A DNA stretch of 64,000 nucleotides from an uncultured Rhodospirillales bacterium (GCA_964568585.1 CAZMQI010000003.1:32975-96974), one strand, 5' to 3'. Positions 1 through 64,000 are shown, counted from the stretch's first letter. Notes: generated from the letters alone by a model not told the origin. Made by a program: numbers and translations.

Positions 1-163
1 AAAAGGCGCGTTTGTGTGCAAGCTGTTTCAAGGCGGCGCGGATAAGGATTTATTGGCCGTGTTAAAAAAAGAATTCGTATCCGTGAAACACGCAAAACCA
101 GCAGCATCACGCAGCGACAGCGCGGAAACATATGTTGTAGCGCAAGGGTTTAGAGGCCCATAA
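1..163 (+). CDS. rlmE: 3' end of the 23S rRNA (uridine-2'-O)-methyltransferase RlmE/FtsJ gene; partial, continues upstream of the window
   Basis: Frame-2 translation ...KPAASRSDSAETYVVAQGFRGP* resembles the conserved RlmE C-terminus (KPxxSRxxSxExYxV). Stop codon at 161-163. Confidence 0.55.
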   Translation, partial: KGAFVCKLFQGGADKDLLAVLKKEFVSVKHAKPAASRSDSAETYVVAQGFRGP

Positions 164-170
164 ACCCACC

Positions 171-274
171 GCGGCGTTGGCTTTTTGCCGCTTTCCTACG
201 CTTCCGGTACGCGCGTACAAATGTATGCTTACGTTCCGGTTCTCGAAAATCATCAAAAATCCTTAGCCACAGGG
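171..274. repeat. Intergenic element of about 102 bp, copy 1, upstream of guaB; about 85% identical to 1870-1971
   Basis: Direct comparison with 1870-1971 shows the same length and scattered substitutions. It contains an internal direct sub-repeat CG(C)TTCCGGT and the palindrome GTACGCGCGTAC. Confidence 0.6.
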
Positions 275-372
275 GGTTTATGATGAGTTTCAAATACTTG
301 GTTTCAGCCTGCTTTTTCGCTTTTACTTTCGTTTAAACTCGCTATATTCGCCGAGGATATGGAGATATTTAA

Positions 373-1857
<1,485 letters not shown>

Positions 1858-1869
1858 TAATCTCTAACT

Positions 1870-1971
1870 GCGGCGTTGGCTTTTTGCCGTTTTCTGCGCT
1901 TCCGGTGCTCACGTACTTAAATGTACGCTGCGCTCCGGTTCTCAAAAACAACAAAAATCCTTAGCCGCAGC
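1870..1971. repeat. Intergenic element of about 102 bp, copy 2, between guaB and rsmB
   Basis: Aligns along its full length to 171-274 (gcggcgttggctttttgccg...ccttagcc[a/g]cag). Confidence 0.6.
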
Positions 1972-2003
1972 GAGATTCTAAATAGAATTTTGAAGGAAGA
2001 ATT

Positions 2004-3317
2004 ATGAAAGACGGCGCCCAACTCCAAGCCATCATGGATGTGCTTTTGGAAATAAACGAAGCTGCCCAACCAGCAGATGCAGTGATTGCCAAGTATTTTC
2101 GTGGCCATCGCTACATTGGCTCGAAGGATCGTGCGGCGATTTCCGGCGCGCTGTATTATATTTTGCGCCATATGTACCGTTTGAACTGGTGGGTGGACGA
2201 ACTGGCGGGCACCAAATTATCTGCCGAAGAGCGCATCCGCCTGACTATCATTCTGTTTTTATCGCTGCTCAAGAAATATCCGGCTGATGCGATAACTGCC
2301 GTTTTTTCTGGCGGGAAATATGCCCCTGCCGCATTGGAAGATGATGAAGTCGCATTTTTAAAGAAGCTGGAAGGCCGTACGCTTATTCATCCCAATATGA
2401 ATGACAGCATCCGTCTGGAATGCCCGCCTTGGGCGTATAGCCTTATGAAGCCGTTTTATGGCGAAACGCTCGATAGCGAAATGCGCGCCATGCAGGAAGC
2501 GGCAAGCCTTGATATCCGCATCAATCCATTGAAAACAACCCGCGATGATATTCTAGAAGAATTGGAAAAAGCGGAAATAAAAGGCAAAGCAACGCCGTTC
2601 TCCCCCTATGGTATCCGTATTGATGGCCGCCCGCCGCTATCGCAAATGGCAATGTTCAAGGATGGCCGTATCGAAGTGCAGGATGAAGGTTCACAAATTC
2701 TATCCCTGATGCTGGATGCAAAAAGCGGCATGAGCGTCGTAGATTTTTGTGCAGGTGCAGGCGGTAAAACATTGGCGATTGCAGCAGGTATGAATAATAA
2801 AGGCCGCGTCGTGGCATGCGATGTGGCTGGTGGGCGTTTGGAAAAAGCCAAATTACGTTTCCGCCGTGCCGGATTGCATAATATCGAAACTCATGAATTG
2901 AAGAACGAGAACGACCAATGGGTCAAACATAACGCCGGAAAATATGACCGCGTCATCATCGATGCGCCATGCAGCGGTACCGGCACATGGCGCCGCAACC
3001 CCGATGCGCGCTGGAAACAACTAGGCCCAAGCCTTGATGAATTATTGGGTATGCAGACACGGATTTTAAATTCAGCATCACGACTTGTGAAAGCGGGTGG
3101 ACGCATGGTTTACGCGACCTGTTCGATGTTGCAGGAGGAAAACCAAAGCCAAATCACAGCATTCCTTGAAAAGAATCCATCATTCAAACTGGTGCCATTG
3201 GATGCTGCTATGCCCGCACAGCTGAAGAAACTGGCGAAAGGCGAGATGCTAGTACTCACGCCATCCCGACATAAAACCGACGGGTTTTTTGCCGTAGTTT
3301 TGGAAAAAATCCAATAA
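2004..3317 (+). CDS. rsmB: 16S rRNA (cytosine-C5)-methyltransferase, RsmB/Sun family, with an N-terminal NusB-like domain
   Basis: 437 aa. SAM-binding motif VVDFCAGAGGKT and the catalytic DAPCSGTG...ATCS motif. Confidence 0.85.
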   Translation: MKDGAQLQAIMDVLLEINEAAQPADAVIAKYFRGHRYIGSKDRAAISGALYYILRHMYRLNWWVDELAGTKLSAEERIRLTIILFLSLLKKYPADAITAVFSGGKYAPAALEDDEVAFLKKLEGRTLIHPNMNDSIRLECPPWAYSLMKPFYGETLDSEMRAMQEAASLDIRINPLKTTRDDILEELEKAEIKGKATPFSPYGIRIDGRPPLSQMAMFKDGRIEVQDEGSQILSLMLDAKSGMSVVDFCAGAGGKTLAIAAGMNNKGRVVACDVAGGRLEKAKLRFRRAGLHNIETHELKNENDQWVKHNAGKYDRVIIDAPCSGTGTWRRNPDARWKQLGPSLDELLGMQTRILNSASRLVKAGGRMVYATCSMLQEENQSQITAFLEKNPSFKLVPLDAAMPAQLKKLAKGEMLVLTPSRHKTDGFFAVVLEKIQ

Positions 3318-3409
3318 AATCCAATAAATAGACCGAAAGTAATTAAGCGATATGGCTTGGGGTGTTTGGCAAATAATATCCGTGCAGAACATTTTTTAAG
3401 AGATATTGT

Positions 3410-4255
3410 ATGACGACTATTCACCCACTGCATGCGCTTGCGCGCCTCAAATTAAAGTTAGCCAACCTTTTTGGTGATAATCTTGCCGCATATTCCTTGG
3501 GCTATGCAAATTTACATCCTGAATCGGATACCTATTTAGATGCCACAGCGAAGGCATGGGAAAATATCAATCAAATCGTATCAAAAGACGGGAGCACCGG
3601 CTTTCTTCCAAGTCAGGTAATCGCACTGACAAATCCTAAACCGTCAGTTATGCAGCTGGCTTTGTTGTTGGATGATAAATCAAGTCCGTCCGGATATTCT
3701 GTCCGTTTAATTGAACACGATTTTGAATCAGCCGCAGAAGACCTTGTGATGATGGATGTTGAATTAATCGATGAATCAAGCTCTGTTGTTCTTGCTGCAG
3801 ATAATCGCTCTGAAACTTTTGACTTGAGATGGCTCAATCAAGAACAAAGCGTGCCGCGCATCATGCAGCGGGCATATGATGCTACGGAAGAATATAAATT
3901 CCAAAACATAAGCGATGTTGCGAACTGTTTTGGTCGCTATGGTTTTGATATCAGTGATATTGGGATGGTAGCGCAAGCACCGTTTAGCCCAACTGAACAT
4001 AGTTTGCTTTTAATGGCTATTCCTGACCAAAAGTATCCAGAGACATTTATTATCTATGCTCCGTATGATGCGGTACTGCAGGAACTATCTACGCATGCCG
4101 TTGAAATGGTAGAGCTGCCCGCAGAACAAGAAGCATCGGCCAATGCCGGATATCGATTGGCTGCTAGCCGCCATTTTTTAGGCGAGAGGTTGCTAAAGGC
4201 ATTAAGGCCAGATGTCAGCCTTCAGGCACCCAGATTTCCCGATAATGTTTTCTAA
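3410..4255 (+). CDS. Hypothetical protein
   Basis: Long ORF of 281 aa in the coding gap between rsmB and a terminator. No motif recognised. Confidence 0.45.
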   Translation: MTTIHPLHALARLKLKLANLFGDNLAAYSLGYANLHPESDTYLDATAKAWENINQIVSKDGSTGFLPSQVIALTNPKPSVMQLALLLDDKSSPSGYSVRLIEHDFESAAEDLVMMDVELIDESSSVVLAADNRSETFDLRWLNQEQSVPRIMQRAYDATEEYKFQNISDVANCFGRYGFDISDIGMVAQAPFSPTEHSLLLMAIPDQKYPETFIIYAPYDAVLQELSTHAVEMVELPAEQEASANAGYRLAASRHFLGERLLKALRPDVSLQAPRFPDNVF

Positions 4256-4292
4256 CGCGATTAAGCTGTCATAATGGGCGCGCGCAACAAAA

Positions 4293-4322
4293 AACACCCC
4301 TGAGGTTATCAGGGGTGTTTTG
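4293..4322. terminator. Bidirectional rho-independent terminator
   Basis: Hairpin cacccctga/ggttatc/aggggtg with A-run on one side and T-run on the other, between convergent genes. Confidence 0.5.
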
Positions 4323-4340
4323 CAATTCTAGATATACAGA

Positions 4341-4580
4341 CTATTTGTGCTTGTCGGCAACTTCTGCACATTCCTTGGATAATTCAGCGTGATGTTTTTG
4401 AAGGCATGCATCAATTTCATGATCACCCTTGACATCTTTGCAGTTCTTTTCGATTTCGGCTTTGCAATGGCTCCAGTCAACGGCTTTATGTTCATTTGCA
4501 AAAGCAGGTACGGCAAGCATCGCAACAGCAACTAAAGCCAACATCATCATCTTGTTCATTTTTAAAATCTCCATTGTCAA
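4341..4580 (-). CDS. Small secreted Cys/His-rich protein, possibly metal-binding
   Basis: Signal peptide MNKMMMLALVAVAMLAVPAFA. The true start is likely the internal Met at 4556. The mature part is about 50 aa with 4 Cys and several His. Confidence 0.45.
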   Translation of the reverse strand: MTMEILKMNKMMMLALVAVAMLAVPAFANEHKAVDWSHCKAEIEKNCKDVKGDHEIDACLQKHHAELSKECAEVADKHK

Positions 4581-4647
4581 AGGTATGCCACGGAATATGG
4601 CAATCCGACCTTAAAATCCGATAATTAAACAAAAGTTAAACCGCTTC

Positions 4648-5766
4648 CTACGCCGCTAACGCATCTTCTGCAGTTTGATAATTCTTGTTCAGGGCTTCTG
4701 CCACTTCCTTATGGGTAATCTTGCCCTTGGAAACGTTCAGACCCTTACGGAATCCTACATTTTCCAACAACGCCTTCTTATAACCCTTATCGGCTAATGC
4801 CAGAACATATGGCAGCGTTGCATTGTTCAATGCAAAGGTCGATGTGCGCGCAACCGCGCCAGGCATATTGGCAACACAATAATGAATGACGCCATCAATG
4901 GTATAGATGGGGTCGGCATGAGTTGTTGCTTTTGATGTTTCAAAGCAACCGCCTTGGTCGATGGAAACGTCAACCAACACGCTGCCTTTCTTCATATTGC
5001 CAATCATATCGCGGGTGATAAGACGCGGCGCCGCTGCGCCAGGAACTAATACCGCGCCAATCACGAGGTCTGCTTCCAATGCATAACGTTCAATAGCATG
5101 GTCGGTTGCATATACGGTGCTGATGGATGCGCCAAAGAACATATCCAGCTCCTTCATGCGTTCGTTGGATTTTTCAATCACAGTCACATGCGCGCCCATA
5201 CCAATCGCAACCTTGGCCGCATTGGTTCCAACGACACCGCCGCCCAATACCACAACGTTACCAGCATTCACGCCCGGTACGCCGGACAGCAATACACCAC
5301 GGCCACCATAGGTTTTTTCAAGGTAATGCGCGCCTGCCTGAATGCTCATACGGCCAGCAACTTCCGACATAGGTGCTAAGAGGGGTAAGCGACCTCGCTC
5401 GTCAGTCACGGTTTCATAAGCAATGGCAATCGCACCCGATTGCATCAGCAACTCGGTCTGTGTTGGATCGGGTGCCAAGTGCAAATAGGTGAACAGGATT
5501 TGCCCTTCGCGCAGCATCTTGCATTCTGCTGGCTGTGGTTCCTTCACCTTCACGATCATATCGGCGCGTTTGAAGATTTCGGCGGCTGTCGCCACCATCT
5601 CCGCGCCTGCTTTTTGGTATTCAGTGTTATCAAGCCCGATGGACGTACCGGCATCCTGCTGCACCATCACCTTATGGCCATGCTTGCATAGTTCACGTAC
5701 CGCAGCAGGGGTAAGGCCAACACGGTATTCATGGTTCTTGATCTCTTTTGGAACGCCAATAAGCAT
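4648..5766 (-). CDS. ald: Alanine dehydrogenase
   Basis: 372 aa. N-terminus MLIGVPKEIKNHEYRVGLTP and the NAD-binding motif VVVLGGGVVGTNAA. Confidence 0.9.
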   Translation of the reverse strand: MLIGVPKEIKNHEYRVGLTPAAVRELCKHGHKVMVQQDAGTSIGLDNTEYQKAGAEMVATAAEIFKRADMIVKVKEPQPAECKMLREGQILFTYLHLAPDPTQTELLMQSGAIAIAYETVTDERGRLPLLAPMSEVAGRMSIQAGAHYLEKTYGGRGVLLSGVPGVNAGNVVVLGGGVVGTNAAKVAIGMGAHVTVIEKSNERMKELDMFFGASISTVYATDHAIERYALEADLVIGAVLVPGAAAPRLITRDMIGNMKKGSVLVDVSIDQGGCFETSKATTHADPIYTIDGVIHYCVANMPGAVARTSTFALNNATLPYVLALADKGYKKALLENVGFRKGLNVSKGKITHKEVAEALNKNYQTAEDALAA

Positions 5767-5781
5767 GGTCAGTCTCTCCTA

Positions 5782-6675
5782 TTACTTCTTTTGTTTTTGA
5801 GGGATGAAGTTCAGAACGAACTTAATCATGGTTGGCATAAGGGTAGGGCGGATTAACCGTGCATCAAACGGCGCCATGCGCTTATCATTTTCTGATAGGC
5901 ACAATTCCAGAAATTCGCGCACATTGAAATCTGCGGCAAAGTTTTGCCCGCCTGCGGCCACGAAATTATCCCCACTTGAATTTGAATTGCCGCTTGCGGC
6001 ATCGCCGGCAATATCCAAACGGCCAAAGGCATTCAGCAATAATGCGCCGATGCAGCGGATGCGGAAGATAACTTTATCAAGCATATTCGTCTTGTTTGCA
6101 GATTGCCATGCCACCCAGTTCACGAAGAACAGGATATGGCGGCCTTCTTCACGGATAACGGGCTCGAACGTATCGACCAAAGCTGGCGGGAAAAATCCGG
6201 AACGCTTCGCCAGTTCAAATAGACCAAATGCAAAAAAACTGTCGAAGCATTCACCGTAACCCGTACGCAAAAACGCCCATTCGGGGTCCTTATCTGCCTG
6301 ATACACAGGCTCGGGTTTTAATTTAATACCATAGGCATTGATCATGTGTTCTAACACATGTTTATGCCGTGCTTCTTCGAATGCATTCAGCGCAACGGCT
6401 TCCTTTAGCAAGGTATCATTGAGTGTATCAGCAAGGCGCTGTACGCGGATGGAGGCATAGCCTTCGGTCTGTACCGCGACATCCCAAAAGGGCAGGGAAG
6501 TGATGCGTTGTAACGCATCAGGTTCCAACTGCGGCCATTCGATGACGGCAGGCTTATACGCATCAAAGGTATCAAGCAGCATATGGCAGAATGCATGCTT
6601 GTGTTCGGGAGAACCGATTTTTAATGGGGGCAGTGATGCAGGAATGTCAGAAGCTGAATACGCGGCATGGGTCAT
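5782..6675 (-). CDS. Ferritin-like di-iron domain protein, possibly DUF455-type
   Basis: 297 aa. E...EExH-like carboxylate/His pairs (EEARHKH, EEGRH) typical of ferritin-like four-helix bundles. Confidence 0.5.
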   Translation of the reverse strand: MTHAAYSASDIPASLPPLKIGSPEHKHAFCHMLLDTFDAYKPAVIEWPQLEPDALQRITSLPFWDVAVQTEGYASIRVQRLADTLNDTLLKEAVALNAFEEARHKHVLEHMINAYGIKLKPEPVYQADKDPEWAFLRTGYGECFDSFFAFGLFELAKRSGFFPPALVDTFEPVIREEGRHILFFVNWVAWQSANKTNMLDKVIFRIRCIGALLLNAFGRLDIAGDAASGNSNSSGDNFVAAGGQNFAADFNVREFLELCLSENDKRMAPFDARLIRPTLMPTMIKFVLNFIPQKQKK

Positions 6676-6810
6676 ATCAAAAACCTTGGGTAAAACCTCG
6701 TCAGTATGTGTGGGCGAATTAAGGCCAATTCGCTTTTAATTGCAATGATTAATGCATAAAGTTAATTGGGGGGCTTGCTAATTAACGGTTTGATTGCCAC
6801 ATAATAATGC

Positions 6811-7278
6811 ATGACAACACGCCTATCCATATTCAGCAGCCCGCTATTACTGGGCTTTGACCAGTTCGAACGTACCCTTGAACGGTGTACCAAGGGCAGT
6901 GATAGCTATCCGCCATATAACATCGAGCAGACGGGTGACAATACCTTGCGTATCACCTTGGCGGTTGCCGGATTTACGATGGATGATTTATCGGTGCATA
7001 CCGAAGACAGCCAGTTGGTTATTCGTGGTAGAGCACGAGAAGAATGCAGCCAAGAACAGCAACGTATTTTCCTGCACAAGGGAATCGCCGCACGGCAGTT
7101 CCAGCGAATCTTCGTGCTGGCTGAAGGCATCGAAATCGGCTCCGCTTATTTGGACAACGGGCTTTTAAATATCGATTTGCGCCGTCCGGTGGTTGAACCA
7201 AAAATCCAATCCATTCCTATCACCAAGGGAAAAGTGCCACAAAACAACAGCATTTCAATCAAATCAGAACGCGATTAG
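6811..7278 (+). CDS. Small heat-shock protein, Hsp20/IbpA family
   Basis: 155 aa. The N-terminus resembles IbpA (GFD.FER...GYPPYNIE....YRI.LAVAGF). Alpha-crystallin domain. Confidence 0.85.
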   Translation: MTTRLSIFSSPLLLGFDQFERTLERCTKGSDSYPPYNIEQTGDNTLRITLAVAGFTMDDLSVHTEDSQLVIRGRAREECSQEQQRIFLHKGIAARQFQRIFVLAEGIEIGSAYLDNGLLNIDLRRPVVEPKIQSIPITKGKVPQNNSISIKSERD

Positions 7279-7400
7279 CCATTCTGGTTTCCACATCGAT
7301 GGGTGTGTGGCTGCGTCATAATTAATCATCTGTTAAGAATACTGAAATCGGCTTTAATCATTCATTATCTTCTGTGGGCTTACACTGAACCTTCCACACA

Positions 7401-7646
7401 ATGAGGGTGTTCATGAGCCGTGATTTGCCAAACAAGAACAACGAATTGAAGAAGACCATTTCAACCCAAGACTTCAACAGTTTTGGTCTTGAAGATATGG
7501 CTTATGTCAAAACCGTTAGTGTTGAAGGGCAGAAATTACACGCGGTACATGCAGCGGATGGTACGCCGCTTACGGTCATCAATACACGCGATTTGGCATT
7601 CGCAACCGTGCGTCAGCACGAGATGGAACCGCTTAGCGTCCACTAA
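7401..7646 (+). CDS. DUF1150-family small protein, commonly found next to hsp20 in alphaproteobacteria
   Basis: 81 aa, conserved length and position downstream of hsp20. Recognition is weak. Confidence 0.5.
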   Translation: MRVFMSRDLPNKNNELKKTISTQDFNSFGLEDMAYVKTVSVEGQKLHAVHAADGTPLTVINTRDLAFATVRQHEMEPLSVH

Positions 7647-7666
7647 GTCAGTTCACTAAATCCCAA

Positions 7667-8338
7667 CTATTGATTCGTCACTAGCGCAGCGCCTGGCACG
7701 TTGTAGTGGAAATTTGGCGCCGTTAAACATGTGCCAAGGTCAATTTTGAAACGTTTTGCCAGCTTCATATTTTCTTTCAGGCTCATTTCAGTCCAATAGA
7801 CGCCGCCATTCATATCCACCGCGACCGCGATGAACGGAATGCTGTTCACTTCGCGCTTTAAAAAATCTGTGATGAAGGTTTCACGGTCAAAGCGGATGTA
7901 AGTCTTGGTTGTGTTATAGGGCTTATACATGCTGGAGCGTTCAAAAATACCATTTTCGTGGCTAAGGCATATGTAGCCCGCAGCACCTGCATTGACCAGC
8001 TCGTAAAAGTTAGATTTGCGCTCCCAGCTCGGCATCTCAATCGCCAGATAGGTGATGGCGGCGATGATTGCAATCCACACCAACGGTTTTTTTGCGTATG
8101 TCAGGCCGATGCGTTTGCTGTTCTCAATCAGCTTGTCTTTGTTGATGTCGAACTTTGGTAATTCACTTAAAAGTGGCTTCTTGGGTGCAACAGGTTTACT
8201 CGCGGGTTTTTTCTGCACGGGCTTTTTGGAACCTATTTTTTGTGCATCAGGTTTTTTTTCACCTGAAGGTGGCTGATTAGTTGGCGGCTTCCACATTCTT
8301 TTCGCCTTCCGAAAGCAGCGCGTAGAGGGCTTTGGCAT
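7667..8338 (-). CDS. Hypothetical membrane protein with a Lys/Pro-rich N-terminus
   Basis: 223 aa. Basic low-complexity N-terminus followed by one TM segment (LVWIAIIAAITYLAI). The 5' end overlaps ptsN, so the true start is probably downstream. Confidence 0.4.
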   Translation of the reverse strand: MPKPSTRCFRKAKRMWKPPTNQPPSGEKKPDAQKIGSKKPVQKKPASKPVAPKKPLLSELPKFDINKDKLIENSKRIGLTYAKKPLVWIAIIAAITYLAIEMPSWERKSNFYELVNAGAAGYICLSHENGIFERSSMYKPYNTTKTYIRFDRETFITDFLKREVNSIPFIAVAVDMNGGVYWTEMSLKENMKLAKRFKIDLGTCLTAPNFHYNVPGAALVTNQ

Positions 8339-8759
8339 CGTTAGCAGCGCGTAGTTTTTCGCAGAATGCTTTTTCGCGGAACATACGGCTTATTTTAGCC
8401 AGGGCTTTAAGATGGTCTGCGCCTGCATCATGGGGCGCAAGGAGCATGAACAATAAATCAACGGGCTTTTCATCAATCGCTTCAAAATCAATCGGCTGTG
8501 AAAGTCGTGCAAAAAAGCCGAATACCTTATCGGTATTTTCAATCTTACCGTGCGGGATGGCAATGCCATGACCTACGCCAGTTGTGCCCAGTTTTTCACG
8601 GGCGAACAGCACATCAAATACCACATGTTCGGAAAGGCCGGTGATGGGGGCCGCGAGTTTTGCAAGTTCATGCAACGCTTGTTTCTTATTATCGACCTTA
8701 AGGTCTGCGATAATATGCCCTTCACGAATGAGGCCGGCAGTTGTTTCACGTTTAGTCAT
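8277..8759 (-). CDS. ptsN: Nitrogen-related PTS EIIA component, PtsN (EIIA-Ntr)
   Basis: Motifs HGIAIPHG and the phospho-His region. The ORF extends to 8822, but the Met at 8759 gives the canonical length of about 160 aa. Confidence 0.8.
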   Translation of the reverse strand: MTKRETTAGLIREGHIIADLKVDNKKQALHELAKLAAPITGLSEHVVFDVLFAREKLGTTGVGHGIAIPHGKIENTDKVFGFFARLSQPIDFEAIDEKPVDLLFMLLAPHDAGADHLKALAKISRMFREKAFCEKLRAANDAKALYALLSEGEKNVEAAN

Positions 8760-8843
8760 GGGTTTATATTCCGGTGTTTTGTTTTCGGAGGATTTAATTG
8801 ATTGAGGTTTGCGCGCTAACATGATGCACCCTTTTTCCTGGGC

Positions 8844-9488
8844 TTATTTCTTTGGTGATGCATTGGTGGGGTCAACCCAGCCAATGTGACCATCCGCACG
8901 GCGATAGACCATGTTCAAATTACCATGTGTGCGGTTGTTGAACAAAAGTGCAGGAAGCTCAGCAAAATCCAGCATCATCACTGCTTCGCTTACCGTCAGG
9001 TTTTCGATGCGGGTGGTGGTTTCAGCAACAATCAACGGCGCGTGCGCTTCATTTGCGGCGCCTGCGGCCTCGTTTTCAGGATTGAGAACATATTTACGTG
9101 CAGTCATCGCTTCGAATGCTGCGTGCTTGTCATTACCTTGGTGGTGATGCATATCGAGTAGGCGTTTTTTATGACGGCTCAGGCGTTTTGCAATACGGCC
9201 TGCGGCTTCATCGAATGCAGGGTAGGGGTCGTTTGCGGAGAAATTACTTTGCAGGATAATGCCACGTGCAGCATGCACGGAGATGTCGGCGCGGAACTGA
9301 TGCGCTTCTTTGGAGAACACGACGGTGGCATCTAAAGGGGTTGTAAAATACTTGCTGACGACATCGGAAAGGTGTTGCTGGACATGGGCACGAAGGCTGT
9401 CCCCTACATCAAGTTGCTTACCCTTGATCTGAATCTTCATTTCTGCGGGGGCAGCGTCATTATTTGGCACTTGTGCATGTGTAGTCAT
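8844..9488 (-). CDS. hpf: Ribosome hibernation promoting factor (sigma-54 modulation protein), long form
   Basis: Conserved KIQIKGKQLDVGDSLR N-terminal domain plus a C-terminal extension. The true start is likely the Met at 9440. Confidence 0.85.
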   Translation of the reverse strand: MTTHAQVPNNDAAPAEMKIQIKGKQLDVGDSLRAHVQQHLSDVVSKYFTTPLDATVVFSKEAHQFRADISVHAARGIILQSNFSANDPYPAFDEAAGRIAKRLSRHKKRLLDMHHHQGNDKHAAFEAMTARKYVLNPENEAAGAANEAHAPLIVAETTTRIENLTVSEAVMMLDFAELPALLFNNRTHGNLNMVYRRADGHIGWVDPTNASPKK

Positions 9489-9785
9489 TGGTTTTTAAAA
9501 CCCTTCTGTATGGAAAAATTGGGATGATTGGTTGGATTGACCCCCGCCTGCTTTTTAAAATTGGCAACCTGTGAGGTTGTGGTAAGCGGCCGGGTTCGAG
9601 GATAGTGAGGTCAATGATGTTTTCATCGAGTTATGATGCTGCGATTGCGAAATACTGTCAAGAAAACTATCTTTTTTCGGGCATTTTTGAGCTTAATGAT
9701 TAGAACAAAAGCGGATAATTCGCCCATGATTACTGTGGATTACTCGGTGATTATTGGGGGATTATTGGGGGATTAATCAAAAGTA

Positions 9786-11288
9786 TTAAATTTTGATGCG
9801 TTTTTCACGGCGACGTTGTGCGGAGGTCGCGATGTGCATCGCTTCGCGATATTTTGCAACAGTACGGCGTGCGATTTCAACGCCTTCACGTTTCAGGATT
9901 TTTACCAAATCTTCATCTGATAATACGGCTGCAGGCGTTTCGCCTTCAATCAATGCTTTGATGCGGTGGCGCACAGATTCGGCTGAATGCGCGCTTAACC
10001 CCGAGCATCCATTGATGGATACGGAGAAGAAGTATTTCAATTCAAACATGCCGCGCGGTGTCGCAATGTACTTGTTGCTGGTTACGCGGCTGACGGTGGA
10101 TTCGTGCATGCCGATGATATTAGCAATATCGCGAAGGGTCATGGGCTTTAAAAATTCAACGCCGTGCTGAAAGAACATATCCTGCTGGCGCACGATTTCG
10201 CTGGCCACTTTCAAAATGGTGGTGGCACGTTGGTGTAACGCGCGTACCAGCCAATTGGCCGATTGAACGCGGTCTGACAGATAATCCTTTTCCTGTTTCT
10301 TGACGACTTGGCCTTGTACTTTTGATAAATAACTTTCGTTGATAAGCACACGCGGTAATGTTTCCTGGTTCAGTTCAATGATCCAGCCCTTGGCGGCAGA
10401 ACCACGCATCAATACATCCGGGATGATGGTTGGCGCGGTATCATGATCGAATGCCAAAGCTGGCTTTGGGTTCAGGCAGCGGATTTCGCTGACCATATCT
10501 GCGAAATCTTCGGCATCAACACCGCACAATTTCATCAATTTATCTTTTTCGCGGGCGGCCAATAAATCAAGGTGTTCGACCATCGCCTGCATCGCAGGAT
10601 CAAAACGGCCTTTTTCCTTCAGTTGCAGGGAAAGACATTCTTTCAAATTGCGTGCAAAAATTCCAACTGGCTCCAGTTTTTGTAAACGAAGCAATATGCC
10701 TTCGATTATGGAAGCATCACAGCCAAGTTTTTCAGCCATCACGCTAATATCGGCGGTCATATAGCCCGCTTCATCAAGGCTATCCATCAACATCAAGGCA
10801 ATGATGCGTTCTTTTGCATCGACAACATCGAGTTGCATCTGACCCATCAAATGGTCACGAAGGCTTACGCCGTGGGAAAGGGTGCTTTCCTGTTCGCCTG
10901 CATCTTCATTGCGCCCATCATGGCCACCGCTGCGGCTGCTGGATGACAGGTTCCATGAACCTTCATCGCTGCTGTCTTCGCCGCTGCTTTCATAATTGCC
11001 TTGGTCGCTGGCTTTATCTGCGGCAACCATTTTTCCATCATCGGGTAGTTCTTCATTTGCGTCACGGTCGCGTGCATCGGTTTCGAATGCGTTGTCATCC
11101 AACTTTTCCAATAATGGATTTTTTTCCATTTCGGTTTCGAGGTAGCTAGATAATTCGATGTTGGACATTTGCAACAGCTTGATGGCTTGTTGCAGTTGCG
11201 GGGTCATAACCAGGTTTTGCTGCAGCGCCTGACTGCCGCGCATTTCCATACGTGGGTTTGATGCTTGGGGGTTTGGTGTGCCAGCCAT
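9786..11288 (-). CDS. rpoN: RNA polymerase sigma-54 factor
   Basis: 500 aa. Gln-rich N-terminus, acidic region, and the RpoN box ARRTVAKYRE at the C-terminus. Confidence 0.95.
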   Translation of the reverse strand: MAGTPNPQASNPRMEMRGSQALQQNLVMTPQLQQAIKLLQMSNIELSSYLETEMEKNPLLEKLDDNAFETDARDRDANEELPDDGKMVAADKASDQGNYESSGEDSSDEGSWNLSSSSRSGGHDGRNEDAGEQESTLSHGVSLRDHLMGQMQLDVVDAKERIIALMLMDSLDEAGYMTADISVMAEKLGCDASIIEGILLRLQKLEPVGIFARNLKECLSLQLKEKGRFDPAMQAMVEHLDLLAAREKDKLMKLCGVDAEDFADMVSEIRCLNPKPALAFDHDTAPTIIPDVLMRGSAAKGWIIELNQETLPRVLINESYLSKVQGQVVKKQEKDYLSDRVQSANWLVRALHQRATTILKVASEIVRQQDMFFQHGVEFLKPMTLRDIANIIGMHESTVSRVTSNKYIATPRGMFELKYFFSVSINGCSGLSAHSAESVRHRIKALIEGETPAAVLSDEDLVKILKREGVEIARRTVAKYREAMHIATSAQRRREKRIKI

Positions 11289-11333
11289 GGTGATTTCGTC
11301 TTCTATGCAAGAATTGTTCCAACTCGGGAAATC

Positions 11334-12131
11334 TTACAGACGAAACCTTTCTCCAAGGTAAACACGACGAACATCGTCATGGGCAATAATTGCCGATGGA
11401 GTGCCTTCCATCAGCACTTTTCCATCATGGATAATTGTCGCACGATCAACTAAATCAAGGGTTTCTCGTACATTGTGGTCGGTGATGAGTACGCCGATAC
11501 CCCGTGCCTTTAAATGCAAAATAAGTTCACGAATATCTGAAATCGCGATGGGGTCGATTCCCGCCAACGGTTCATCCAGCAGGATGAAGCTGGGGCGCGT
11601 GGCAAGCGCCCGCGCGATTTCAACGCGGCGGCGTTCACCGCCCGAAAGTGCGAGTGCTGGGGCACGGCGAAGATGGGTGATGGAGAATTCGGCGAGTAGA
11701 CTATCCAGCATCGCTTCACGGCGGTGTTGGTCTTTTTCGTGAATCTCCAGAACGGAGCGCAGATTATTTTCGACATTCATGCCGCGGAAAATCGATGCTT
11801 CCTGCGGAAGATAGCTGATGCCCAAACGCGCACGGCGATACATCGGAAGACTGGTAATATCGTGACCATCAAGGGTCATGATGCCTGCATCGGCGTTAAT
11901 CAGGCCTGTCAGGATATAAAAGAACGTCGTCTTGCCGGCACCGTTTGGGCCCAGTAGGCCAACAATCTCCCCGCGCTGAACATCAAGGCTGACGTCGCGC
12001 AATACCGGGCGGTTCTTGTAATGCTTAGCGATGTTGAATGCAGCAAGGCCCGGCGTATCGCTGACAATCGGAAGCGCATCGGTTGTAATCTCGCCGTGCT
12101 TATCCTTTAAATATATCGGTTTGATTTTCAT
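11334..12131 (-). CDS. lptB: LPS export ABC transporter ATP-binding protein
   Basis: 265 aa. Walker [13 protein letters not shown] signature LSGGERRR, Walker B ILLDEP. Conserved position upstream of rpoN. Confidence 0.9.
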
Positions 12132-12133
12132 GC

Positions 12134-13096
12134 TTATTGCTTATCTGTCTTATCACTGGGGGCGGGTTTGCCCTTGGCAGAACGAATAAGTGCATGTACG
12201 CGGCCTTTACCGGTATTCATGATTTTACTTGTACCGGTTTTGAAATTCGCTTCGACCTTATCGCCTTTTAGCTGATTGGTGCCTTGGGTAATGAATACAT
12301 TTCCCGTAAGGGTCGCGGTGTTGGGCGTTACATGATAAATTGCCTGATCGCAGATCACGACATCCTTGGCGGAGGTAATATGCACATTGCCATTCGCGGT
12401 CATGGTGTCTGCTACCAAATCGCCCTTCGCGCTTTTCTTGAATTGGGAGATAAGTTCATTCGCGCGAACCTGGCGACCTTCGCGCACGGCCAATGCATGT
12501 CCTTTGGCAATCGCCCTGTTCTCGTTTTCCCAATATTCAAGACTATCAGTTGCGGTAACGGTGTCTGTTGCGGTCATGAATTTCAGATTATCGCCGCGTA
12601 AAATTGCTTTTTTGGTATCGATATCATATTCAGCTGTCTGGCCGGTTGCGGTCTGGGTCTTGCCCGTTACCTTCACACCGCCTTCTGCTGTTAAACGCCA
12701 TACTTCGCTGCTGCCATCGGGTTTTTTGCGGTCATACGCCTTAAGGGTTTCGGCTTCAATCACCACGTCACCTTTTTTGGCTTTGGCGTGACCCGATGCG
12801 ATATAGACGCGTTCCTGTTCATGCCATTCAAGGCTTTTATCTGCGGTGATATCAATGGCATCTTCACCCGCCTTACCGCCAAAGATACCTGGTGCAGCTT
12901 TGCTTTCAGTTTGTGATGAAGGCGCTGGTACTGGCGCGCCAGCTTCAGCTGGTACAGGGATGAATGCGGCATCGGGCGATGTGCTTGACGCGCTGTGTTC
13001 TTGGCCTTTAACCGGCGGTAATGTTTCAGCGCTTAAGGGAAGCGTGGCCGACATCAAAATGCTAGCTATCAAAAGAGGGAATAAAAAATTCGTCAT
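12134..13096 (-). CDS. lptA: LptA/OstA-family periplasmic LPS transport protein
   Basis: Signal peptide, then an OstA-like beta-jellyroll repeat pattern. Sits immediately upstream of lptB. Confidence 0.65.
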
Positions 13097-13102
13097 GCAG
13101 CG

Positions 13103-13855
13103 TTATGGTTTTGATGGCTGTGGTTGTGTAGGTAGAGCAGGCGGGGTAGCAGCGCCATTTTGCCCCGCATTCGATACAGAAGGCAAGCCAACACCTGGTT
13201 TTCCGGCACCCATTTTCAAGGTTGCGGATGATTGGCCAGTAAAAATAATGGTTTTACCGCCATCTATCGCTTTAAAGCCTTCGCCGCGCACTTCGCCGAA
13301 ATTTCCCTGTAACAGAACCGGTTTGTTACCTTCGGCATTCTTGCTGTTCATATCAATGCGGGCTTCATCGGTGGTAAAGGTGGTCCCATCGCTATGGCGC
13401 AGCACAACACCTTTTTGAACGTTGAGGGTGCCATCTTTTTCATTATAAACAGCGCCTTTGCCTTCAGCATCCAGTTTGGTGCCATTATTCAAATCAATGG
13501 ACGCTTTCGGGTTGGATAAATCCGTCACGCCTGCGGCATTGGGTTGTTGTTTTGCCGCATCCGCTTTGACTTCATAGGGGCGGTTTTGTGCATCATGGCT
13601 GGTGAAGACCGGCGATACCATGGTTGCATCAATAGCGCTTAATTTTTTTGGCTCCGCATTGCTGCCATTCACATTGGGCAGCACGACCAACACCAACAAA
13701 ATGCATGCAGCGGAAATCGGCAGAATGAGTTTAAGGCTGCCCACGATGCGGCTGTAACGCGTGATGGCGCCAGCGGTCACGATGCGTTTTTCCGGCATCA
13801 ACCAGTCCGTTTCATGACCTGTCCTATGTTCGCCCTGTTCAGCCATATCAGCCAA
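13103..13855 (-). CDS. lptC: LptC-like membrane-anchored LPS transport protein
   Basis: 250 aa with a single N-terminal TM segment, located between kdsD and lptA as in the canonical yrbK position. Confidence 0.5.
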   Translation of the reverse strand: MADMAEQGEHRTGHETDWLMPEKRIVTAGAITRYSRIVGSLKLILPISAACILLVLVVLPNVNGSNAEPKKLSAIDATMVSPVFTSHDAQNRPYEVKADAAKQQPNAAGVTDLSNPKASIDLNNGTKLDAEGKGAVYNEKDGTLNVQKGVVLRHSDGTTFTTDEARIDMNSKNAEGNKPVLLQGNFGEVRGEGFKAIDGGKTIIFTGQSSATLKMGAGKPGVGLPSVSNAGQNGAATPPALPTQPQPSKP

Positions 13856-14822
13856 CGCCTGCTTTTAATAAATCATGCATGCGGATGATACCTTGCACGA
13901 CATTCTTGTCATCCAGCACGAAAAAGCTGGTGACTTTCTTTTCATTCATTTTACCTAAGGCTTCTGCGGCAAGCGCCTGCGGGCCGATGGTCTTTGGCGC
14001 ACGCGTCATGATGGTTTCTGCGGTTAGAGTTAGCAGATTATCTTTCATATGACGTCTTAAATCGCCGTCGGTGATGATGCCTTGCAGAATGTTGTTTGCA
14101 TCAACAATTCCGCAGCAGCCAAAGGTTTTATTGGTCATAATTAGAATGATTTCGCCAACCTTGGTGTTTGGCGTCGCAACGGGAACTGCATCGCCCTTAT
14201 GCATCAAATCGCGCACCAGTAATAATTTGGTGCCAAGCTTACCGCCCGGATGGAACACTTTATAATCGCTGGAGGTAAAGCCATTGCGGTGTAACAGCGC
14301 AACCGCCAAGGCATCACCCAGCGCCATCATCATCGTTGTCGAGCTGGTGGGAGCAAGACCCATCGGGCAGGCTTCGGCCGCTTTTGGAACTTCCAGAACT
14401 AAATCGGCTTGTCCGCCAAGATTGGAATCTTTGCCACTGGTCATGGCAATCAATGGAATACTGAAGCGGCGGGTATAGGAAATGATGTCGGATAATTCGC
14501 TGGCTTCGCCAGAATTGGATAGCGCAATCACGCAATCATCACGCGTAATCATGCCCATATCGCCATGACTGGCTTCAGCAGGGTGTACAAAGAATGCAGG
14601 TGTTCCTGTGGATGCCATCGTGGCAGAAATCTTGCGTGCCACATGGCCGCTTTTGCCGATACCAGTGACTGCCACGCGGCCTTTTATCGCGCTGACGATT
14701 TCAACGGCTTTAGTGAAGCGTTCATCAAGGCTGGAGCTAAGTTCTTGAAGAGCGCGGATTTCGGTCGCCAATACATCCTTGGCGTGTTGAACGGGGTTCA
14801 TAAGTTGTGCAGGCTCGGCCAT
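13848..14822 (-). CDS. kdsD: Arabinose-5-phosphate isomerase (KdsD/GutQ family: SIS domain plus tandem CBS)
   Basis: 324 aa. SIS motif VAVTGIGKSGHVARKI and a C-terminal CBS pair. Overlaps lptC by 8 nt. Confidence 0.85.
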   Translation of the reverse strand: MAEPAQLMNPVQHAKDVLATEIRALQELSSSLDERFTKAVEIVSAIKGRVAVTGIGKSGHVARKISATMASTGTPAFFVHPAEASHGDMGMITRDDCVIALSNSGEASELSDIISYTRRFSIPLIAMTSGKDSNLGGQADLVLEVPKAAEACPMGLAPTSSTTMMMALGDALAVALLHRNGFTSSDYKVFHPGGKLGTKLLLVRDLMHKGDAVPVATPNTKVGEIILIMTNKTFGCCGIVDANNILQGIITDGDLRRHMKDNLLTLTAETIMTRAPKTIGPQALAAEALGKMNEKKVTSFFVLDDKNVVQGIIRMHDLLKAGVG

Positions 14823-14971
14823 TTATCTTCCTTATTAGGGCGGATCGCGACCAAAGAGCGCATTCAAAAAAGTGTTGGTCGCGTGAATCTGCCCGATACC
14901 ATTAAGTGAAGGATAAAATGGGCTAATGCCCTTAATAAGGCAACTTGAAAGAATTGAGTTAAAACAGGGGA

Positions 14972-15580
14972 TTAATGCGCGAAAATGTCTGTTTCTGGCC
15001 AGCCCGCAAGGTCAAGCGCGGCACGTACCGGCAGGAACGCAAAACAGGCGTCTGCCACATCCTTGCGGCCTTCACGTACCAGCATCACATCCAGCTTGGC
15101 TTTCAGGGCATGCAAATGCATCACATCGGATGCCGCATATTCCAATTGTTCCTTGGACAGTTCGGCATTACCCCAATCGGAGCTTTGCTGCTGCTTGGAA
15201 ATTTCAACGCCCAGCAAATCACGTGTTAAATCTTTTAGACCATGGCGGTCGGTGAAGGTGCGCGCAAGTCGTGATGCAATTTTGGTGCAATAGACAGGAC
15301 CTGTCATCACGCCCAAGTAAGCCATCATCGATGCGATATCAAAGCGCGCGAAATGGAACAACTTGGTTACATTCGCATCGGTCAGTAATTTCTTCAAATT
15401 CGGTGCGGCGTATTCACCTTTGGCGAATTGCACAAGATGCGCGTCGCCCTTGCCATCGGATAGTTGCACAAGACACAACCGATCACGCTGTGGGTTTAAT
15501 CCCATGGTTTCGGTATCCATCGCAACGATGTTGCCGAGATTGAGATTTGCAGGAAGATCGTTTTTGTGCAGATGGATCAT
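14972..15580 (-). CDS. 3'-5' exonuclease, short form of the DEDDy / RNase D family
   Basis: 202 aa. Motif MDTETMGL...YAASDV of the DnaQ-like exonuclease fold. Confidence 0.65.
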   Translation of the reverse strand: MIHLHKNDLPANLNLGNIVAMDTETMGLNPQRDRLCLVQLSDGKGDAHLVQFAKGEYAAPNLKKLLTDANVTKLFHFARFDIASMMAYLGVMTGPVYCTKIASRLARTFTDRHGLKDLTRDLLGVEISKQQQSSDWGNAELSKEQLEYAASDVMHLHALKAKLDVMLVREGRKDVADACFAFLPVRAALDLAGWPETDIFAH

Positions 15581-15680
15581 GGTGCCACTTATCTATGCTA
15601 TAATTGTTAAAATGTAATAAAGACAAGCTTGCAGCACTTGTCCAGCATTACCGCTGACATGCTGAATTCTATCAGGAATT

Positions 15681-16289
15681 CTAGCGGTTTTCGTCAATCA
15701 GCTTTTTAATTTTGGCAAAGGCGATGTCGCGGTTTTCCATGGTATCGATGGTGCTGACCAGTTTGCGGTTCTTGTCATACAGATAAATGCTCGCGCTATG
15801 ATCGACCATGTAACCGCCGTCCTCCATCGGTGACATCTTCTTATAATAAATGCCATACGCTTTGGTCATTGCTGCAACTTGTTCCGGCGTTCCGGTTAAC
15901 CCGATGATGCGTTTGTCATAGGATTTTAAAAATGACTTCATGCGTTTGATGTCATCACGTTCAGGGTCAACTGAAACAAAAATTGAATTAATGTGCGATG
16001 CATCCGCGCCAAGTTTATCAAGCCATATTCCCATATCCGCCATCGCACCTGGGCAAATGGCCGGGCAATGCGAAAAACCAAAGAACATCATGCTGGGTTT
16101 TCCGATGACAAACCCTTCGGTAACTGTTTTGCCATTCTGGCTGATTAGCGTGAAGGGTTGCGTGGCATGTGTGACAAGCGCAGGGGCTTCCTGCGTTGTG
16201 TTGGTCGTGGGTGGCTTTACTAAAAAATAAATGCCAAGCACGGCAATTATCAGCCATGCAATCATCCGTATTGTTTTAAGTTTGTTCAT
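15681..16289 (-). CDS. SCO1/SenC-family copper chaperone (thioredoxin fold)
   Basis: Motif FGFSHCPAICP (CxxxC) and an N-terminal TM anchor. The start was moved to the Met at 16289 because the longer ORF would overlap the tRNA-Leu. Confidence 0.8.
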   Translation of the reverse strand: MNKLKTIRMIAWLIIAVLGIYFLVKPPTTNTTQEAPALVTHATQPFTLISQNGKTVTEGFVIGKPSMMFFGFSHCPAICPGAMADMGIWLDKLGADASHINSIFVSVDPERDDIKRMKSFLKSYDKRIIGLTGTPEQVAAMTKAYGIYYKKMSPMEDGGYMVDHSASIYLYDKNRKLVSTIDTMENRDIAFAKIKKLIDENR

Positions 16290-16309
16290 TGGATAGTTTT
16301 CATAAAAGA

Positions 16310-16396
16310 TGGTGCCCAGAAGAGGACTTGAACCTCCACGATCTTGCAACCGCTAGCACCTGAAGCTAGTGCGTCTACCAATTCCGCCATCTGGGC
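16310..16396 (-). tRNA. tRNA-Leu (anticodon CAG), type II with long variable arm
   Basis: Reverse complement: GCCCAGATGGCGGAATTGGTAGACGCACTAGCTTCAGGTGCTAGCGGTTGCAAGATCGTGGAGGTTCAAGTCCTCTTCTGGGCACCA. Cloverleaf with anticodon loop TTCAGGT. Confidence 0.85.
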
Positions 16397-16460
16397 ACTA
16401 TAGTAATGGTATGGGGCGGCAACCTAAAGCGAGGCTTTGCAAAAAGCAAGTGAGTAGAGA

Positions 16461-17297
16461 ATGCGTATAATTGAACAGATAAAGCAATGCCGGGAGATTG
16501 TGGCGGCATGGCGTGCTGAACGCGCAACCATCGGTTTTGTGCCGACCATGGGCGCATTGCATGAAGGACATTTAAGCCTGGTCAAGAAAAGCTTGGATGC
16601 TGGTCATAAAACCATCGTTAGCATTTTCGTGAACCCCAAACAATTCGGCCCCAACGAAGATTTCGCGAAATACCCCCGCGTCTTGGATGTCGATGCACAA
16701 TTATTAAAAGATGCGGGCGCGCATATGCTGTATGCGCCGATTGCCACGCAAATGTACCCCGATGGATTTGCGACATCCGTTCATGTAGCAGGGCTCACTG
16801 ATTATTTATGCGGCCCGTTCCGCCCCGGGCATTTTGAAGGCGTCGCCACCATCGTCACCAAATTATTGAATCAGGTACAAGCGAATGAAGCATTCTTTGG
16901 TGATAAGGATTGGCAACAATTACAAGTCATCAAACGTTTAGCTGGTGATTTGGATATTCGTACGCGCATCACCGGTGTGCCGATTGTGCGCGAAGAAGAT
17001 GGTCTCGCATTATCATCGCGCAACCGGTACCTCAGTGTGGAAGACCGCGCGAAAGCATCCTTGCTGAACATTACCCTTCGCAGTTTGGCCGATGAAATCA
17101 TGGCAGGCGATGATATTGACGCAGCCTTAAAAACCGCGCGTGTTGGGTTGACCGAGAACGGATTTGCAGTTGATTATCTAGAACTGGCAGATGCCAGCAC
17201 GCTGCAACCCGCCCGCAAGCTGGATAAACCCGCGCGGGTTTTTGTGGCCGCAAGGCTTGGCGGAACACGCCTGATTGATAATATGGCGGTTAATTAG
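16461..17297 (+). CDS. panC: Pantoate--beta-alanine ligase
   Basis: 278 aa. Motif PTMGALHEGH (HIGH class) plus conserved downstream regions. Confidence 0.9.
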   Translation: MRIIEQIKQCREIVAAWRAERATIGFVPTMGALHEGHLSLVKKSLDAGHKTIVSIFVNPKQFGPNEDFAKYPRVLDVDAQLLKDAGAHMLYAPIATQMYPDGFATSVHVAGLTDYLCGPFRPGHFEGVATIVTKLLNQVQANEAFFGDKDWQQLQVIKRLAGDLDIRTRITGVPIVREEDGLALSSRNRYLSVEDRAKASLLNITLRSLADEIMAGDDIDAALKTARVGLTENGFAVDYLELADASTLQPARKLDKPARVFVAARLGGTRLIDNMAVN

Positions 17298-17388
17298 AAC
17301 GCGCATTAAACCCTCTTGCAAAGGGTGGTGAAAATCATCATATTGCCCCCACCAAGAATAAGCCTATTGATGCATAAGATGCACAACA

Positions 17389-17464
17389 GGGCCCTTAGCT
17401 CAGCTGGGAGAGCGCTACGATGGCATTGTAGAGGTCAGCGGTTCGATCCCGCTAGGGTCCACCA
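17389..17464 (+). tRNA. tRNA-Ala (anticodon GGC) with CCA encoded
   Basis: GGGCCCTTAGCTCAGCTGGGAGAGCGCTACGATGGCATTGTAGAGGTCAGCGGTTCGATCCCGCTAGGGTCCACCA. G3:U70 identity pair and anticodon loop ATGGCAT. Confidence 0.9.
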
Positions 17465-17530
17465 GTTTTTCAATACAATTCAAGATAGCGGGTGAATCGA
17501 ACCGCTTATTTATATCAGCCTGCGAAGCAG

Positions 17531-17563
17531 GCGGGTTCGATCCCGCTAGGGTCCACCAGTTTC
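17531..17563 (+). repeat. Direct duplicate of the tRNA-Ala 3' end (T-arm plus 3' acceptor strand plus CCA)
   Basis: gcgggttcgatcccgctagggtccaccagttt repeats 17438-17467 with one extra G. An inverted T-arm-like copy (agcgggtgaatcgaaccgct) lies between them. Confidence 0.6.
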
Positions 17564-17573
17564 ACAAAATAAT

Positions 17574-18326
17574 CTAAACAGAACTAATCCGGTTGATTGT
17601 CAATCCGCGTGGTGGAGTTGTTGGCGTTGCTGCAGCAACGGCGTTGGGGCGCGGTGTCGGGTTTGCAATTCCCGCTGCAATGTGTTCGGAAATAATGCCG
17701 CGGCCAAGGTCACTTAAATGTAACCCATCACTGGTACGTGACGCTCTGTTTTGCAATTCGCGGTTATCCAGCATGGGAATGAACGATACGCCTAACCGCT
17801 TACTTAAATTCTCAAGTTCATGGGATAGCGTGGGAATACGGTCCACCGCCGCTTGATGATGCCGTTCCAAAAACGGTGATGTGCCCGCATCTGGCCGCAG
17901 ATAGGGAACAGGACCCGCCACCACAACCTTTGCACCGCTTTGCTGGAATGCACGGATGAGCGTTTCATAATTTTTGAGAAACGTCGCTTTGTCCATATAG
18001 CGATTATCATTCAGGAACGAATTATCCCAACCGTTTTTTTGGCCCATCGTATAGAAATCATTATGCCCGATATTAAATAATACGACATCGCCGGGCTTTG
18101 TTCCTGCGGCAATCAACGGGCCATCGCGCAACCAATTGCGATCCGTACGATTATAGGAAATGGCGCTGCCGCCCACGGCGTGATTATCAACACGCAAATT
18201 TGAACCATGGCGTTGCAATGCGCGCTGCAAATCAGTGGTGGATTGCGCCAAAATGGAATCGCCCAGCACCACTAATCGTGGGCCGTTGCTACGCGTCTGG
18301 CGATTATCTGGTGTTTGTAATGCCAC
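17574..18326 (-). CDS. SGNH/GDSL-family hydrolase
   Basis: 250 aa. Block I LVVLGDSI and block GHNDF. Confidence 0.7.
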   Translation of the reverse strand: MALQTPDNRQTRSNGPRLVVLGDSILAQSTTDLQRALQRHGSNLRVDNHAVGGSAISYNRTDRNWLRDGPLIAAGTKPGDVVLFNIGHNDFYTMGQKNGWDNSFLNDNRYMDKATFLKNYETLIRAFQQSGAKVVVAGPVPYLRPDAGTSPFLERHHQAAVDRIPTLSHELENLSKRLGVSFIPMLDNRELQNRASRTSDGLHLSDLGRGIISEHIAAGIANPTPRPNAVAAATPTTPPRGLTINRISSV

Positions 18327-18564
18327 TCTTGATAGTTCTCCTGCTAAATATACTAATCCTGCTGCATTGCTAATCGCTTAATCGCACATGATTTCAGGCA
18401 TAACGATTTGATTTATTTGAATATTGAATGTTGGTTTTGCTTTCCAGATTGCTGCAATGCGAACCAGAATAGGAACGGCGCATCGGTTCTTTCTTGTTCA
18501 CAACCCCAATCACATGCACGCTGAAAATCCCACCTTAAGTGACCACCAACTCCGGAGTGACCCC

Positions 18565-19263
18565 ATGCAATATTCATCCCCACAAAAACTGTTAGCAGAA
18601 TTTTTTGGAACGTTCCTACTCGTGCTTGGCGGTTGCGGCAGCGCTGTTCTGGCCGCTGGCGTTCCAACGCTTGGTATCGGCTTTGCCGGTGTATCCCTCG
18701 CATTCGGGTTGACTGTATTATGTGGCGCTTATGCATTCGGCCCCATCTCTGGTGGTCACTTTAATCCGGCGGTATCATTCGGTTTAGCAGTTGCTGGCCG
18801 TTTTGCATGGAAGGATTTTGTGCCCTACGTGATTTCACAAACGCTGGGCGCATGCGCGGCAGCTGGCGTTATCTATTTGGTTGCAACTGGTAAAGCGGAA
18901 GCATCCATTGGCGGTTTTGCAGCGAACGGTTTTGGCGAACATTCCCCCGGCGGTTACACGCTGGAAGCTGGCGTGATTATTGAAGTGGTGTTGACTGCGC
19001 TATTCCTGCTTGTCATCCTTGGTGCAACCGAAAGCCGCGTGCCTGCCGGTTTTGCGCCAATCGCGATTGGTCTTGCGCTTACGCTCATCCATTTAATCTC
19101 CATTCCTGTCACCAACACATCCGTCAACCCTGCACGTTCAACGGGTCAGGCATTATTCGTGGGCGGCTGGGCGATTGAACAGCTTTGGGTATTCTGGGTT
19201 GCGCCACTTGTTGGCGGCCTAATCGGCGGATTGTTGCACAAGCAATTCTTTGCTCAGAAATAA
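18565..19263 (+). CDS. aqpZ: Aquaporin Z
   Basis: Two NPA motifs ([10 protein letters not shown] and NTSVNPARS) and six TM helices. The Met at 18565 gives the canonical N-terminus [17 protein letters not shown]. Confidence 0.9.
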
Positions 19264-19295
19264 ATCGGCAAAAATAATTGATAAGACAATAAACA

Positions 19296-19330
19296 AGCCC
19301 TGAGGGAGAAATCCTTCAGGGCTTTTTTTA
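19296..19330. terminator. Bidirectional rho-independent terminator between aqpZ and a convergent gene
   Basis: Hairpin gccctgaggga-gaaa-tccttcagggc followed by TTTTTTT. Confidence 0.6.
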
Positions 19331-19342
19331 TGTCTGGTGTGG

Positions 19343-20107
19343 TTAGCGGCTTTGGTGAACTTTGGTGATGCCAGGATGGCTTTCTTCCAAAATTTCCAAA
19401 CGCTGGTTGACGATTTCCATGGTACGGCCATCGCAGCTATCGGTCACGCGTTGATATTCTTCTTTGCTATCAACTTCTTTTTGGCGTTCTTTTAAATCAT
19501 CTTCGATTTGGCGGCTTATCTTATCGACCGCTTGGTTGAAGGCTGAATTGAGCTGATCGTCAATGACTGACGCGGATGATGATTGCACAACACCAATCTT
19601 TTTGGCTGCATCGCGAAATGCGATACGCATTTTGTCGGTGTATTCATCGAGGATAGCACGGTCGACGGCTTTGTGTTTTTCTTCATGACCTAAAATTTCT
19701 TTGAACGGGCAGGAGCGTTTCGGGAATTCCTTGGCGACATAAATCTTGTTATCTTTAAACCCGAATTCCACATGAATGGCTTTAATCTGGCCGCAGGTGG
19801 TCTGGCTGTATCCCGTACGCATCTTCATGATGTCACTGGTGACGCTGAAGAACATCTCGCCGGTTGAAAGGCCTACGGGCCATGCTTCGCTGTGCAGATT
19901 ATCTTTGCCTTTGCCGCGTTCGGATAAATCGCGGATTTTTAACATCGGCTGGGTAAAATCGTATAGCACTTCATCATAGTCGGTTTTTACATCTACTTCA
20001 GTCGGGACATAAGTGTTGCACCCTTCCGCATCGGAGGAGGCGAAGGCTTGCGGCGCATGAACAGTAATGGAAAAAACGATGGCAACGAGAAGGAGAAGGT
20101 TTTGCAT
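19343..20107 (-). CDS. Secreted protein with an HExxH motif (DUF922-like putative Zn-peptidase)
   Basis: Signal peptide MQNLLLLVAIVFSITVHAPQAFA and motif GHEEKH. Confidence 0.4.
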   Translation of the reverse strand: MQNLLLLVAIVFSITVHAPQAFASSDAEGCNTYVPTEVDVKTDYDEVLYDFTQPMLKIRDLSERGKGKDNLHSEAWPVGLSTGEMFFSVTSDIMKMRTGYSQTTCGQIKAIHVEFGFKDNKIYVAKEFPKRSCPFKEILGHEEKHKAVDRAILDEYTDKMRIAFRDAAKKIGVVQSSSASVIDDQLNSAFNQAVDKISRQIEDDLKERQKEVDSKEEYQRVTDSCDGRTMEIVNQRLEILEESHPGITKVHQSR

Positions 20108-20269
20108 TTTGCTTCGAAGAATCTTGGAAATTGAAATGTGATGCCGACACTCTATTGGTCACATAAACACCTTAATAACCTCTAAATATGATTTATTTGT
20201 AAGGCAGCCCCTGTTCTTTAGGTGATGTTATTGGCATGATATGCAGATATTGATTCGACAGGTCACACA

Positions 20270-21205
20270 GTGCACGACGACAACCCATATATTGAGCCAT
20301 CACAGCCAGCGGCAGACGATACTGCAGGCGATGAATTAAGGCTGCGTCAAAGTGATTTACGGCTGCACCGGCGGCAATTCATGGGATTGGCCGCAGGCGG
20401 CGCGATGGCGCTTACCTCCTGCCTTATTTTGCCAAAACCTGTCTTTGCCCAAACATTTGCAGCGCTGAATAAGAATTCTGGTCAGGTATCTGGCGGGGTT
20501 CCCGGCCGCAAGCCAAAACCGCCGCGTCTCATTATGATTGATCCAGGGCATGGTGGCCGTGATCCCGGGGCGATTGGCAAGCATGGCACCTATGAAAAAG
20601 ATGTAACGCTGGATATCGCACGTCGTCTGGTCGATAATTTAAGCCAAGGGTCGGGCGTGATAGCCAAGATGACGCGCCGTACGGATGTGTTCTTGCCGCT
20701 TAAGGAGCGTGTGAGTATTGCTCGTGATGCTAAAGCAGATTTGTTTATTTCCATTCATGCCGATAGTGCGCCTACCCAAGCCGCGCGGGGGTTGTCCGCT
20801 TACTCCCTTTCCGAAAAGGGCACCGATAAATTCGCACGTGAATTGGCGGATCGCGAAAACAGTGTCGATGAAATCGGCGGCGTTGATTTAAAAGACACAG
20901 AACCGGATGTCGCCGCAATTCTGATGGATTTAACCGCACGTCATACGCGTAATGCTGCCTTAAAAGCCAAAAAACAAATCGTGCGCGGGATGCGCGGCAA
21001 ATGGCAGTTGCTGGATAACCCTATACGTGCTGCCAATTTCGCGGTGTTGCGCGCGCCGGATATCCCATCCATTCTTTTGGAAACGGGCTTTCTTTCCAGC
21101 ATCAAGGATGAGGCCTTATTGCGTGATGCCGCCCAGCGGCAACGCATAGCGGCTCTCCTTTCCAAAGAAATGATATCGCTACTTTCCAGCCCGCCCTTCG
21201 CTTAA
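20270..21205 (+). CDS. N-acetylmuramoyl-L-alanine amidase (Amidase_3 family) with a Tat signal
   Basis: RRQFMGLAAGG twin-arginine motif, catalytic region IMIDPGHGGRDPGA, and ...SIHADS. Confidence 0.85.
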   Translation: MHDDNPYIEPSQPAADDTAGDELRLRQSDLRLHRRQFMGLAAGGAMALTSCLILPKPVFAQTFAALNKNSGQVSGGVPGRKPKPPRLIMIDPGHGGRDPGAIGKHGTYEKDVTLDIARRLVDNLSQGSGVIAKMTRRTDVFLPLKERVSIARDAKADLFISIHADSAPTQAARGLSAYSLSEKGTDKFARELADRENSVDEIGGVDLKDTEPDVAAILMDLTARHTRNAALKAKKQIVRGMRGKWQLLDNPIRAANFAVLRAPDIPSILLETGFLSSIKDEALLRDAAQRQRIAALLSKEMISLLSSPPFA

Positions 21206-21253
21206 GCCCTTATTATCATTGAGGGGCATTATGAAAGCAGGCTTTCTGGGCTC

Positions 21254-22723
21254 TTGCCTTTGGCCACTTGCTTTCAAATGGGGAAAACTTTACTTTACGG
21301 GCGTTCCCCTCATAGCTTGGTTATACCCTTGTTCCGGTTACTCGTCCTGCTTTGTCTTAATGTGTTTTTGGCTTTGTCTGTAATGGCGCCCGCCCTTGCA
21401 GATGACCCAAACCAACAGGCCAACCGTACCTTCACCGAAGCAATGCAGCTTATTCGCCGTGCAGGCGCAACCTATGATACGCGCGAAGCAGTACGCTTGC
21501 TGCGCGGTGCGGATAAATCATTGAAGAAAATCGTCAATGATTATCCTGAAAGCACGATTGCGGTGCAGCTCATCACCAATCAATTCATCGGCGATTTCGA
21601 TATTATGGATTTCCGCAGCCGTATCCGCAGCCTGTCATGCGAACGCGGTAATTATGTAGAGGATTTCTTGGCTGAGCACGGCATTGCGACAGCAACCGGC
21701 CCATCGACCGATGCGTGTTTCCTTTACCGCATCGAAACCCTGCTGCCACCTTTGGAACACCCCATCGTCAATGCACGCTGGGATTGGCTTTCATTGGGTG
21801 TTTCCTATCATATCCTTGGCCAGCCAGATCGCGCCCGCGATATCATCCTTCCATTCCTCAACGCACTTATGACCAAGAACAAGGTGAATGACAATCAAGA
21901 GTCACTCATGTTTCTTGCTAGGGCAATGATGCTGATTGGAGAAAAGGATCAGGCGTACAAGATTTCACAACGCATCAGCGATTGTTCATCCAAGCTTTAT
22001 AACCTGATGGATATGACCAAGCAGGCAATATGGAATAATAACATGGTAGGGGCGCGCCAATACGCGGATCAGGCGCGCGATTACGTCGAAGACAACCAAT
22101 GCAGCTGGCAAAAAGGCATTGTTGCGCAGGCACTGAAACTGACCGATCGCGAAGCGGAAGGTAAGAAGATTTATGACGCAATCGAAGCCGAGCAATTCAC
22201 CAATGTGAAAACTGAAAACCGTGATGAAAGTACACCGCCTGAGTTGGCCGTAGCTGCCGCAGCGATGGGCGACCCTGAAACTGCGTTCAATATGCTGCGT
22301 ATTGTGATGGAACAAAACCCATGGACGATTTCAGCAGCAATTGAAGAATTGGGTAAGCGCGGGGAATTCGACGTAACCGAAACCTTCATCAACGATTTAA
22401 GGGGCATTGACCAAAAAGCCGAAGCCTATGCAACCCTGGTTGAAATGGCTGTGCGCCGTAACGATATCAAGCGTGCGATAGCAGTAATCGGCAAATTGAA
22501 TAATCTGCGTGTCAGCCCAAGCCAACCGGATCAGCAAGCGCTTATTCTGGCGATGCGTGCAAGAGCCGAAAAAGATTTATATAAGGACGAGCGTTGGCGC
22601 GATACGATGCAGACCACGCTTAACACCGCTGACCTTGTCGATGAAAGCAAGCGCAGCCAAGTGGCATTGCCGCTCATAGCGACGCTTGCCTATATCAAGA
22701 GTGGCAACCCGCTGCTTGACTAA
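21254..22723 (+). CDS. Hypothetical secreted protein, helical-repeat rich (TPR-like)
   Basis: 489 aa with an N-terminal hydrophobic signal. No catalytic motif. Confidence 0.45.
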   Translation: MPLATCFQMGKTLLYGRSPHSLVIPLFRLLVLLCLNVFLALSVMAPALADDPNQQANRTFTEAMQLIRRAGATYDTREAVRLLRGADKSLKKIVNDYPESTIAVQLITNQFIGDFDIMDFRSRIRSLSCERGNYVEDFLAEHGIATATGPSTDACFLYRIETLLPPLEHPIVNARWDWLSLGVSYHILGQPDRARDIILPFLNALMTKNKVNDNQESLMFLARAMMLIGEKDQAYKISQRISDCSSKLYNLMDMTKQAIWNNNMVGARQYADQARDYVEDNQCSWQKGIVAQALKLTDREAEGKKIYDAIEAEQFTNVKTENRDESTPPELAVAAAAMGDPETAFNMLRIVMEQNPWTISAAIEELGKRGEFDVTETFINDLRGIDQKAEAYATLVEMAVRRNDIKRAIAVIGKLNNLRVSPSQPDQQALILAMRARAEKDLYKDERWRDTMQTTLNTADLVDESKRSQVALPLIATLAYIKSGNPLLD

Positions 22724-23084
22724 GAGCCGCACGTTTTAACCATGCTCGTGTGCAATATAGCTGATATTCCCCATATAAATCAGAGTGCTAATTAAGCCCC
22801 GCCGTTAACCAGCTTCCTTAATTCATACTTAACCAGTATGGAATATAGTAGGCGCATAAAAACTATAAAAAACTTTATGTATTTTGGAGGGCTTATGTAT
22901 ATCGAACAAGAAGAGAAAACAGGGCTTCAGAAAACACTCATTGCTTTGAATGCCGCCTGCGCCACCATCTTCCGCGTATCAGGAAAAACTATAAAGTTCT
23001 TGGTTCGCTTCCTTGCTGGCGAGCCAAACCAGAACAGCCGCAGCCATAGAGACGTGAACTCGTAACTAGGCACGTATGCGGTAA

Positions 23085-23125
23085 TAAAAAAACCCTGCCG
23101 GAATGTGGCAGGGTTTTGTGTTTTT
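23085..23125. terminator. Bidirectional rho-independent terminator downstream of petC
   Basis: Hairpin ccctgcc-ggaatgt-ggcaggg flanked by an A-run and a T-run. Confidence 0.55.
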
Positions 23126-23142
23126 GGGATTAAGGAAAGACC

Positions 23143-23916
23143 TTAATGTAAGTCACGCCACAGGCTGCGTTTCGCGGCATAGAAAATACCAGCCATCACG
23201 AGTAAGAAGATGATTGCGCGTGCGCCCAGACGTTTTCTGTCTTCCATATGTGGTTCTGCCGCCCATGCGAGGAACTGCGTAACGTCCTTGGACATTTGTT
23301 CCTTGGTTGCCTTGGTACCGTCGCTATAGCTCACCAAATCATCACCTGAAAGGGGGGATGGCATTGCAATTTGATAGCCAGGAAACACGTCATTGTAACT
23401 CATGCCCGACATCAATTTAATGTCTTCTGGCGCAGTGCCATAGCCTGTGAGGAGGGAGTAGATATAATCTTCACCGCTGTGGCGTGCCTTCACGATAAGC
23501 GATAAATCCGGCGGGTATGCGCCATTATTAGCTGCACGTGCAGCCTTTTCATTGGCGAATGGTGCCTTGAAGCGATCGGATGGTAATGCGGGGCGTTCGA
23601 ACATCGCACCTTCATCATTTGGGCCATCGGTCACGGTATATTCGGAAGCAATCGCCTTCACTTCGGCTTCGTTATAGCCGATGGATGCGAGATTGCGATA
23701 GCTGAGCAGGTTCATGGAATGGCATGCTGCACATACTTGCTTGTACACAAGGAAGCCGCGTTGCAATGCGCCGCGGTCATAGGTTCCAAAAAGTCCTGAT
23801 TGCGGCCAGCCGCCTTCAGGGGTGCGAAGATGATGTCCTTCTTCTGCCCATGCAGGTGCTGATACCAAAGTTATCGCTAATGCGAAGACTGCAAATACAC
23901 GTTTCATAATTCTCAA
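23143..23916 (-). CDS. petC: Cytochrome c1 (bc1 complex)
   Basis: Signal peptide, haem motif CAACHSM, C-terminal TM anchor. Confidence 0.9.
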   Translation of the reverse strand: MRIMKRVFAVFALAITLVSAPAWAEEGHHLRTPEGGWPQSGLFGTYDRGALQRGFLVYKQVCAACHSMNLLSYRNLASIGYNEAEVKAIASEYTVTDGPNDEGAMFERPALPSDRFKAPFANEKAARAANNGAYPPDLSLIVKARHSGEDYIYSLLTGYGTAPEDIKLMSGMSYNDVFPGYQIAMPSPLSGDDLVSYSDGTKATKEQMSKDVTQFLAWAAEPHMEDRKRLGARAIIFLLVMAGIFYAAKRSLWRDLH

Positions 23917-23926
23917 ACTCCAGATC

Positions 23927-25198
23927 TTATTTTTTATCAGCTAAAATGGCTTCGTGGATGCTGGGTGGCAGCGGCAAGGTTTTTTCATGCTTGTTCAGCA
24001 ACGGCAGCACGATGAGGTAATGCGCGAAGTACAAGAAGGTGCATACCTGGCTGGTGATGGTGTACCAACCTTCAGGTGGTTTTGCGCCCATAAACCCAAG
24101 CGTGATGCACACTGCCATATGTAGCCAGAAAAATTTCTGATACAGCGGGCGGAAACGCGCCGAGCGAACAGGGGATGTATCAAGCCAAGGCAGGATGAAC
24201 AGCATCGCGATTGAACCAAACATCAACAACACGCCACCAAGCTTGGAAGAGATGATGATGATGTCCGTGAATGGAATGACGATGTCGATGGTGAAGGAAC
24301 GCAAAATTGCGTAGAAGGGCAGGAAGTACCATTCTGGAACGATGTGCGCTGGTGTTACCATCGGGTTGGCTGGCGTATAGTTATCAGGATGACCCATATA
24401 GTTTGGTGCGTAGAATACGAACGCCGCGTACACGATTAAGAATACGCACAGACCAAACAAATCCTTCACGGTGTAATACGGGCTGAACGGAACGGTGTCT
24501 TTGTCCGATTTTGGTTCAATGCCCAGCGGGTTGTTAGAACCCGATACGTGCAAGGCCGCGATATGCAGGAACACAACGCCAAGGATAACGAATGGCATCA
24601 GGAAATGCAGCGCAAAGAAGCGGGTCAGGGTTGGATTATCAACCGAAAAACCGCCCCACAGCCATGTCACAATGGTATCGCCCACCAGTGGAATAGCACT
24701 GAACAGATTGGTAATAACGGTTGCGCCCCAAAAGCTCATTTGGCCCCAAGGTAGCACATAACCCATGAACGCGGTTGCCATCATCAGCAGCAAAATCAAC
24801 ACGCCCAAAATCCACAATAATTCGCGTGGCTGTTTATATGATCCGTAATACAGGCCGCGGAAGATGTGGATGTAAACGGCAATGAAGAACATGGATGCAC
24901 CGTTCATGTGGATGTAACGGATGAGCCATCCGTAATCCACATCGCGCATGATGCGTTCAACGATATTGAAGGACAGTTTGGTGTCTGCCGTGTAATGCAT
25001 CGCCAGCACAAGTCCGGATGCAATCATCACCATCAGCATCACCATGGCAATCGCGCCAAAGTTCCACAGGTAATTGAAATTGCGCGGTGTTGGGAATACG
25101 CCGTATTCCTTTTGCATCATGGTGAAAACGGGCAGGCGACGATCAATCCAGTTGATGACGGGATTGCCAAAATCGGTTGGAGTTGTGTTACCGGACAT
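23927..25198 (-). CDS. petB: Cytochrome b (bc1 complex)
   Basis: 423 aa, polytopic, with conserved His pairs and cytochrome b N- and C-domains. Confidence 0.95.
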
Positions 25199-25225
25199 AG
25201 AAAATTCCTTTAGTGAATTGAAGAC

Positions 25226-25855
25226 TTAACCGATGCGAATGCGGTTTTCTGAAAGAAATGAGTAGGCGGGGATAGCAAGGTTCGTTGGTGCCGGGCCTTT
25301 GCGGATGCGGCCTGCGCTGTCATAATGCGAACCATGGCATGGACAGAACCAGCCCTCGAAATCACCATGCATATCGGTTGGTTTTTGACCCATCGGCACG
25401 CAACCCAAATGGGTGCACACGCCAACCATTACCAACCATTGCGGCATCTCTTTTCCGCCAAAGGCTGATTGCTTGACGCGTTCGGCATCTTTTTGCTTAT
25501 CGCGTAGGCCAGCGAATGTAGATGCATCATCATCAACCTTGCGCGCTGATTCAATATCGGCAGCAGTACGGCGGCGAATGAACACAGGCTTGCCGCGCCA
25601 CATCACGGTGACAGCTTGGCCTTCCTGAATGTGTGATAAATCAACTTCTGTGGTCGACAGCGCAAGGGTGTCTTTGGCAGGGCCTAGTGTTGCAACAAAT
25701 GGCCAAGCGACCACCCCTGTTCCAACGGCTGCCATTGATGCGGCAGATATGAAGATGAAATCGCGCTTGCTTTGGTCGGTGCTTTCATCGTGGCTATCTT
25801 GACCATGATTACAATTTGGACCATGAGAATGTGATCCAGAAGAGGAACTACCCAT
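25226..25855 (-). CDS. petA: Ubiquinol-cytochrome c reductase Rieske iron-sulfur subunit
   Basis: Motifs CTHLGCVP and CPCHGSHYD. Start set at the Met at 25855, which has a GGAG 11 nt upstream. The ORF runs further, to 25960. Confidence 0.9.
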   Translation of the reverse strand: MGSSSSGSHSHGPNCNHGQDSHDESTDQSKRDFIFISAASMAAVGTGVVAWPFVATLGPAKDTLALSTTEVDLSHIQEGQAVTVMWRGKPVFIRRRTAADIESARKVDDDASTFAGLRDKQKDAERVKQSAFGGKEMPQWLVMVGVCTHLGCVPMGQKPTDMHGDFEGWFCPCHGSHYDSAGRIRKGPAPTNLAIPAYSFLSENRIRIG

Positions 25856-26013
25856 ACGTATTAAACTCCGAAAATCATATATAGTGTGTGATGGCAAATA
25901 TATGCACGCAAAACGCTTTAATTCCAAGCGCAACATCAATAATATAGGCAAATAAAGCATTATTTGTGCTCGCCGTCGCCTTTATGAAACAACCACACAA
26001 GGAAAGACTCGAA

Positions 26014-27681
26014 ATGGCCTCCTCCATCGACCTCGACATTGCCCAGAAAACCCCGCTCGTGCCAATTGAAACAATTGCCGAAAAATTGGGCATACCGATG
26101 GATGCGCTTTTTCGTTACGGACATACCAAGGCGAAGATTGACCTTGGCTGGCTCAAAAAAATGCCGGAACGCAAGGCAAAGTTGGTGTTGGTAACGGCGA
26201 TTAATCCCACGGCTGCGGGCGAAGGCAAAACCACCACAACCATCGGTCTTGGTGATGCGCTGACATTGATTGGTAAAAAGACCGTGATTGCGCTGCGTGA
26301 ACCATCATTGGGGCCTTGCTTTGGGATGAAGGGCGGGGCAACGGGGGGAGGTTACGCACAAGTCGGCCCGATGGAAGAAATCAATTTGCATTTCACGGGT
26401 GATTTTCATGCCATCACTTCTGCCCACAATTTGCTCGCCGCGCTACTCGATAATCACATGTATTGGGGAAATTCCCTGAACGTTGATACGCGCAAAATAA
26501 ATTTGAAACGTGCGATGGATATGAATGACCGCGCGCTTCGTCAAACCGTGGTGGGGCTTGGTAATAACGGAATTCCGCGCGAAGACGGGTTTGATATCAC
26601 CGTCGCATCGGAAGTCATGGCGATTTTCTGTCTGGCCAAAGATGCGGATGATTTAAAGGCACGCCTTGACCGAATGGTGGTCGCACAAAAGCAAGGTGGA
26701 GGCGTCATTACCGCAGCCGATTTAAAGGCAACTGGCGCCATGGCTGCCCTATTGAAAGACGCATTAAATCCCAATTTAGTGCAGTCTTTGGAAGGTACGC
26801 CTGCCTTCATCCATGGTGGGCCATTCGCCAATATCGCGCATGGGTGTAACAGTGCGATTGCAACACATGCCGCGATGAAACTGGGTGATTATGTGGTGAC
26901 CGAAGCCGGCTTTGGTGCGGATTTGGGCGCAGAAAAATTTCTGGATATCAAATGCAGACAATCGGGTTTGAAACCGGATGCTTGCGTGGTGGTTGCAACC
27001 ATCCGCGCGCTGAAACTGCATGGCGGCGTTTTAAAAACCGATTTGGGAAGCGAAGATACGGATGCGGTGAAACGTGGCCTTACCAATCTGCAACGTCATG
27101 TGGAGAACATGAAGAAATTTGGCCTGCCCGTAGTAGTCGCCATCAATCACTTCACATCCGATACGCCTGCTGAAAGCAAAGTGGTGGAAGATGCATGCAA
27201 GGCAATGGGTGTGCCTGTCCATCTGTGCACCCATTGGGGTGATGGCGGGAAGGGCGCTAAAGCATTGGCAGAAACCGTTGTAAAATTGGCCGAAAGCGGC
27301 GTAAGCCAATTCAAGCCGATTTATGATGACAGCCTGTCATTAAAGGATAAAATCAAAACCATCGCGCAAACAATCTACCGCGCCAAAGACGTGGCGATTG
27401 ATGCGAAAGCTGCCAAAAAACTGGAACAGTTTGAAAAAGACGGCTACGGAAAACTGTCCATCTGCATTGCCAAAACGCAATATAGTTTTTCATCCGACCC
27501 AACACTCATGGGCGCACCGGAAGGATTCACATTCCCCATTCGTGATGTACGATTAAGCGCAGGCGCAGGATTTGTGGTTGCATTGGCGGGGGATATTATG
27601 ACCATGCCCGGCTTGCCGCGCGAACCGGCTGCTGAAAAAATCGGCGTTGGGGCGGACGGAAAAATTTTTGGATTATTCTAA
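26014..27681 (+). CDS. fhs: Formate--tetrahydrofolate ligase
   Basis: About 556 aa. P-loop region TPAGEGKTT. Met at 26014 preceded by AAGGAAAG. Confidence 0.9.
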
Positions 27682-27693
27682 TAAGGAGTTGCT

Positions 27694-27885
27694 ATGCCAT
27701 TCGTGAATGTAAAAATTACCAAGACAGGTGTCACCAAAGACCAGAAACGCGAAATCGTCGAAGGCATCACCGATACCTTGTCGCGCGTTCTCAATAAACG
27801 TCCCGAAGCTACCCACATCGTGATTGAAGAAGTAGAGCTCGAAAACTGGGGCGTTAACCGTAAGCTGGTTGCTGATAAGACCTAA
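27694..27885 (+). CDS. 4-oxalocrotonate tautomerase family protein
   Basis: 63 aa with the N-terminal MPFVNVK motif (Pro1 catalytic). Confidence 0.7.
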   Translation: MPFVNVKITKTGVTKDQKREIVEGITDTLSRVLNKRPEATHIVIEEVELENWGVNRKLVADKT

Positions 27886-27997
27886 ACAGCAGCCATCATG
27901 CCGCGTAGCACGAATGGAAGAATACCGCCATTAGCGTAGTATTCGACTTCATCTGCGGTATTGATGCGGCATTTGAATAGTGCCTGACGGTTTTGTC
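27881..27997 (-). pseudogene. Detached 3' remnant of an aconitase gene (last ~38 codons, intact frame)
   Basis: Minus-strand translation KRIKRQNRQALFKCRINTADEVEYYANGGILPFVLRGMMAAV* aligns with the acnA C-terminus (QDRQIPLKCRIDTADEVEYYANGGILPFVLRGMMAA*). Roughly 90% nucleotide identity to 28441-28535, and the differences are mostly synonymous. Confidence 0.6.
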
Positions 27998-27999
27998 GT

Positions 28000-28434
28000 T
28001 TAATCCTTTTTCAACAGCGATGATGAAATTGGCTTTAGTTTTTTCATAGGCGAGTGATGGCTTAGCTGGCGATCCTTTAAAAGGGATAGATAAACTTTAA
28101 ATGCAGCAATAAAGGCTGCTAATCCACAAACAAAGACGAATATCAAAAATACGTATTGTATAATTTCATTTTCACACAGAATTATATTCATTAGCCATGC
28201 ACGCCTCCCCATTAGAGGGCAGCTTTGGAATACACTAGTTGAGGCGACAAAAAATAGTGCGGCTGAGCCAGCCAAAAGATAAATTATAGAAAGCTTTTTT
28301 CCATATTTGGAGGCGCTGCTATTAAGCTTGTTATTGTAAATAAGAAAAAAATGATACCCTGTGCCTAACAGCAAAAAGCAAATAGTAGCCGATGAAAATA
28401 CCAGTTTCATCGGCTCTATCGAATATTCCAGCAT
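28000..28434 (-). CDS. Hypothetical polytopic membrane protein lying between acnA and its 3' remnant
   Basis: 144 aa with about 4 predicted TM segments. Flanked by the acnA stop (28441) and the acnA-like fragment (27881-27997). Confidence 0.45.
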   Translation of the reverse strand: MLEYSIEPMKLVFSSATICFLLLGTGYHFFLIYNNKLNSSASKYGKKLSIIYLLAGSAALFFVASTSVFQSCPLMGRRAWLMNIILCENEIIQYVFLIFVFVCGLAAFIAAFKVYLSLLKDRQLSHHSPMKKLKPISSSLLKKD

Positions 28435-28440
28435 GCTATT

Positions 28441-31182
28441 TTAAGCAGCCATCATGCCGCGTAGCACGAAGGGTAGAATACCGCCATTGGCGTAGTATTC
28501 GACTTCATCCGCGGTATCGATGCGGCATTTAAGCGGGATTTGACGGTCTTGCGTTCCAGCTTTCGAGATGGTCAGGAATAATTCCATCCCCGCCTTCAAA
28601 CCTTTTTCGATACCGATGATGGATAAATCTTCCGAACCATCCAGTTTCAAATCAGCACGGGTCATGCCGTTCTTGAATTCAAGCGGCAACACGCCCATAC
28701 CCACCAAATTGCTGCGGTGAATACGTTCAAAGCTTTCGGCGATTACAGCGCGCACGCCCAGCAGCTTGGTGCCTTTGGCGGCCCAATCGCGGCTAGAACC
28801 CGTGCCGTATTCTTTACCAGCAATAATCATCAATGGAACATTGGCGGCGATATAACGCATTGCTGCATCATAAATCGGCATGGTCTCTCCTGTTGGCAGA
28901 TATTTGGTAATACCGCCTTCGGTGCCCGGCAATAATTCATTCTTGATACGAATATTGGCGAATGTACCTCGCATCATGATTTCGTGATTACCACGGCGTG
29001 CACCGTACGAATTGAAATCTTCCTTGGTCACTTTGTGTTCGACCAGATATGCGCCTGCTGGGCTTTTAATCGTGATGTCGCCTGCGGGGGAGATGTGGTC
29101 GGTGGTGATGCTATCTGCAAATACCGCTAATGGTTTTGCGCGCAAAATATCCATCACCTTGGTTGGTTGTTTCTGCATGCCTTCGAAAAGTGGCGGATGT
29201 TTTACGTATGTTGAAATTGGATCCCATTGATAGGTAAGACCCGTTGCGGTCTTCACTTTTTGCCATTCTTCTGGGCCTTTGAACACATCGGCGTAGCGGT
29301 CATGGAACATTTTGGGTGTCAGGCATTTTTCAACGGTTTGTGCAACCTCGGCATTGCTTGGCCAAATATCTTTCAAGAATACCGGCTTGCCATCGCGGCC
29401 TGTGCCGATGGGATCTTTTTCAAAATCAATCGTCACGGTTCCAGTCAATGCATACACAACGCAAAGTGGTGGTGATGCAAGATAATTCGCTTTTGTTTGC
29501 GGGTTCACGCGGCCTTCGAAATTGCGGTTGCCGGAAAGCACGGCGGCAACAGCCAAGTTACCCTTGGTAATCGCAGCCGACACAGCTTCAGGGAGCGGGC
29601 CGGAATTACCGATGCAGGTTGTGCATCCATATCCCACCAAATTAAATCCAAGCATATCCAGCGGCATATCAAGGCCAGCGGCATGCAGATAATCGGTCAC
29701 GACTTGGCTGCCCGGTGCAAGCGAAGTCTTCACCCATGGCTTGACGGTCAATCCTTTCTCAACGGCTTTTTTCGCAACAAGGCCAGCTGCAACCATCACG
29801 CTGGGGTTTGATGTATTGGTGCATGATGTGATGGCGGCAATAACAACGTCACCATGGGTGACGGTGTAATCGGTACCTTCGACTTGGGTCTTCGTATTAC
29901 GTGCATCGCCTTCGATTTTGTATTTCTTCAAATCGTCTTCAAACGCTGCGGCAACCTTTGATAATGCAACGCGGTCTTGTGGCAAGCGCGGGCCAGCAAG
30001 GGATGGTTCAACCGTTGATAAATCAAGCTCCAGCGTATCGGTGAATTCCGGATCTGGTGTGGTTGCATCGCGCCACATGCCTTGTTCCTTGGCATATGCT
30101 TCCACCAAAGCAACACGGTCAGCATCACGGCAGGTGAAGTTCAAATAGCGAATGGTTTCTGCATCAATCGGGAAGATACCGCATGTCGCGCCGTATTCTG
30201 GCGCCATGTTGGCAATCGTCGCGCGGTCGGCAAGTGGAAGGGTATCAAGGCCAGGGCCAAAGAATTCAACGAATTTATTCACCACGCCTTTTTTACGCAG
30301 CATGTTGGTAACCGTCAGTACCAAGTCGGTTGCGGTGCAACCTTCTTTCAATTTGCCTTTCAATTTAAATCCGATAACTTCGGGAATAAGCATCGATGTC
30401 GGTTGGCCAAGCATGCATGCTTCTGCTTCAATACCGCCAACGCCCCAACCCAACACGCCAAGTCCGTTGACCATGGTGGTGTGGCTGTCGGTACCAACAA
30501 GCGTATCAGGATATGCAATCATCTTGCCGGTTTGGTCCTTATCGGTCCAAACAACTTGGGCAAGATATTCAACGTTTACTTGGTGGCAAATGCCAGTGCC
30601 CGGTGGAACCACGCGGAAATTTTCAAATGCTTGTTGGCCCCAACGTAGGAACGCATACCGTTCGCCGTTACGTTCGAATTCTTTGGCAACGTTATATGCA
30701 AATGCATTCTTGTCGCCGAATTTATCAACCATCACCGAGTGATCGATGACCAAATCAACGGCGCATAACGGGTTGACCGATTCAACATTGCCGCCAAAAC
30801 TTTTCACAGCTTCACGCATCGCAGCCAAATCCACCACGGCTGGAACGCCAGTGAAATCCTGCATCAGCACGCGCGCAGGACGGTATGCGATTTCGCGGTC
30901 ACTCTTTTTAGTTTTGATCCATTCGGCAATCGCCTTAATGTCATCCACGTTCACGGTGGTGCCGTTTTCAAAACGCAGCAAATTTTCCAAAAGGATTTTC
31001 AACGAATAGGGAAGGCCAGCGAGGCTGCCGATTTTTTGTTCAGCCGCTTTCAGACTGTAATAGTCATAGGTTTTGCCATTGGCAGTGAGAGTGCGGCGTG
31101 TAGCCAGCGTGTCATTTCCAGTGCGAAGAGCCATGAGAGAGCAACCTTTTGATGAGTGAGAGGCGGGATAATGAAGCCTCAC
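28441..31182 (-). CDS. acnA: Aconitate hydratase A
   Basis: 913 aa. Fe-S cluster cysteine motifs (ITSCTNTSNP and GCTTCIGNSG) and the aconitase swivel domain. An alternative start lies at 31134. Confidence 0.95.
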   Translation of the reverse strand: MRLHYPASHSSKGCSLMALRTGNDTLATRRTLTANGKTYDYYSLKAAEQKIGSLAGLPYSLKILLENLLRFENGTTVNVDDIKAIAEWIKTKKSDREIAYRPARVLMQDFTGVPAVVDLAAMREAVKSFGGNVESVNPLCAVDLVIDHSVMVDKFGDKNAFAYNVAKEFERNGERYAFLRWGQQAFENFRVVPPGTGICHQVNVEYLAQVVWTDKDQTGKMIAYPDTLVGTDSHTTMVNGLGVLGWGVGGIEAEACMLGQPTSMLIPEVIGFKLKGKLKEGCTATDLVLTVTNMLRKKGVVNKFVEFFGPGLDTLPLADRATIANMAPEYGATCGIFPIDAETIRYLNFTCRDADRVALVEAYAKEQGMWRDATTPDPEFTDTLELDLSTVEPSLAGPRLPQDRVALSKVAAAFEDDLKKYKIEGDARNTKTQVEGTDYTVTHGDVVIAAITSCTNTSNPSVMVAAGLVAKKAVEKGLTVKPWVKTSLAPGSQVVTDYLHAAGLDMPLDMLGFNLVGYGCTTCIGNSGPLPEAVSAAITKGNLAVAAVLSGNRNFEGRVNPQTKANYLASPPLCVVYALTGTVTIDFEKDPIGTGRDGKPVFLKDIWPSNAEVAQTVEKCLTPKMFHDRYADVFKGPEEWQKVKTATGLTYQWDPISTYVKHPPLFEGMQKQPTKVMDILRAKPLAVFADSITTDHISPAGDITIKSPAGAYLVEHKVTKEDFNSYGARRGNHEIMMRGTFANIRIKNELLPGTEGGITKYLPTGETMPIYDAAMRYIAANVPLMIIAGKEYGTGSSRDWAAKGTKLLGVRAVIAESFERIHRSNLVGMGVLPLEFKNGMTRADLKLDGSEDLSIIGIEKGLKAGMELFLTISKAGTQDRQIPLKCRIDTADEVEYYANGGILPFVLRGMMAA

Positions 31183-31423
31183 ATATAGTAGACGCGCGTT
31201 AAAGAGAGGTGAACGCCCGGCATATCGCTATGAAATCACTGGCATTCGTTCCGTTTGCGGTATTTGCAACTTCAGGCTGAAACCTTTTTAGGAATCTATT
31301 GCAGTATTAGTTTCAATGGCCTATATGAGTACTGCAACTGAATAGAAGGTTTTTAATTGCATGGCCGCTGCTGGCGATCCAGAAGACAATAATGATGGCG
31401 GGTTTCGCAACACCCAGCCAACC

Positions 31424-31825
31424 ATGACTCTTTCCTGGACAGAGCAGGATGAGATTTTGACCAACCTTTGGTCAAAGGGCGAAAAACCAGAATCAATCGC
31501 TGTTACGTTGAACCGTTCAGTTGCCGCCGTAATGACCAGAGCGGCGCGTCTTGGACTGCAGCGTCGTTTCGCACCCGGACGCAAGCCCAAGAAAACAGGT
31601 GATGCTGAAACTGGTCTTGCCAATCTTCGTAATGCCGCACGCCTTTCTGCACAATTGCAAACCACACCCGCACAGCTATCACACCGTATTTGTTTGATGT
31701 GTTTAAGCCGTTTCCAATCGCAGGGACGCCATAATCGCATTTGTGGCAATTGCAAAGGCTCACCTGAATATCGTTCCGCAGCCGGATTGCCAGATGTCGA
31801 CGTTTCATCGGGCGGCGGCGTCTAA
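31424..31825 (+). CDS. GcrA-family cell-cycle regulator-like protein
   Basis: N-terminus MTLSWTEQDEILTNLWSKGEKPESIAVTLNRSVAAVMTRAARLGL matches the GcrA DNA-binding domain. The C-terminus CLMCLSRF...RICGNC resembles the GcrA Cys-containing tail. The ORF is open from 31361. Confidence 0.6.
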   Translation: MTLSWTEQDEILTNLWSKGEKPESIAVTLNRSVAAVMTRAARLGLQRRFAPGRKPKKTGDAETGLANLRNAARLSAQLQTTPAQLSHRICLMCLSRFQSQGRHNRICGNCKGSPEYRSAAGLPDVDVSSGGGV

Positions 31826-31883
31826 TTAAGACGCAATTTACTCCTTAAGTTTTCTTAAACGAACCATCGCTAACTTTATTCAT

Positions 31884-32540
31884 ATGAATAAACAAGATGC
31901 CGTTCAAACCGTTTTAATCCGTAATAGTTTTTACCGCGACGGGTATCGTTCGCTGCTGAAAGTCGCGCTTGTGCAGGGCGGCGTCATCATCGCGCTGATT
32001 GCCGCGATTGTGTATCTCGTTTTAGCCAGCGATGTGAAGCATGTGTTTTTTGCGACCAACGTTGATGGCCGCATCATGCCGATTGAACCAATCGCCGAGC
32101 CATACTTCCAGGATGACCAGGTCATCACATGGGTTGCGAAAACCGCACGCGAAGTTATGCAGATGGATTATCTCAATTATCGTACCTCGTTGGATAAAGC
32201 GAACAGCAAGTTCACACAAGCAGGTCGTATCGACTTCCACGCTGCGCTTAAAGACAGCCGTTTGATTGAAGCGATTGAGAAGAACAAGCTGGTCGTTCAA
32301 TTGAAAGTTGAAGGTGCGCCGCAAATCTTGAAGAAGGCCATCACGAAGGAAGGCGCGTATGTGTGGTTCCTCTCCATGCCGATCAGCATCGTGTATGACG
32401 GACAAGATCCACCGCAACCATTCCACGGAAAACTACAAGTACGCGTTGACCGTATCGACTTCCTTGAAAACCCCGATGGTATCGCATTCGGCCAATGGGT
32501 AGTGGGCGAAGAAAATATCCTCAATCGTGTACAAAAGTAA
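31884..32540 (+). CDS. T4BSS inner-membrane component, DotI/IcmL (TraM)-like
   Basis: 218 aa with a single N-terminal TM helix and a periplasmic domain. It is first in a gene order matching icmL-K-E-G-C-D-J-B. Confidence 0.5.
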   Translation: MNKQDAVQTVLIRNSFYRDGYRSLLKVALVQGGVIIALIAAIVYLVLASDVKHVFFATNVDGRIMPIEPIAEPYFQDDQVITWVAKTAREVMQMDYLNYRTSLDKANSKFTQAGRIDFHAALKDSRLIEAIEKNKLVVQLKVEGAPQILKKAITKEGAYVWFLSMPISIVYDGQDPPQPFHGKLQVRVDRIDFLENPDGIAFGQWVVGEENILNRVQK

Positions 32541-32582
32541 TTCTGGCAAAAGTAATTTTGGCAAAAATAATCTGGATTAGTC

Positions 32583-33263
32583 ATGGCAACAAAACGGCCA
32601 ACTACCGCCATTAAACCCGAACAGGTTTATAAGGTTGTGTTTCATCCATCCGAACCAGCGCCGGTTGGTTCATCGGCGCAGTTCCGTTTCGCCAGAGGGC
32701 TGGTGACGATTTTATCATACATCATCGCGATGCTCGTCTTCTGCGTGTTCATGGTATTCTTCATGTTCGCGGATACATATTTCTATCACTTCAGCGTGCT
32801 TGATCGTGAACGCATTCCCGAGCGGCTAGTGACGATGCATCCACTAGATAATCCGAACTTGACGCGTACGGGCATCACCAACATGGCGATGAATATTGCG
32901 ACAGAAGTATTGACCTTTGGCTTCAATAACGCCGATGAACGCTTGCTGAAATCTCGCCGCCTGTTTACCGAAGCTGCGTGGCTGCGTTTTGCCAAGGCAT
33001 ATCTTAAGGAAGGCCGTCTTGATAAAATCAAGCTCAACCAGCAAGTGCTGACCAACATCGCAAGAGATAATGCGGTGATTGTGGAAGAGGGCAAGAATTC
33101 ATCTGGCGAACTGCAATGGGTCGTACAGGTTCCAACTATTACAACTTACCAAGCCGGTAAAAAAATCGTGCCGGTCCGAAGTGTCCTGCAGATCACGCTC
33201 ATCAAGGCATCGACCCTTGAGCATCCCGAAGGTGTTGCAATTGATGGTTGGGAACAACTGTAA
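32583..33263 (+). CDS. Paralogous DotI/IcmL-like (or DotJ/IcmM-like) membrane protein
   Basis: 226 aa with the same architecture as the upstream gene (TM helix plus a periplasmic domain of similar length). Confidence 0.45.
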   Translation: MATKRPTTAIKPEQVYKVVFHPSEPAPVGSSAQFRFARGLVTILSYIIAMLVFCVFMVFFMFADTYFYHFSVLDRERIPERLVTMHPLDNPNLTRTGITNMAMNIATEVLTFGFNNADERLLKSRRLFTEAAWLRFAKAYLKEGRLDKIKLNQQVLTNIARDNAVIVEEGKNSSGELQWVVQVPTITTYQAGKKIVPVRSVLQITLIKASTLEHPEGVAIDGWEQL

Positions 33264-33473
33264 GGTTCCGCATCGCGCCCAAATCACCTAGAAACTATCC
33301 GGCAAATCACCCCGCAAATCAGGGCCCAACTCGGGCATCTTTACTTCTCGTTAACTTCCCAGTCCCTACTCTAACCGTGTTTGATTCTTTCCTGCCATAG
33401 GGGCAAGAAAAATAGAATCTAACGCCGGTTGAAGCATTGACGGGAGTCTTGAAGAAGATTCTAGTGAAAACAG

Positions 33474-34799
33474 ATGACGATTCGTGACCTCAAATCATTG
33501 ATAGGTAGACCTTTACGGCATTTAGCCGTTTCGGGCGGCGTACTCCTTGTGACATTACTATGCACAGGGATTTCCACAGCTTATGCACAGACCATTTTGC
33601 CTGCCGCGCTGATGGCAACATCTTCCCCTGCGATATTGCCCCCTCCATCAACATCTCAGGCAACATCCCCGACATTATCAATGGAAGCAAATCTTGCGCC
33701 GCCTGCAATGGAAGCGCCTGCGCTCGCTCATCCTGCTTTAGCAATGCCGATTGCATCTGAATCAACCGCGCCACTTCCAACCTCTACGACGACAACCACC
33801 ACTACAACTACCGATGCACCTCCGCCACTTACCATTTCAACGGATACTACACCGCCACCTGCGCCACCAACTGAAGCGCTTGGAAGAACCGCAAGCGTGG
33901 ATCGTCCTGCATCCAGCGTGATGCCACTTGATCCACCGCCCTTGCCGCAAGAAAGCCGTTTGGACAATGCCATCCGTAATGAAGCTGAACGTTCATTCTA
34001 CGATGCCAAAAAACAAAAATATCAATCAACGTTTGAACGCGCTTACGAAGGACTTGTTCCGCTAGGCCCAAATGAAGTGCGCGATACGATGAGCCGTTAT
34101 GAACGCACGCAGCGCGCATCCGTTCCACCATCTACGGGACAGCCACGCGGCCAAGTCCGCATCAAAACATTATCGCTGGAACCTGGTTCTGAACCACCCA
34201 CCATCAATATTTCGTCGGGTTATGTAACGACGATTACGATTTTGGATGCAACGGGCGAGCCATGGCCCATTCTTGATTTAGGGATTGGCGGAAATTTTGA
34301 AGTGAGCAAAACAGGCGGCGGTAATCACGTTATCCGCGTGATGCCACTGACACGTTTTGGTTATGGTAATCTGTCGGTCTTGTTACAGGATTTATCAACG
34401 CCGATTATTTTCAAGCTGGCTTCCGGTGGCGCAACGGTGGATTACCGTTTTGACGCACGCGTTCCGCGTCTTGGCCCCAACGCCAAACTATCGCTGATTG
34501 ATAAGAAGAACAGATTACAAGCGGGCTCAGCCGACATCATGGGGTTCCTTGATAACGCACCGCCGCCCGAAGCAAAGCGCGTTCGCATCAATGGCGCAGA
34601 CTCTCGCACCATGGCATGGACGGTAGATCGCCGCATGTTCGTGCGTACACCGCTCACCATGTTATCGCCATCTTGGGATTCCAGTGTGTCATCCGCGGAT
34701 GGCACCACGGTATATGAATTAACTGAAACGCCCGTCCTTATTATGTCTGATAATGGTGTGCTGGTACGCGCAAGAGTGGCACCCAAGGAAGAAGAATAG
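33474..34799 (+). CDS. DotH/IcmK (TraN)-like outer-membrane-associated T4BSS core protein
   Basis: Signal peptide, then a Pro/Thr/Ala-rich linker (including a run of 10 Thr), then a C-terminal beta-rich domain of about 250 aa. It follows the icmL-like genes. Confidence 0.45.
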   Translation: MTIRDLKSLIGRPLRHLAVSGGVLLVTLLCTGISTAYAQTILPAALMATSSPAILPPPSTSQATSPTLSMEANLAPPAMEAPALAHPALAMPIASESTAPLPTSTTTTTTTTTDAPPPLTISTDTTPPPAPPTEALGRTASVDRPASSVMPLDPPPLPQESRLDNAIRNEAERSFYDAKKQKYQSTFERAYEGLVPLGPNEVRDTMSRYERTQRASVPPSTGQPRGQVRIKTLSLEPGSEPPTINISSGYVTTITILDATGEPWPILDLGIGGNFEVSKTGGGNHVIRVMPLTRFGYGNLSVLLQDLSTPIIFKLASGGATVDYRFDARVPRLGPNAKLSLIDKKNRLQAGSADIMGFLDNAPPPEAKRVRINGADSRTMAWTVDRRMFVRTPLTMLSPSWDSSVSSADGTTVYELTETPVLIMSDNGVLVRARVAPKEEE

Positions 34800-34801
34800 T
34801 C

Positions 34802-36178
34802 ATGACCAACAACAACGCAGATGATTTTGATCAGGATTTTTCGGACGCAACGGTACAACGTGCGCCTGCTGCAAAGCCAACTATGGCGAACAACATCGCC
34901 GCTGCGTGGCAAGGCAGCCCGTTGTTCAAAATGTTTGTGTTGGTGGTGATTGTTGGTGCACTCGCTGCTGCTGCCATCGCGATTTTCTCCGGCAATGAAA
35001 AGGATATTCCTGGTTCATCCGTGCGTTCCGCTCCCGGGTTGACCGAAGCACCAGGTGCCAAAGCGCCGCCAGCTTATGTGGATGCTGTGAACGACGCATC
35101 CGTCAAACGTGCGGAAGAAGCATTGCAACAAGGCAAGAGCGCCATTCCAACGCCTGTGTCGGGCGATGAAACAAAAGCGGGTCTTGGCGATCAAGGTGAT
35201 GAATCGCAATATGATCCTTTGGCAGAATTCCGTCCCAATACTCCGCAAGATGCAGCGCCATCCGAGCAGCAAGACCAAACACCTGTTGAAACCATCGACA
35301 GCGAATTGCTGAGCAAGATGCAATCGCAAATGACCAATTTGTTTGATAGCTGGCGTCCGGCTGGAATTAAAACCATACAGATTCAAGAAATGTCAGCGCG
35401 GCAAGCGACACCGGTTTCAACCACCACCCAGCAGAATGCAAAAACCCTTGTTGCATCGGGTAGCATTTATTACGGCGAAATGTTGATGGAAGCGAATTCC
35501 GATGCGCCTGGCCCGATTGTCGCACAGATTCTATCAGGTCCGTTTGCGGGTGGCCGCGCGATTGGCGCGTTTGAGGTTACACGCGAATACCTGATCATCC
35601 GTTTCACAAAGATCAGCTACAAGAAAAAAGACTATGCAGCTGATATTCTTGCGGTTGACCCGAATACAACCTTGGGCGCACTGGTAACCGAAAAAGATAA
35701 CCGATATTTTACGCGCGTTCTTTTGCCGGCAGCTGCGGCATTCCTTGAAGGGTTCGGTCAGGCATTAGGCACACCATCCAATAGTATTATCAGCAATGAT
35801 GGTCAGACAGTCGTATTGCAGCAATCCAAACAGGGTGTTGAAGACGGGCTCTATCGTGGTCTTGCGGAAGGTGCAACGACCGTTGGTGGTTTCTTCAGGG
35901 ATGAAGCAGCCGCAACCAAACCGCTTATTCGCGTTGCTGTCGGAACGCCGATGGGACTATTTTTTGTGAATGCAGTAACCGACGGGAACCAGAACGGTCG
36001 TAGTGCGAATGTGATTGAAACCCCAATTCAGACACAAGTGCAGCAACCGCCGCCGACTTTTTCCTCATCGGGCGCCTTAATTAATGACAATACCATCCCA
36101 AATACAGGATTAACCACGGTTCCCGCTTCATCTCTTGCGAACAGTGGTGTCAACATTATACAATCCGGTACCAAATAA
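34802..36178 (+). CDS. DotG/IcmE (TraO)-like T4BSS core protein with a VirB10/TrbI-like C-terminal domain
   Basis: 458 aa. N-terminal TM helix, Pro-rich periplasmic linker, and a C-terminal VirB10-type region (FTKISYKKKDY...). Short compared with Legionella DotG and lacks repeats. Confidence 0.55.
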   Translation: MTNNNADDFDQDFSDATVQRAPAAKPTMANNIAAAWQGSPLFKMFVLVVIVGALAAAAIAIFSGNEKDIPGSSVRSAPGLTEAPGAKAPPAYVDAVNDASVKRAEEALQQGKSAIPTPVSGDETKAGLGDQGDESQYDPLAEFRPNTPQDAAPSEQQDQTPVETIDSELLSKMQSQMTNLFDSWRPAGIKTIQIQEMSARQATPVSTTTQQNAKTLVASGSIYYGEMLMEANSDAPGPIVAQILSGPFAGGRAIGAFEVTREYLIIRFTKISYKKKDYAADILAVDPNTTLGALVTEKDNRYFTRVLLPAAAAFLEGFGQALGTPSNSIISNDGQTVVLQQSKQGVEDGLYRGLAEGATTVGGFFRDEAAATKPLIRVAVGTPMGLFFVNAVTDGNQNGRSANVIETPIQTQVQQPPPTFSSSGALINDNTIPNTGLTTVPASSLANSGVNIIQSGTK

Positions 36179-36228
36179 TCCGGTTACCCCCATATAGCCA
36201 AGACATATAAGTTTTAAGAGGCACATCA

Positions 36229-37587
36229 ATGGATAAAGACGACCCGTTCAATCGTCCTGCAAACCCACAGGGGGGCGGAGAAAATGATTTTGAAGATGAT
36301 GCGCGCTATGATGACGCGATAACACCTTCCGTGCGCGAAGAAGAATACGCAGCAGGTCAGGAAGAATGGGATCAGCCAATCGACGAGCTTGCTGAAGATG
36401 ACCAGCACATGGAAGCTCAGCCACAACCACGTAAAGACCCATTCGCCGCAGATGATGAAGGCCCGCTGGAAGATGATTTTTCTGAGCATTCGCACGAAGC
36501 TCATGAGCATGATGGCGAACATGATGCAGAACATCATGACGGCGATGAAGGTCTTGAGCATGACCCAGAGGTAGATGGTTCCGAAATGCAAGCACCGCCA
36601 CGCGCTGCGGGCGGGATGAAATTGCCATCCAATATTATGAAATACGTTCCCTATGTCGGCGGTGGTATCGCCGCATTGGTGATTGCATTCTTTGGCTATC
36701 AAATGTTTGCAGGTGGTTCGTCGTCTGAACCAACACAGCCTTCGCTAGAAAACCAGAATACATGGGATTTGCAGCCTGCACCAACACAAGCGCAACCTGA
36801 ATTAACCGCGAATAATACACAGCCAGCCCCAGCATCATCAGGCAGTAATGTCATAACGCCTGTTACCACCCCCATGGAACAGCAACCCCAACAGGCGCCA
36901 TTACCAGTTGCAACCGCACCTAATCCGCTTGAAAGCCGTGTTGCAGAATTAACCGCGCAGCTTGATCAGATGAGACAAACCCAAGATGATTTGACGCAAA
37001 AATTGCAAGCAGCACAGCAAGCCGCGCAGCAGGCAGCACAACAGCCGCCATCCATGGATGAAAATTCCAAAGCTGCGACTGCTGCGTTGAATGCACGCAT
37101 TGCCGAGCTGGAACAAAAACTAGCAACCGCTTCAACTGGTGCACAAACGACAACCTCAACCACCACCACGTCGTCTGGTGTGGATGCGCCGTTGAGTAAA
37201 GCTGCAGCGCGTAAAGCGGCACGTGATGCGGCAAGAGCAGCACGTCAGGCAGCAGCAGATGCCGCGCCTGCTGAAACCACAACCCGCAAAAGCAAACAAG
37301 CTAGCACCGATTTTATGGCAGCCAAGAAAAGCAAAGCTGCCAAGAAACGCAAAGCTGCTGAAGCCAACGAAGATACAGGCTTTGAGCCAGTCGCACGTTC
37401 ATCCTTCCAAGGTTGGATTTTGCGTTCGGCACAACCTGGTTCGGCATGGTTATCCCAAGGACCTTATAGCAGCGATCTTCGCCGCGTAGTTCCGGGCGAT
37501 AAAGTGCAGGGACTTGGCACCGTGACCTCCATCCACCAAATCGCGGGGCGATGGGTTGTTGAAGGTACGCAAGGCGCGGTTCGCTAG
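36229..37587 (+). CDS. DotF/IcmG (TraP)-like bitopic membrane protein
   Basis: Acidic, His-rich cytoplasmic N-terminus (HEAHEHDGEHDAEHHDGDEGLEHD), one TM helix, a Gln/Ala-rich coiled coil and a C-terminal globular domain. The position matches icmG. Confidence 0.4.
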   Translation: MDKDDPFNRPANPQGGGENDFEDDARYDDAITPSVREEEYAAGQEEWDQPIDELAEDDQHMEAQPQPRKDPFAADDEGPLEDDFSEHSHEAHEHDGEHDAEHHDGDEGLEHDPEVDGSEMQAPPRAAGGMKLPSNIMKYVPYVGGGIAALVIAFFGYQMFAGGSSSEPTQPSLENQNTWDLQPAPTQAQPELTANNTQPAPASSGSNVITPVTTPMEQQPQQAPLPVATAPNPLESRVAELTAQLDQMRQTQDDLTQKLQAAQQAAQQAAQQPPSMDENSKAATAALNARIAELEQKLATASTGAQTTTSTTTTSSGVDAPLSKAAARKAARDAARAARQAAADAAPAETTTRKSKQASTDFMAAKKSKAAKKRKAAEANEDTGFEPVARSSFQGWILRSAQPGSAWLSQGPYSSDLRRVVPGDKVQGLGTVTSIHQIAGRWVVEGTQGAVR

Positions 37588-37800
37588 ACCGTTTTCGTCA
37601 TTCCTCAGAATAATAGTAAGATATGGTTAATGATTTTTAACCAATGGGAATTTCTTCCTTTGAAATCAAAGAAAGAAAGTAATTTTTTATATACTTTTAA
37701 TGAATCCTTGGAATACTCGGATGATGGGGAAAAGCCTTTTACTGTCATCCAATCATATGGGATGTAATCCATGGGGTTGGGTTGTTTTAGGATATTGCGA

Positions 37801-38790
37801 ATGAAGCATGCCAAGAAACAAAACCGCCTGTTCAGTTTCATTTCTGGAGTTGATGTGACGCGCTTACTTTTGGCTGCGCTCATTGTAATTTTATATCCGA
37901 CATCGGGGTTTGCACAAACAATAGATCCGAATAATGGAACAACGGTTGGAAGCATGTTCTGCAATGTCTTGCAGAACTCCGGTTCGTTCCCGCCACTTTT
38001 TTCAGGCATAGCTTACATCACCGGCGCATGGATTGTGGTGCGCGGTCTATTCGATATGATGAAGCGCAGTTCCGATCCGACCAATAAGCCATTTAAAGAT
38101 GGTATTCTTGGCGTGATGATGGGCGGTATGGTGGCATCACTTCCAAACCTCATCAACTGGCTGCATAAATCACTTCTACGTGACACTGTAAAAGGTGACG
38201 GCATCCGTTGCTCGGCCGCAGAATCGGTAGCCACCGATAGTGCTGTTCCGCTTGACGTGATGCTCAGCAATTTCGTTGGCAATATCACCCCTGGCATCCT
38301 TGCGCTGATTAGCGGCATGGCGGTAATCTTTGGTATTGTGATGATTTTCTATAACATGGTGAAGCTGTCGAAATTCGGTTCTGACGCTAAAACCAGCACA
38401 CTGACACCCATCATCGGCAGCTTGATTATCGGTGCGCTTTTGGTCGCGGTTGGTCAAACCATGGATGTGAGCTTAAGCACCATCTTTGGTAACAACACGT
38501 CGATGACGACGCTGACAAAATATTCAGGCGTGGCCTATGTGCCTGGCGGCAGTTTTGATATGACGCGTTTCAATAATGCGATGTCGGCAGTGTTCACATT
38601 CCTTCGAATCGTCGGCAGTTTGAGTTTTGTGCGTGGATTCTTCGTGATGAAGAATGCATTGGAAGGACAAGGGCAGGCGACCAAGGGTCAGGCCTATACC
38701 CATATCATCGGTGGCGCGCTGTTGGTGAACATGCCAGCTTTTATCCAATACATCGAACAGTCAGTCGGGTTCAAAGTTTTGGCTGGCTAA
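37801..38790 (+). CDS. Polytopic membrane protein with signal peptide, at the DotE/IcmC (TraQ) position
   Basis: About 330 aa with at least 5 hydrophobic helices. Start chosen at the Met at 37801, which gives a signal-like N-terminus. Confidence 0.4.
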   Translation: MKHAKKQNRLFSFISGVDVTRLLLAALIVILYPTSGFAQTIDPNNGTTVGSMFCNVLQNSGSFPPLFSGIAYITGAWIVVRGLFDMMKRSSDPTNKPFKDGILGVMMGGMVASLPNLINWLHKSLLRDTVKGDGIRCSAAESVATDSAVPLDVMLSNFVGNITPGILALISGMAVIFGIVMIFYNMVKLSKFGSDAKTSTLTPIIGSLIIGALLVAVGQTMDVSLSTIFGNNTSMTTLTKYSGVAYVPGGSFDMTRFNNAMSAVFTFLRIVGSLSFVRGFFVMKNALEGQGQATKGQAYTHIIGGALLVNMPAFIQYIEQSVGFKVLAG

Positions 38791-38959
38791 AAAAAACCAA
38801 ATTTTTGAAATAGGATGGTTAATAAAGGGTAAATAGGTAAACCTTTATACAATTTTTAATAATTGCTTTGTTATTATTACTTACATCCAAAGGCCATAAT
38901 TTTTGTTACACTGAGTTGTTCATCAGTAAATGATGTAAGTTTTTGAAGGAAACTTAGGA

Positions 38960-39364
38960 ATGAAGTTTGGTAGCGTAATGAATACAGCAGTTAAGAGCGC
39001 GATGATCGCGGGTATTCTTGCAGCAGCATGGCCTGAAATGGCACATGCACAGAATTTTCAGGCTACATCTGCCGCGTTGGTAGACGCGCTAAAAGATATG
39101 CCAGTTATTATTTCGGGCGTCTCTTATATGTTTGGTGGGTTGCTGGTTTTGGGCGGCGCAAACAAATTGAAGATGCATGCGGAAAATCCGCAGCAGACTC
39201 CGATGTCTCACGGCCTTGTTCGTATTGGCGTGGGCGGGATGATTGCAGGCTTGCCACCGTTTATGGGTTGGGTGAACAACTCGTTGTCGATTGGCGGCGG
39301 CACGATGAAGTTCAAGAAGCTTGATAGAATTTCTGACCTAATTACTTTCAGTGGTGTGTGTTAG
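38960..39364 (+). CDS. Small membrane protein, DotP/IcmD (TraR)- or VirB2-pilin-like
   Basis: 134 aa with a signal peptide and two hydrophobic segments. Shares the motif HAENPQQ(T/N)P...G...R with the next gene. Confidence 0.4.
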   Translation: MKFGSVMNTAVKSAMIAGILAAAWPEMAHAQNFQATSAALVDALKDMPVIISGVSYMFGGLLVLGGANKLKMHAENPQQTPMSHGLVRIGVGGMIAGLPPFMGWVNNSLSIGGGTMKFKKLDRISDLITFSGVC

Positions 39365-39403
39365 AATTAACTTAGAAGTTTAACAGCGAAGGAGAGGGAA
39401 AAT

Positions 39404-39826
39404 ATGAAACGTGAATTGTTTGAAAATGTACTTAAGACCGGTCTCGTTGCAGCAGTGATTGCAATTGCTTGCCCTGATTTAGCATCCGCACAAGCACTTC
39501 AAAACTCTGTAACCGAAGTGAAAGCCGGTATTGCGAATATGCCGATGCTTGTATCAGGCTTTGCATATATCGCAGGCGGTGCAGCGATGTTAAGCGGCGC
39601 CGGTATGCTCAAGAAACATGCTGATAATCCTCAACAAAACCCACTTGCACCAGGCGTGACCCGCATGGCATTGGGCGGCGTGGTAGCAGCGATGCCATCA
39701 TTCCTCAGCTACGTAAACGGTACGCTGAAAAGCAATACCGAAGGGCCATTGCAGTACAAAGGACTTCAAACCGTTGGTGAATTGAAGTTGAATTTGATGC
39801 ATCAAATTACCAGTCTCTTCTCATAA
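39404..39826 (+). CDS. Tandem paralog of the previous small membrane protein
   Basis: 140 aa. Motifs KKHADNPQQNPLAPGVTRMALGGVVAAMPSF here versus KMHAENPQQTPMSHGLVRIGVGGMIAGLPPF upstream. Confidence 0.4.
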   Translation: MKRELFENVLKTGLVAAVIAIACPDLASAQALQNSVTEVKAGIANMPMLVSGFAYIAGGAAMLSGAGMLKKHADNPQQNPLAPGVTRMALGGVVAAMPSFLSYVNGTLKSNTEGPLQYKGLQTVGELKLNLMHQITSLFS

Positions 39827-39844
39827 GATTGGTTTGATGAATTA

Positions 39845-40576
39845 ATGTCCCTCCTCCCGATTACGCTGGGCGTCAAGCGCAACCTTGATGCCCAGCAATC
39901 CGGAGCAGCCGGTAAACCAAAACGTCGCAAACCACTTTCGAAGTCTGAGCTTTCTAAACTCGTCCAACACACCTTCGAAAAAGATTCCTTCACCTGCTGC
40001 TACTGCGGATTCAAAGCTAAACAATTTCAAAAGGCGATACCCAAAGATTGGGCGGTAACTGACCCGCGCGATTCTGAAATGGTCACCGCATGCATTTTCT
40101 GCGAGCAATGCTTTGCGCTAGAAACTGTGGGTCCTATGGCGTCCGGCACGCTCATCTGGCTTCCCGAAATCAGCCAGGCTGCGCTGCATCACATCATGCG
40201 CGCCGTCTATGCCTCACGCGCACAAATGGATATTGCGCCAGATAACATCAAAAATTGTGCCGACCGGACATTCGAAGTCCTGTTTAACCGCAGAGGTGAA
40301 GCCAAACGCCGTATCGGTACCGATGACCCGATGGTTTTGGCTGCTGCCTTACTTGAAAATGTGACCGAAGAAACGTTTCGAGGCCGCGAAGATAAATTCA
40401 GTGGGATTCGCCTAATGCCGCTGGATAAACGCATGATCCCAAGTGCTTCCGGCAAAGATAACGATCAATTCCCGCGGATTATCGAATATTGGGTCTCTGA
40501 TGAAGGGCCTTTAGGCAAGATGCCCCCAGCCACTTGGGAAGCCATGCAACTCGGCATTACCAAAGTTGCCAGCTAA
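39845..40576 (+). CDS. DotN/IcmJ (TraT)-like cysteine-rich Zn-binding T4BSS protein
   Basis: Motifs CCYCGFK and CIFCEQC. Located immediately upstream of the DotO/IcmB ATPase, as in Legionella. Confidence 0.6.
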   Translation: MSLLPITLGVKRNLDAQQSGAAGKPKRRKPLSKSELSKLVQHTFEKDSFTCCYCGFKAKQFQKAIPKDWAVTDPRDSEMVTACIFCEQCFALETVGPMASGTLIWLPEISQAALHHIMRAVYASRAQMDIAPDNIKNCADRTFEVLFNRRGEAKRRIGTDDPMVLAAALLENVTEETFRGREDKFSGIRLMPLDKRMIPSASGKDNDQFPRIIEYWVSDEGPLGKMPPATWEAMQLGITKVAS

Positions 40577-40711
40577 GTGATTTTAGCGATTTGTTCATTT
40601 TCAGTTAAGGCTTTGTCTTTACTCTAGATTCTGGCCCTAACCGTTCTATCTCAAGAAGGGCTGGGCAGGGGGCTAATCACATCCTTCTGTTCATTACACC
40701 CCTAATTTAAA

Positions 40712-43700
40712 TTGCACCGCATGCTGGGTTTTCTAGACGAATTTTTTGCCGGAATCTTGCTGCTGTTTAAGCAGCCGGTGGAATCGTTCATCAATCTTGA
40801 AACGGCCGATGATGATACGACGCTGGTATCCAATGATGGATCATTGCTGAGTTATTTGAAAATCAGTGGCGCGCGCCAGATGATTGGCGGCGAAGAATAT
40901 AACTGGATTATCGATCAGGCAACGTTGAAGCTTGGTGCGCGTTTCGATCGCCCCGGCCAAGCGATGCAATTCTATTTCTACCGCGATCCTGACCGTATTG
41001 GCCGCACGCTGCACAAGATGATGACGCCGAACCGTATGTCGGCAGCAGCGATAGGTATTGATCTGGATGATTTGCTCAAAGAACGTCAGCGCAATCTTTC
41101 AAATTATTTGGCGCTTGAAGAAATGTATCTGGTGCTGTGGACGCGTCCATCAGGCTTAACACCGAATGAATACAAACGCGCGCAAGAAACCCGCAAGGAT
41201 GTGAAATGGCATGCGGCAAAAAATGCACAAATGCCATTTGCCGCGCTTGAACCATTGCGGTTGAAGCACAAAGCGTTTGTATCGAACATCTCTGAATCAC
41301 TGTTCGAGCTTGGCATCGTTTCCAACGTAATGGAAGTACATGATGCATTGCGTGCGGTGCGTGCCAGCATCTATCCAAATCTGGATAACGATAAATGGAA
41401 AGCATGTTTGCCCGGCGACCCGATTGCGCCGCGCCGCCCACGTTATAAACGCGATTGGTCAGATTTGTTATGGCCGCCGATTTCACAACAGCTTTGCCCG
41501 ATGGATGCCGAAGTACTCGGCCCTAGCACGGTGCGTGTTGGTGATTTGGCATGGGCGGCAACCGACATGTCGCTTGGACCATCCGATGCGTCACCATTTC
41601 CGCAATTACTCAACCGCTTAATCGAAGCGAACATGCCATTCCGCATTTCGTTCATGATTGAAAGCGGCGGCGTGACGGGTGAAAATTTCCGTAAGCTTGC
41701 GGCGTCATTGCTCGCATTTTCCAACGGCATCAATCGCCAGATTAAAGATACGTTGAACGAGTTGATTGCGTTGTCGCAAAGTGATCCGGTTGTAAAACTC
41801 AGAATCTCCTATGCGACCTATGCGCCTGCGGGCGATAAAAAACTCATCGAAACGCGCCTTGCGAATTTAATGCAAGCCGCCGAATCATGGGGCTATTGTC
41901 AGGTTGCGAATATCTGCGGCGATCCGCTCGAAGCGGTGATGTCGTCCGTGCTTGGTATTTCGTGTTCCGCAACGGCGCCCCCCGGTGTTGCACCACTTCG
42001 TGAAGTTGTGAAGATGTTGCCATGGCAACGGTCATGTTCACCGTTCAATGATGGTGCGGTGATTTTGCGTTCCCCTGATGGTCGAATCTGGCCATACCAG
42101 ATGGGTACGGCGTTGACTACCACATGGTTCGATTTGATTTTCGCACAACCTGGTTCTGGTAAATCGGTTCTCATGAACGCGAAAAATCTTGGCTGCTGTT
42201 TATCAGCAGGTATGAGCAAATTGCCGTTCATCGCCATCCTTGATATTGGCCCATCATCATCAGGGCTAATCTCGCTACTTAAAGATGCATTGCCTGCTGA
42301 CCGCCGCCAAGAAGTTCTGCATTTCAAATTATTGATGACACCGGAATATGCGGTGAACCCGTTTGATACGCAGCTCGGTTGCCGTTACGCATTGCCCGAT
42401 GAACGCGCCTATCTTTGTGAACTTCTCACATTAATTTGCACACCGCCAGGTCAAGACACGCCCTATGACGGTATGACACAGCTAGTTGGGTTTTGCGTTG
42501 ATGAAATGTACCGTTGGCGCGATGATGCGGAAGCGAATGCCGAAGCACGCCCATATTTGGAACTCATCGAACCGCGCGTGGATGATGCCATCAAGAAAAT
42601 GAATTTGGTGCTGCCACCTGAACCCTATTGGTGGGAAGTGGTGGATGCGCTGTATGATGCCGGTGCAAAACATGAAGCAATGCTAGCGCAACGCCATGCT
42701 GTCCCGACCTTGGTGGATGCTGTTACTGCTGCGCGCCGCCCGCAAATTAGAGCATTCTTGGATGAAACCGCCATCGGCCCCAGCGCAGAAGGTGTTATCC
42801 ATGCGTTTGAACGTATGATTGCATCGGCTATTCGTGAGTTTCCAATTCTTGCTGGCGTAACGCGGTTCGATACCGGTACGGCGCGCGTGGCATCGGTAGA
42901 TTTACAGGAAGTATCCCCGCAAGGCGATGCATCCGCTGACCGTCAAACCGCTATTATGTACATGCTTGCACGCCATACACTTATTCGTGCGTGGTGGCTC
43001 AATCCCGATAGCCTTCGTAACGTAACCCCGCGTTATCGTCCGCATCATGACGAACGTTTGAAAGAAATTCGCGAAATTCCAAAACGTCTTTGCTATGACG
43101 AATTCCATCGTACCGCGAACAGTTTTGCTGTGCGCGCGCAGCTCATCCGCGACGTGCGCGAAGGCCGTAAATGGGGTGTACAAATCGTCCTTGCATCCCA
43201 ATTGCTTAATGACTTCACCGCAGACATGATTGATTTGGCGACGGGTATCTGGGTGTGCGGTTCAACCGCATCGGAACGCGCGATTAATGATTTGGGCGAA
43301 AAATTCTCCCTTTCCGAAACAGCACGCTGGGTTGTGCGTTATCGTTTGACGGGTCCAAAGCCGAGCGGTTCGCCCGTATTGCTAATTCTGTCAACGACCG
43401 AAGGTCGCTATGAGCAGCATCTTGTGAACACCCTTGGCCCGATTGAGTTATGGGCACTGTCCACATCTGCCGAAGACGTGGTTATCCGTAGCAAGCTGTA
43501 TGAAAAGGTAGGGGCAACCAAGGCGCGACGACTTTTAGCAACCCTATTCCCCGGCGGTACCGCCCGCCATGAAATCCGCCGCCGCGTGGTCATCCGTACC
43601 GAACGCGGTGAACTAACCACCAACGCCCAACAGGCCGTTATGCAGGAAATGGTGGATGAATTAGCAGCTTATGTGACCAGAGAGGTGCTGGACGGCGTGC

Positions 43701-43816
43701 TTGAAGTTGAAAAACGCGCAGCCGCCGAAAAGGCCAAGGAAGCCGAAGCAAATAAAGTTACTAAAAAACGTGATTTTTCGGGTTCAAGTTCGCGTGCATC
43801 CGGCACGCCCCGCTAA
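40712..43816 (+). CDS. DotO/IcmB (TraU)-like T4BSS ATPase
   Basis: 1034 aa (Legionella IcmB is about 1009 aa). Walker A motif AQPGSGKS. Confidence 0.8.
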   Translation: MHRMLGFLDEFFAGILLLFKQPVESFINLETADDDTTLVSNDGSLLSYLKISGARQMIGGEEYNWIIDQATLKLGARFDRPGQAMQFYFYRDPDRIGRTLHKMMTPNRMSAAAIGIDLDDLLKERQRNLSNYLALEEMYLVLWTRPSGLTPNEYKRAQETRKDVKWHAAKNAQMPFAALEPLRLKHKAFVSNISESLFELGIVSNVMEVHDALRAVRASIYPNLDNDKWKACLPGDPIAPRRPRYKRDWSDLLWPPISQQLCPMDAEVLGPSTVRVGDLAWAATDMSLGPSDASPFPQLLNRLIEANMPFRISFMIESGGVTGENFRKLAASLLAFSNGINRQIKDTLNELIALSQSDPVVKLRISYATYAPAGDKKLIETRLANLMQAAESWGYCQVANICGDPLEAVMSSVLGISCSATAPPGVAPLREVVKMLPWQRSCSPFNDGAVILRSPDGRIWPYQMGTALTTTWFDLIFAQPGSGKSVLMNAKNLGCCLSAGMSKLPFIAILDIGPSSSGLISLLKDALPADRRQEVLHFKLLMTPEYAVNPFDTQLGCRYALPDERAYLCELLTLICTPPGQDTPYDGMTQLVGFCVDEMYRWRDDAEANAEARPYLELIEPRVDDAIKKMNLVLPPEPYWWEVVDALYDAGAKHEAMLAQRHAVPTLVDAVTAARRPQIRAFLDETAIGPSAEGVIHAFERMIASAIREFPILAGVTRFDTGTARVASVDLQEVSPQGDASADRQTAIMYMLARHTLIRAWWLNPDSLRNVTPRYRPHHDERLKEIREIPKRLCYDEFHRTANSFAVRAQLIRDVREGRKWGVQIVLASQLLNDFTADMIDLATGIWVCGSTASERAINDLGEKFSLSETARWVVRYRLTGPKPSGSPVLLILSTTEGRYEQHLVNTLGPIELWALSTSAEDVVIRSKLYEKVGATKARRLLATLFPGGTARHEIRRRVVIRTERGELTTNAQQAVMQEMVDELAAYVTREVLDGVLEVEKRAAAEKAKEAEANKVTKKRDFSGSSSRASGTPR

Positions 43817-43864
43817 TATAATATGCTGATGTAATGATTCGAGTAGTTATAACGAGAAGTAGCA

Positions 43865-45085
43865 ATGGCTCAACAACCCAAAGCAGATGATGTAGAAATC
43901 ACAATGGTGCTGATTGTCGCCATGGGATTCCTATTCATGTGGGGATTATGGTCGTATGCCAAGCAGCCGATGGTCGAAGCCATCCGCTGGGTAAAGTGGA
44001 CAGAAGTTTCCGTGTTTCAATTGATTGATCCGAAATTGGCACGTGACCGCGAACTTCTGGAAACATTAAAGAACGATCAAGCGCTCATCAAACAGATGAG
44101 CGAAGAAATGGATTTACAAAAAAAGAAATACACCGTCGAAGGATGGATTGCTAACAAACTGCTGGCGCCGGAAGTATTGTGGGATATTTCGAACCGTGTG
44201 GGTGTTTATTCGCGCGTGCCGATTATCATGGGATTGATGGCGGGCGCAATTTTTTATATGTTCTTCTCGTTCCGCACAAAATACAAAACCGCCTATGATC
44301 TGGAAGGGCTTATCCGTATCCAGTCAAAACAATGGCCTGTTATATCGCCAATTGAAAACTTCAGCCCGACGGATGCGAATGCGCGCAAACCCGGCGAGCC
44401 GGTTCCTGCTGATTTACCGTTGTTTTCCGAAGCATTATCACCTGAAGAATGGGTCGCGCATCAGCGCATTCCCATCGTCAATAAAATCCCTGATAAGGAT
44501 GCATTGCGCCGCGCCTATCTGGCGCAGCTAGGCCCGCGCTGGACTGGCATGAGTTGTATGACACCTGCACAACGTTGTCTGATGGCATCTTTTGCATTAA
44601 AGGGCGCACAAAAACGCCGCGACAGCGATAACCTTTTGGGACGCGTGGCGACGCACTGGAACCATAAAACGGATTTCACGCCTTCCGTCGAATTGATGGC
44701 TGAGGTTGATAAGGTGCTTGCCGATCCAAAAGTTGGCGGCGAGGCGATGAAGGTGGCTAGCCGTTTTGCGTATCGCACCACGGCGTTGATTGGCGTGTTG
44801 AAATGGGCGCGTGAACGTGGCGGTGTGCTTGCACCGGCAACCTTTATCTGGCTGCGCGGTCATGACCGCGCATTATGGTATCCACTCAATAATTTTGGTC
44901 GCAGAGCGTATCATGCCGAAGCTGCTGGCGCGATGGCGCATTTCATGGCTGAAAAAATCGCCGGAAAACCATTACCCATTCCGCGCTTGGAAACAGCCAT
45001 TCTTACCATTACCCAATACTGGGGCATTAATAATCCTGTGGTTCCACCGCTTGAAGAAAACACCAAAAAAATCACTAAAACATAA
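43865..45085 (+). CDS. DotM/IcmP (TrbA)-like inner-membrane protein
   Basis: 406 aa with two N-terminal TM helices and a cytoplasmic domain. Sits upstream of the coupling protein. Confidence 0.4.
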   Translation: MAQQPKADDVEITMVLIVAMGFLFMWGLWSYAKQPMVEAIRWVKWTEVSVFQLIDPKLARDRELLETLKNDQALIKQMSEEMDLQKKKYTVEGWIANKLLAPEVLWDISNRVGVYSRVPIIMGLMAGAIFYMFFSFRTKYKTAYDLEGLIRIQSKQWPVISPIENFSPTDANARKPGEPVPADLPLFSEALSPEEWVAHQRIPIVNKIPDKDALRRAYLAQLGPRWTGMSCMTPAQRCLMASFALKGAQKRRDSDNLLGRVATHWNHKTDFTPSVELMAEVDKVLADPKVGGEAMKVASRFAYRTTALIGVLKWARERGGVLAPATFIWLRGHDRALWYPLNNFGRRAYHAEAAGAMAHFMAEKIAGKPLPIPRLETAILTITQYWGINNPVVPPLEENTKKITKT

Positions 45086-45097
45086 GGAAGTAAGTGT

Positions 45098-45598
45098 ATG
45101 ACCAAATTTCTACGTTCCAAACGCAACCGCGGCCATTTCGTAGTAGTTAGCGATGATGTACTCGTGGCTGATCTGCGTCAGGCAAAGACATCAGGTGTTG
45201 TCCGTTTGAAACTTGCCGATTTGACCTTCGCGCATTTCCATGTACGCAGCGATGATCAGGGATCAAAACTTGGTTTTACCACAGGCCGTGATGATTTTGT
45301 GGTACTTGGTGTATTCAATGATCGCGGCGATGCCGATAATCTGCTGAAAGAAATCCGCAATGAAATGCTGCAGATTGAAAAGTTGCACCGGGTCTTCAGC
45401 CTTCGCACCTTCCTGACCGCGATGTCAGTCATCATCACATTGGTATTCCTTATCTGGTTTTATGGAAAAGCCACGCAGCAAAATCTTCCGCAACTCAATG
45501 AACCACTCGCTCTTGAAGAACCGTTCCGTGAACCAGGTCCTGCAGCTGAACCCGGCAGGCCCATGGATGCGGATAGTAAGTTAACTGCCCCTGAATAA
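45098..45598 (+). CDS. Hypothetical protein with a C-terminal TM segment
   Basis: 166 aa ORF between the dotM-like and dotL-like genes. Confidence 0.35.
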   Translation: MTKFLRSKRNRGHFVVVSDDVLVADLRQAKTSGVVRLKLADLTFAHFHVRSDDQGSKLGFTTGRDDFVVLGVFNDRGDADNLLKEIRNEMLQIEKLHRVFSLRTFLTAMSVIITLVFLIWFYGKATQQNLPQLNEPLALEEPFREPGPAAEPGRPMDADSKLTAPE

Positions 45599-45627
45599 CA
45601 TTTTTGGAAAAGATTGACACATAAGCC

Positions 45628-48108
45628 ATGGCCGTCATCCCCGTAAAATACCGAGTTCATCGATCGCGGCGCTACCGCGATGCACGCCCCACGGGCGAGC
45701 GTATTGCCGAGTCCATGGGTTCGACAAATACCATCAGCTATGTGTATTTCTCGCTCGCGATGGCGATGATTATTCTGCCGATGGTGGGCTTGAACTTTGC
45801 ATTGGCAATTGCCGATGTACTGGCAGTGGTGGCGTGGCTTTATGCACGCTGGTTCAACGCGCAGAAGTTTAGTCTGCCGCTCAAGATGCCATCTTATTCC
45901 GAACGCAAGGATCCTAAAAATCCTATTCCAGGTACCGACGGTGTCGCAGGAAAATCGGAAGGTATTCTGTTTCTTGGCAACGAACGCGATCCGAAGACGG
46001 GTAAGGAATTATGGCTGACGAACAGCGATGCGCGCACCCATACATTATTCCTTGGTACAACGGGTACCGGTAAAACCGAAGGTTTGAAATCGCTGGTTAG
46101 CAATGCGCTGAGTTGGGGTTCGGGCTTCGTATATGTGGATGGTAAAGCCGATACCGATTTGTGGGCAGGTCTGTACGGTTTGGCGCGCCGCTTTGGCCGC
46201 GAAGATGATTTGCTTGTTCTGAATTATATTACTGGTAACTCCGATGATGCGTCGGTTTCCAATACGATGAATCCGTTCGCCAATGGCTCATCCTCCTTCC
46301 TTTCCAATATGATCACCAGTTTGATGCCGGATGCTGGCGGCGATAACGCGATGTGGAAAGAGCGTGCGGTGGCGCTCATGTTCGCGTTGATGCCTGCGCT
46401 AACCTTCAAGCGCGATAAGCAAGGCCTGCTGATGGATATCGGCACGGTGCGTGAATTCATCGAGTTGAAGCCGATTGTGCGCCTATCACGCGATACGACG
46501 ATGCCGGAACGCATCATCCGTGGTTTGCAGGGCTATCTATCAACCTTGCCAGGTTACGTGGATGAAGCATTTGATGATGATGGTAATGAAAAACCACCAA
46601 GCCCCGATGCGCCGATGTACGATTTGCAGATTGCGCGTCAGCAGCACGGCTATCTCTCAATGCAGTTTACCCGCGCGTTCCAATCGCTCGCTGATGAATA
46701 TGGTTTTATCTTTAGAGCGCAGCTTGCCGATATTGATACCATCGACGTGGTGTTGAACCGCCGCATGCTGATCGGTCTTATCCCGTCACTTGAAAAGTCA
46801 GGCGATGAAGCGGCGAACTTGGGTAAAATCATCGCCGCATCCTTGAAGGGCATGATGGGTTCTACCCTTGGCGCGTCCGTGGAAGGTTCGTGGGAAGATA
46901 CGATTGAAAGCAAGCAGACACGCTCGCCATCACCTTACATGACCGTATTCGACGAAGTCGGTTACTATACCGCGCAAGGTATGGCGGTGATGGCCGCGCA
47001 GGCTCGTTCGCTCGGCTTCGCTCTTGTGTTTGCCGCGCAGGATATTCCCGCGATGGAAAAGCGCGTGAAGCAGGAAGCTCACTCCATCTTGGGTAACTGC
47101 AACTTGAAAATTTTCGGTAAACTCGAAGATCCTTTGGAAACCAAAAAGTTCTTCGATGACCATGTGGGAACCGTGTGGCTTTATGAAAGTACCGGTTTTA
47201 ATGCGCCGACCAATTTGATGTCGTCATTCTTCGTCAACAACCCCTACATTGATAACCGTCAAACGGGTACCTTGCAGGAACGTAAACGTACCAACTATGA
47301 CTGGCTACGCGAAATGCGCGAAGGTCAGGTCATCATGATGTTCCACGATTTCATCGTCTCAGCTCAGTTATTCCATGCCGAACCTAAAAAAGTCAGGGCG
47401 ATGCGGGTGCAACGTTTGCTTCCTGTCCCCGGCTTTACTACCAGCACGCAGGCCAAGGAACGTATGGTGGCTGATTTATCGCGCAAACTGGATGATCCGG
47501 AATGGATTGCGGCAAAGGCGATGTCACCAGCACAAGTGCAACCGGAGATTAAAGCACTTAGCGTTGGTTATGAAACGGCGCAAGCAGCAGGCCTTGATCC
47601 GATTAAATCGGCAATGGCGGCTCTTGCCGGACTATCCGAACTTGCTGAAAAAGCCAAAGAAGAAGAAAAGGCCAGCGGTGGGTCGGGTCGCGGCAAAATC
47701 AATATGGACGAGCTGGATAATGTAGAGGAAGTGCAGCAGCAAGAACAAGCCGCGCAACCACAACAGCAACGCATGCAAATAGCGCCATCTTACCAAGACC
47801 CAGATACAGTCCAGGCCCAATACAATACTGATAATGGCAGCGGTAACGGCCAGCAGACCAATACGCGCGCAGGCTTTGGAGATGATTTTGATTATCGTCC
47901 GCGTGCTACCAGCAAGCTCAAGAAGATGGGCGTTGGTCTTGAAGACATCGCAGCCATCAAAGCTAAAGATCTCGTTGGTAAAAACGCAGAAAGCGTTGCG
48001 CTCAAAGACGTGTCGCCTGAAATCGCTGCGCTTCTGCAAAAAGGCGCGCAGAATATTTCACAAACGCTGTTCCACGATGTCCGTGGCACCGGCGGCGATG
48101 CCGAGTGA
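45628..48108 (+). CDS. Type IV coupling protein, DotL/IcmO (TrbC/VirD4 family)
   Basis: 826 aa. N-terminal TM helices and Walker A FLGTTGTGKT. An alternative start lies at 45715. Confidence 0.8.
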   Translation: MAVIPVKYRVHRSRRYRDARPTGERIAESMGSTNTISYVYFSLAMAMIILPMVGLNFALAIADVLAVVAWLYARWFNAQKFSLPLKMPSYSERKDPKNPIPGTDGVAGKSEGILFLGNERDPKTGKELWLTNSDARTHTLFLGTTGTGKTEGLKSLVSNALSWGSGFVYVDGKADTDLWAGLYGLARRFGREDDLLVLNYITGNSDDASVSNTMNPFANGSSSFLSNMITSLMPDAGGDNAMWKERAVALMFALMPALTFKRDKQGLLMDIGTVREFIELKPIVRLSRDTTMPERIIRGLQGYLSTLPGYVDEAFDDDGNEKPPSPDAPMYDLQIARQQHGYLSMQFTRAFQSLADEYGFIFRAQLADIDTIDVVLNRRMLIGLIPSLEKSGDEAANLGKIIAASLKGMMGSTLGASVEGSWEDTIESKQTRSPSPYMTVFDEVGYYTAQGMAVMAAQARSLGFALVFAAQDIPAMEKRVKQEAHSILGNCNLKIFGKLEDPLETKKFFDDHVGTVWLYESTGFNAPTNLMSSFFVNNPYIDNRQTGTLQERKRTNYDWLREMREGQVIMMFHDFIVSAQLFHAEPKKVRAMRVQRLLPVPGFTTSTQAKERMVADLSRKLDDPEWIAAKAMSPAQVQPEIKALSVGYETAQAAGLDPIKSAMAALAGLSELAEKAKEEEKASGGSGRGKINMDELDNVEEVQQQEQAAQPQQQRMQIAPSYQDPDTVQAQYNTDNGSGNGQQTNTRAGFGDDFDYRPRATSKLKKMGVGLEDIAAIKAKDLVGKNAESVALKDVSPEIAALLQKGAQNISQTLFHDVRGTGGDAE

Positions 48109-48128
48109 GTTGTTAGCGGAGGATACCA

Positions 48129-48317
48129 GTGATTGATCTAAAAAGTTGGCTGCCTTCTTCACTGGTTGATAGTTTAAAAGGCTTTGCCGTCACTCCTGGA
48201 GGTGACGATAAGAATGTGGACCCAGGCAAGGGTGGATGCTGCTTGGTGATCTTCGGATTTATTGTCCTTATGGTGTCGGGTGGATTGCCATTGTTGCTTG
48301 GCATGATTAAAAAATAA
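48129..48317 (+). CDS. Small hydrophobic protein (62 aa)
   Basis: A single TM segment (CCLVIFGFIVLMVSGGLPLLLGMI) right after dotL. Could be spurious. Confidence 0.3.
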   Translation: MIDLKSWLPSSLVDSLKGFAVTPGGDDKNVDPGKGGCCLVIFGFIVLMVSGGLPLLLGMIKK

Positions 48318-48514
48318 AATTGTGATTGTACAATTCTGCCTTCGCGCCCTACCAAGTTAACCTTTCCTTATCAGAAAATTAAACTTTACTTCATATAATC
48401 TTAAAGGTGTTTTTACTATAATGATGCTTGTAATAGCTTGAATGGTATTAGGTTTTTGAGCGCTATGTTTGAACGCTCTTAACCACAAAAATTTTACCAA
48501 GAGGATTTAAAAGC

Positions 48515-49060
48515 GTGACAAACCAAACAGCTTTTTTTGAACGCAAAACAATCCATAAGCTTTTCTCAGCTGTGTTCGTTCTGTTGGTTTCACTGTTGTT
48601 CATATCAGCTGCACATGCTGATCTTTACTGCGATCCACAAATTAAAGCCAAAGCGCAACAAGACCGCCAAAATGCTATCATGAAAGATATCGCGCGGTTT
48701 GAAGGATCGTATGGTCAACCCAACAGTTTCGATGGTTTATTCTGCGGCGCTCAAATCACGTCTGGCTTTGACAAAATAGGCCAGAATTTGGTGGGCAATC
48801 TCACTAATCAGGTTAACAATCTTATCACCCAGTTATTTCAGCAAGCATGTAAGGCTGCAATCGCGCCCATTCAAAACCTCGCTGCACAAACCTGCGTTCC
48901 TAATTTTGCAAATGTGTATTTTGATACAAGCTTCCTGAACTTTAATTTGAATAAAAATAACTACTGTCCTGGCACGCAGCTTATTCAGGTAACGCCAGTG
49001 ATGGGTGGTTCTACCGGACAGGGTGGCGGTAATTACAGCGTTCCAGATTTATATTGGTGA
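48515..49060 (+). CDS. Hypothetical secreted protein
   Basis: GTG start preceded by AGAGGA, then the signal peptide LFSAVFVLLVSLLFISAAHA. 181 aa. Overlaps the next gene by 7 nt. Confidence 0.45.
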   Translation: MTNQTAFFERKTIHKLFSAVFVLLVSLLFISAAHADLYCDPQIKAKAQQDRQNAIMKDIARFEGSYGQPNSFDGLFCGAQITSGFDKIGQNLVGNLTNQVNNLITQLFQQACKAAIAPIQNLAAQTCVPNFANVYFDTSFLNFNLNKNNYCPGTQLIQVTPVMGGSTGQGGGNYSVPDLYW

Positions 49061-50613
49061 TGAATATGAAACCCTTATCACGTATAAAAACGAACTTAAA
49101 ACCATCTACATGCATCATGGCGCTCGTACTGCTGTTGGCACCCACGCCATCGCATGCCGACATTCCTTCAAGTTTAATTACGGCCATTTTCGGTTCAGGA
49201 TTTATGAATGGCGGCCAGCTTCCCAGCAATGCAGGAACAACCGTTAAAGACCAAGTCATTCCATTGCTTCAACAGCTTGCAATTCTAAATAATGATGCTG
49301 CCGGGGTAAACAATCAAGGTCAGCGTTTGATGACCGAGACGGATATTAAACGTTCAACCTACGAACAACAAGTCGCGTGGGAACGTGAACGCAAACTGCG
49401 TGATGATGAAATCGCCCGCAGCTATCCTGAAATGTCGAACCTTTCCTGTGCTCTTGCGACTGCAAATAAAAGTGTGCCGGCGATTGAAGTAGGGGTCGAT
49501 AACGTTGTAGGCCAAGTGGTCGCCCTGTTATCAAGCTCCATGTACCGCAGTTTGGTATTGGATAGTGAAATTTCAGCCACCAAGAAAGCAAAGATTTGGT
49601 GCGCGCTGGGGGCAACCGGTAAAATCGGTGCATGTAAGACTGAAGCCGATGCTTTGGTAGAGGGATCGGATAGAGGTCGCCACGCTGCTATTACACGCAA
49701 GGTTTCCATTCCATGCGATATGCGAAGTGTTGTACAAGATTTCTCGAAAATGAATAACGATAACTGGGCACCAAGCTCACGCAGCAATAAAGAATGTATT
49801 GCTGCAATTCTTGCAATCGCTAACGAATTCCCTATATCCACATCACTGCAAACCGAAGAAGAAGTGAATAGCTTTTCGGGCAGAAAAAAATGGGATTTAA
49901 AAGTCAACCAGATTGCACAAGCCGCAGCGACCAAAGGTGGCGTATTCCAGCAATTCGCGGATCGCGTATCGGTAGCAAAAACTTCGCAACCTAACTGTGA
50001 TGACGGATTGAAAGGTGGCAGCGAAGATGTTTATTCACTGCTGGAAAGAGTATATCAAAATTTCAGCCGCAGCACCGAAGTAGCACCATTCGGATTGCCA
50101 CCGAACGAATTCTGCCTTAGCAAACGGTTAATACGGCAAGGCAAGCGTTTGTTGATGAACCGTTATGCTCAGAACGAACGCGGTAAAGATAATATGGCCG
50201 CAAAGCTTGATGCGTTGGTTGATATCAGTATCGAAAATTATGGAACATCCAACCAGCTTGCCATTTTCACCAGCGATGCCCCAGTTGCAAATACCTATGG
50301 GCCAATGGATGGCACGCTTGCCGATCGCGGCGTGAAGGGTGCAGAGAATGACCATAACGAGGAGCTGCTCGGTGCCATCCGCCAATTGACCAGCGCTATT
50401 CAAACCATGAACACCGGTGTCTATGCAGGCAAACCGCAGGAAGTGCGTTTAAAGAAGCGTGCCCCTTCCACGAAGCCAGCAGTTGCTGGACAAGCAGCCG
50501 AAATTACCGACGCCCTAAAAGAAATGGGGCTCAAGGTGAGTTCACCTATGGCGCCATCGAATGGAATTTTGGGTCCCTTGACCCAAGAGTTCCCTGTGCT
50601 TCCGCCGCGATAA
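49054..50613 (+). CDS. Hypothetical secreted protein (519 aa)
   Basis: Signal peptide CIMALVLLLAPTPSHA, followed by a long hydrophilic protein. Could be IcmX/TraW-like. Confidence 0.45.
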   Translation: MVMNMKPLSRIKTNLKPSTCIMALVLLLAPTPSHADIPSSLITAIFGSGFMNGGQLPSNAGTTVKDQVIPLLQQLAILNNDAAGVNNQGQRLMTETDIKRSTYEQQVAWERERKLRDDEIARSYPEMSNLSCALATANKSVPAIEVGVDNVVGQVVALLSSSMYRSLVLDSEISATKKAKIWCALGATGKIGACKTEADALVEGSDRGRHAAITRKVSIPCDMRSVVQDFSKMNNDNWAPSSRSNKECIAAILAIANEFPISTSLQTEEEVNSFSGRKKWDLKVNQIAQAAATKGGVFQQFADRVSVAKTSQPNCDDGLKGGSEDVYSLLERVYQNFSRSTEVAPFGLPPNEFCLSKRLIRQGKRLLMNRYAQNERGKDNMAAKLDALVDISIENYGTSNQLAIFTSDAPVANTYGPMDGTLADRGVKGAENDHNEELLGAIRQLTSAIQTMNTGVYAGKPQEVRLKKRAPSTKPAVAGQAAEITDALKEMGLKVSSPMAPSNGILGPLTQEFPVLPPR

Positions 50614-50849
50614 TCCATCACAATATCTGCACATCATTTTGCTTTTCCGGTTACCTTGGTTAAGCAAAAATTACTTTTGCGCGCGCCAATCTGTGCCACA
50701 AACTCATCATATCGATATTGAAATACTCACAGCTATTTCAGGTGTTCCAGCTCGAATCAACGCATGGCGTGATGAAAGTAAATTAAGCCTCTGTTAAGAA
50801 TCTAGGAGCAAATTAGGCTAAATTTATTAAGAATTTTAGGGAGTTTCCT

Positions 50850-51191
50850 ATGCGTATCGATTTTCGCAAGCTTTTAGCAGTTGGAGTATTGGCAGCAATA
50901 TGTGCCATGCCAAGTCATTCCCAAGCTGACACCTATGACCAAGAAGACTTTCAGGGCGCCACCCAAGCCTTTGAGCAAAAAATGAAAGAGCAGGCAGACG
51001 AAAAGATGAAGGACGCCTTCAAGCAAATCAAATGTTACGAAAAACGAATGAATGCCGACGCAGCCAGAAAAAAACAAAAGGAAGCCGGTCAAAAAGGTAC
51101 GCCATTTACACAAGATACATGGCCTGATTTTGAAAGCGCAAAAGGCATGACCGACAAATTGGGCAGCGATTTGTTCGATAAATGCGAATAA
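50850..51191 (+). CDS. Hypothetical small secreted protein
   Basis: Signal peptide LLAVGVLAAICAMPSHSQA, then charged, Lys-rich sequence. Confidence 0.45.
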   Translation: MRIDFRKLLAVGVLAAICAMPSHSQADTYDQEDFQGATQAFEQKMKEQADEKMKDAFKQIKCYEKRMNADAARKKQKEAGQKGTPFTQDTWPDFESAKGMTDKLGSDLFDKCE

Positions 51192-51197
51192 TTTGAT

Positions 51198-51467
51198 TTG
51201 AATGGTGTTGGGAGTACAAGCATGAAAAAAATAAATTATCTACTATTGGCGGCGGGATTTACATTCTTATTCGCGCTGGAAAGACCAATCATCCTTCACG
51301 CTGCACTTCCCCCAATGGAGGCGGAACAAGAAGAAGAAAAAGAGAAAAAGCTTGTCGAACAGAAAAAAGCTGGAAAGACCGATAAACAAAAAGGTCAAGG
51401 CAAGCAAAATAAATCATCAAAAGACCCTGAGAAGTGTAATTCTTCTTGGGATAATCTAAAATGTTAG
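51198..51467 (+). CDS. Hypothetical small secreted Lys/Glu-rich protein
   Basis: Signal peptide, then a charged low-complexity tail (EQEEEKEKKLVEQKKAGKTDKQKGQGKQNK). Confidence 0.35.
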   Translation: MNGVGSTSMKKINYLLLAAGFTFLFALERPIILHAALPPMEAEQEEEKEKKLVEQKKAGKTDKQKGQGKQNKSSKDPEKCNSSWDNLKC

Positions 51468-53146
51468 GGGGACACATGAAAAACTTTCAATCCTTTTTTG
51501 CGATGGTAGCAAAAGGCACAGCGGTTGCAGGTGTAGTGTTCACGGTTGCGCTGTTCTCCGTACACGGTAATGCGGCGTTTGATACTCAAATGCTTACGGC
51601 TCCCAAGGGACTTGGTGGGCCGCCTGCATCCGATATCGGGCTTTTGAAAATTCAAGAAGGGCTGCAAACGATAACCACAGCCATCAACAATCTTGAAAAG
51701 AGAATGGAACGGCTTTCCGGTACACAAACTTCCCAAACAGCGCAAAGTGACCAGTTGAGAATGCGTTTAGCTGAAGCACAGGCTCGCGATAATCGGGCTG
51801 GCGAAATGCAATCCGCAAACGTCGCGATTGCGATGGCAAACCAAGCACCGCGTGTTGCTGCAGCATATGAATTAATGGGTGCAACTGGCTGGTCGGAAGC
51901 AGATACCAACGCAACGGGTATGTGGGTACGACAAGTATCAGAAATGGCGGAAAACATAAATCCGCCTAATAAAGATATGACCAAGAATGAATATATGGAA
52001 AAGATTGTTGCCGCAGGTTGCGAGTCTGGTTCGATGACCAAGACCGAAGCAGAACGTGCAGGTTGTTCATCTAGCGGAAAATATGCTGGCACATTCTGCA
52101 ATCCAGCAAAATGGTCAACAGTAAAAGGCATTGAAACAAAACCTGGCAGCCCAGGCGCAAATGCGATGATGGCTACGGTGGCGTGCACATCATCCCGTTT
52201 TGCCGAAGTGCTTCCAACGGGTGACTTGCTGCGTAATCCGTCACGCACCAGCGAGCTGAATAAAAGAGGCTTAAAGCAATTGGCCAAATATTATGAAATC
52301 GACCCTGCTTATCTTGAACAGGCCGCATATGGTAACTTCGTTGCGGGTGTGACTAGAGCGACTAATAACTTTGCAGCGATAGGTTGCATCGCAAATGGTT
52401 CTGCTTCCCGCACATCGCGCCCTGACGGTGATTGGGGTGCTGATTATAAGGCATGCCGCAATATCCTTAAGGAAGAAGGCAAGGCAGGACCTCAAGAAGG
52501 CGAAATGACACGCGACGATGTTTTGAAATGCCGTGAAATGGTCGCCCGCAGAACCATGAAGGATGCACCAAAGCAACCAGGGGTGAATGGTGGCAATATG
52601 TTGCAATTGGGCCTTTCTGCAAATCAGGCTAGCCGCGGTGAGCGCGACCAGCTCGGTTCATCGCAAGGCAATTCAAGTTGCCAAGGCGATGCCGCGATGC
52701 AGGAAAGCATCAGTCAGGTTGCGCTATACATGCAAAGTCCGATTTTCTTGGCACGTGTTAAGGATGGCTCGTTCATGAAAACGCGTCTGGCATGGCGTGA
52801 AGAGCTGAAGGGCATCAACAAGCAATTGGAAGTCCAATACGCAGAAATGATTAGGGAATATAAACTTGGTGCCGCCTATTCGTTGTATGCGTTCAATGAA
52901 CCAGAACCAGGCCCAACAACACTTGCCGAATTATTCGCAGATGTTGGTGTGGATATGAAAACGCTTATCCCGACCAAGGGCGATATGCGCTTTTCGGGCA
53001 TGACTGCGTTGCTGTCACCTGAACAGATTGATTCAGTGACCGGCGCTGCGGTTCAGCTGGCATTACGCGATGGCTTACCAGTTCCCGGTAAGTCGGTGGA
53101 TGCTGCGCCGCTTGCCACACAAACACTGCTTGTCTCGGCTAAATAA
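51461..53146 (+). CDS. Hypothetical secreted protein (561 aa)
   Basis: Signal or TM segment GTAVAGVVFTVALFSVHGNA, then a long hydrophilic protein with several Cys. Confidence 0.45.
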   Translation: MLGGHMKNFQSFFAMVAKGTAVAGVVFTVALFSVHGNAAFDTQMLTAPKGLGGPPASDIGLLKIQEGLQTITTAINNLEKRMERLSGTQTSQTAQSDQLRMRLAEAQARDNRAGEMQSANVAIAMANQAPRVAAAYELMGATGWSEADTNATGMWVRQVSEMAENINPPNKDMTKNEYMEKIVAAGCESGSMTKTEAERAGCSSSGKYAGTFCNPAKWSTVKGIETKPGSPGANAMMATVACTSSRFAEVLPTGDLLRNPSRTSELNKRGLKQLAKYYEIDPAYLEQAAYGNFVAGVTRATNNFAAIGCIANGSASRTSRPDGDWGADYKACRNILKEEGKAGPQEGEMTRDDVLKCREMVARRTMKDAPKQPGVNGGNMLQLGLSANQASRGERDQLGSSQGNSSCQGDAAMQESISQVALYMQSPIFLARVKDGSFMKTRLAWREELKGINKQLEVQYAEMIREYKLGAAYSLYAFNEPEPGPTTLAELFADVGVDMKTLIPTKGDMRFSGMTALLSPEQIDSVTGAAVQLALRDGLPVPGKSVDAAPLATQTLLVSAK

Positions 53147-53167
53147 GGCCTGAGTTTACTTTTTAAA

Positions 53168-53206
53168 GCCCGCCCCGACCGTTAAATGTTGGGGCGGGTT
53201 TTTTTA
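53168..53206 (+). terminator. Rho-independent terminator after the secreted-protein run
   Basis: Hairpin cccgcccc-gaccgttaaatgtt-ggggcggg followed by TTTTTTT. Confidence 0.55.
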
Positions 53207-53394
53207 TGCTTATCTGCTTGTTTTTTGGTCTTAAATCGGGCATTCATGCGCGAATTTAGCGTTCAGACCATTTTTTAAAGCAGTGCCGATAAGCTTCTAT
53301 CAACGAATACTCTTTATGATTTATGACTTGCCTAGCAATTAGGACGACATTTTAACCAATTTTTTAACCCTTAAGGCCATACCCTGTACCCCTG

Positions 53395-54282
53395 ATGAGT
53401 GACGCAGCCGCTTTAAAAACCACTGGCTCTGCCGCCCCCAGCAATAATGGGCCAAGCGGTAATCGCATGAAGTTGCATGCGCGCGTCGCCGTGCTCAAAC
53501 ATGTGGTAACGCCGCTGTTACAGGCGATGGCGGAAGTTAAGAACGCTAATAAAGAAAACCCGTCAACGCCAACCCCCGAAGAAGAAGCGCAAACGCTTGG
53601 CACTCTGGTTGATGGTGCGATGGCGCTTTCCAAAGCGACAACCGAAAATTTCAACGAAGCAGGCGGCGCGATTGAAGATAGCGTGCGCTGGATGATTGTG
53701 CATGCATCAACCCAAACCGTGGCAGCGCGCTACCGCGCAACAGGCACCATCATTGCTGCCGAAGAAGCGGTGAACCTTGCCAAGACTACATTTGAAATCA
53801 AAGACAAATTCCAAAGTCAGAGCGTTGCACAGGGCGAGTCAGTTCCCAATACCTTGGGAATATTTCGTGCCAAGATGCTTGAAGCACTGGTTCCAGTTGT
53901 TAACGCTGTCGCCCAATATTCGTTTGGCCGTGCCGAACATTTACTTTTGGCGCAAGTCGCCGAACGTTTATTAAAGACCGCAGACCAGGTTACCCGAAGC
54001 CTTGCGCCTGCTGGATGTACCCCAAAAGACTGGCGTTTATTGTGTTGGAGCGTGCTTTTGGCTGCGGGTTACCTGTATTCCGATTGCCACTTTGCAGAAG
54101 CCGATCGTTTGCTTTATATGGATAAGGAAGAACGCGACGTTTATTTTAAAGAGCACGATAATATGCCACCGCTACATTTTGTATGGCAATCCTTTGACCA
54201 ACGCATGTCCATGCTAGCCACCCTTATCACTTATCTTGATGTGCCGGAATCCGCACGTCTTGATGAACAGCAGATGGAGTAA
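53395..54282 (+). CDS. Hypothetical cytoplasmic protein
   Basis: 295 aa, no signal peptide. Precedes the lytic transglycosylase gene with a 3-nt spacer. Confidence 0.4.
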   Translation: MSDAAALKTTGSAAPSNNGPSGNRMKLHARVAVLKHVVTPLLQAMAEVKNANKENPSTPTPEEEAQTLGTLVDGAMALSKATTENFNEAGGAIEDSVRWMIVHASTQTVAARYRATGTIIAAEEAVNLAKTTFEIKDKFQSQSVAQGESVPNTLGIFRAKMLEALVPVVNAVAQYSFGRAEHLLLAQVAERLLKTADQVTRSLAPAGCTPKDWRLLCWSVLLAAGYLYSDCHFAEADRLLYMDKEERDVYFKEHDNMPPLHFVWQSFDQRMSMLATLITYLDVPESARLDEQQME

Positions 54283-54285
54283 GCG

Positions 54286-54795
54286 ATGGCGATGTCAGCA
54301 CTTCAGGTTTTTGCTTCCTGCCTCATGCTTTCGGCGCAGACCTATGCGGTGCCACCGCAAGTGATGGTCGGCATCCTGCATGTCGAAGGCGGAAAAGTCG
54401 GCCAAGAAGTTGGCCCGAATGTGAACGGCACCTACGATTTGGGACCGATGCAGGTCAATACCTTGTGGATACCGCAACTCGCTAAATACTGGCAGGTTGA
54501 TAACAAGACCGCGCATAAATGGGTGCGTGATAATTCCTGCGTGAACCTGCATGTGTCGGCGTGGATTTTGCGTCAGAAGCTTGATCAGGCTGGCGGAAAT
54601 TTATTCAACGGCATCGCACGCTATCATTCTGCGACTCCAGCATTTGGCCATAATTATGCGTATAAAGTTATCAAAGCTATGGATAGGCAGGGTTTGATTG
54701 ACTATTCTAACAGCGGCAACGGATCGGGTAATTCCTATGCGGGTGATACCGGAAACCGCAAAGGGAAAACCATTCGCGTTGCGGATGTGAACTAG
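54286..54795 (+). CDS. T4SS-associated lytic transglycosylase (SLT domain; VirB1/IagB/TrbN-like)
   Basis: Signal peptide. Catalytic Glu context GILHVEGG and motif GPMQVN. Confidence 0.7.
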   Translation: MAMSALQVFASCLMLSAQTYAVPPQVMVGILHVEGGKVGQEVGPNVNGTYDLGPMQVNTLWIPQLAKYWQVDNKTAHKWVRDNSCVNLHVSAWILRQKLDQAGGNLFNGIARYHSATPAFGHNYAYKVIKAMDRQGLIDYSNSGNGSGNSYAGDTGNRKGKTIRVADVN

Positions 54796-54831
54796 TCGTT
54801 TTTTAAATCTCATCGTTTTGTTGGGCCCTTG

Positions 54832-55887
54832 ATGAAACTTGCATATGTAAAATCTGTTATGGCTGCGCTTATGGTAAGCGCGCTTATTGCTGTCCCTGCT
54901 TTTGCTGCTCAAAAAAAGGAAGCCGCTCATAAAGAGGCTGCCAAAGAAACAGTTGTTCCCTTGGCGGCTTCACCATCTGCAAAAGAGCCTGCGACAGAAC
55001 CATCACCTGCCACCGCTGTTCCAGCAGATGCTGCTGCGATACCTGCCGCGCCAGTAAATGTTCCCGATACATCCAATATCTTGTTTATGCAGAATATGCG
55101 TAAGATTGGGGCGACCATTTATTATCTTGGCGAGAATTTAGGTCTGCATGGCTGGTTTGTGGTCAAGGATGGACAAGTACAAATCATCTACACAACGCCG
55201 GATCAAAAAGCGTTACTGGTCGGCGCGTTGCTATCTCCTGAAGGCGCGAATGTATCGCAGCAACAAGTGATGGTGCTGGCCAATAACAATCCTGAAATTC
55301 AAAAAATCTTAAGGGGTTCTGCTGCCGTTACAGGCCAGCCACCAAAACCTGCGCCAGCTGTAGCAAATGATGTGCTGCATGCCGCAACGGGTGTTGCGCC
55401 AGCCCCAGCAAAAGCACCGCAAGAGTCGCCCAGTGAGAAATTCTTTGGTGAGCTTCTCAAGGCTACCAATGTAACATTCGGCAAAGAAGGCGCGCCGCAA
55501 TTGCTGATGATTATGGATGTGAATTGCCCGCATTGTCATAACGCATGGAAGAATATGCAGCCATTGGTTGATGGCGGAAAATTGCGCGTGACGATGATTC
55601 CTATCAAAGCACTTGGCCCTCAATCGGAGTTGGAAGGCGCGAATTGGCTTTCTAAAAAAGATCCATACGAAGCATGGAAGAAGCGCATTGCAGGTGACGA
55701 AACCGTTTTCAGAAGCGGCCAACAGGATACTGAAAAAGAAAAAGGTGTCTTTGCAAATACAGTGCTAGTCAAACATTGGGGTGTAATGCAAACGCCATAC
55801 ATTCTATATCGCGGTAAAAACGACAAAATCCGGTTGATTGAAGGTGAGCCAAAAAGCATCGACGAAATCATGTCGGATATAAAGTAA
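54832..55887 (+). CDS. DsbC/DsbG-family thiol:disulfide isomerase (IncI TrbB-like)
   Basis: Signal peptide, Ala/Pro-rich linker, thioredoxin-fold motif CPHC. Confidence 0.7.
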   Translation: MKLAYVKSVMAALMVSALIAVPAFAAQKKEAAHKEAAKETVVPLAASPSAKEPATEPSPATAVPADAAAIPAAPVNVPDTSNILFMQNMRKIGATIYYLGENLGLHGWFVVKDGQVQIIYTTPDQKALLVGALLSPEGANVSQQQVMVLANNNPEIQKILRGSAAVTGQPPKPAPAVANDVLHAATGVAPAPAKAPQESPSEKFFGELLKATNVTFGKEGAPQLLMIMDVNCPHCHNAWKNMQPLVDGGKLRVTMIPIKALGPQSELEGANWLSKKDPYEAWKKRIAGDETVFRSGQQDTEKEKGVFANTVLVKHWGVMQTPYILYRGKNDKIRLIEGEPKSIDEIMSDIK

Positions 55888-55914
55888 GAGTGAACACGTA
55901 ACCAAGGTGACGCT

Positions 55915-56199
55915 ATGGCTAATATGTTAGACAAGTTTAAGGAAAAGATTTCCGGCACACCGCCAAAGAAAAGCGGTGTCACGGTCTATACATCTGGCCC
56001 GCTTGCAAGACCTGTTGAGCGTCAAGCAGCACCGGAATCAACATTACCACATGCCGCCGCCATTTATGGCGCTGCTGCCGCCATATTTGCCGTGTTGACC
56101 GTTTATTATCTGATTAAGGGACATTGGTTCACCGGTACGGTGATGATTCTTCCAACCTTGTGCCTGGGTGGATTTGCATATCACCACATGAAAAACTAA
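55915..56199 (+). CDS. Small membrane protein (94 aa)
   Basis: Two hydrophobic helices at the C-terminus. Confidence 0.3.
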   Translation: MANMLDKFKEKISGTPPKKSGVTVYTSGPLARPVERQAAPESTLPHAAAIYGAAAAIFAVLTVYYLIKGHWFTGTVMILPTLCLGGFAYHHMKN

Positions 56200-56402
56200 G
56201 CCATCCGCTTAGCCAGCATTTTGCCGGAAAGTTTTGTCCTGCTGTTTTACCGTCGCAAATATGACACAGGCGGTGTCACGATTCAGCACAGACTCTTGTA
56301 ACAAATCACCGACCAAGTCATAGTTTTTCATTAAGCGAATCAGTTGGTTAGAGTTTTGGCCAATCGGCTCGTTTTGAATGGATGACTTGAACCGGAATAC
56401 TC

Positions 56403-56981
56403 ATGGCGATACATCGCGCATCTTTTTACAAAGTCACTTGTTTAGAAAATGCGGGCCGCTTTTTACGCGTTTGCATCTTGCTTGGGTTGATAACTGTTTC
56501 CACCATTACCCTGACAGGGTGCGCGGATGATGATATTGAAAATCCGGCCATGCTTCCTGTGTATGCAACCCCTGTTGACCCCGATCCGGTTGGTCTGCGC
56601 TTAGCACAAGCAGCGGAGCGCGCGACCCAGGCACAAAACAAAATGGCGCAAATTGAATCATTCCGCACGCCGTTGCCAACGCAAGATGGCCTTGGCACAT
56701 CACTTCCCGGCACCGCGCAAATCACCAGCGTGACATGGACTGGCCCCATCGATCAGATTACCCGCACGCTTTCTGAAATGGCTGGTTTGAGCTTTAAGGT
56801 AACTGGAAAAGAACCGCCTTTGCCAATGATAGTAAGTGTCAATGCGCACCAGGAGCCCATAAGCAAAATTCTACAGGATATTGGTGCGCAGGCTGGGCGG
56901 CGGGCTGACTTGATTATCGACCCCACGAATAGAACGCTTGATCTGCATTATGCACCGACCGATGGACTCAATTATTACTAA
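56403..56981 (+). CDS. DotD (TraH)-like outer-membrane lipoprotein
   Basis: Lipobox LTGC, a disordered linker, and a C-terminal domain of about 90 aa (secretin-N0-like position). First gene of a dotD-dotC-dotB order. Confidence 0.55.
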   Translation: MAIHRASFYKVTCLENAGRFLRVCILLGLITVSTITLTGCADDDIENPAMLPVYATPVDPDPVGLRLAQAAERATQAQNKMAQIESFRTPLPTQDGLGTSLPGTAQITSVTWTGPIDQITRTLSEMAGLSFKVTGKEPPLPMIVSVNAHQEPISKILQDIGAQAGRRADLIIDPTNRTLDLHYAPTDGLNYY

Positions 56982-57015
56982 TCATCGCGCACCTTTAAAA
57001 AAGCCGCGCAGGTTC

Positions 57016-57864
57016 ATGGCCGCGTTGCTTGCCTGCGCGTTGATGATTGGAATAAGTCACGCTGCATTCGCTGACAATGAAGAAAACCGTGATGCGCCAG
57101 CGCCGCCACCGCCCAATTTCAATCAGATGCAATCGTGGCTGAAGATTAAAGATGATGATGCGGAAGAACACGAAGAACAAGCCAAGAAAAAAATCGGTGT
57201 ACAAATCCGTGTTGATGCGTTGAAAGAAGCTGCGCTGTCGTATGGCGCACGCGGCGGTCTTGCATGGCGCACATTCCAAATTCAACGTCGCCTAGCGGAG
57301 AACGAAGGCAATATCACCAAGATTTTCAATTTCGGTAATTTGCTGATTGCCGCGCCATCTGGATTGATGATTGAACCACCCGTGGTGACCGAAGCACAAA
57401 AAGCGGTCATCGTCGCCAATGGCGGACAAAATGCTGCCGTGGCTGACCGTGTCTATCGTATCAATCGCAATGCCCGCATTGTGACCGCAGCTAAAAACTG
57501 GCGTGCTTATCTGGAGCGTGATTGGGGCAGGGTGGAACCGCCCCCTAACGCTTTGGTTCCCAAGAACGAAGAAGAGCTCGCCCATTGGCGTCGCCAGCTG
57601 GCTTTGGGCTGGCAAGAAGGAATTCGTCAGGCAGATGACATATTTCAGGCCGATTTGGACCGTTTAAACACAGATTATTTAGGAATGGTAAGGTATCGTG
57701 AGTTGTTGGCTCAGGGCATCATTACACCGCCCTATGCCACGCAAGAAGATAGAGGCGTAACCGGTGGTGGCAGCGAAATGCGTATTGGCGATCGCGGCCT
57801 CGTCATTACCGGACCGTCGCAGTTTAACCCGAAGAGTGAACGATGGATCACGGCTCCGCGCTAG
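57016..57864 (+). CDS. DotC (TraI)-like lipoprotein
   Basis: Lipobox LLAC at the Met 57016 start (the ORF is open from 56938). About 280 aa. Lies between the dotD-like and dotB genes. Confidence 0.55.
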   Translation: MAALLACALMIGISHAAFADNEENRDAPAPPPPNFNQMQSWLKIKDDDAEEHEEQAKKKIGVQIRVDALKEAALSYGARGGLAWRTFQIQRRLAENEGNITKIFNFGNLLIAAPSGLMIEPPVVTEAQKAVIVANGGQNAAVADRVYRINRNARIVTAAKNWRAYLERDWGRVEPPPNALVPKNEEELAHWRRQLALGWQEGIRQADDIFQADLDRLNTDYLGMVRYRELLAQGIITPPYATQEDRGVTGGGSEMRIGDRGLVITGPSQFNPKSERWITAPR

Positions 57865-59045
57865 CATCTGGTCAAGGCCTTGTCGTCGGTTCTGCCGAAA
57901 TGGATTTTTGGCCGGATGAGCCACCGCGTATTCGCGTCGAGCTGGTTGATGATCTGATCCTGTGGTGCGTGATGCAGCGCGCCAGCGATATCACCATTCA
58001 ATCCGACCGCCCGACCTATATCGAAGTTGACGGAAAATTATTTCCTGTAACGCGTCGTTCCATCGACAGCGCCGACATCGCGGCCTTCGTCACCAAAATG
58101 TATGGGCTTGATGCCATGGCCGCATTGACGGCGGGTAAAGATCTGGATTTATCCTACGAAATCCGCGTCGATCGAAATACACGCTTCCGTTTCCGTGTGA
58201 ACATCACCGCGATTTTAAGTAAAGGACGCGATGGCGTTTCCATTACCATGCGCGTGCTTCCGAATGTCCCGCCGCGTATGAGCGATCTTGGAATTGAAAA
58301 GGAATTGATTGATGCGTGGGCACCGCGCCAGGGTCTTGTGTTCGTAACGGGACCAACGGGTTCTGGTAAGACAACGCTGTTAGCCGCTGGTACACGCATG
58401 CTCATCGAACGTCCTGAAGGCGCAGGAAAGATGCTCACTTATGAAGCGCCGATTGAATATGTGTATGACCAGATTGTCGGCCCGCACAGTGTAATCGCGC
58501 AAAGTGAAATCCCGCGCAATCTGCCAAGCTTTGCTGCGGGAGTTCGTAACTCGTTGCGCCGCAAACCGAACATCATTCTGGTGGGTGAAGCCCGTGACCG
58601 CGAAACGGTTTCTGCCGCGATTGAAGCGGGGCAGACGGGTCACTTGGTATATGCCACAACCCATACCATCGGTGTGGCGGCAACGGTTCGCCGTCTTGTG
58701 TCTGTATTTGATTCAGGCGAACGTTTGGAGCGCGCCTATGCATTGATCGAAACAACGCGTTTAATCGTCACGCAGGCACTTGTACCACGTGTGGGCGGTG
58801 GACGTATCGCGCTTCGTGAATATCTGATTTTCGATGAACATGTGCGCGAGCATCTGTTGGAAACACCACTTGAAAACTGGACATCCGAAACGCAGAACAT
58901 GCTCGAGAAGTATGGCCGCACGATGCAGAAATCGGCCAACGAGATTTATAGCCAAGGCTTGATTGATCGCCGCCATTACCTATTATTGTCGCGTGGCTTT
59001 GGCGATGAAAATGTTGATGAAAAACCTGCTGGCCACGCTCAATAG
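57843..59045 (+). CDS. DotB (TraJ)-like secretion ATPase of the PilT/VirB11 superfamily
   Basis: Walker A VFVTGPTGSGKTT and Asp/His boxes. 400 aa. Confidence 0.85.
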   Translation: MDHGSALASGQGLVVGSAEMDFWPDEPPRIRVELVDDLILWCVMQRASDITIQSDRPTYIEVDGKLFPVTRRSIDSADIAAFVTKMYGLDAMAALTAGKDLDLSYEIRVDRNTRFRFRVNITAILSKGRDGVSITMRVLPNVPPRMSDLGIEKELIDAWAPRQGLVFVTGPTGSGKTTLLAAGTRMLIERPEGAGKMLTYEAPIEYVYDQIVGPHSVIAQSEIPRNLPSFAAGVRNSLRRKPNIILVGEARDRETVSAAIEAGQTGHLVYATTHTIGVAATVRRLVSVFDSGERLERAYALIETTRLIVTQALVPRVGGGRIALREYLIFDEHVREHLLETPLENWTSETQNMLEKYGRTMQKSANEIYSQGLIDRRHYLLLSRGFGDENVDEKPAGHAQ

Positions 59046-59206
59046 TCCAGACGTATCTATCCAATCTATAACGCGTGCGTAATGCGTCAGTAATGCTTGT
59101 AATTATTATATAAATTGCAGTGGTAAGGTGTCGTTAGCAAATACACTTTATGCTGAATCCTGTTTCAACGTAACCACCGTATAACACTCAATCATGGAAC
59201 CACGCA

Positions 59207-59614
59207 TTGGATACACACTGGCGAAATAGTATGAAGCCCGCGCGCTTTTTTATGCTTGATGCACGCGCTGCATGGCCAGTGCTTGTCATGCTGTTGCACA
59301 TGCGTTTTTATACGATGATTTTTGCTGTGTTCGTGATGGTTGTATTCTATTTTCTGGAGCAACGCGGTCTGAGTTTTTTTGCAGCGCTTCGTGCATTCAG
59401 AGTTTGGATTGTTACCAAGAAGCGACCCAATTATCGCCCCAGTGACATGACGCGCATGGTCGACTTCGCATTCGAACCATTGCCACAAAGGTTTATTAAC
59501 GAGAAGCCCGCTCCAAAGACCGGATTTGCACCGGGCGGAAAAACTGTGAACGGCGAATCAGTTGCACCCAGCCACAATAAGGCAACGGTGCCTCCTGCCA
59601 AAAAATCTCAATAG
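59207..59614 (+). CDS. IcmT/TraK-like small membrane protein
   Basis: N-terminal motif HWRNSMKPARFFMLDARAAWPVLVMLLH and two TM helices. Sits after dotB, matching the R64 traH-I-J-K order. Confidence 0.45.
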   Translation: MDTHWRNSMKPARFFMLDARAAWPVLVMLLHMRFYTMIFAVFVMVVFYFLEQRGLSFFAALRAFRVWIVTKKRPNYRPSDMTRMVDFAFEPLPQRFINEKPAPKTGFAPGGKTVNGESVAPSHNKATVPPAKKSQ

Positions 59615-59764
59615 AAAATCAACCAAAAATTAATACATTCGAAACAATTTAGGCTCTGCTTTGGCTGTAAGGCGAGAAAATTGTTGCACAACCATCACAC
59701 TTGCTGTTCTCTCGCTGTCGCGACGCGGCTAAACGTTTGGTGAATAAGAATCTTCTTCCCTAAG

Positions 59765-61120
59765 ATGCGTAAGCCAATTGAGTACCCTCACGATAGTCGT
59801 GCGTCGATTTTTGGTGCAAGAGGGGATTTTTTAAAGGCAGGAATGAACATGAAAAGAAGTCATATGGGACTATTTTATAAGGCTATTACCATCGTTTCTT
59901 TTTTATCGATTGCGTTGATAGGCCACGACTTGCAAGCCGTCACGCTAGGGACATCATCAGCAAAGCAAATCGGTTTTAGAGTTGCAAATTCAGGCGCCAC
60001 CAATGGCGCCACACAAAATCAAGGCATCATTGATCAGCCACCTGTCGTTATTCAGGGTCGTTCAGGAAACGCCCAGCAGCAATCCCAACAACAAGCCCCG
60101 CAAAATCAGAATACTGCGCGCGCGCCAAATGGTTACGCGCAAGCTGGCGCTCCATCCATGGCGATGGAACCGGTTGTTGAAGGGTTTGGTGACAAGGTTC
60201 CGCTCACCGTTGCCATCCAGCAAATTCTTCCACAAGGTTATGGCTACACATTAGGCGACGGCGTTGATGCAGGTCAGCTTGTTAGCTGGCGCGGTGGTCG
60301 TTCGTGGTCAGCTGTGTTGCAGGACATGCTTGGTCAGGCCGGTCTTGCTTATTCGGTAAATGGACGTTCTGTTGCGATTAATGGCAATGGTGCATCCCCA
60401 ACCATCGTAACTGGTACGCCTTCGATGCGTGTTCAGCCGCAACCTGTTATCCAGCCTGTTCAATCAGCCCCGGTTGTTGTTCAACAGCCAGTGATGATGG
60501 ATCCAGTGCCTGTCATGCAACCACAACCACAAATGGTCATGCAGCAACCTCAAATGCAACCAATGATGCAGGTGCAGCCGCAGATGCAGCCAGTGATGAT
60601 GCAGCCGCAGCCGCAAATGGTTATGCAGCAACCCCAGATGCAACCAATGGTGCAGTCACAGCCAATGATGATGCAGCCGCAAGGTCAGCAACAAGTAGTG
60701 ATGATGCAGCAGCAGCCACAAATGATGATGGTCGATCCACTAGGTCAACCCATGATGATGCAGCAGATGGCGCCGGCACAACAAGTTGTGCCAGCTTCAA
60801 CGGCACCTCAGCCATTGCAAATCGAAAATCCATTAGTGTTCCAATCGCAAACATGGACCGCTGCTCCTGGTCAAACGCTTCGCACATTGCTTCAAAACTG
60901 GTGTGCACGCGTTGGTGTCGAACTGAACTGGACTGCGGAATTCGATTACCCAATTATGGCGACGATGAATATGACGGGCACGTTTGAAGAAGCGGTTCGC
61001 GTATTGCTCATAGGATTTGATGGCGCAAAACCAACGCCACGCGGACGTTTGCACTACAACCCGGCAGCCGGACAATCGATTTTGATTGTTGAAGCTGACG
61101 GCAATCATTATGGGGACTAA
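59765..61120 (+). CDS. PilL/TcpQ-like periplasmic protein with a Gln/Pro/Met-rich repeat spacer
   Basis: Signal peptide. Low-complexity (QPQMQPMMQ)n region. C-terminal region of about 100 aa resembling the TcpQ C-terminal domain, directly upstream of a secretin lipoprotein. Confidence 0.45.
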   Translation: MRKPIEYPHDSRASIFGARGDFLKAGMNMKRSHMGLFYKAITIVSFLSIALIGHDLQAVTLGTSSAKQIGFRVANSGATNGATQNQGIIDQPPVVIQGRSGNAQQQSQQQAPQNQNTARAPNGYAQAGAPSMAMEPVVEGFGDKVPLTVAIQQILPQGYGYTLGDGVDAGQLVSWRGGRSWSAVLQDMLGQAGLAYSVNGRSVAINGNGASPTIVTGTPSMRVQPQPVIQPVQSAPVVVQQPVMMDPVPVMQPQPQMVMQQPQMQPMMQVQPQMQPVMMQPQPQMVMQQPQMQPMVQSQPMMMQPQGQQQVVMMQQQPQMMMVDPLGQPMMMQQMAPAQQVVPASTAPQPLQIENPLVFQSQTWTAAPGQTLRTLLQNWCARVGVELNWTAEFDYPIMATMNMTGTFEEAVRVLLIGFDGAKPTPRGRLHYNPAAGQSILIVEADGNHYGD

Positions 61121-61123
61121 ACT

Positions 61124-62797
61124 ATGGCGTTGTTGACGTTGTTGCCATCACAGTTTCGCGAAAAAGCGGTTTCGTTTTTCGGCGTGTTCATCTTAGCTGC
61201 TGCACTTTGTGGCTGCCAATCCGAAGACTACCGCAATACCATTAGTGAACGTCAACAAGTAGCCGAACAGCGCGTTGATGAAGCACGCATTCCAGCATCT
61301 GCCAAACGGTTTAACCCATTGACAGTGACCGATAGCATTTGGACTGGTGGTAAAGCCATACGCATGCGTCATGGCATTCCATTGCCGTCACGCGTTGAAA
61401 GCAATCGCTCGGTTGCATTGATTTCGCCTTCACCAATGTCCGTTCGCGCTATTGCAAACGCTATTTCACAACAGACGGGTATTCCAGTTCGTTTTGGAAA
61501 AGATGTGGATGATGGCAGTGGTGAAGACGATGACGCGCCGAGCAGCTCATCTTCCAGCTCTTCGACCGCCAAAAAGCCAGCCCCATCCGCCAAAGTGGTG
61601 GCAAAAACCCCGCAAGTCGGTATGCGTGTTGCCTATGAAGGCCCGCTCTCCGGACTACTTGATCGTGTTGCAAGCCATTTTGGTGTAAACTGGAAATATG
61701 ATGGCAGCGCACTTTCCGTTACCCGTTATGAAACGCGCACCTTTGTTATGGATGCATTGCCAGGTACCCAAAAAGTTAAAGACGGTATGAAAGAGCAGAC
61801 CGATAATAATGCGTCTGCTTCGGGTAATACACAGGTTACCAGCGTAAGCCAGCAAGCTGGCGAACAAACATCCAGCATGGAAGTTGATTTCAAGTTCTGG
61901 GATGAAATTGGCAAAACACTTGAAACTATTTTAGGTGGCGTTGGAAGCTATTCGATGTCTCCGTCATCCGGCACAATTACGGTTATGACGACGCCTGATG
62001 TCATGCGCGGTGTTTCCGATTTCATCAATCAGGAAAATGATCGTCTTGGTCGTCAGGTTGCCATCAACGTGGAAGTGTACACAGTTGATATGAATGAAGG
62101 TGAAGACTTTAATATGAGGTTTGATACAGCGTTGCGTCGTCTCACCAACATTGGCGGTAACTTCACATCGGCTGGCGGACCATCATCCACCAGCACGGGG
62201 TTAGGACAGCTCGCTGTTTCTGTGCTCAATCCTGAAACCATTGGTAGTGTTACCAGCATCTTTAACCTGCTTTCAAACGTAGGTAAGACGGCGCGCGTTG
62301 CACAGTTTCCGTTGACCACGCTGAACAATCGTCCTGTGTCACGCCGCATTGGCCGCGATATTGCGTACCTTGCTTCGGTACAAACCAATACCAGCCAGAC
62401 ATTCCAAAACACCACGCTAACGCCAGGTATTATTAAGGATGGTTTCTCCATCCAAGTAACGCCACGCTTGCTGGGTGAAGGACGTATTCTCTTGCAATAC
62501 TCCTTGTCCTTAATTGATTTGGTCGGTGCTCCGAGAACATTTACGTCGGGTGATAACCAGATTCAGCTTCCTGAAACCGCGACACGCTTCTTTGTACAGC
62601 AATCGATGTTGCGTAGTGGATCGACCCTTGTGCTTGCCGGATTTGACCAAGATCAGGCTTCACAAAGTTCACAGGGTGTAGGCAATCCTTATAACTATCT
62701 ACTTGGTGGGGGCGTAACCAATTCACGCACACGTCAAATCCTGTTTATTGCAATGACGCCGCAGGAGATTACCCTACCGAGGACGGAGAATGAGTAA
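61124..62797 (+). CDS. Secretin-family outer-membrane lipoprotein (PilN/TcpC-like)
   Basis: Lipobox LCGC. Ser-rich linker. C-terminal secretin-like block STLVLAGFDQ...NPYNYLLGGGVTNSRTRQILFIAMTPQEI. Confidence 0.55.
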   Translation: MALLTLLPSQFREKAVSFFGVFILAAALCGCQSEDYRNTISERQQVAEQRVDEARIPASAKRFNPLTVTDSIWTGGKAIRMRHGIPLPSRVESNRSVALISPSPMSVRAIANAISQQTGIPVRFGKDVDDGSGEDDDAPSSSSSSSSTAKKPAPSAKVVAKTPQVGMRVAYEGPLSGLLDRVASHFGVNWKYDGSALSVTRYETRTFVMDALPGTQKVKDGMKEQTDNNASASGNTQVTSVSQQAGEQTSSMEVDFKFWDEIGKTLETILGGVGSYSMSPSSGTITVMTTPDVMRGVSDFINQENDRLGRQVAINVEVYTVDMNEGEDFNMRFDTALRRLTNIGGNFTSAGGPSSTSTGLGQLAVSVLNPETIGSVTSIFNLLSNVGKTARVAQFPLTTLNNRPVSRRIGRDIAYLASVQTNTSQTFQNTTLTPGIIKDGFSIQVTPRLLGEGRILLQYSLSLIDLVGAPRTFTSGDNQIQLPETATRFFVQQSMLRSGSTLVLAGFDQDQASQSSQGVGNPYNYLLGGGVTNSRTRQILFIAMTPQEITLPRTENE

Positions 62798-64000
62798 TGG
62801 TTTCTGGCGTTGTCAAAGTTGGCAGGCAAATTTATGCTGTCGGCCTGTTATGGCAGCCGTCGCCTAGTGGGCGTATTGCTCAGGCGGCACGCGAAGCAGC
62901 GGCGCAACCTGGCCAACAATCCGACTACTATTGCGTACGTGCTGCAAGTAAATCAGTTGCAATCCCTCAATATGGCCTAGCGCAAAGTACGCAAGGTCAC
63001 AAAGCAGGCATGGCTACGCTTGCGGCATCGCTTGCCAATGCACAGCCGGGTTCTTGGGCGGGTGCGTTTCGTTTACGCGAAGGCACATGGGTTGTTGTTG
63101 TCAGAGATGATTTAATTGCGCCAGATGGCGACGTTTTATTTGATAATGATGAAGCCGCACGTGACCGCTTACTGCAGGAAGTAAGCCTTGGCGGTGTACA
63201 ACGTATTTATGCCCCAGATGGCTGGGCCGTACCGGGTTCTGATCCGACGCCATTGCCGTTATTATTACAAGACAAAGCCGAATGCCGTCTGCAACCTGTG
63301 CGCTTGCCGATGCGCCTCATTATTTACGGGGCTGCAGCAGGCGCGGTAGTGTTACTGGTTATCTTTCTTGCCTTACAATGGCAGGCCGAACAAGAACGCA
63401 TCGAGCAAGAGCAGACCGCTGCACAGCTTAAAGCGCAACAGGAAGCTATTAAAAATGGCCCTGTCAGCAAGATGATGAACAAGTGGGAATGGCCACCTGC
63501 AGACCAATGCTATGAACGTAAATGGGAAAAGGCCGCGACTTCAAGAGAAGTAGTAACTGCCTGTCAGGGTATGATGGCCAAGGTTCAGGCTTCCCAGCTC
63601 GGTTGGAAGCGCAGCACCGCAGTGTGTAGCGGCGATAACAAGCTGACGATTACCTGGTTGCGTAATAAAGACATTAATGGTGTCGTCCCTCCTGAATCAA
63701 TTGTTAAAGAAGATTTAAGCATGGCAACGCAGAATAGCCGTGGTGCGACATGGGTTGCGCGTGGCGTTGAGCCATTGATGCGGGAAATAGACTTATCGGC
63801 ACTTATGATTCATGATAAGTGGCCAGTGTCAGTCATGCGTCTCCCTGATGATCCGCCGATGGTTCAGCCACCGGCAGATATGAAGGATCCACCACCGCCG
63901 CCACCGCCGCCATGGCGCAAGCGCGGGATTAAGTATTCTGGTAAGGTTCCGCCGTGGGAAATGTGGCGCTATTTTGATGGGGTAACGGGTTTGATATTGG
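62797..64000 (+). CDS. Hypothetical protein, possibly a PilO-like pilus biogenesis component; 3' partial at the window edge
   Basis: Start codon overlaps the secretin stop (ATGA-type overlap). One TM helix (LIIYGAAAGAVVLLVIFLAL) and a poly-Pro stretch (PPPPPPPP). No stop before position 64000. Confidence 0.35.
   Translation, partial: MVSGVVKVGRQIYAVGLLWQPSPSGRIAQAAREAAAQPGQQSDYYCVRAASKSVAIPQYGLAQSTQGHKAGMATLAASLANAQPGSWAGAFRLREGTWVVVVRDDLIAPDGDVLFDNDEAARDRLLQEVSLGGVQRIYAPDGWAVPGSDPTPLPLLLQDKAECRLQPVRLPMRLIIYGAAAGAVVLLVIFLALQWQAEQERIEQEQTAAQLKAQQEAIKNGPVSKMMNKWEWPPADQCYERKWEKAATSREVVTACQGMMAKVQASQLGWKRSTAVCSGDNKLTITWLRNKDINGVVPPESIVKEDLSMATQNSRGATWVARGVEPLMREIDLSALMIHDKWPVSVMRLPDDPPMVQPPADMKDPPPPPPPPWRKRGIKYSGKVPPWEMWRYFDGVTGLIL

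Follow-up and report, generated by a model that had tools for sequence, protein, structure and literature searches.

A predicted type IVb pilus operon adjoins a chromosomal T4BSS locus in uncultured Alphaproteobacteria

Introduction

To our knowledge, the core Dot/Icm system has no secretin, and we know of no type IVb pilus module in the Dot/Icm loci of Legionellales. At the 3' end of a 64,000-nt stretch of DNA from an uncultured Rhodospirillales bacterium (hereafter the window), a putative lipoprotein secretin gene lies just downstream of a T4BSS, which raises the question of which machine this secretin serves. An earlier note, made from the sequence of the window, had interpreted the genes as a PilL/TcpQ-PilN/TcpC-PilO module that belongs to a type IVb pilus and is linked to the T4BSS, or alternatively as a secretin channel. 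Here we analyzed the locus and its relatives.

Results

The T4BSS block and its chromosomal setting

The following features are located in the window:

31361..53146, + strand, main T4BSS block (Pfam and NCBIfam): small GcrA-like protein, two DotI, DotH, DotG, TraQ-like protein, DotN, DotO, DotM, DotL and exported proteins
40712-43816, + strand, DotO/TraU-like ATPase, 1034 aa, weak VirB4 match, homologues on 3784 mostly conjugative plasmids
45628-48108, + strand, DotL coupling protein (DotL/TrbC-type)
53395..56199, + strand, accessory block, always 5' of dotD, order kept in ~30 loci (NCBIfam TrbN/IagB and DsbG)
within 53395..56199, + strand, 295-aa protein, first gene of the accessory block
54286-54795, + strand, lytic transglycosylase of the accessory block (NCBIfam TrbN/IagB)
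54829-55887, + strand, DsbG-like thiol:disulfide isomerase of the accessory block (NCBIfam DsbG)
55915-56199, + strand, 94-aa TM protein of the accessory block
56403..56981, + strand, DotD core lipoprotein (Pfam DotD 1.5e-26; NF033882 1.9e-26)
57016..57864, + strand, DotC/TraI outer-membrane core lipoprotein (Pfam T4SS_TraI 3.1e-76; mechanical ORF from 56938)
57843..59045, + strand, DotB, PilT-like hexameric ATPase (TIGR02524 2.1e-121; Pfam T2SSE)
59207..59614, + strand, IcmT/TraK family T4BSS protein, immediately 5' of pilL (NCBIfam NF038220 3.3e-22, exceeding the cut-off)
59843..61120, + strand, PilL-like protein (Pfam TcpQ, phmmer 9u5s_R; mechanical ORF from 59765)
61124..62797, + strand, PilN/BfpB-type lipoprotein secretin (Pfam Secretin and Secretin_N_2, TIGR02520, BfpB 9u5s_A, Foldseek)
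62797..64000, + strand, PilO/BfpC-like bitopic inner-membrane pilus biogenesis protein, partial (Pfam PAP_PilO, BfpC match, TM segment)

The T4BSS core genes encode DotB, DotC, DotD, DotG, DotH, DotI, DotL, DotM, DotN, DotO and IcmT, all but DotO being recognized by Pfam or NCBIfam, and DotA/TraY was not identified among the core genes of the locus. DotC/TraI has 282 aa as called on the identical contig L001, and both p519 and p561, large proteins of the T4BSS block, carry signal peptides. With DotD, DotC/TraI, DotB and IcmT/TraK directly upstream of the pil genes on the same strand, the proposed attachment to a T4BSS was confirmed.

The first 31 kb of the window consist of housekeeping genes, and the GC content is flat. 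The junction bc1-(FTHFS)-aconitase-small protein-DotI recurs in two species whose PilN proteins are 61-64% identical, which argues for vertical inheritance. Among the locus proteins scanned (ORFs of at least 90 aa other than 50850-51191), no Pfam match to Relaxase, TrwC or MobA was found; neither a relaxase nor an integrase domain was present among the proteins scanned in the window and in the related contig L003, and neither a tRNA-side junction nor a GC shift was seen at the locus. Together, gene content and junctions show a T4BSS that is chromosomal, apparently vertically inherited and relaxase-less at the locus and its flanks, while other parts of the genome could still encode a relaxase.

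The pilL, pilN and pilO genes

The two ORFs described earlier, 59765-61120 and 61124-62797, are both present. The pilL stop codon TAA (61118-61120) is separated by 3 nt from the pilN ATG at 61124, and the pilN stop codon TAA (62795-62797) overlaps the ATG at 62797 (TAATG) of the expected third gene, which encodes a PilO/BfpC-like protein and leaves the window (401 of its 423 codons lie inside; the full length is found in contig L002). Between icmT and pilL there is a 235-nt gap with a weak terminator-like hairpin at 59789-59811. Pfam matches for TcpQ, Secretin, Secretin_N_2 and PAP_PilO were judged against gathering cut-offs, and all four were above them.

The predicted TcpQ-like C-terminal domain of PilL was recovered at aa 362-415 of the 451-aa ORF (45.4 bits, cut-off 27, E 8.4e-12), and the PilL C-terminus matched the BfpG-like partner chain 9u5s_R in phmmer (E 0.004). 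A minor correction concerns the start codon, which appears more likely to be 59843/59849 than 59765: an AGGA lies 6 nt upstream, the signal peptide begins there, and gene callers give a 423-aa PilL on contigs of identical sequence. The N-terminus is a plain signal peptide without a lipobox cysteine, and the protein also has a P/Q/M-rich repeat linker; a 27-nt tandem repeat at 60539-60655 lies inside pilL. The C-terminal TcpQ/BfpG-like domain is presumed to be the partner of the secretin.

PilN was described as a lipoprotein with an LCGC lipobox and a secretin-like C-terminus, and both descriptions were borne out. By reading the sequence, we found the lipobox ALCG/C (...FILAAALCG/C31; here and below the slash marks the cleavage site), with C31 invariant in 24 homologues. 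The Secretin (PF00263) and Secretin_N_2 domains scored 41.2 and 33.4 bits against cut-offs of 27.5 and 23.4, respectively. TIGR02520 (PilN) matched over model positions 3-511 with E 4.9e-78, its 262.9 bits falling short of the 287.65 equivalog cut-off. In both sequence and fold, PilN was closest to the solved structure of the EPEC secretin BfpB (9u5s_A; E 2.7e-66, aa 63-552, 29% identity, 96% coverage). In the AF2 model of PilN, long beta-strands are located at aa 388-549; a Foldseek search with this model, which is only moderate (pLDDT 62.8; TM-scores 0.35-0.40), again returned 9u5s_A as the top match (E 1.7e-29), and all 42 matches with E<=1e-3 were secretins. A TcpQ/BfpG/PilL-type partner gene is present directly upstream. 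As judged from these similarities, PilN appears to represent a divergent branch of the TIGR02520 lipoprotein secretins (PilN/BfpB/TcpC).

PilO matched PAP_PilO with 60.8 bits (cut-off 26.7, E 1.5e-16); its N-domain matched the BfpC structures 3vhj and 4bz0, and a TM segment is located at aa 170-198.

The remainder of the pilus operon

The downstream genes were read on public contigs with identical PilN (including L001 and L002) and on L003, a close relative with 84% identical PilN. On the contigs with identical PilN, we found genes for a PilP-like protein, an assembly ATPase (T2SSE), a platform protein (T2SSF) and a type IVb prepilin, giving the gene order pilL, pilN, pilO, pilP-like, pilQ ATPase, pilR platform and type IVb prepilin. 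PAP_PilO, T2SSE (687 and 679 aa) and T2SSF (361 aa) proteins are encoded in L002 and L003 by genes that overlap or abut. The L002 prepilin at 9476-9598 reads MQTTIAKNETPKQEIMTRPAKEAG/FNLIEAAIVLG (abridged MQTT...AKEAG/FNLIEAAIVLG), with a long leader, the cleavage motif G/FNLIE, G at -1 and E at +5. L003 encodes two tandem bundlin-like pilins with G -1/E +5 leaders (Pfam Bundlin 4.8e-5 and 8.4e-4). It also has genes for a small membrane protein and for a PilV-like minor pilin, in which an N_methyl domain and a C-terminal Peptidase_S74 domain were recognized.

With the ATPase, the platform protein and prepilins downstream, the locus contains a whole type IVb pilus operon and not a spare secretin channel; the gene content shows pilL, pilN and pilO to be the first three genes of a predicted complete type IVb pilus (T4bP) operon. 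The earlier expectation that the rest of the cluster lies beyond the window edge thus held for the ATPase, the platform protein and the prepilin, and failed for a PilU-like prepilin peptidase: no Peptidase_A24 match was found downstream of PilR in L003, the closest relative examined, or among the window proteins scanned. The prepilin peptidase may be encoded elsewhere, e.g., in the neighbouring Flp/Tad locus.

Comparison with known pilus and secretion systems

Among known systems, the IncI (R64) thin pilus, encoded next to an I-type conjugation system, comes nearest to this arrangement. In both cases a PilL-PilN-PilO-PilP-ATPase-platform-pilin-PilV pilus, whose PilN is a lipoprotein secretin, stands beside a T4BSS-type machine with DotD/C/B/IcmT homologues (TraH/I/J/K). 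The IncI thin pilus provides cell-cell contact for transfer in liquid. The reference plasmid pB15, typed MPF_I, has the order pilL-M-N-O-P-ATPase-platform-pilin-LT-A24-PilV. The present locus, in contrast, is chromosomal and apparently vertically inherited, with no relaxase (NikB, MOBP) or oriT at the locus, and its pil operon is downstream of icmT/traK, whereas that of IncI is upstream of traE. It lacks pilI/J/K as well as a pilM gene separating pilL from pilN, and the operon itself contains neither a pilU peptidase nor a pilT lytic transglycosylase; a gene of the latter kind is found upstream of dotD instead. It also has no shufflon/rci, the PilV-like protein with its Peptidase_S74 C-terminus taking that place, and it carries two pilin genes and a PilP of ~325 aa (~150 aa in IncI). 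PilN and its IncI counterpart share only ~30% identity, across 67% of the PilN length.

The EPEC BFP is similar in that BfpG, a small partner encoded just upstream of the secretin, matches the PilL C-terminus, the pilins match Pfam Bundlin, and PilO matches BfpC. BFP is encoded on a virulence plasmid that is not known to carry a T4SS; BfpF serves it as retraction ATPase and BfpP as a peptidase of its own. Compared with BfpG, PilL is much longer (423 aa), has an extra N-terminal region and the P/Q/M-rich linker, and is not a lipoprotein. The Vibrio cholerae TCP, which is not known to be linked to a T4SS, likewise encodes a TcpQ domain protein and a lipoprotein secretin as a pair; no significant direct match to a TcpC structure was returned for PilN. 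The PAPI-1/ICEclc/SPI-7 pilus (pilL2-N2-O2-P2-Q2-R2-S2-T2-V2-M2) goes with a conjugative T4SS of the GI type (MPF_G), carried by mobile islands, and not with a T4BSS; in its pilL-N-O-P-Q-R-S order without pilM between L and N, the present locus presumably resembles this ICE type. The Legionella/Coxiella Dot/Icm effector translocators (pT4SSi) have in common with the present locus a T4BSS that is chromosomal and, here as far as the locus was scanned, relaxase-less, and that comprises DotB, C, D, G, H, I, L, M, N, O and IcmT. A relaxase-less pT4SSi was previously noted in seven marine Micavibrionales genomes (PMC9418006).

Linkage and co-divergence in uncultured Alphaproteobacteria

The comparison covered 45 informative loci at the species level; they come from uncultured Alphaproteobacteria, of which some are labelled Micavibrio. 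IcmT/DotB is located directly upstream of PilL in 35 of them, down to 41% PilN identity, and two more loci, picked via DotB rather than PilN, have the same gene order. In L023, the pil cluster sits between two T4BSS blocks. Distance matrices of DotB/DotC and PilN/O/Q/R correlated with r 0.76-0.92, a level equal to that inside each module; the T4BSS and pilus proteins have co-diverged across this large clade.

In nine of the 45 loci, the pil cluster has housekeeping genes as neighbours and is away from the T4BSS (a tenth, L043, is ambiguous), so the pilus is physically separable from the T4BSS; the pil cluster of L005 is also alone among housekeeping genes. At least one genome with an unlinked pil cluster keeps DotD-C-B. 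The unlinked loci are scattered among the linked ones in the PilN tree (neighbour-joining, without support values), a pattern that suggests that the ancestor was linked and that linkage was lost several times.

Discussion

Profiles, the BfpB, BfpG and BfpC matches and the downstream genes all support the reading of PilL-PilN-PilO as a type IVb pilus module that is attached to the T4BSS. The secretin channel that had been considered beside it, in which PilN and PilL form an outer-membrane channel for the T4BSS and no pilus, is highly improbable. Only the adjacency to icmT and the apparent lack of a secretin in the core Dot/Icm system speak for it, whereas PilN is similar over its full length to a pilus secretin, is followed by a complete pilus assembly set with pilins, and lies beside a T4BSS with its own DotC, DotD, DotH and DotG outer-membrane core.

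As an explanation of the whole locus, we consider it probable that the complete T4bP and the T4BSS to which its operon is joined act together, with protein a likelier cargo than DNA. The functional coupling is what we infer from conserved linkage and co-divergence only. Judging from the BfpB-BfpG structure, a complex of 17:17 stoichiometry (PMC12531336), and from sequence similarity, PilN would multimerise into an outer-membrane pore that passes the pilus fibre, and the TcpQ/BfpG-like domain of PilL would bind this secretin ~1:1 on the periplasmic side. PilO may be a BfpC-like inner-membrane link to the ATPase and the platform, as its similarity suggests. The pilus would then find and hold a target cell, in the way that the IncI thin pilus acts on mating pairs in liquid, and the T4BSS would deliver its cargo to the held cell. 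Since no relaxase is present at the locus, this cargo is more likely protein effectors than DNA. The gap and weak hairpin make co-transcription of icmT and pilL only putative, which counts against this explanation, as do the loci with a separate pil cluster, the lack of an A24 peptidase gene in the cluster, the TIGR02520 score below cut-off, the moderate PilN model and the chance of a relaxase encoded outside the locus.

It is unlikely that the T4bP acts alone, serving for adhesion, for auto-aggregation or, like TCP with TcpF, for secreting a soluble factor, with the T4BSS a neighbour by ancestry only. The BFP and TCP relatives do work without any T4SS (PMC12531336), and solitary pil clusters occur in the nine unlinked loci (L043 being ambiguous) and in L005. 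However, the exact gene order is kept down to 41% PilN identity, the L023 cluster is embedded in T4BSS genes, co-divergence is as tight between the modules as within them, and the unlinked loci do not stand apart in the PilN neighbour-joining tree, which has no support values. Very doubtful, in our view, is IncI-like conjugation, in which the T4BSS would transfer DNA for an integrative element that is old or has been domesticated, the pilus would stabilise mating pairs in liquid as in R64, and a relaxase and oriT would lie elsewhere. A T4bP beside an I-type T4SS is what marks out IncI, the locus encodes a coupling protein of the DotL/TrbC type, and thousands of conjugative plasmids carry homologues of the DotO/TraU-like ATPase and of the TraQ-like protein. 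Against this reading, no relaxase, integrase, tRNA-side junction, GC shift, shufflon or rci was seen at the locus, the aconitase junction is kept between species with 61-64% identical PilN, and DotB fits the Dot/Icm DotB model (2.1e-121) far better than the plasmid TraJ model (7.1e-73).

Returning to joint action of pilus and T4BSS, we suggest only tentatively that the T4bP is an integral, co-inherited organ of the relaxase-less chromosomal T4BSS, in which a pilus with a PilV-like tip would capture a prey or host cell and the T4BSS would inject protein effectors ("grapple-and-inject"). If this were true, it would concern a large clade of uncultured Alphaproteobacteria with small genomes, some of which are labelled Micavibrio, a genus whose members are epibiotic predators; the PilV-like tip protein would bear a phage-tailspike-type chaperone domain, and the thin pilus and I-type T4SS of IncI would represent a mobile relative of a partnership that is older and chromosomal.

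The pilus genes at the end of the window

Three consecutive genes close the window, and the two complete open reading frames that the earlier note had described among them were both present:

59765-61120, + strand, PilL, 451 aa, TcpQ domain at aa 362-415
61124-62797, + strand, PilN, 557 aa, Secretin_N_2 and Secretin domains
62797 to the window end, + strand, PilO, 401 codons in the window, PAP_PilO domain

All domains that had been proposed for the three genes were recovered by Pfam, with TcpQ, Secretin_N_2, Secretin and PAP_PilO each scoring above the gathering cut-offs. The TAA stop codon of PilL occupies 61118-61120 and the PilN start lies 3 nt further on, while the PilN stop codon (62795-62797) shares a base with the ATG at 62797 of the third gene. 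The true start of PilL is probably 59843 or 59849, with AGGA located 6 nt upstream; from there the protein opens with a signal peptide (MKRSHMGLFYKAITIVSFLSIALIGHDLQA), and gene callers assign 423 aa to PilL on contigs of identical sequence. No lipobox was found in PilL. PilN, which had been read as a lipoprotein, does contain one (ALCG↓C), and its C31 is invariant across 24 homologues.

Several low-complexity stretches were found in these proteins. A PilL linker of ~130 aa (aa ~215-345; window 60400-60800) consists almost solely of P, Q, M and V (PQPQMVMQQPQMQPM...) and is partly encoded by a degenerate 27-nt tandem repeat at 60539-60655; among close relatives PilL is 404 to 423 aa long, which may reflect a linker of varying length. 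A BLASTP comparison between the N-terminal part of PilL and the C-terminal TcpQ domain showed no similarity and thus gave no evidence for a duplicated domain. An acidic stretch with an eight-serine run in PilN (aa ~128-163; window 61505-61610; pLDDT < 50 in the model) and an eight-proline run in PilO, encoded by a perfect 9-nt repeat (63892-63912), look like disordered spacers.

PilN, a divergent member of the PilN/BfpB branch of secretins

PilN aa 63-552 aligned with BfpB, the bundle-forming-pilus secretin of EPEC with a solved structure (9u5s_A, E 2.7e-66), and the protein matched the NCBIfam PilN model at E 4.9e-78, its 262.9 bits being slightly below the equivalog cut-off of 287.65. An AlphaFold2 model built from 24 homologues (moderate pLDDT, 62.8) bore out the proposed secretin fold: long beta-strands as in the secretin barrel occupy aa 388-549, and in Foldseek searches 9u5s_A ranked top (E 1.7e-29) and all 42 matches with E<=1e-3 were secretins. 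TM-scores were 0.35-0.40, low values that a monomer model of a ring-forming protein would be expected to give. For the C-terminal domain of PilL, the match was chain R of 9u5s (E 0.004), presumably the BfpG partner, with a weaker match to the N0-like domain of VirB7 from Xanthomonas. PilO matched BfpC (3vhj) and one related pilus biogenesis protein with its N-terminal domain. In the BfpB-BfpG structure, a 17:17 complex, BfpG is bound to the lipoprotein-specific LG region of the secretin (PMC12531336).

Judged by sequence, PilN is a divergent member of the PilN/BfpB branch, because it shares only 29% identity with plasmid BfpB (over 96% of the length) and ~30% with IncI PilN (over 67%). At the DNA level the locus is too divergent for comparison with plasmids, and a blastn search of plasmids with 59765-64000 gave no match.

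The remainder of the pil cluster in relatives

The identical PilN sequence was found on two Logan assemblies and one NCBI contig (111,283 bp). One contig with this sequence (L002) extends beyond the end of the window and carries the following proteins:

PilO, full length, 423 aa
PilP-like protein, 325 aa
PilQ, T2SSE assembly ATPase, 687 aa
PilR, T2SSF platform protein, 361 aa
prepilin, start MQTTIAKNETPKQEIMTRPAKEAG↓FNLIEAAIVLGIVGLIV, with a long leader, G at -1 and E at +5, which are traits of type IVb pilins

From pilL to pilR, adjacent genes abut or overlap. In GCA_021732145.1 (L003), whose PilN is 84% identical, the genes after PilR are:

17254-18433, two tandem pilins matching Pfam Bundlin
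after the pilins, membrane protein, 176 aa
19116-20495, PilV-like minor pilin, 459 aa, N_methyl motif and C-terminal Peptidase_S74 (endosialidase-chaperone) domain (2.3e-16)
21542-21695, Flp/Fap pilin gene, start of a Tad locus, ~1 kb past the pil cluster

Thus, the ATPase and the prepilin that had been predicted downstream were found, whereas the predicted peptidase was not: the L003 genes downstream of PilR include no A24 prepilin peptidase, shufflon or recombinase. Since the cluster has no peptidase of its own, processing of the type IVb pilins might fall to the prepilin peptidase of the Tad locus. Two or three type IVb pilin paralogues stand in tandem after pilR in several relatives (also L023 16704-18000 and L142 19276-21197), whereas IncI plasmids have a single pilS. 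In phage tailspikes and endosialidases, Peptidase_S74 is an intramolecular chaperone that cleaves itself; in the PilV-like protein a coiled coil comes after it. This would be an unusual tip-adhesin design, standing in L003 in place of the shufflon-encoded variants of IncI plasmids.

The T4BSS locus upstream of the pil genes

The T4BSS genes of the window are arranged as follows:

31361-31825, GcrA-like small protein (weak match, E 4e-4)
31361 to ~53 kb, main block: two DotI/IcmL paralogues, DotH, DotG, TraQ-like protein, DotN, DotO/TraU-like ATPase, DotM, DotL coupling protein
48515-53146, four consecutive proteins of 181, 519, 113 and 561 aa with a signal peptide or N-terminal TM segment
53395-56199, + strand, conserved block before dotD: uncharacterised 295-aa protein (p295), TrbN/IagB-like lytic transglycosylase, DsbG-like disulfide isomerase, 94-aa membrane protein (p94)
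upstream of DotB, + strand, DotD and DotC/TraI (profile matches)
57843-59045, + strand, DotB, upstream of PilL
59207-59614, + strand, IcmT/TraK, directly upstream of PilL

DotB scored far higher with the DotB profile of Dot/Icm systems than with the TraJ profile of plasmids. The DotO/TraU-like ATPase (1034 aa) was identified through homologues on 3784 mostly conjugative plasmids; in its nearest plasmid homologue, Bosea pANAM02, no pil cluster is annotated within a 43-kb stretch. The GcrA-like protein (135-168 aa), also found in relatives at L057 9521-9985, L058 9455-9913, L059 9575-9982 and L023 18135-18641, always lies directly before the first DotI, even with a different chromosomal flank, and may be a dedicated T4BSS regulator. 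The p295-transglycosylase-DsbG-p94 block precedes dotD in ~30 species. Because two cysteines lie near the C-terminus of the pilins, the DsbG-like enzyme might work for the pilus instead of or besides the T4BSS.

No homologues of the 181-, 519- and 561-aa proteins turned up in those of the Pfam, NCBIfam, PDB and plasmid searches that covered them (for p519 and p561, nothing matched in PDB or plasmids), and the 113-aa ORF was checked only at its N-terminus. The four are taken to be clade-specific periplasmic or secreted T4BSS components, or substrates. p519 and p561 were rejected as relaxases because their signal peptides mark them as exported. No integrase or relaxase domains were found in the window proteins scanned, and the gap between icmT and pilL, scanned for promoters and terminators, yielded no more than expected by chance.

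A conserved chromosomal linkage of T4BSS and pilus

Left of 31.2 kb all genes are housekeeping genes (IMPDH, RsmB, RpoN, LptA/B, KdsD, PanC, bc1 complex, FTHFS, aconitase); GC content is flat over the boundary with the T4BSS, and the two tRNA genes are at a distance of 14 kb. The left junction of the window recurs in two species (contigs of 0.63 and 1.97 Mb) with 61-64% PilN identity: cytochrome c1 - cytochrome b - Rieske - (FTHFS) - aconitase - 152-154-aa protein - DotI - DotI - DotH - DotG. One more distant relative has a different housekeeping flank and the same small protein before DotI. The junction common to diverged species indicates that the locus has long been part of the chromosome and is no recent mobile element.

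Scanning with the PilN alignment, one genome per species, yielded 50 loci, every one from a MAG; the labels are mostly Alphaproteobacteria, with several Micavibrio or 'Bdellovibrionales', under which NCBI taxonomy places Micavibrio. No cultured organism was present among the 120 best PilN or DotB homologues. Of the 50 loci, 45 had enough upstream sequence, and in 35 of these tblastn with the window proteins showed the order p295-transglycosylase-DsbG-p94-DotD-DotC-DotB-IcmT-PilL-PilN-PilO-PilP-PilQ-PilR, which persists down to 41% PilN identity. For the reverse test, from T4BSS to pilus, a metagenome scan with the DotB alignment returned only generic PilT-like ATPases (28-41% identity), because its search pattern was the Walker A motif; single DotB homologues were used instead, and two more loci chosen in this way had the same order. 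In the relative L023, the GcrA-like protein and DotI-DotI-DotH come after the pil cluster and two pilins, so that the pilus genes sit inside the T4BSS locus. Distance matrices of DotB/DotC and PilN/PilO/PilQ/PilR correlated at r 0.76-0.92, as strongly as within modules (DotB-DotC 0.83; PilN-PilQ 0.83), with a Mantel p of 5e-4, a kind of value that clade structure inflates.

Relationship between the pilus and the secretion system

Beyond the gene content and homologies, which were demonstrated here, the BfpB-BfpG structure suggests by analogy that a PilN ring with bound PilL would be the outer-membrane exit for a bundlin-like pilus. The earlier note had also considered a secretin channel encoded together with the T4BSS; use of the secretin by the T4BSS itself is unlikely, since that system already possesses a core of DotC/D/H/G and a full pilus machine accompanies PilN. 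The conserved fusion, the co-divergence and the IncI precedent, in which an MPF_I plasmid encodes a PilL-M-N-O-P-Q-R-S-T-U-V pilus, suggest that pilus and T4BSS cooperate. The cargo would be protein rather than DNA, given that no relaxase was found among the proteins scanned and that relaxase-less pT4SSi are reported in Micavibrionales (PMC9418006). In Micavibrio-like bacteria the system may serve for attack.

In function it would resemble the IncI pair of thin pilus and I-type T4SS, and its secretin module is akin to BfpB-BfpG and TcpC-TcpQ. However, it is not a member of the IncI module, because it lacks a relaxase, plasmid context, PilM, PilU and a shufflon, and its order relative to traH-K differs. 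On IncI conjugative plasmids, a type IVb pilus (T4bP) is paired with a T4BSS-type machine and enables mating in liquid. A broad clade of uncultured Alphaproteobacteria has this pairing as a stable feature of the chromosome, and genes for DNA transfer are nowhere in evidence. In the literature covered, which was incomplete, we found no description of a T4BSS-T4bP fusion in Alphaproteobacteria, only the pT4SSi in Micavibrionales. The locus links Dot/Icm-like effector systems and IncI conjugation modules in evolution. If the pilus serves the secretion system, this would show that a T4BSS can rely on a specialised contact pilus for delivering effectors, and the locus would be a pointer to the attack apparatus of Micavibrio-like predators or symbionts.

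Unlinked loci

In 9 informative loci the pil cluster lies among housekeeping genes, and one locus (L043) is ambiguous. In an NJ tree without support values, unlinked and linked loci are interspersed, which suggests repeated separation from a linked ancestor, and at least one genome with an unlinked pil cluster has DotD-C-B on the contig that carries this cluster. Breakage of the linkage is illustrated by L143 (JAGWIK010000005.1, 3000-8325), where four reverse-strand genes are inserted between dotB and icmT, MotA/MotB follow icmT, and the pil cluster lies tens of kb off on the same contig. On the 2.06-Mb chromosome CP064970.1 (L005, 8958-15465), a stand-alone pilL-pilN-pilO-pilP without ATPase or platform gene ends at an IS1-family transposase fragment and is probably a decaying copy. 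In a Propionivibrio MAG (L014, NZ_JAPUVO010000045.1), an alphaproteobacterial-type DotB-IcmT-PilL-PilN-PilO-PilP-PilQ segment sits in a betaproteobacterial bin; because the contig is so short (7.2 kb), mis-binning is more likely than transfer.
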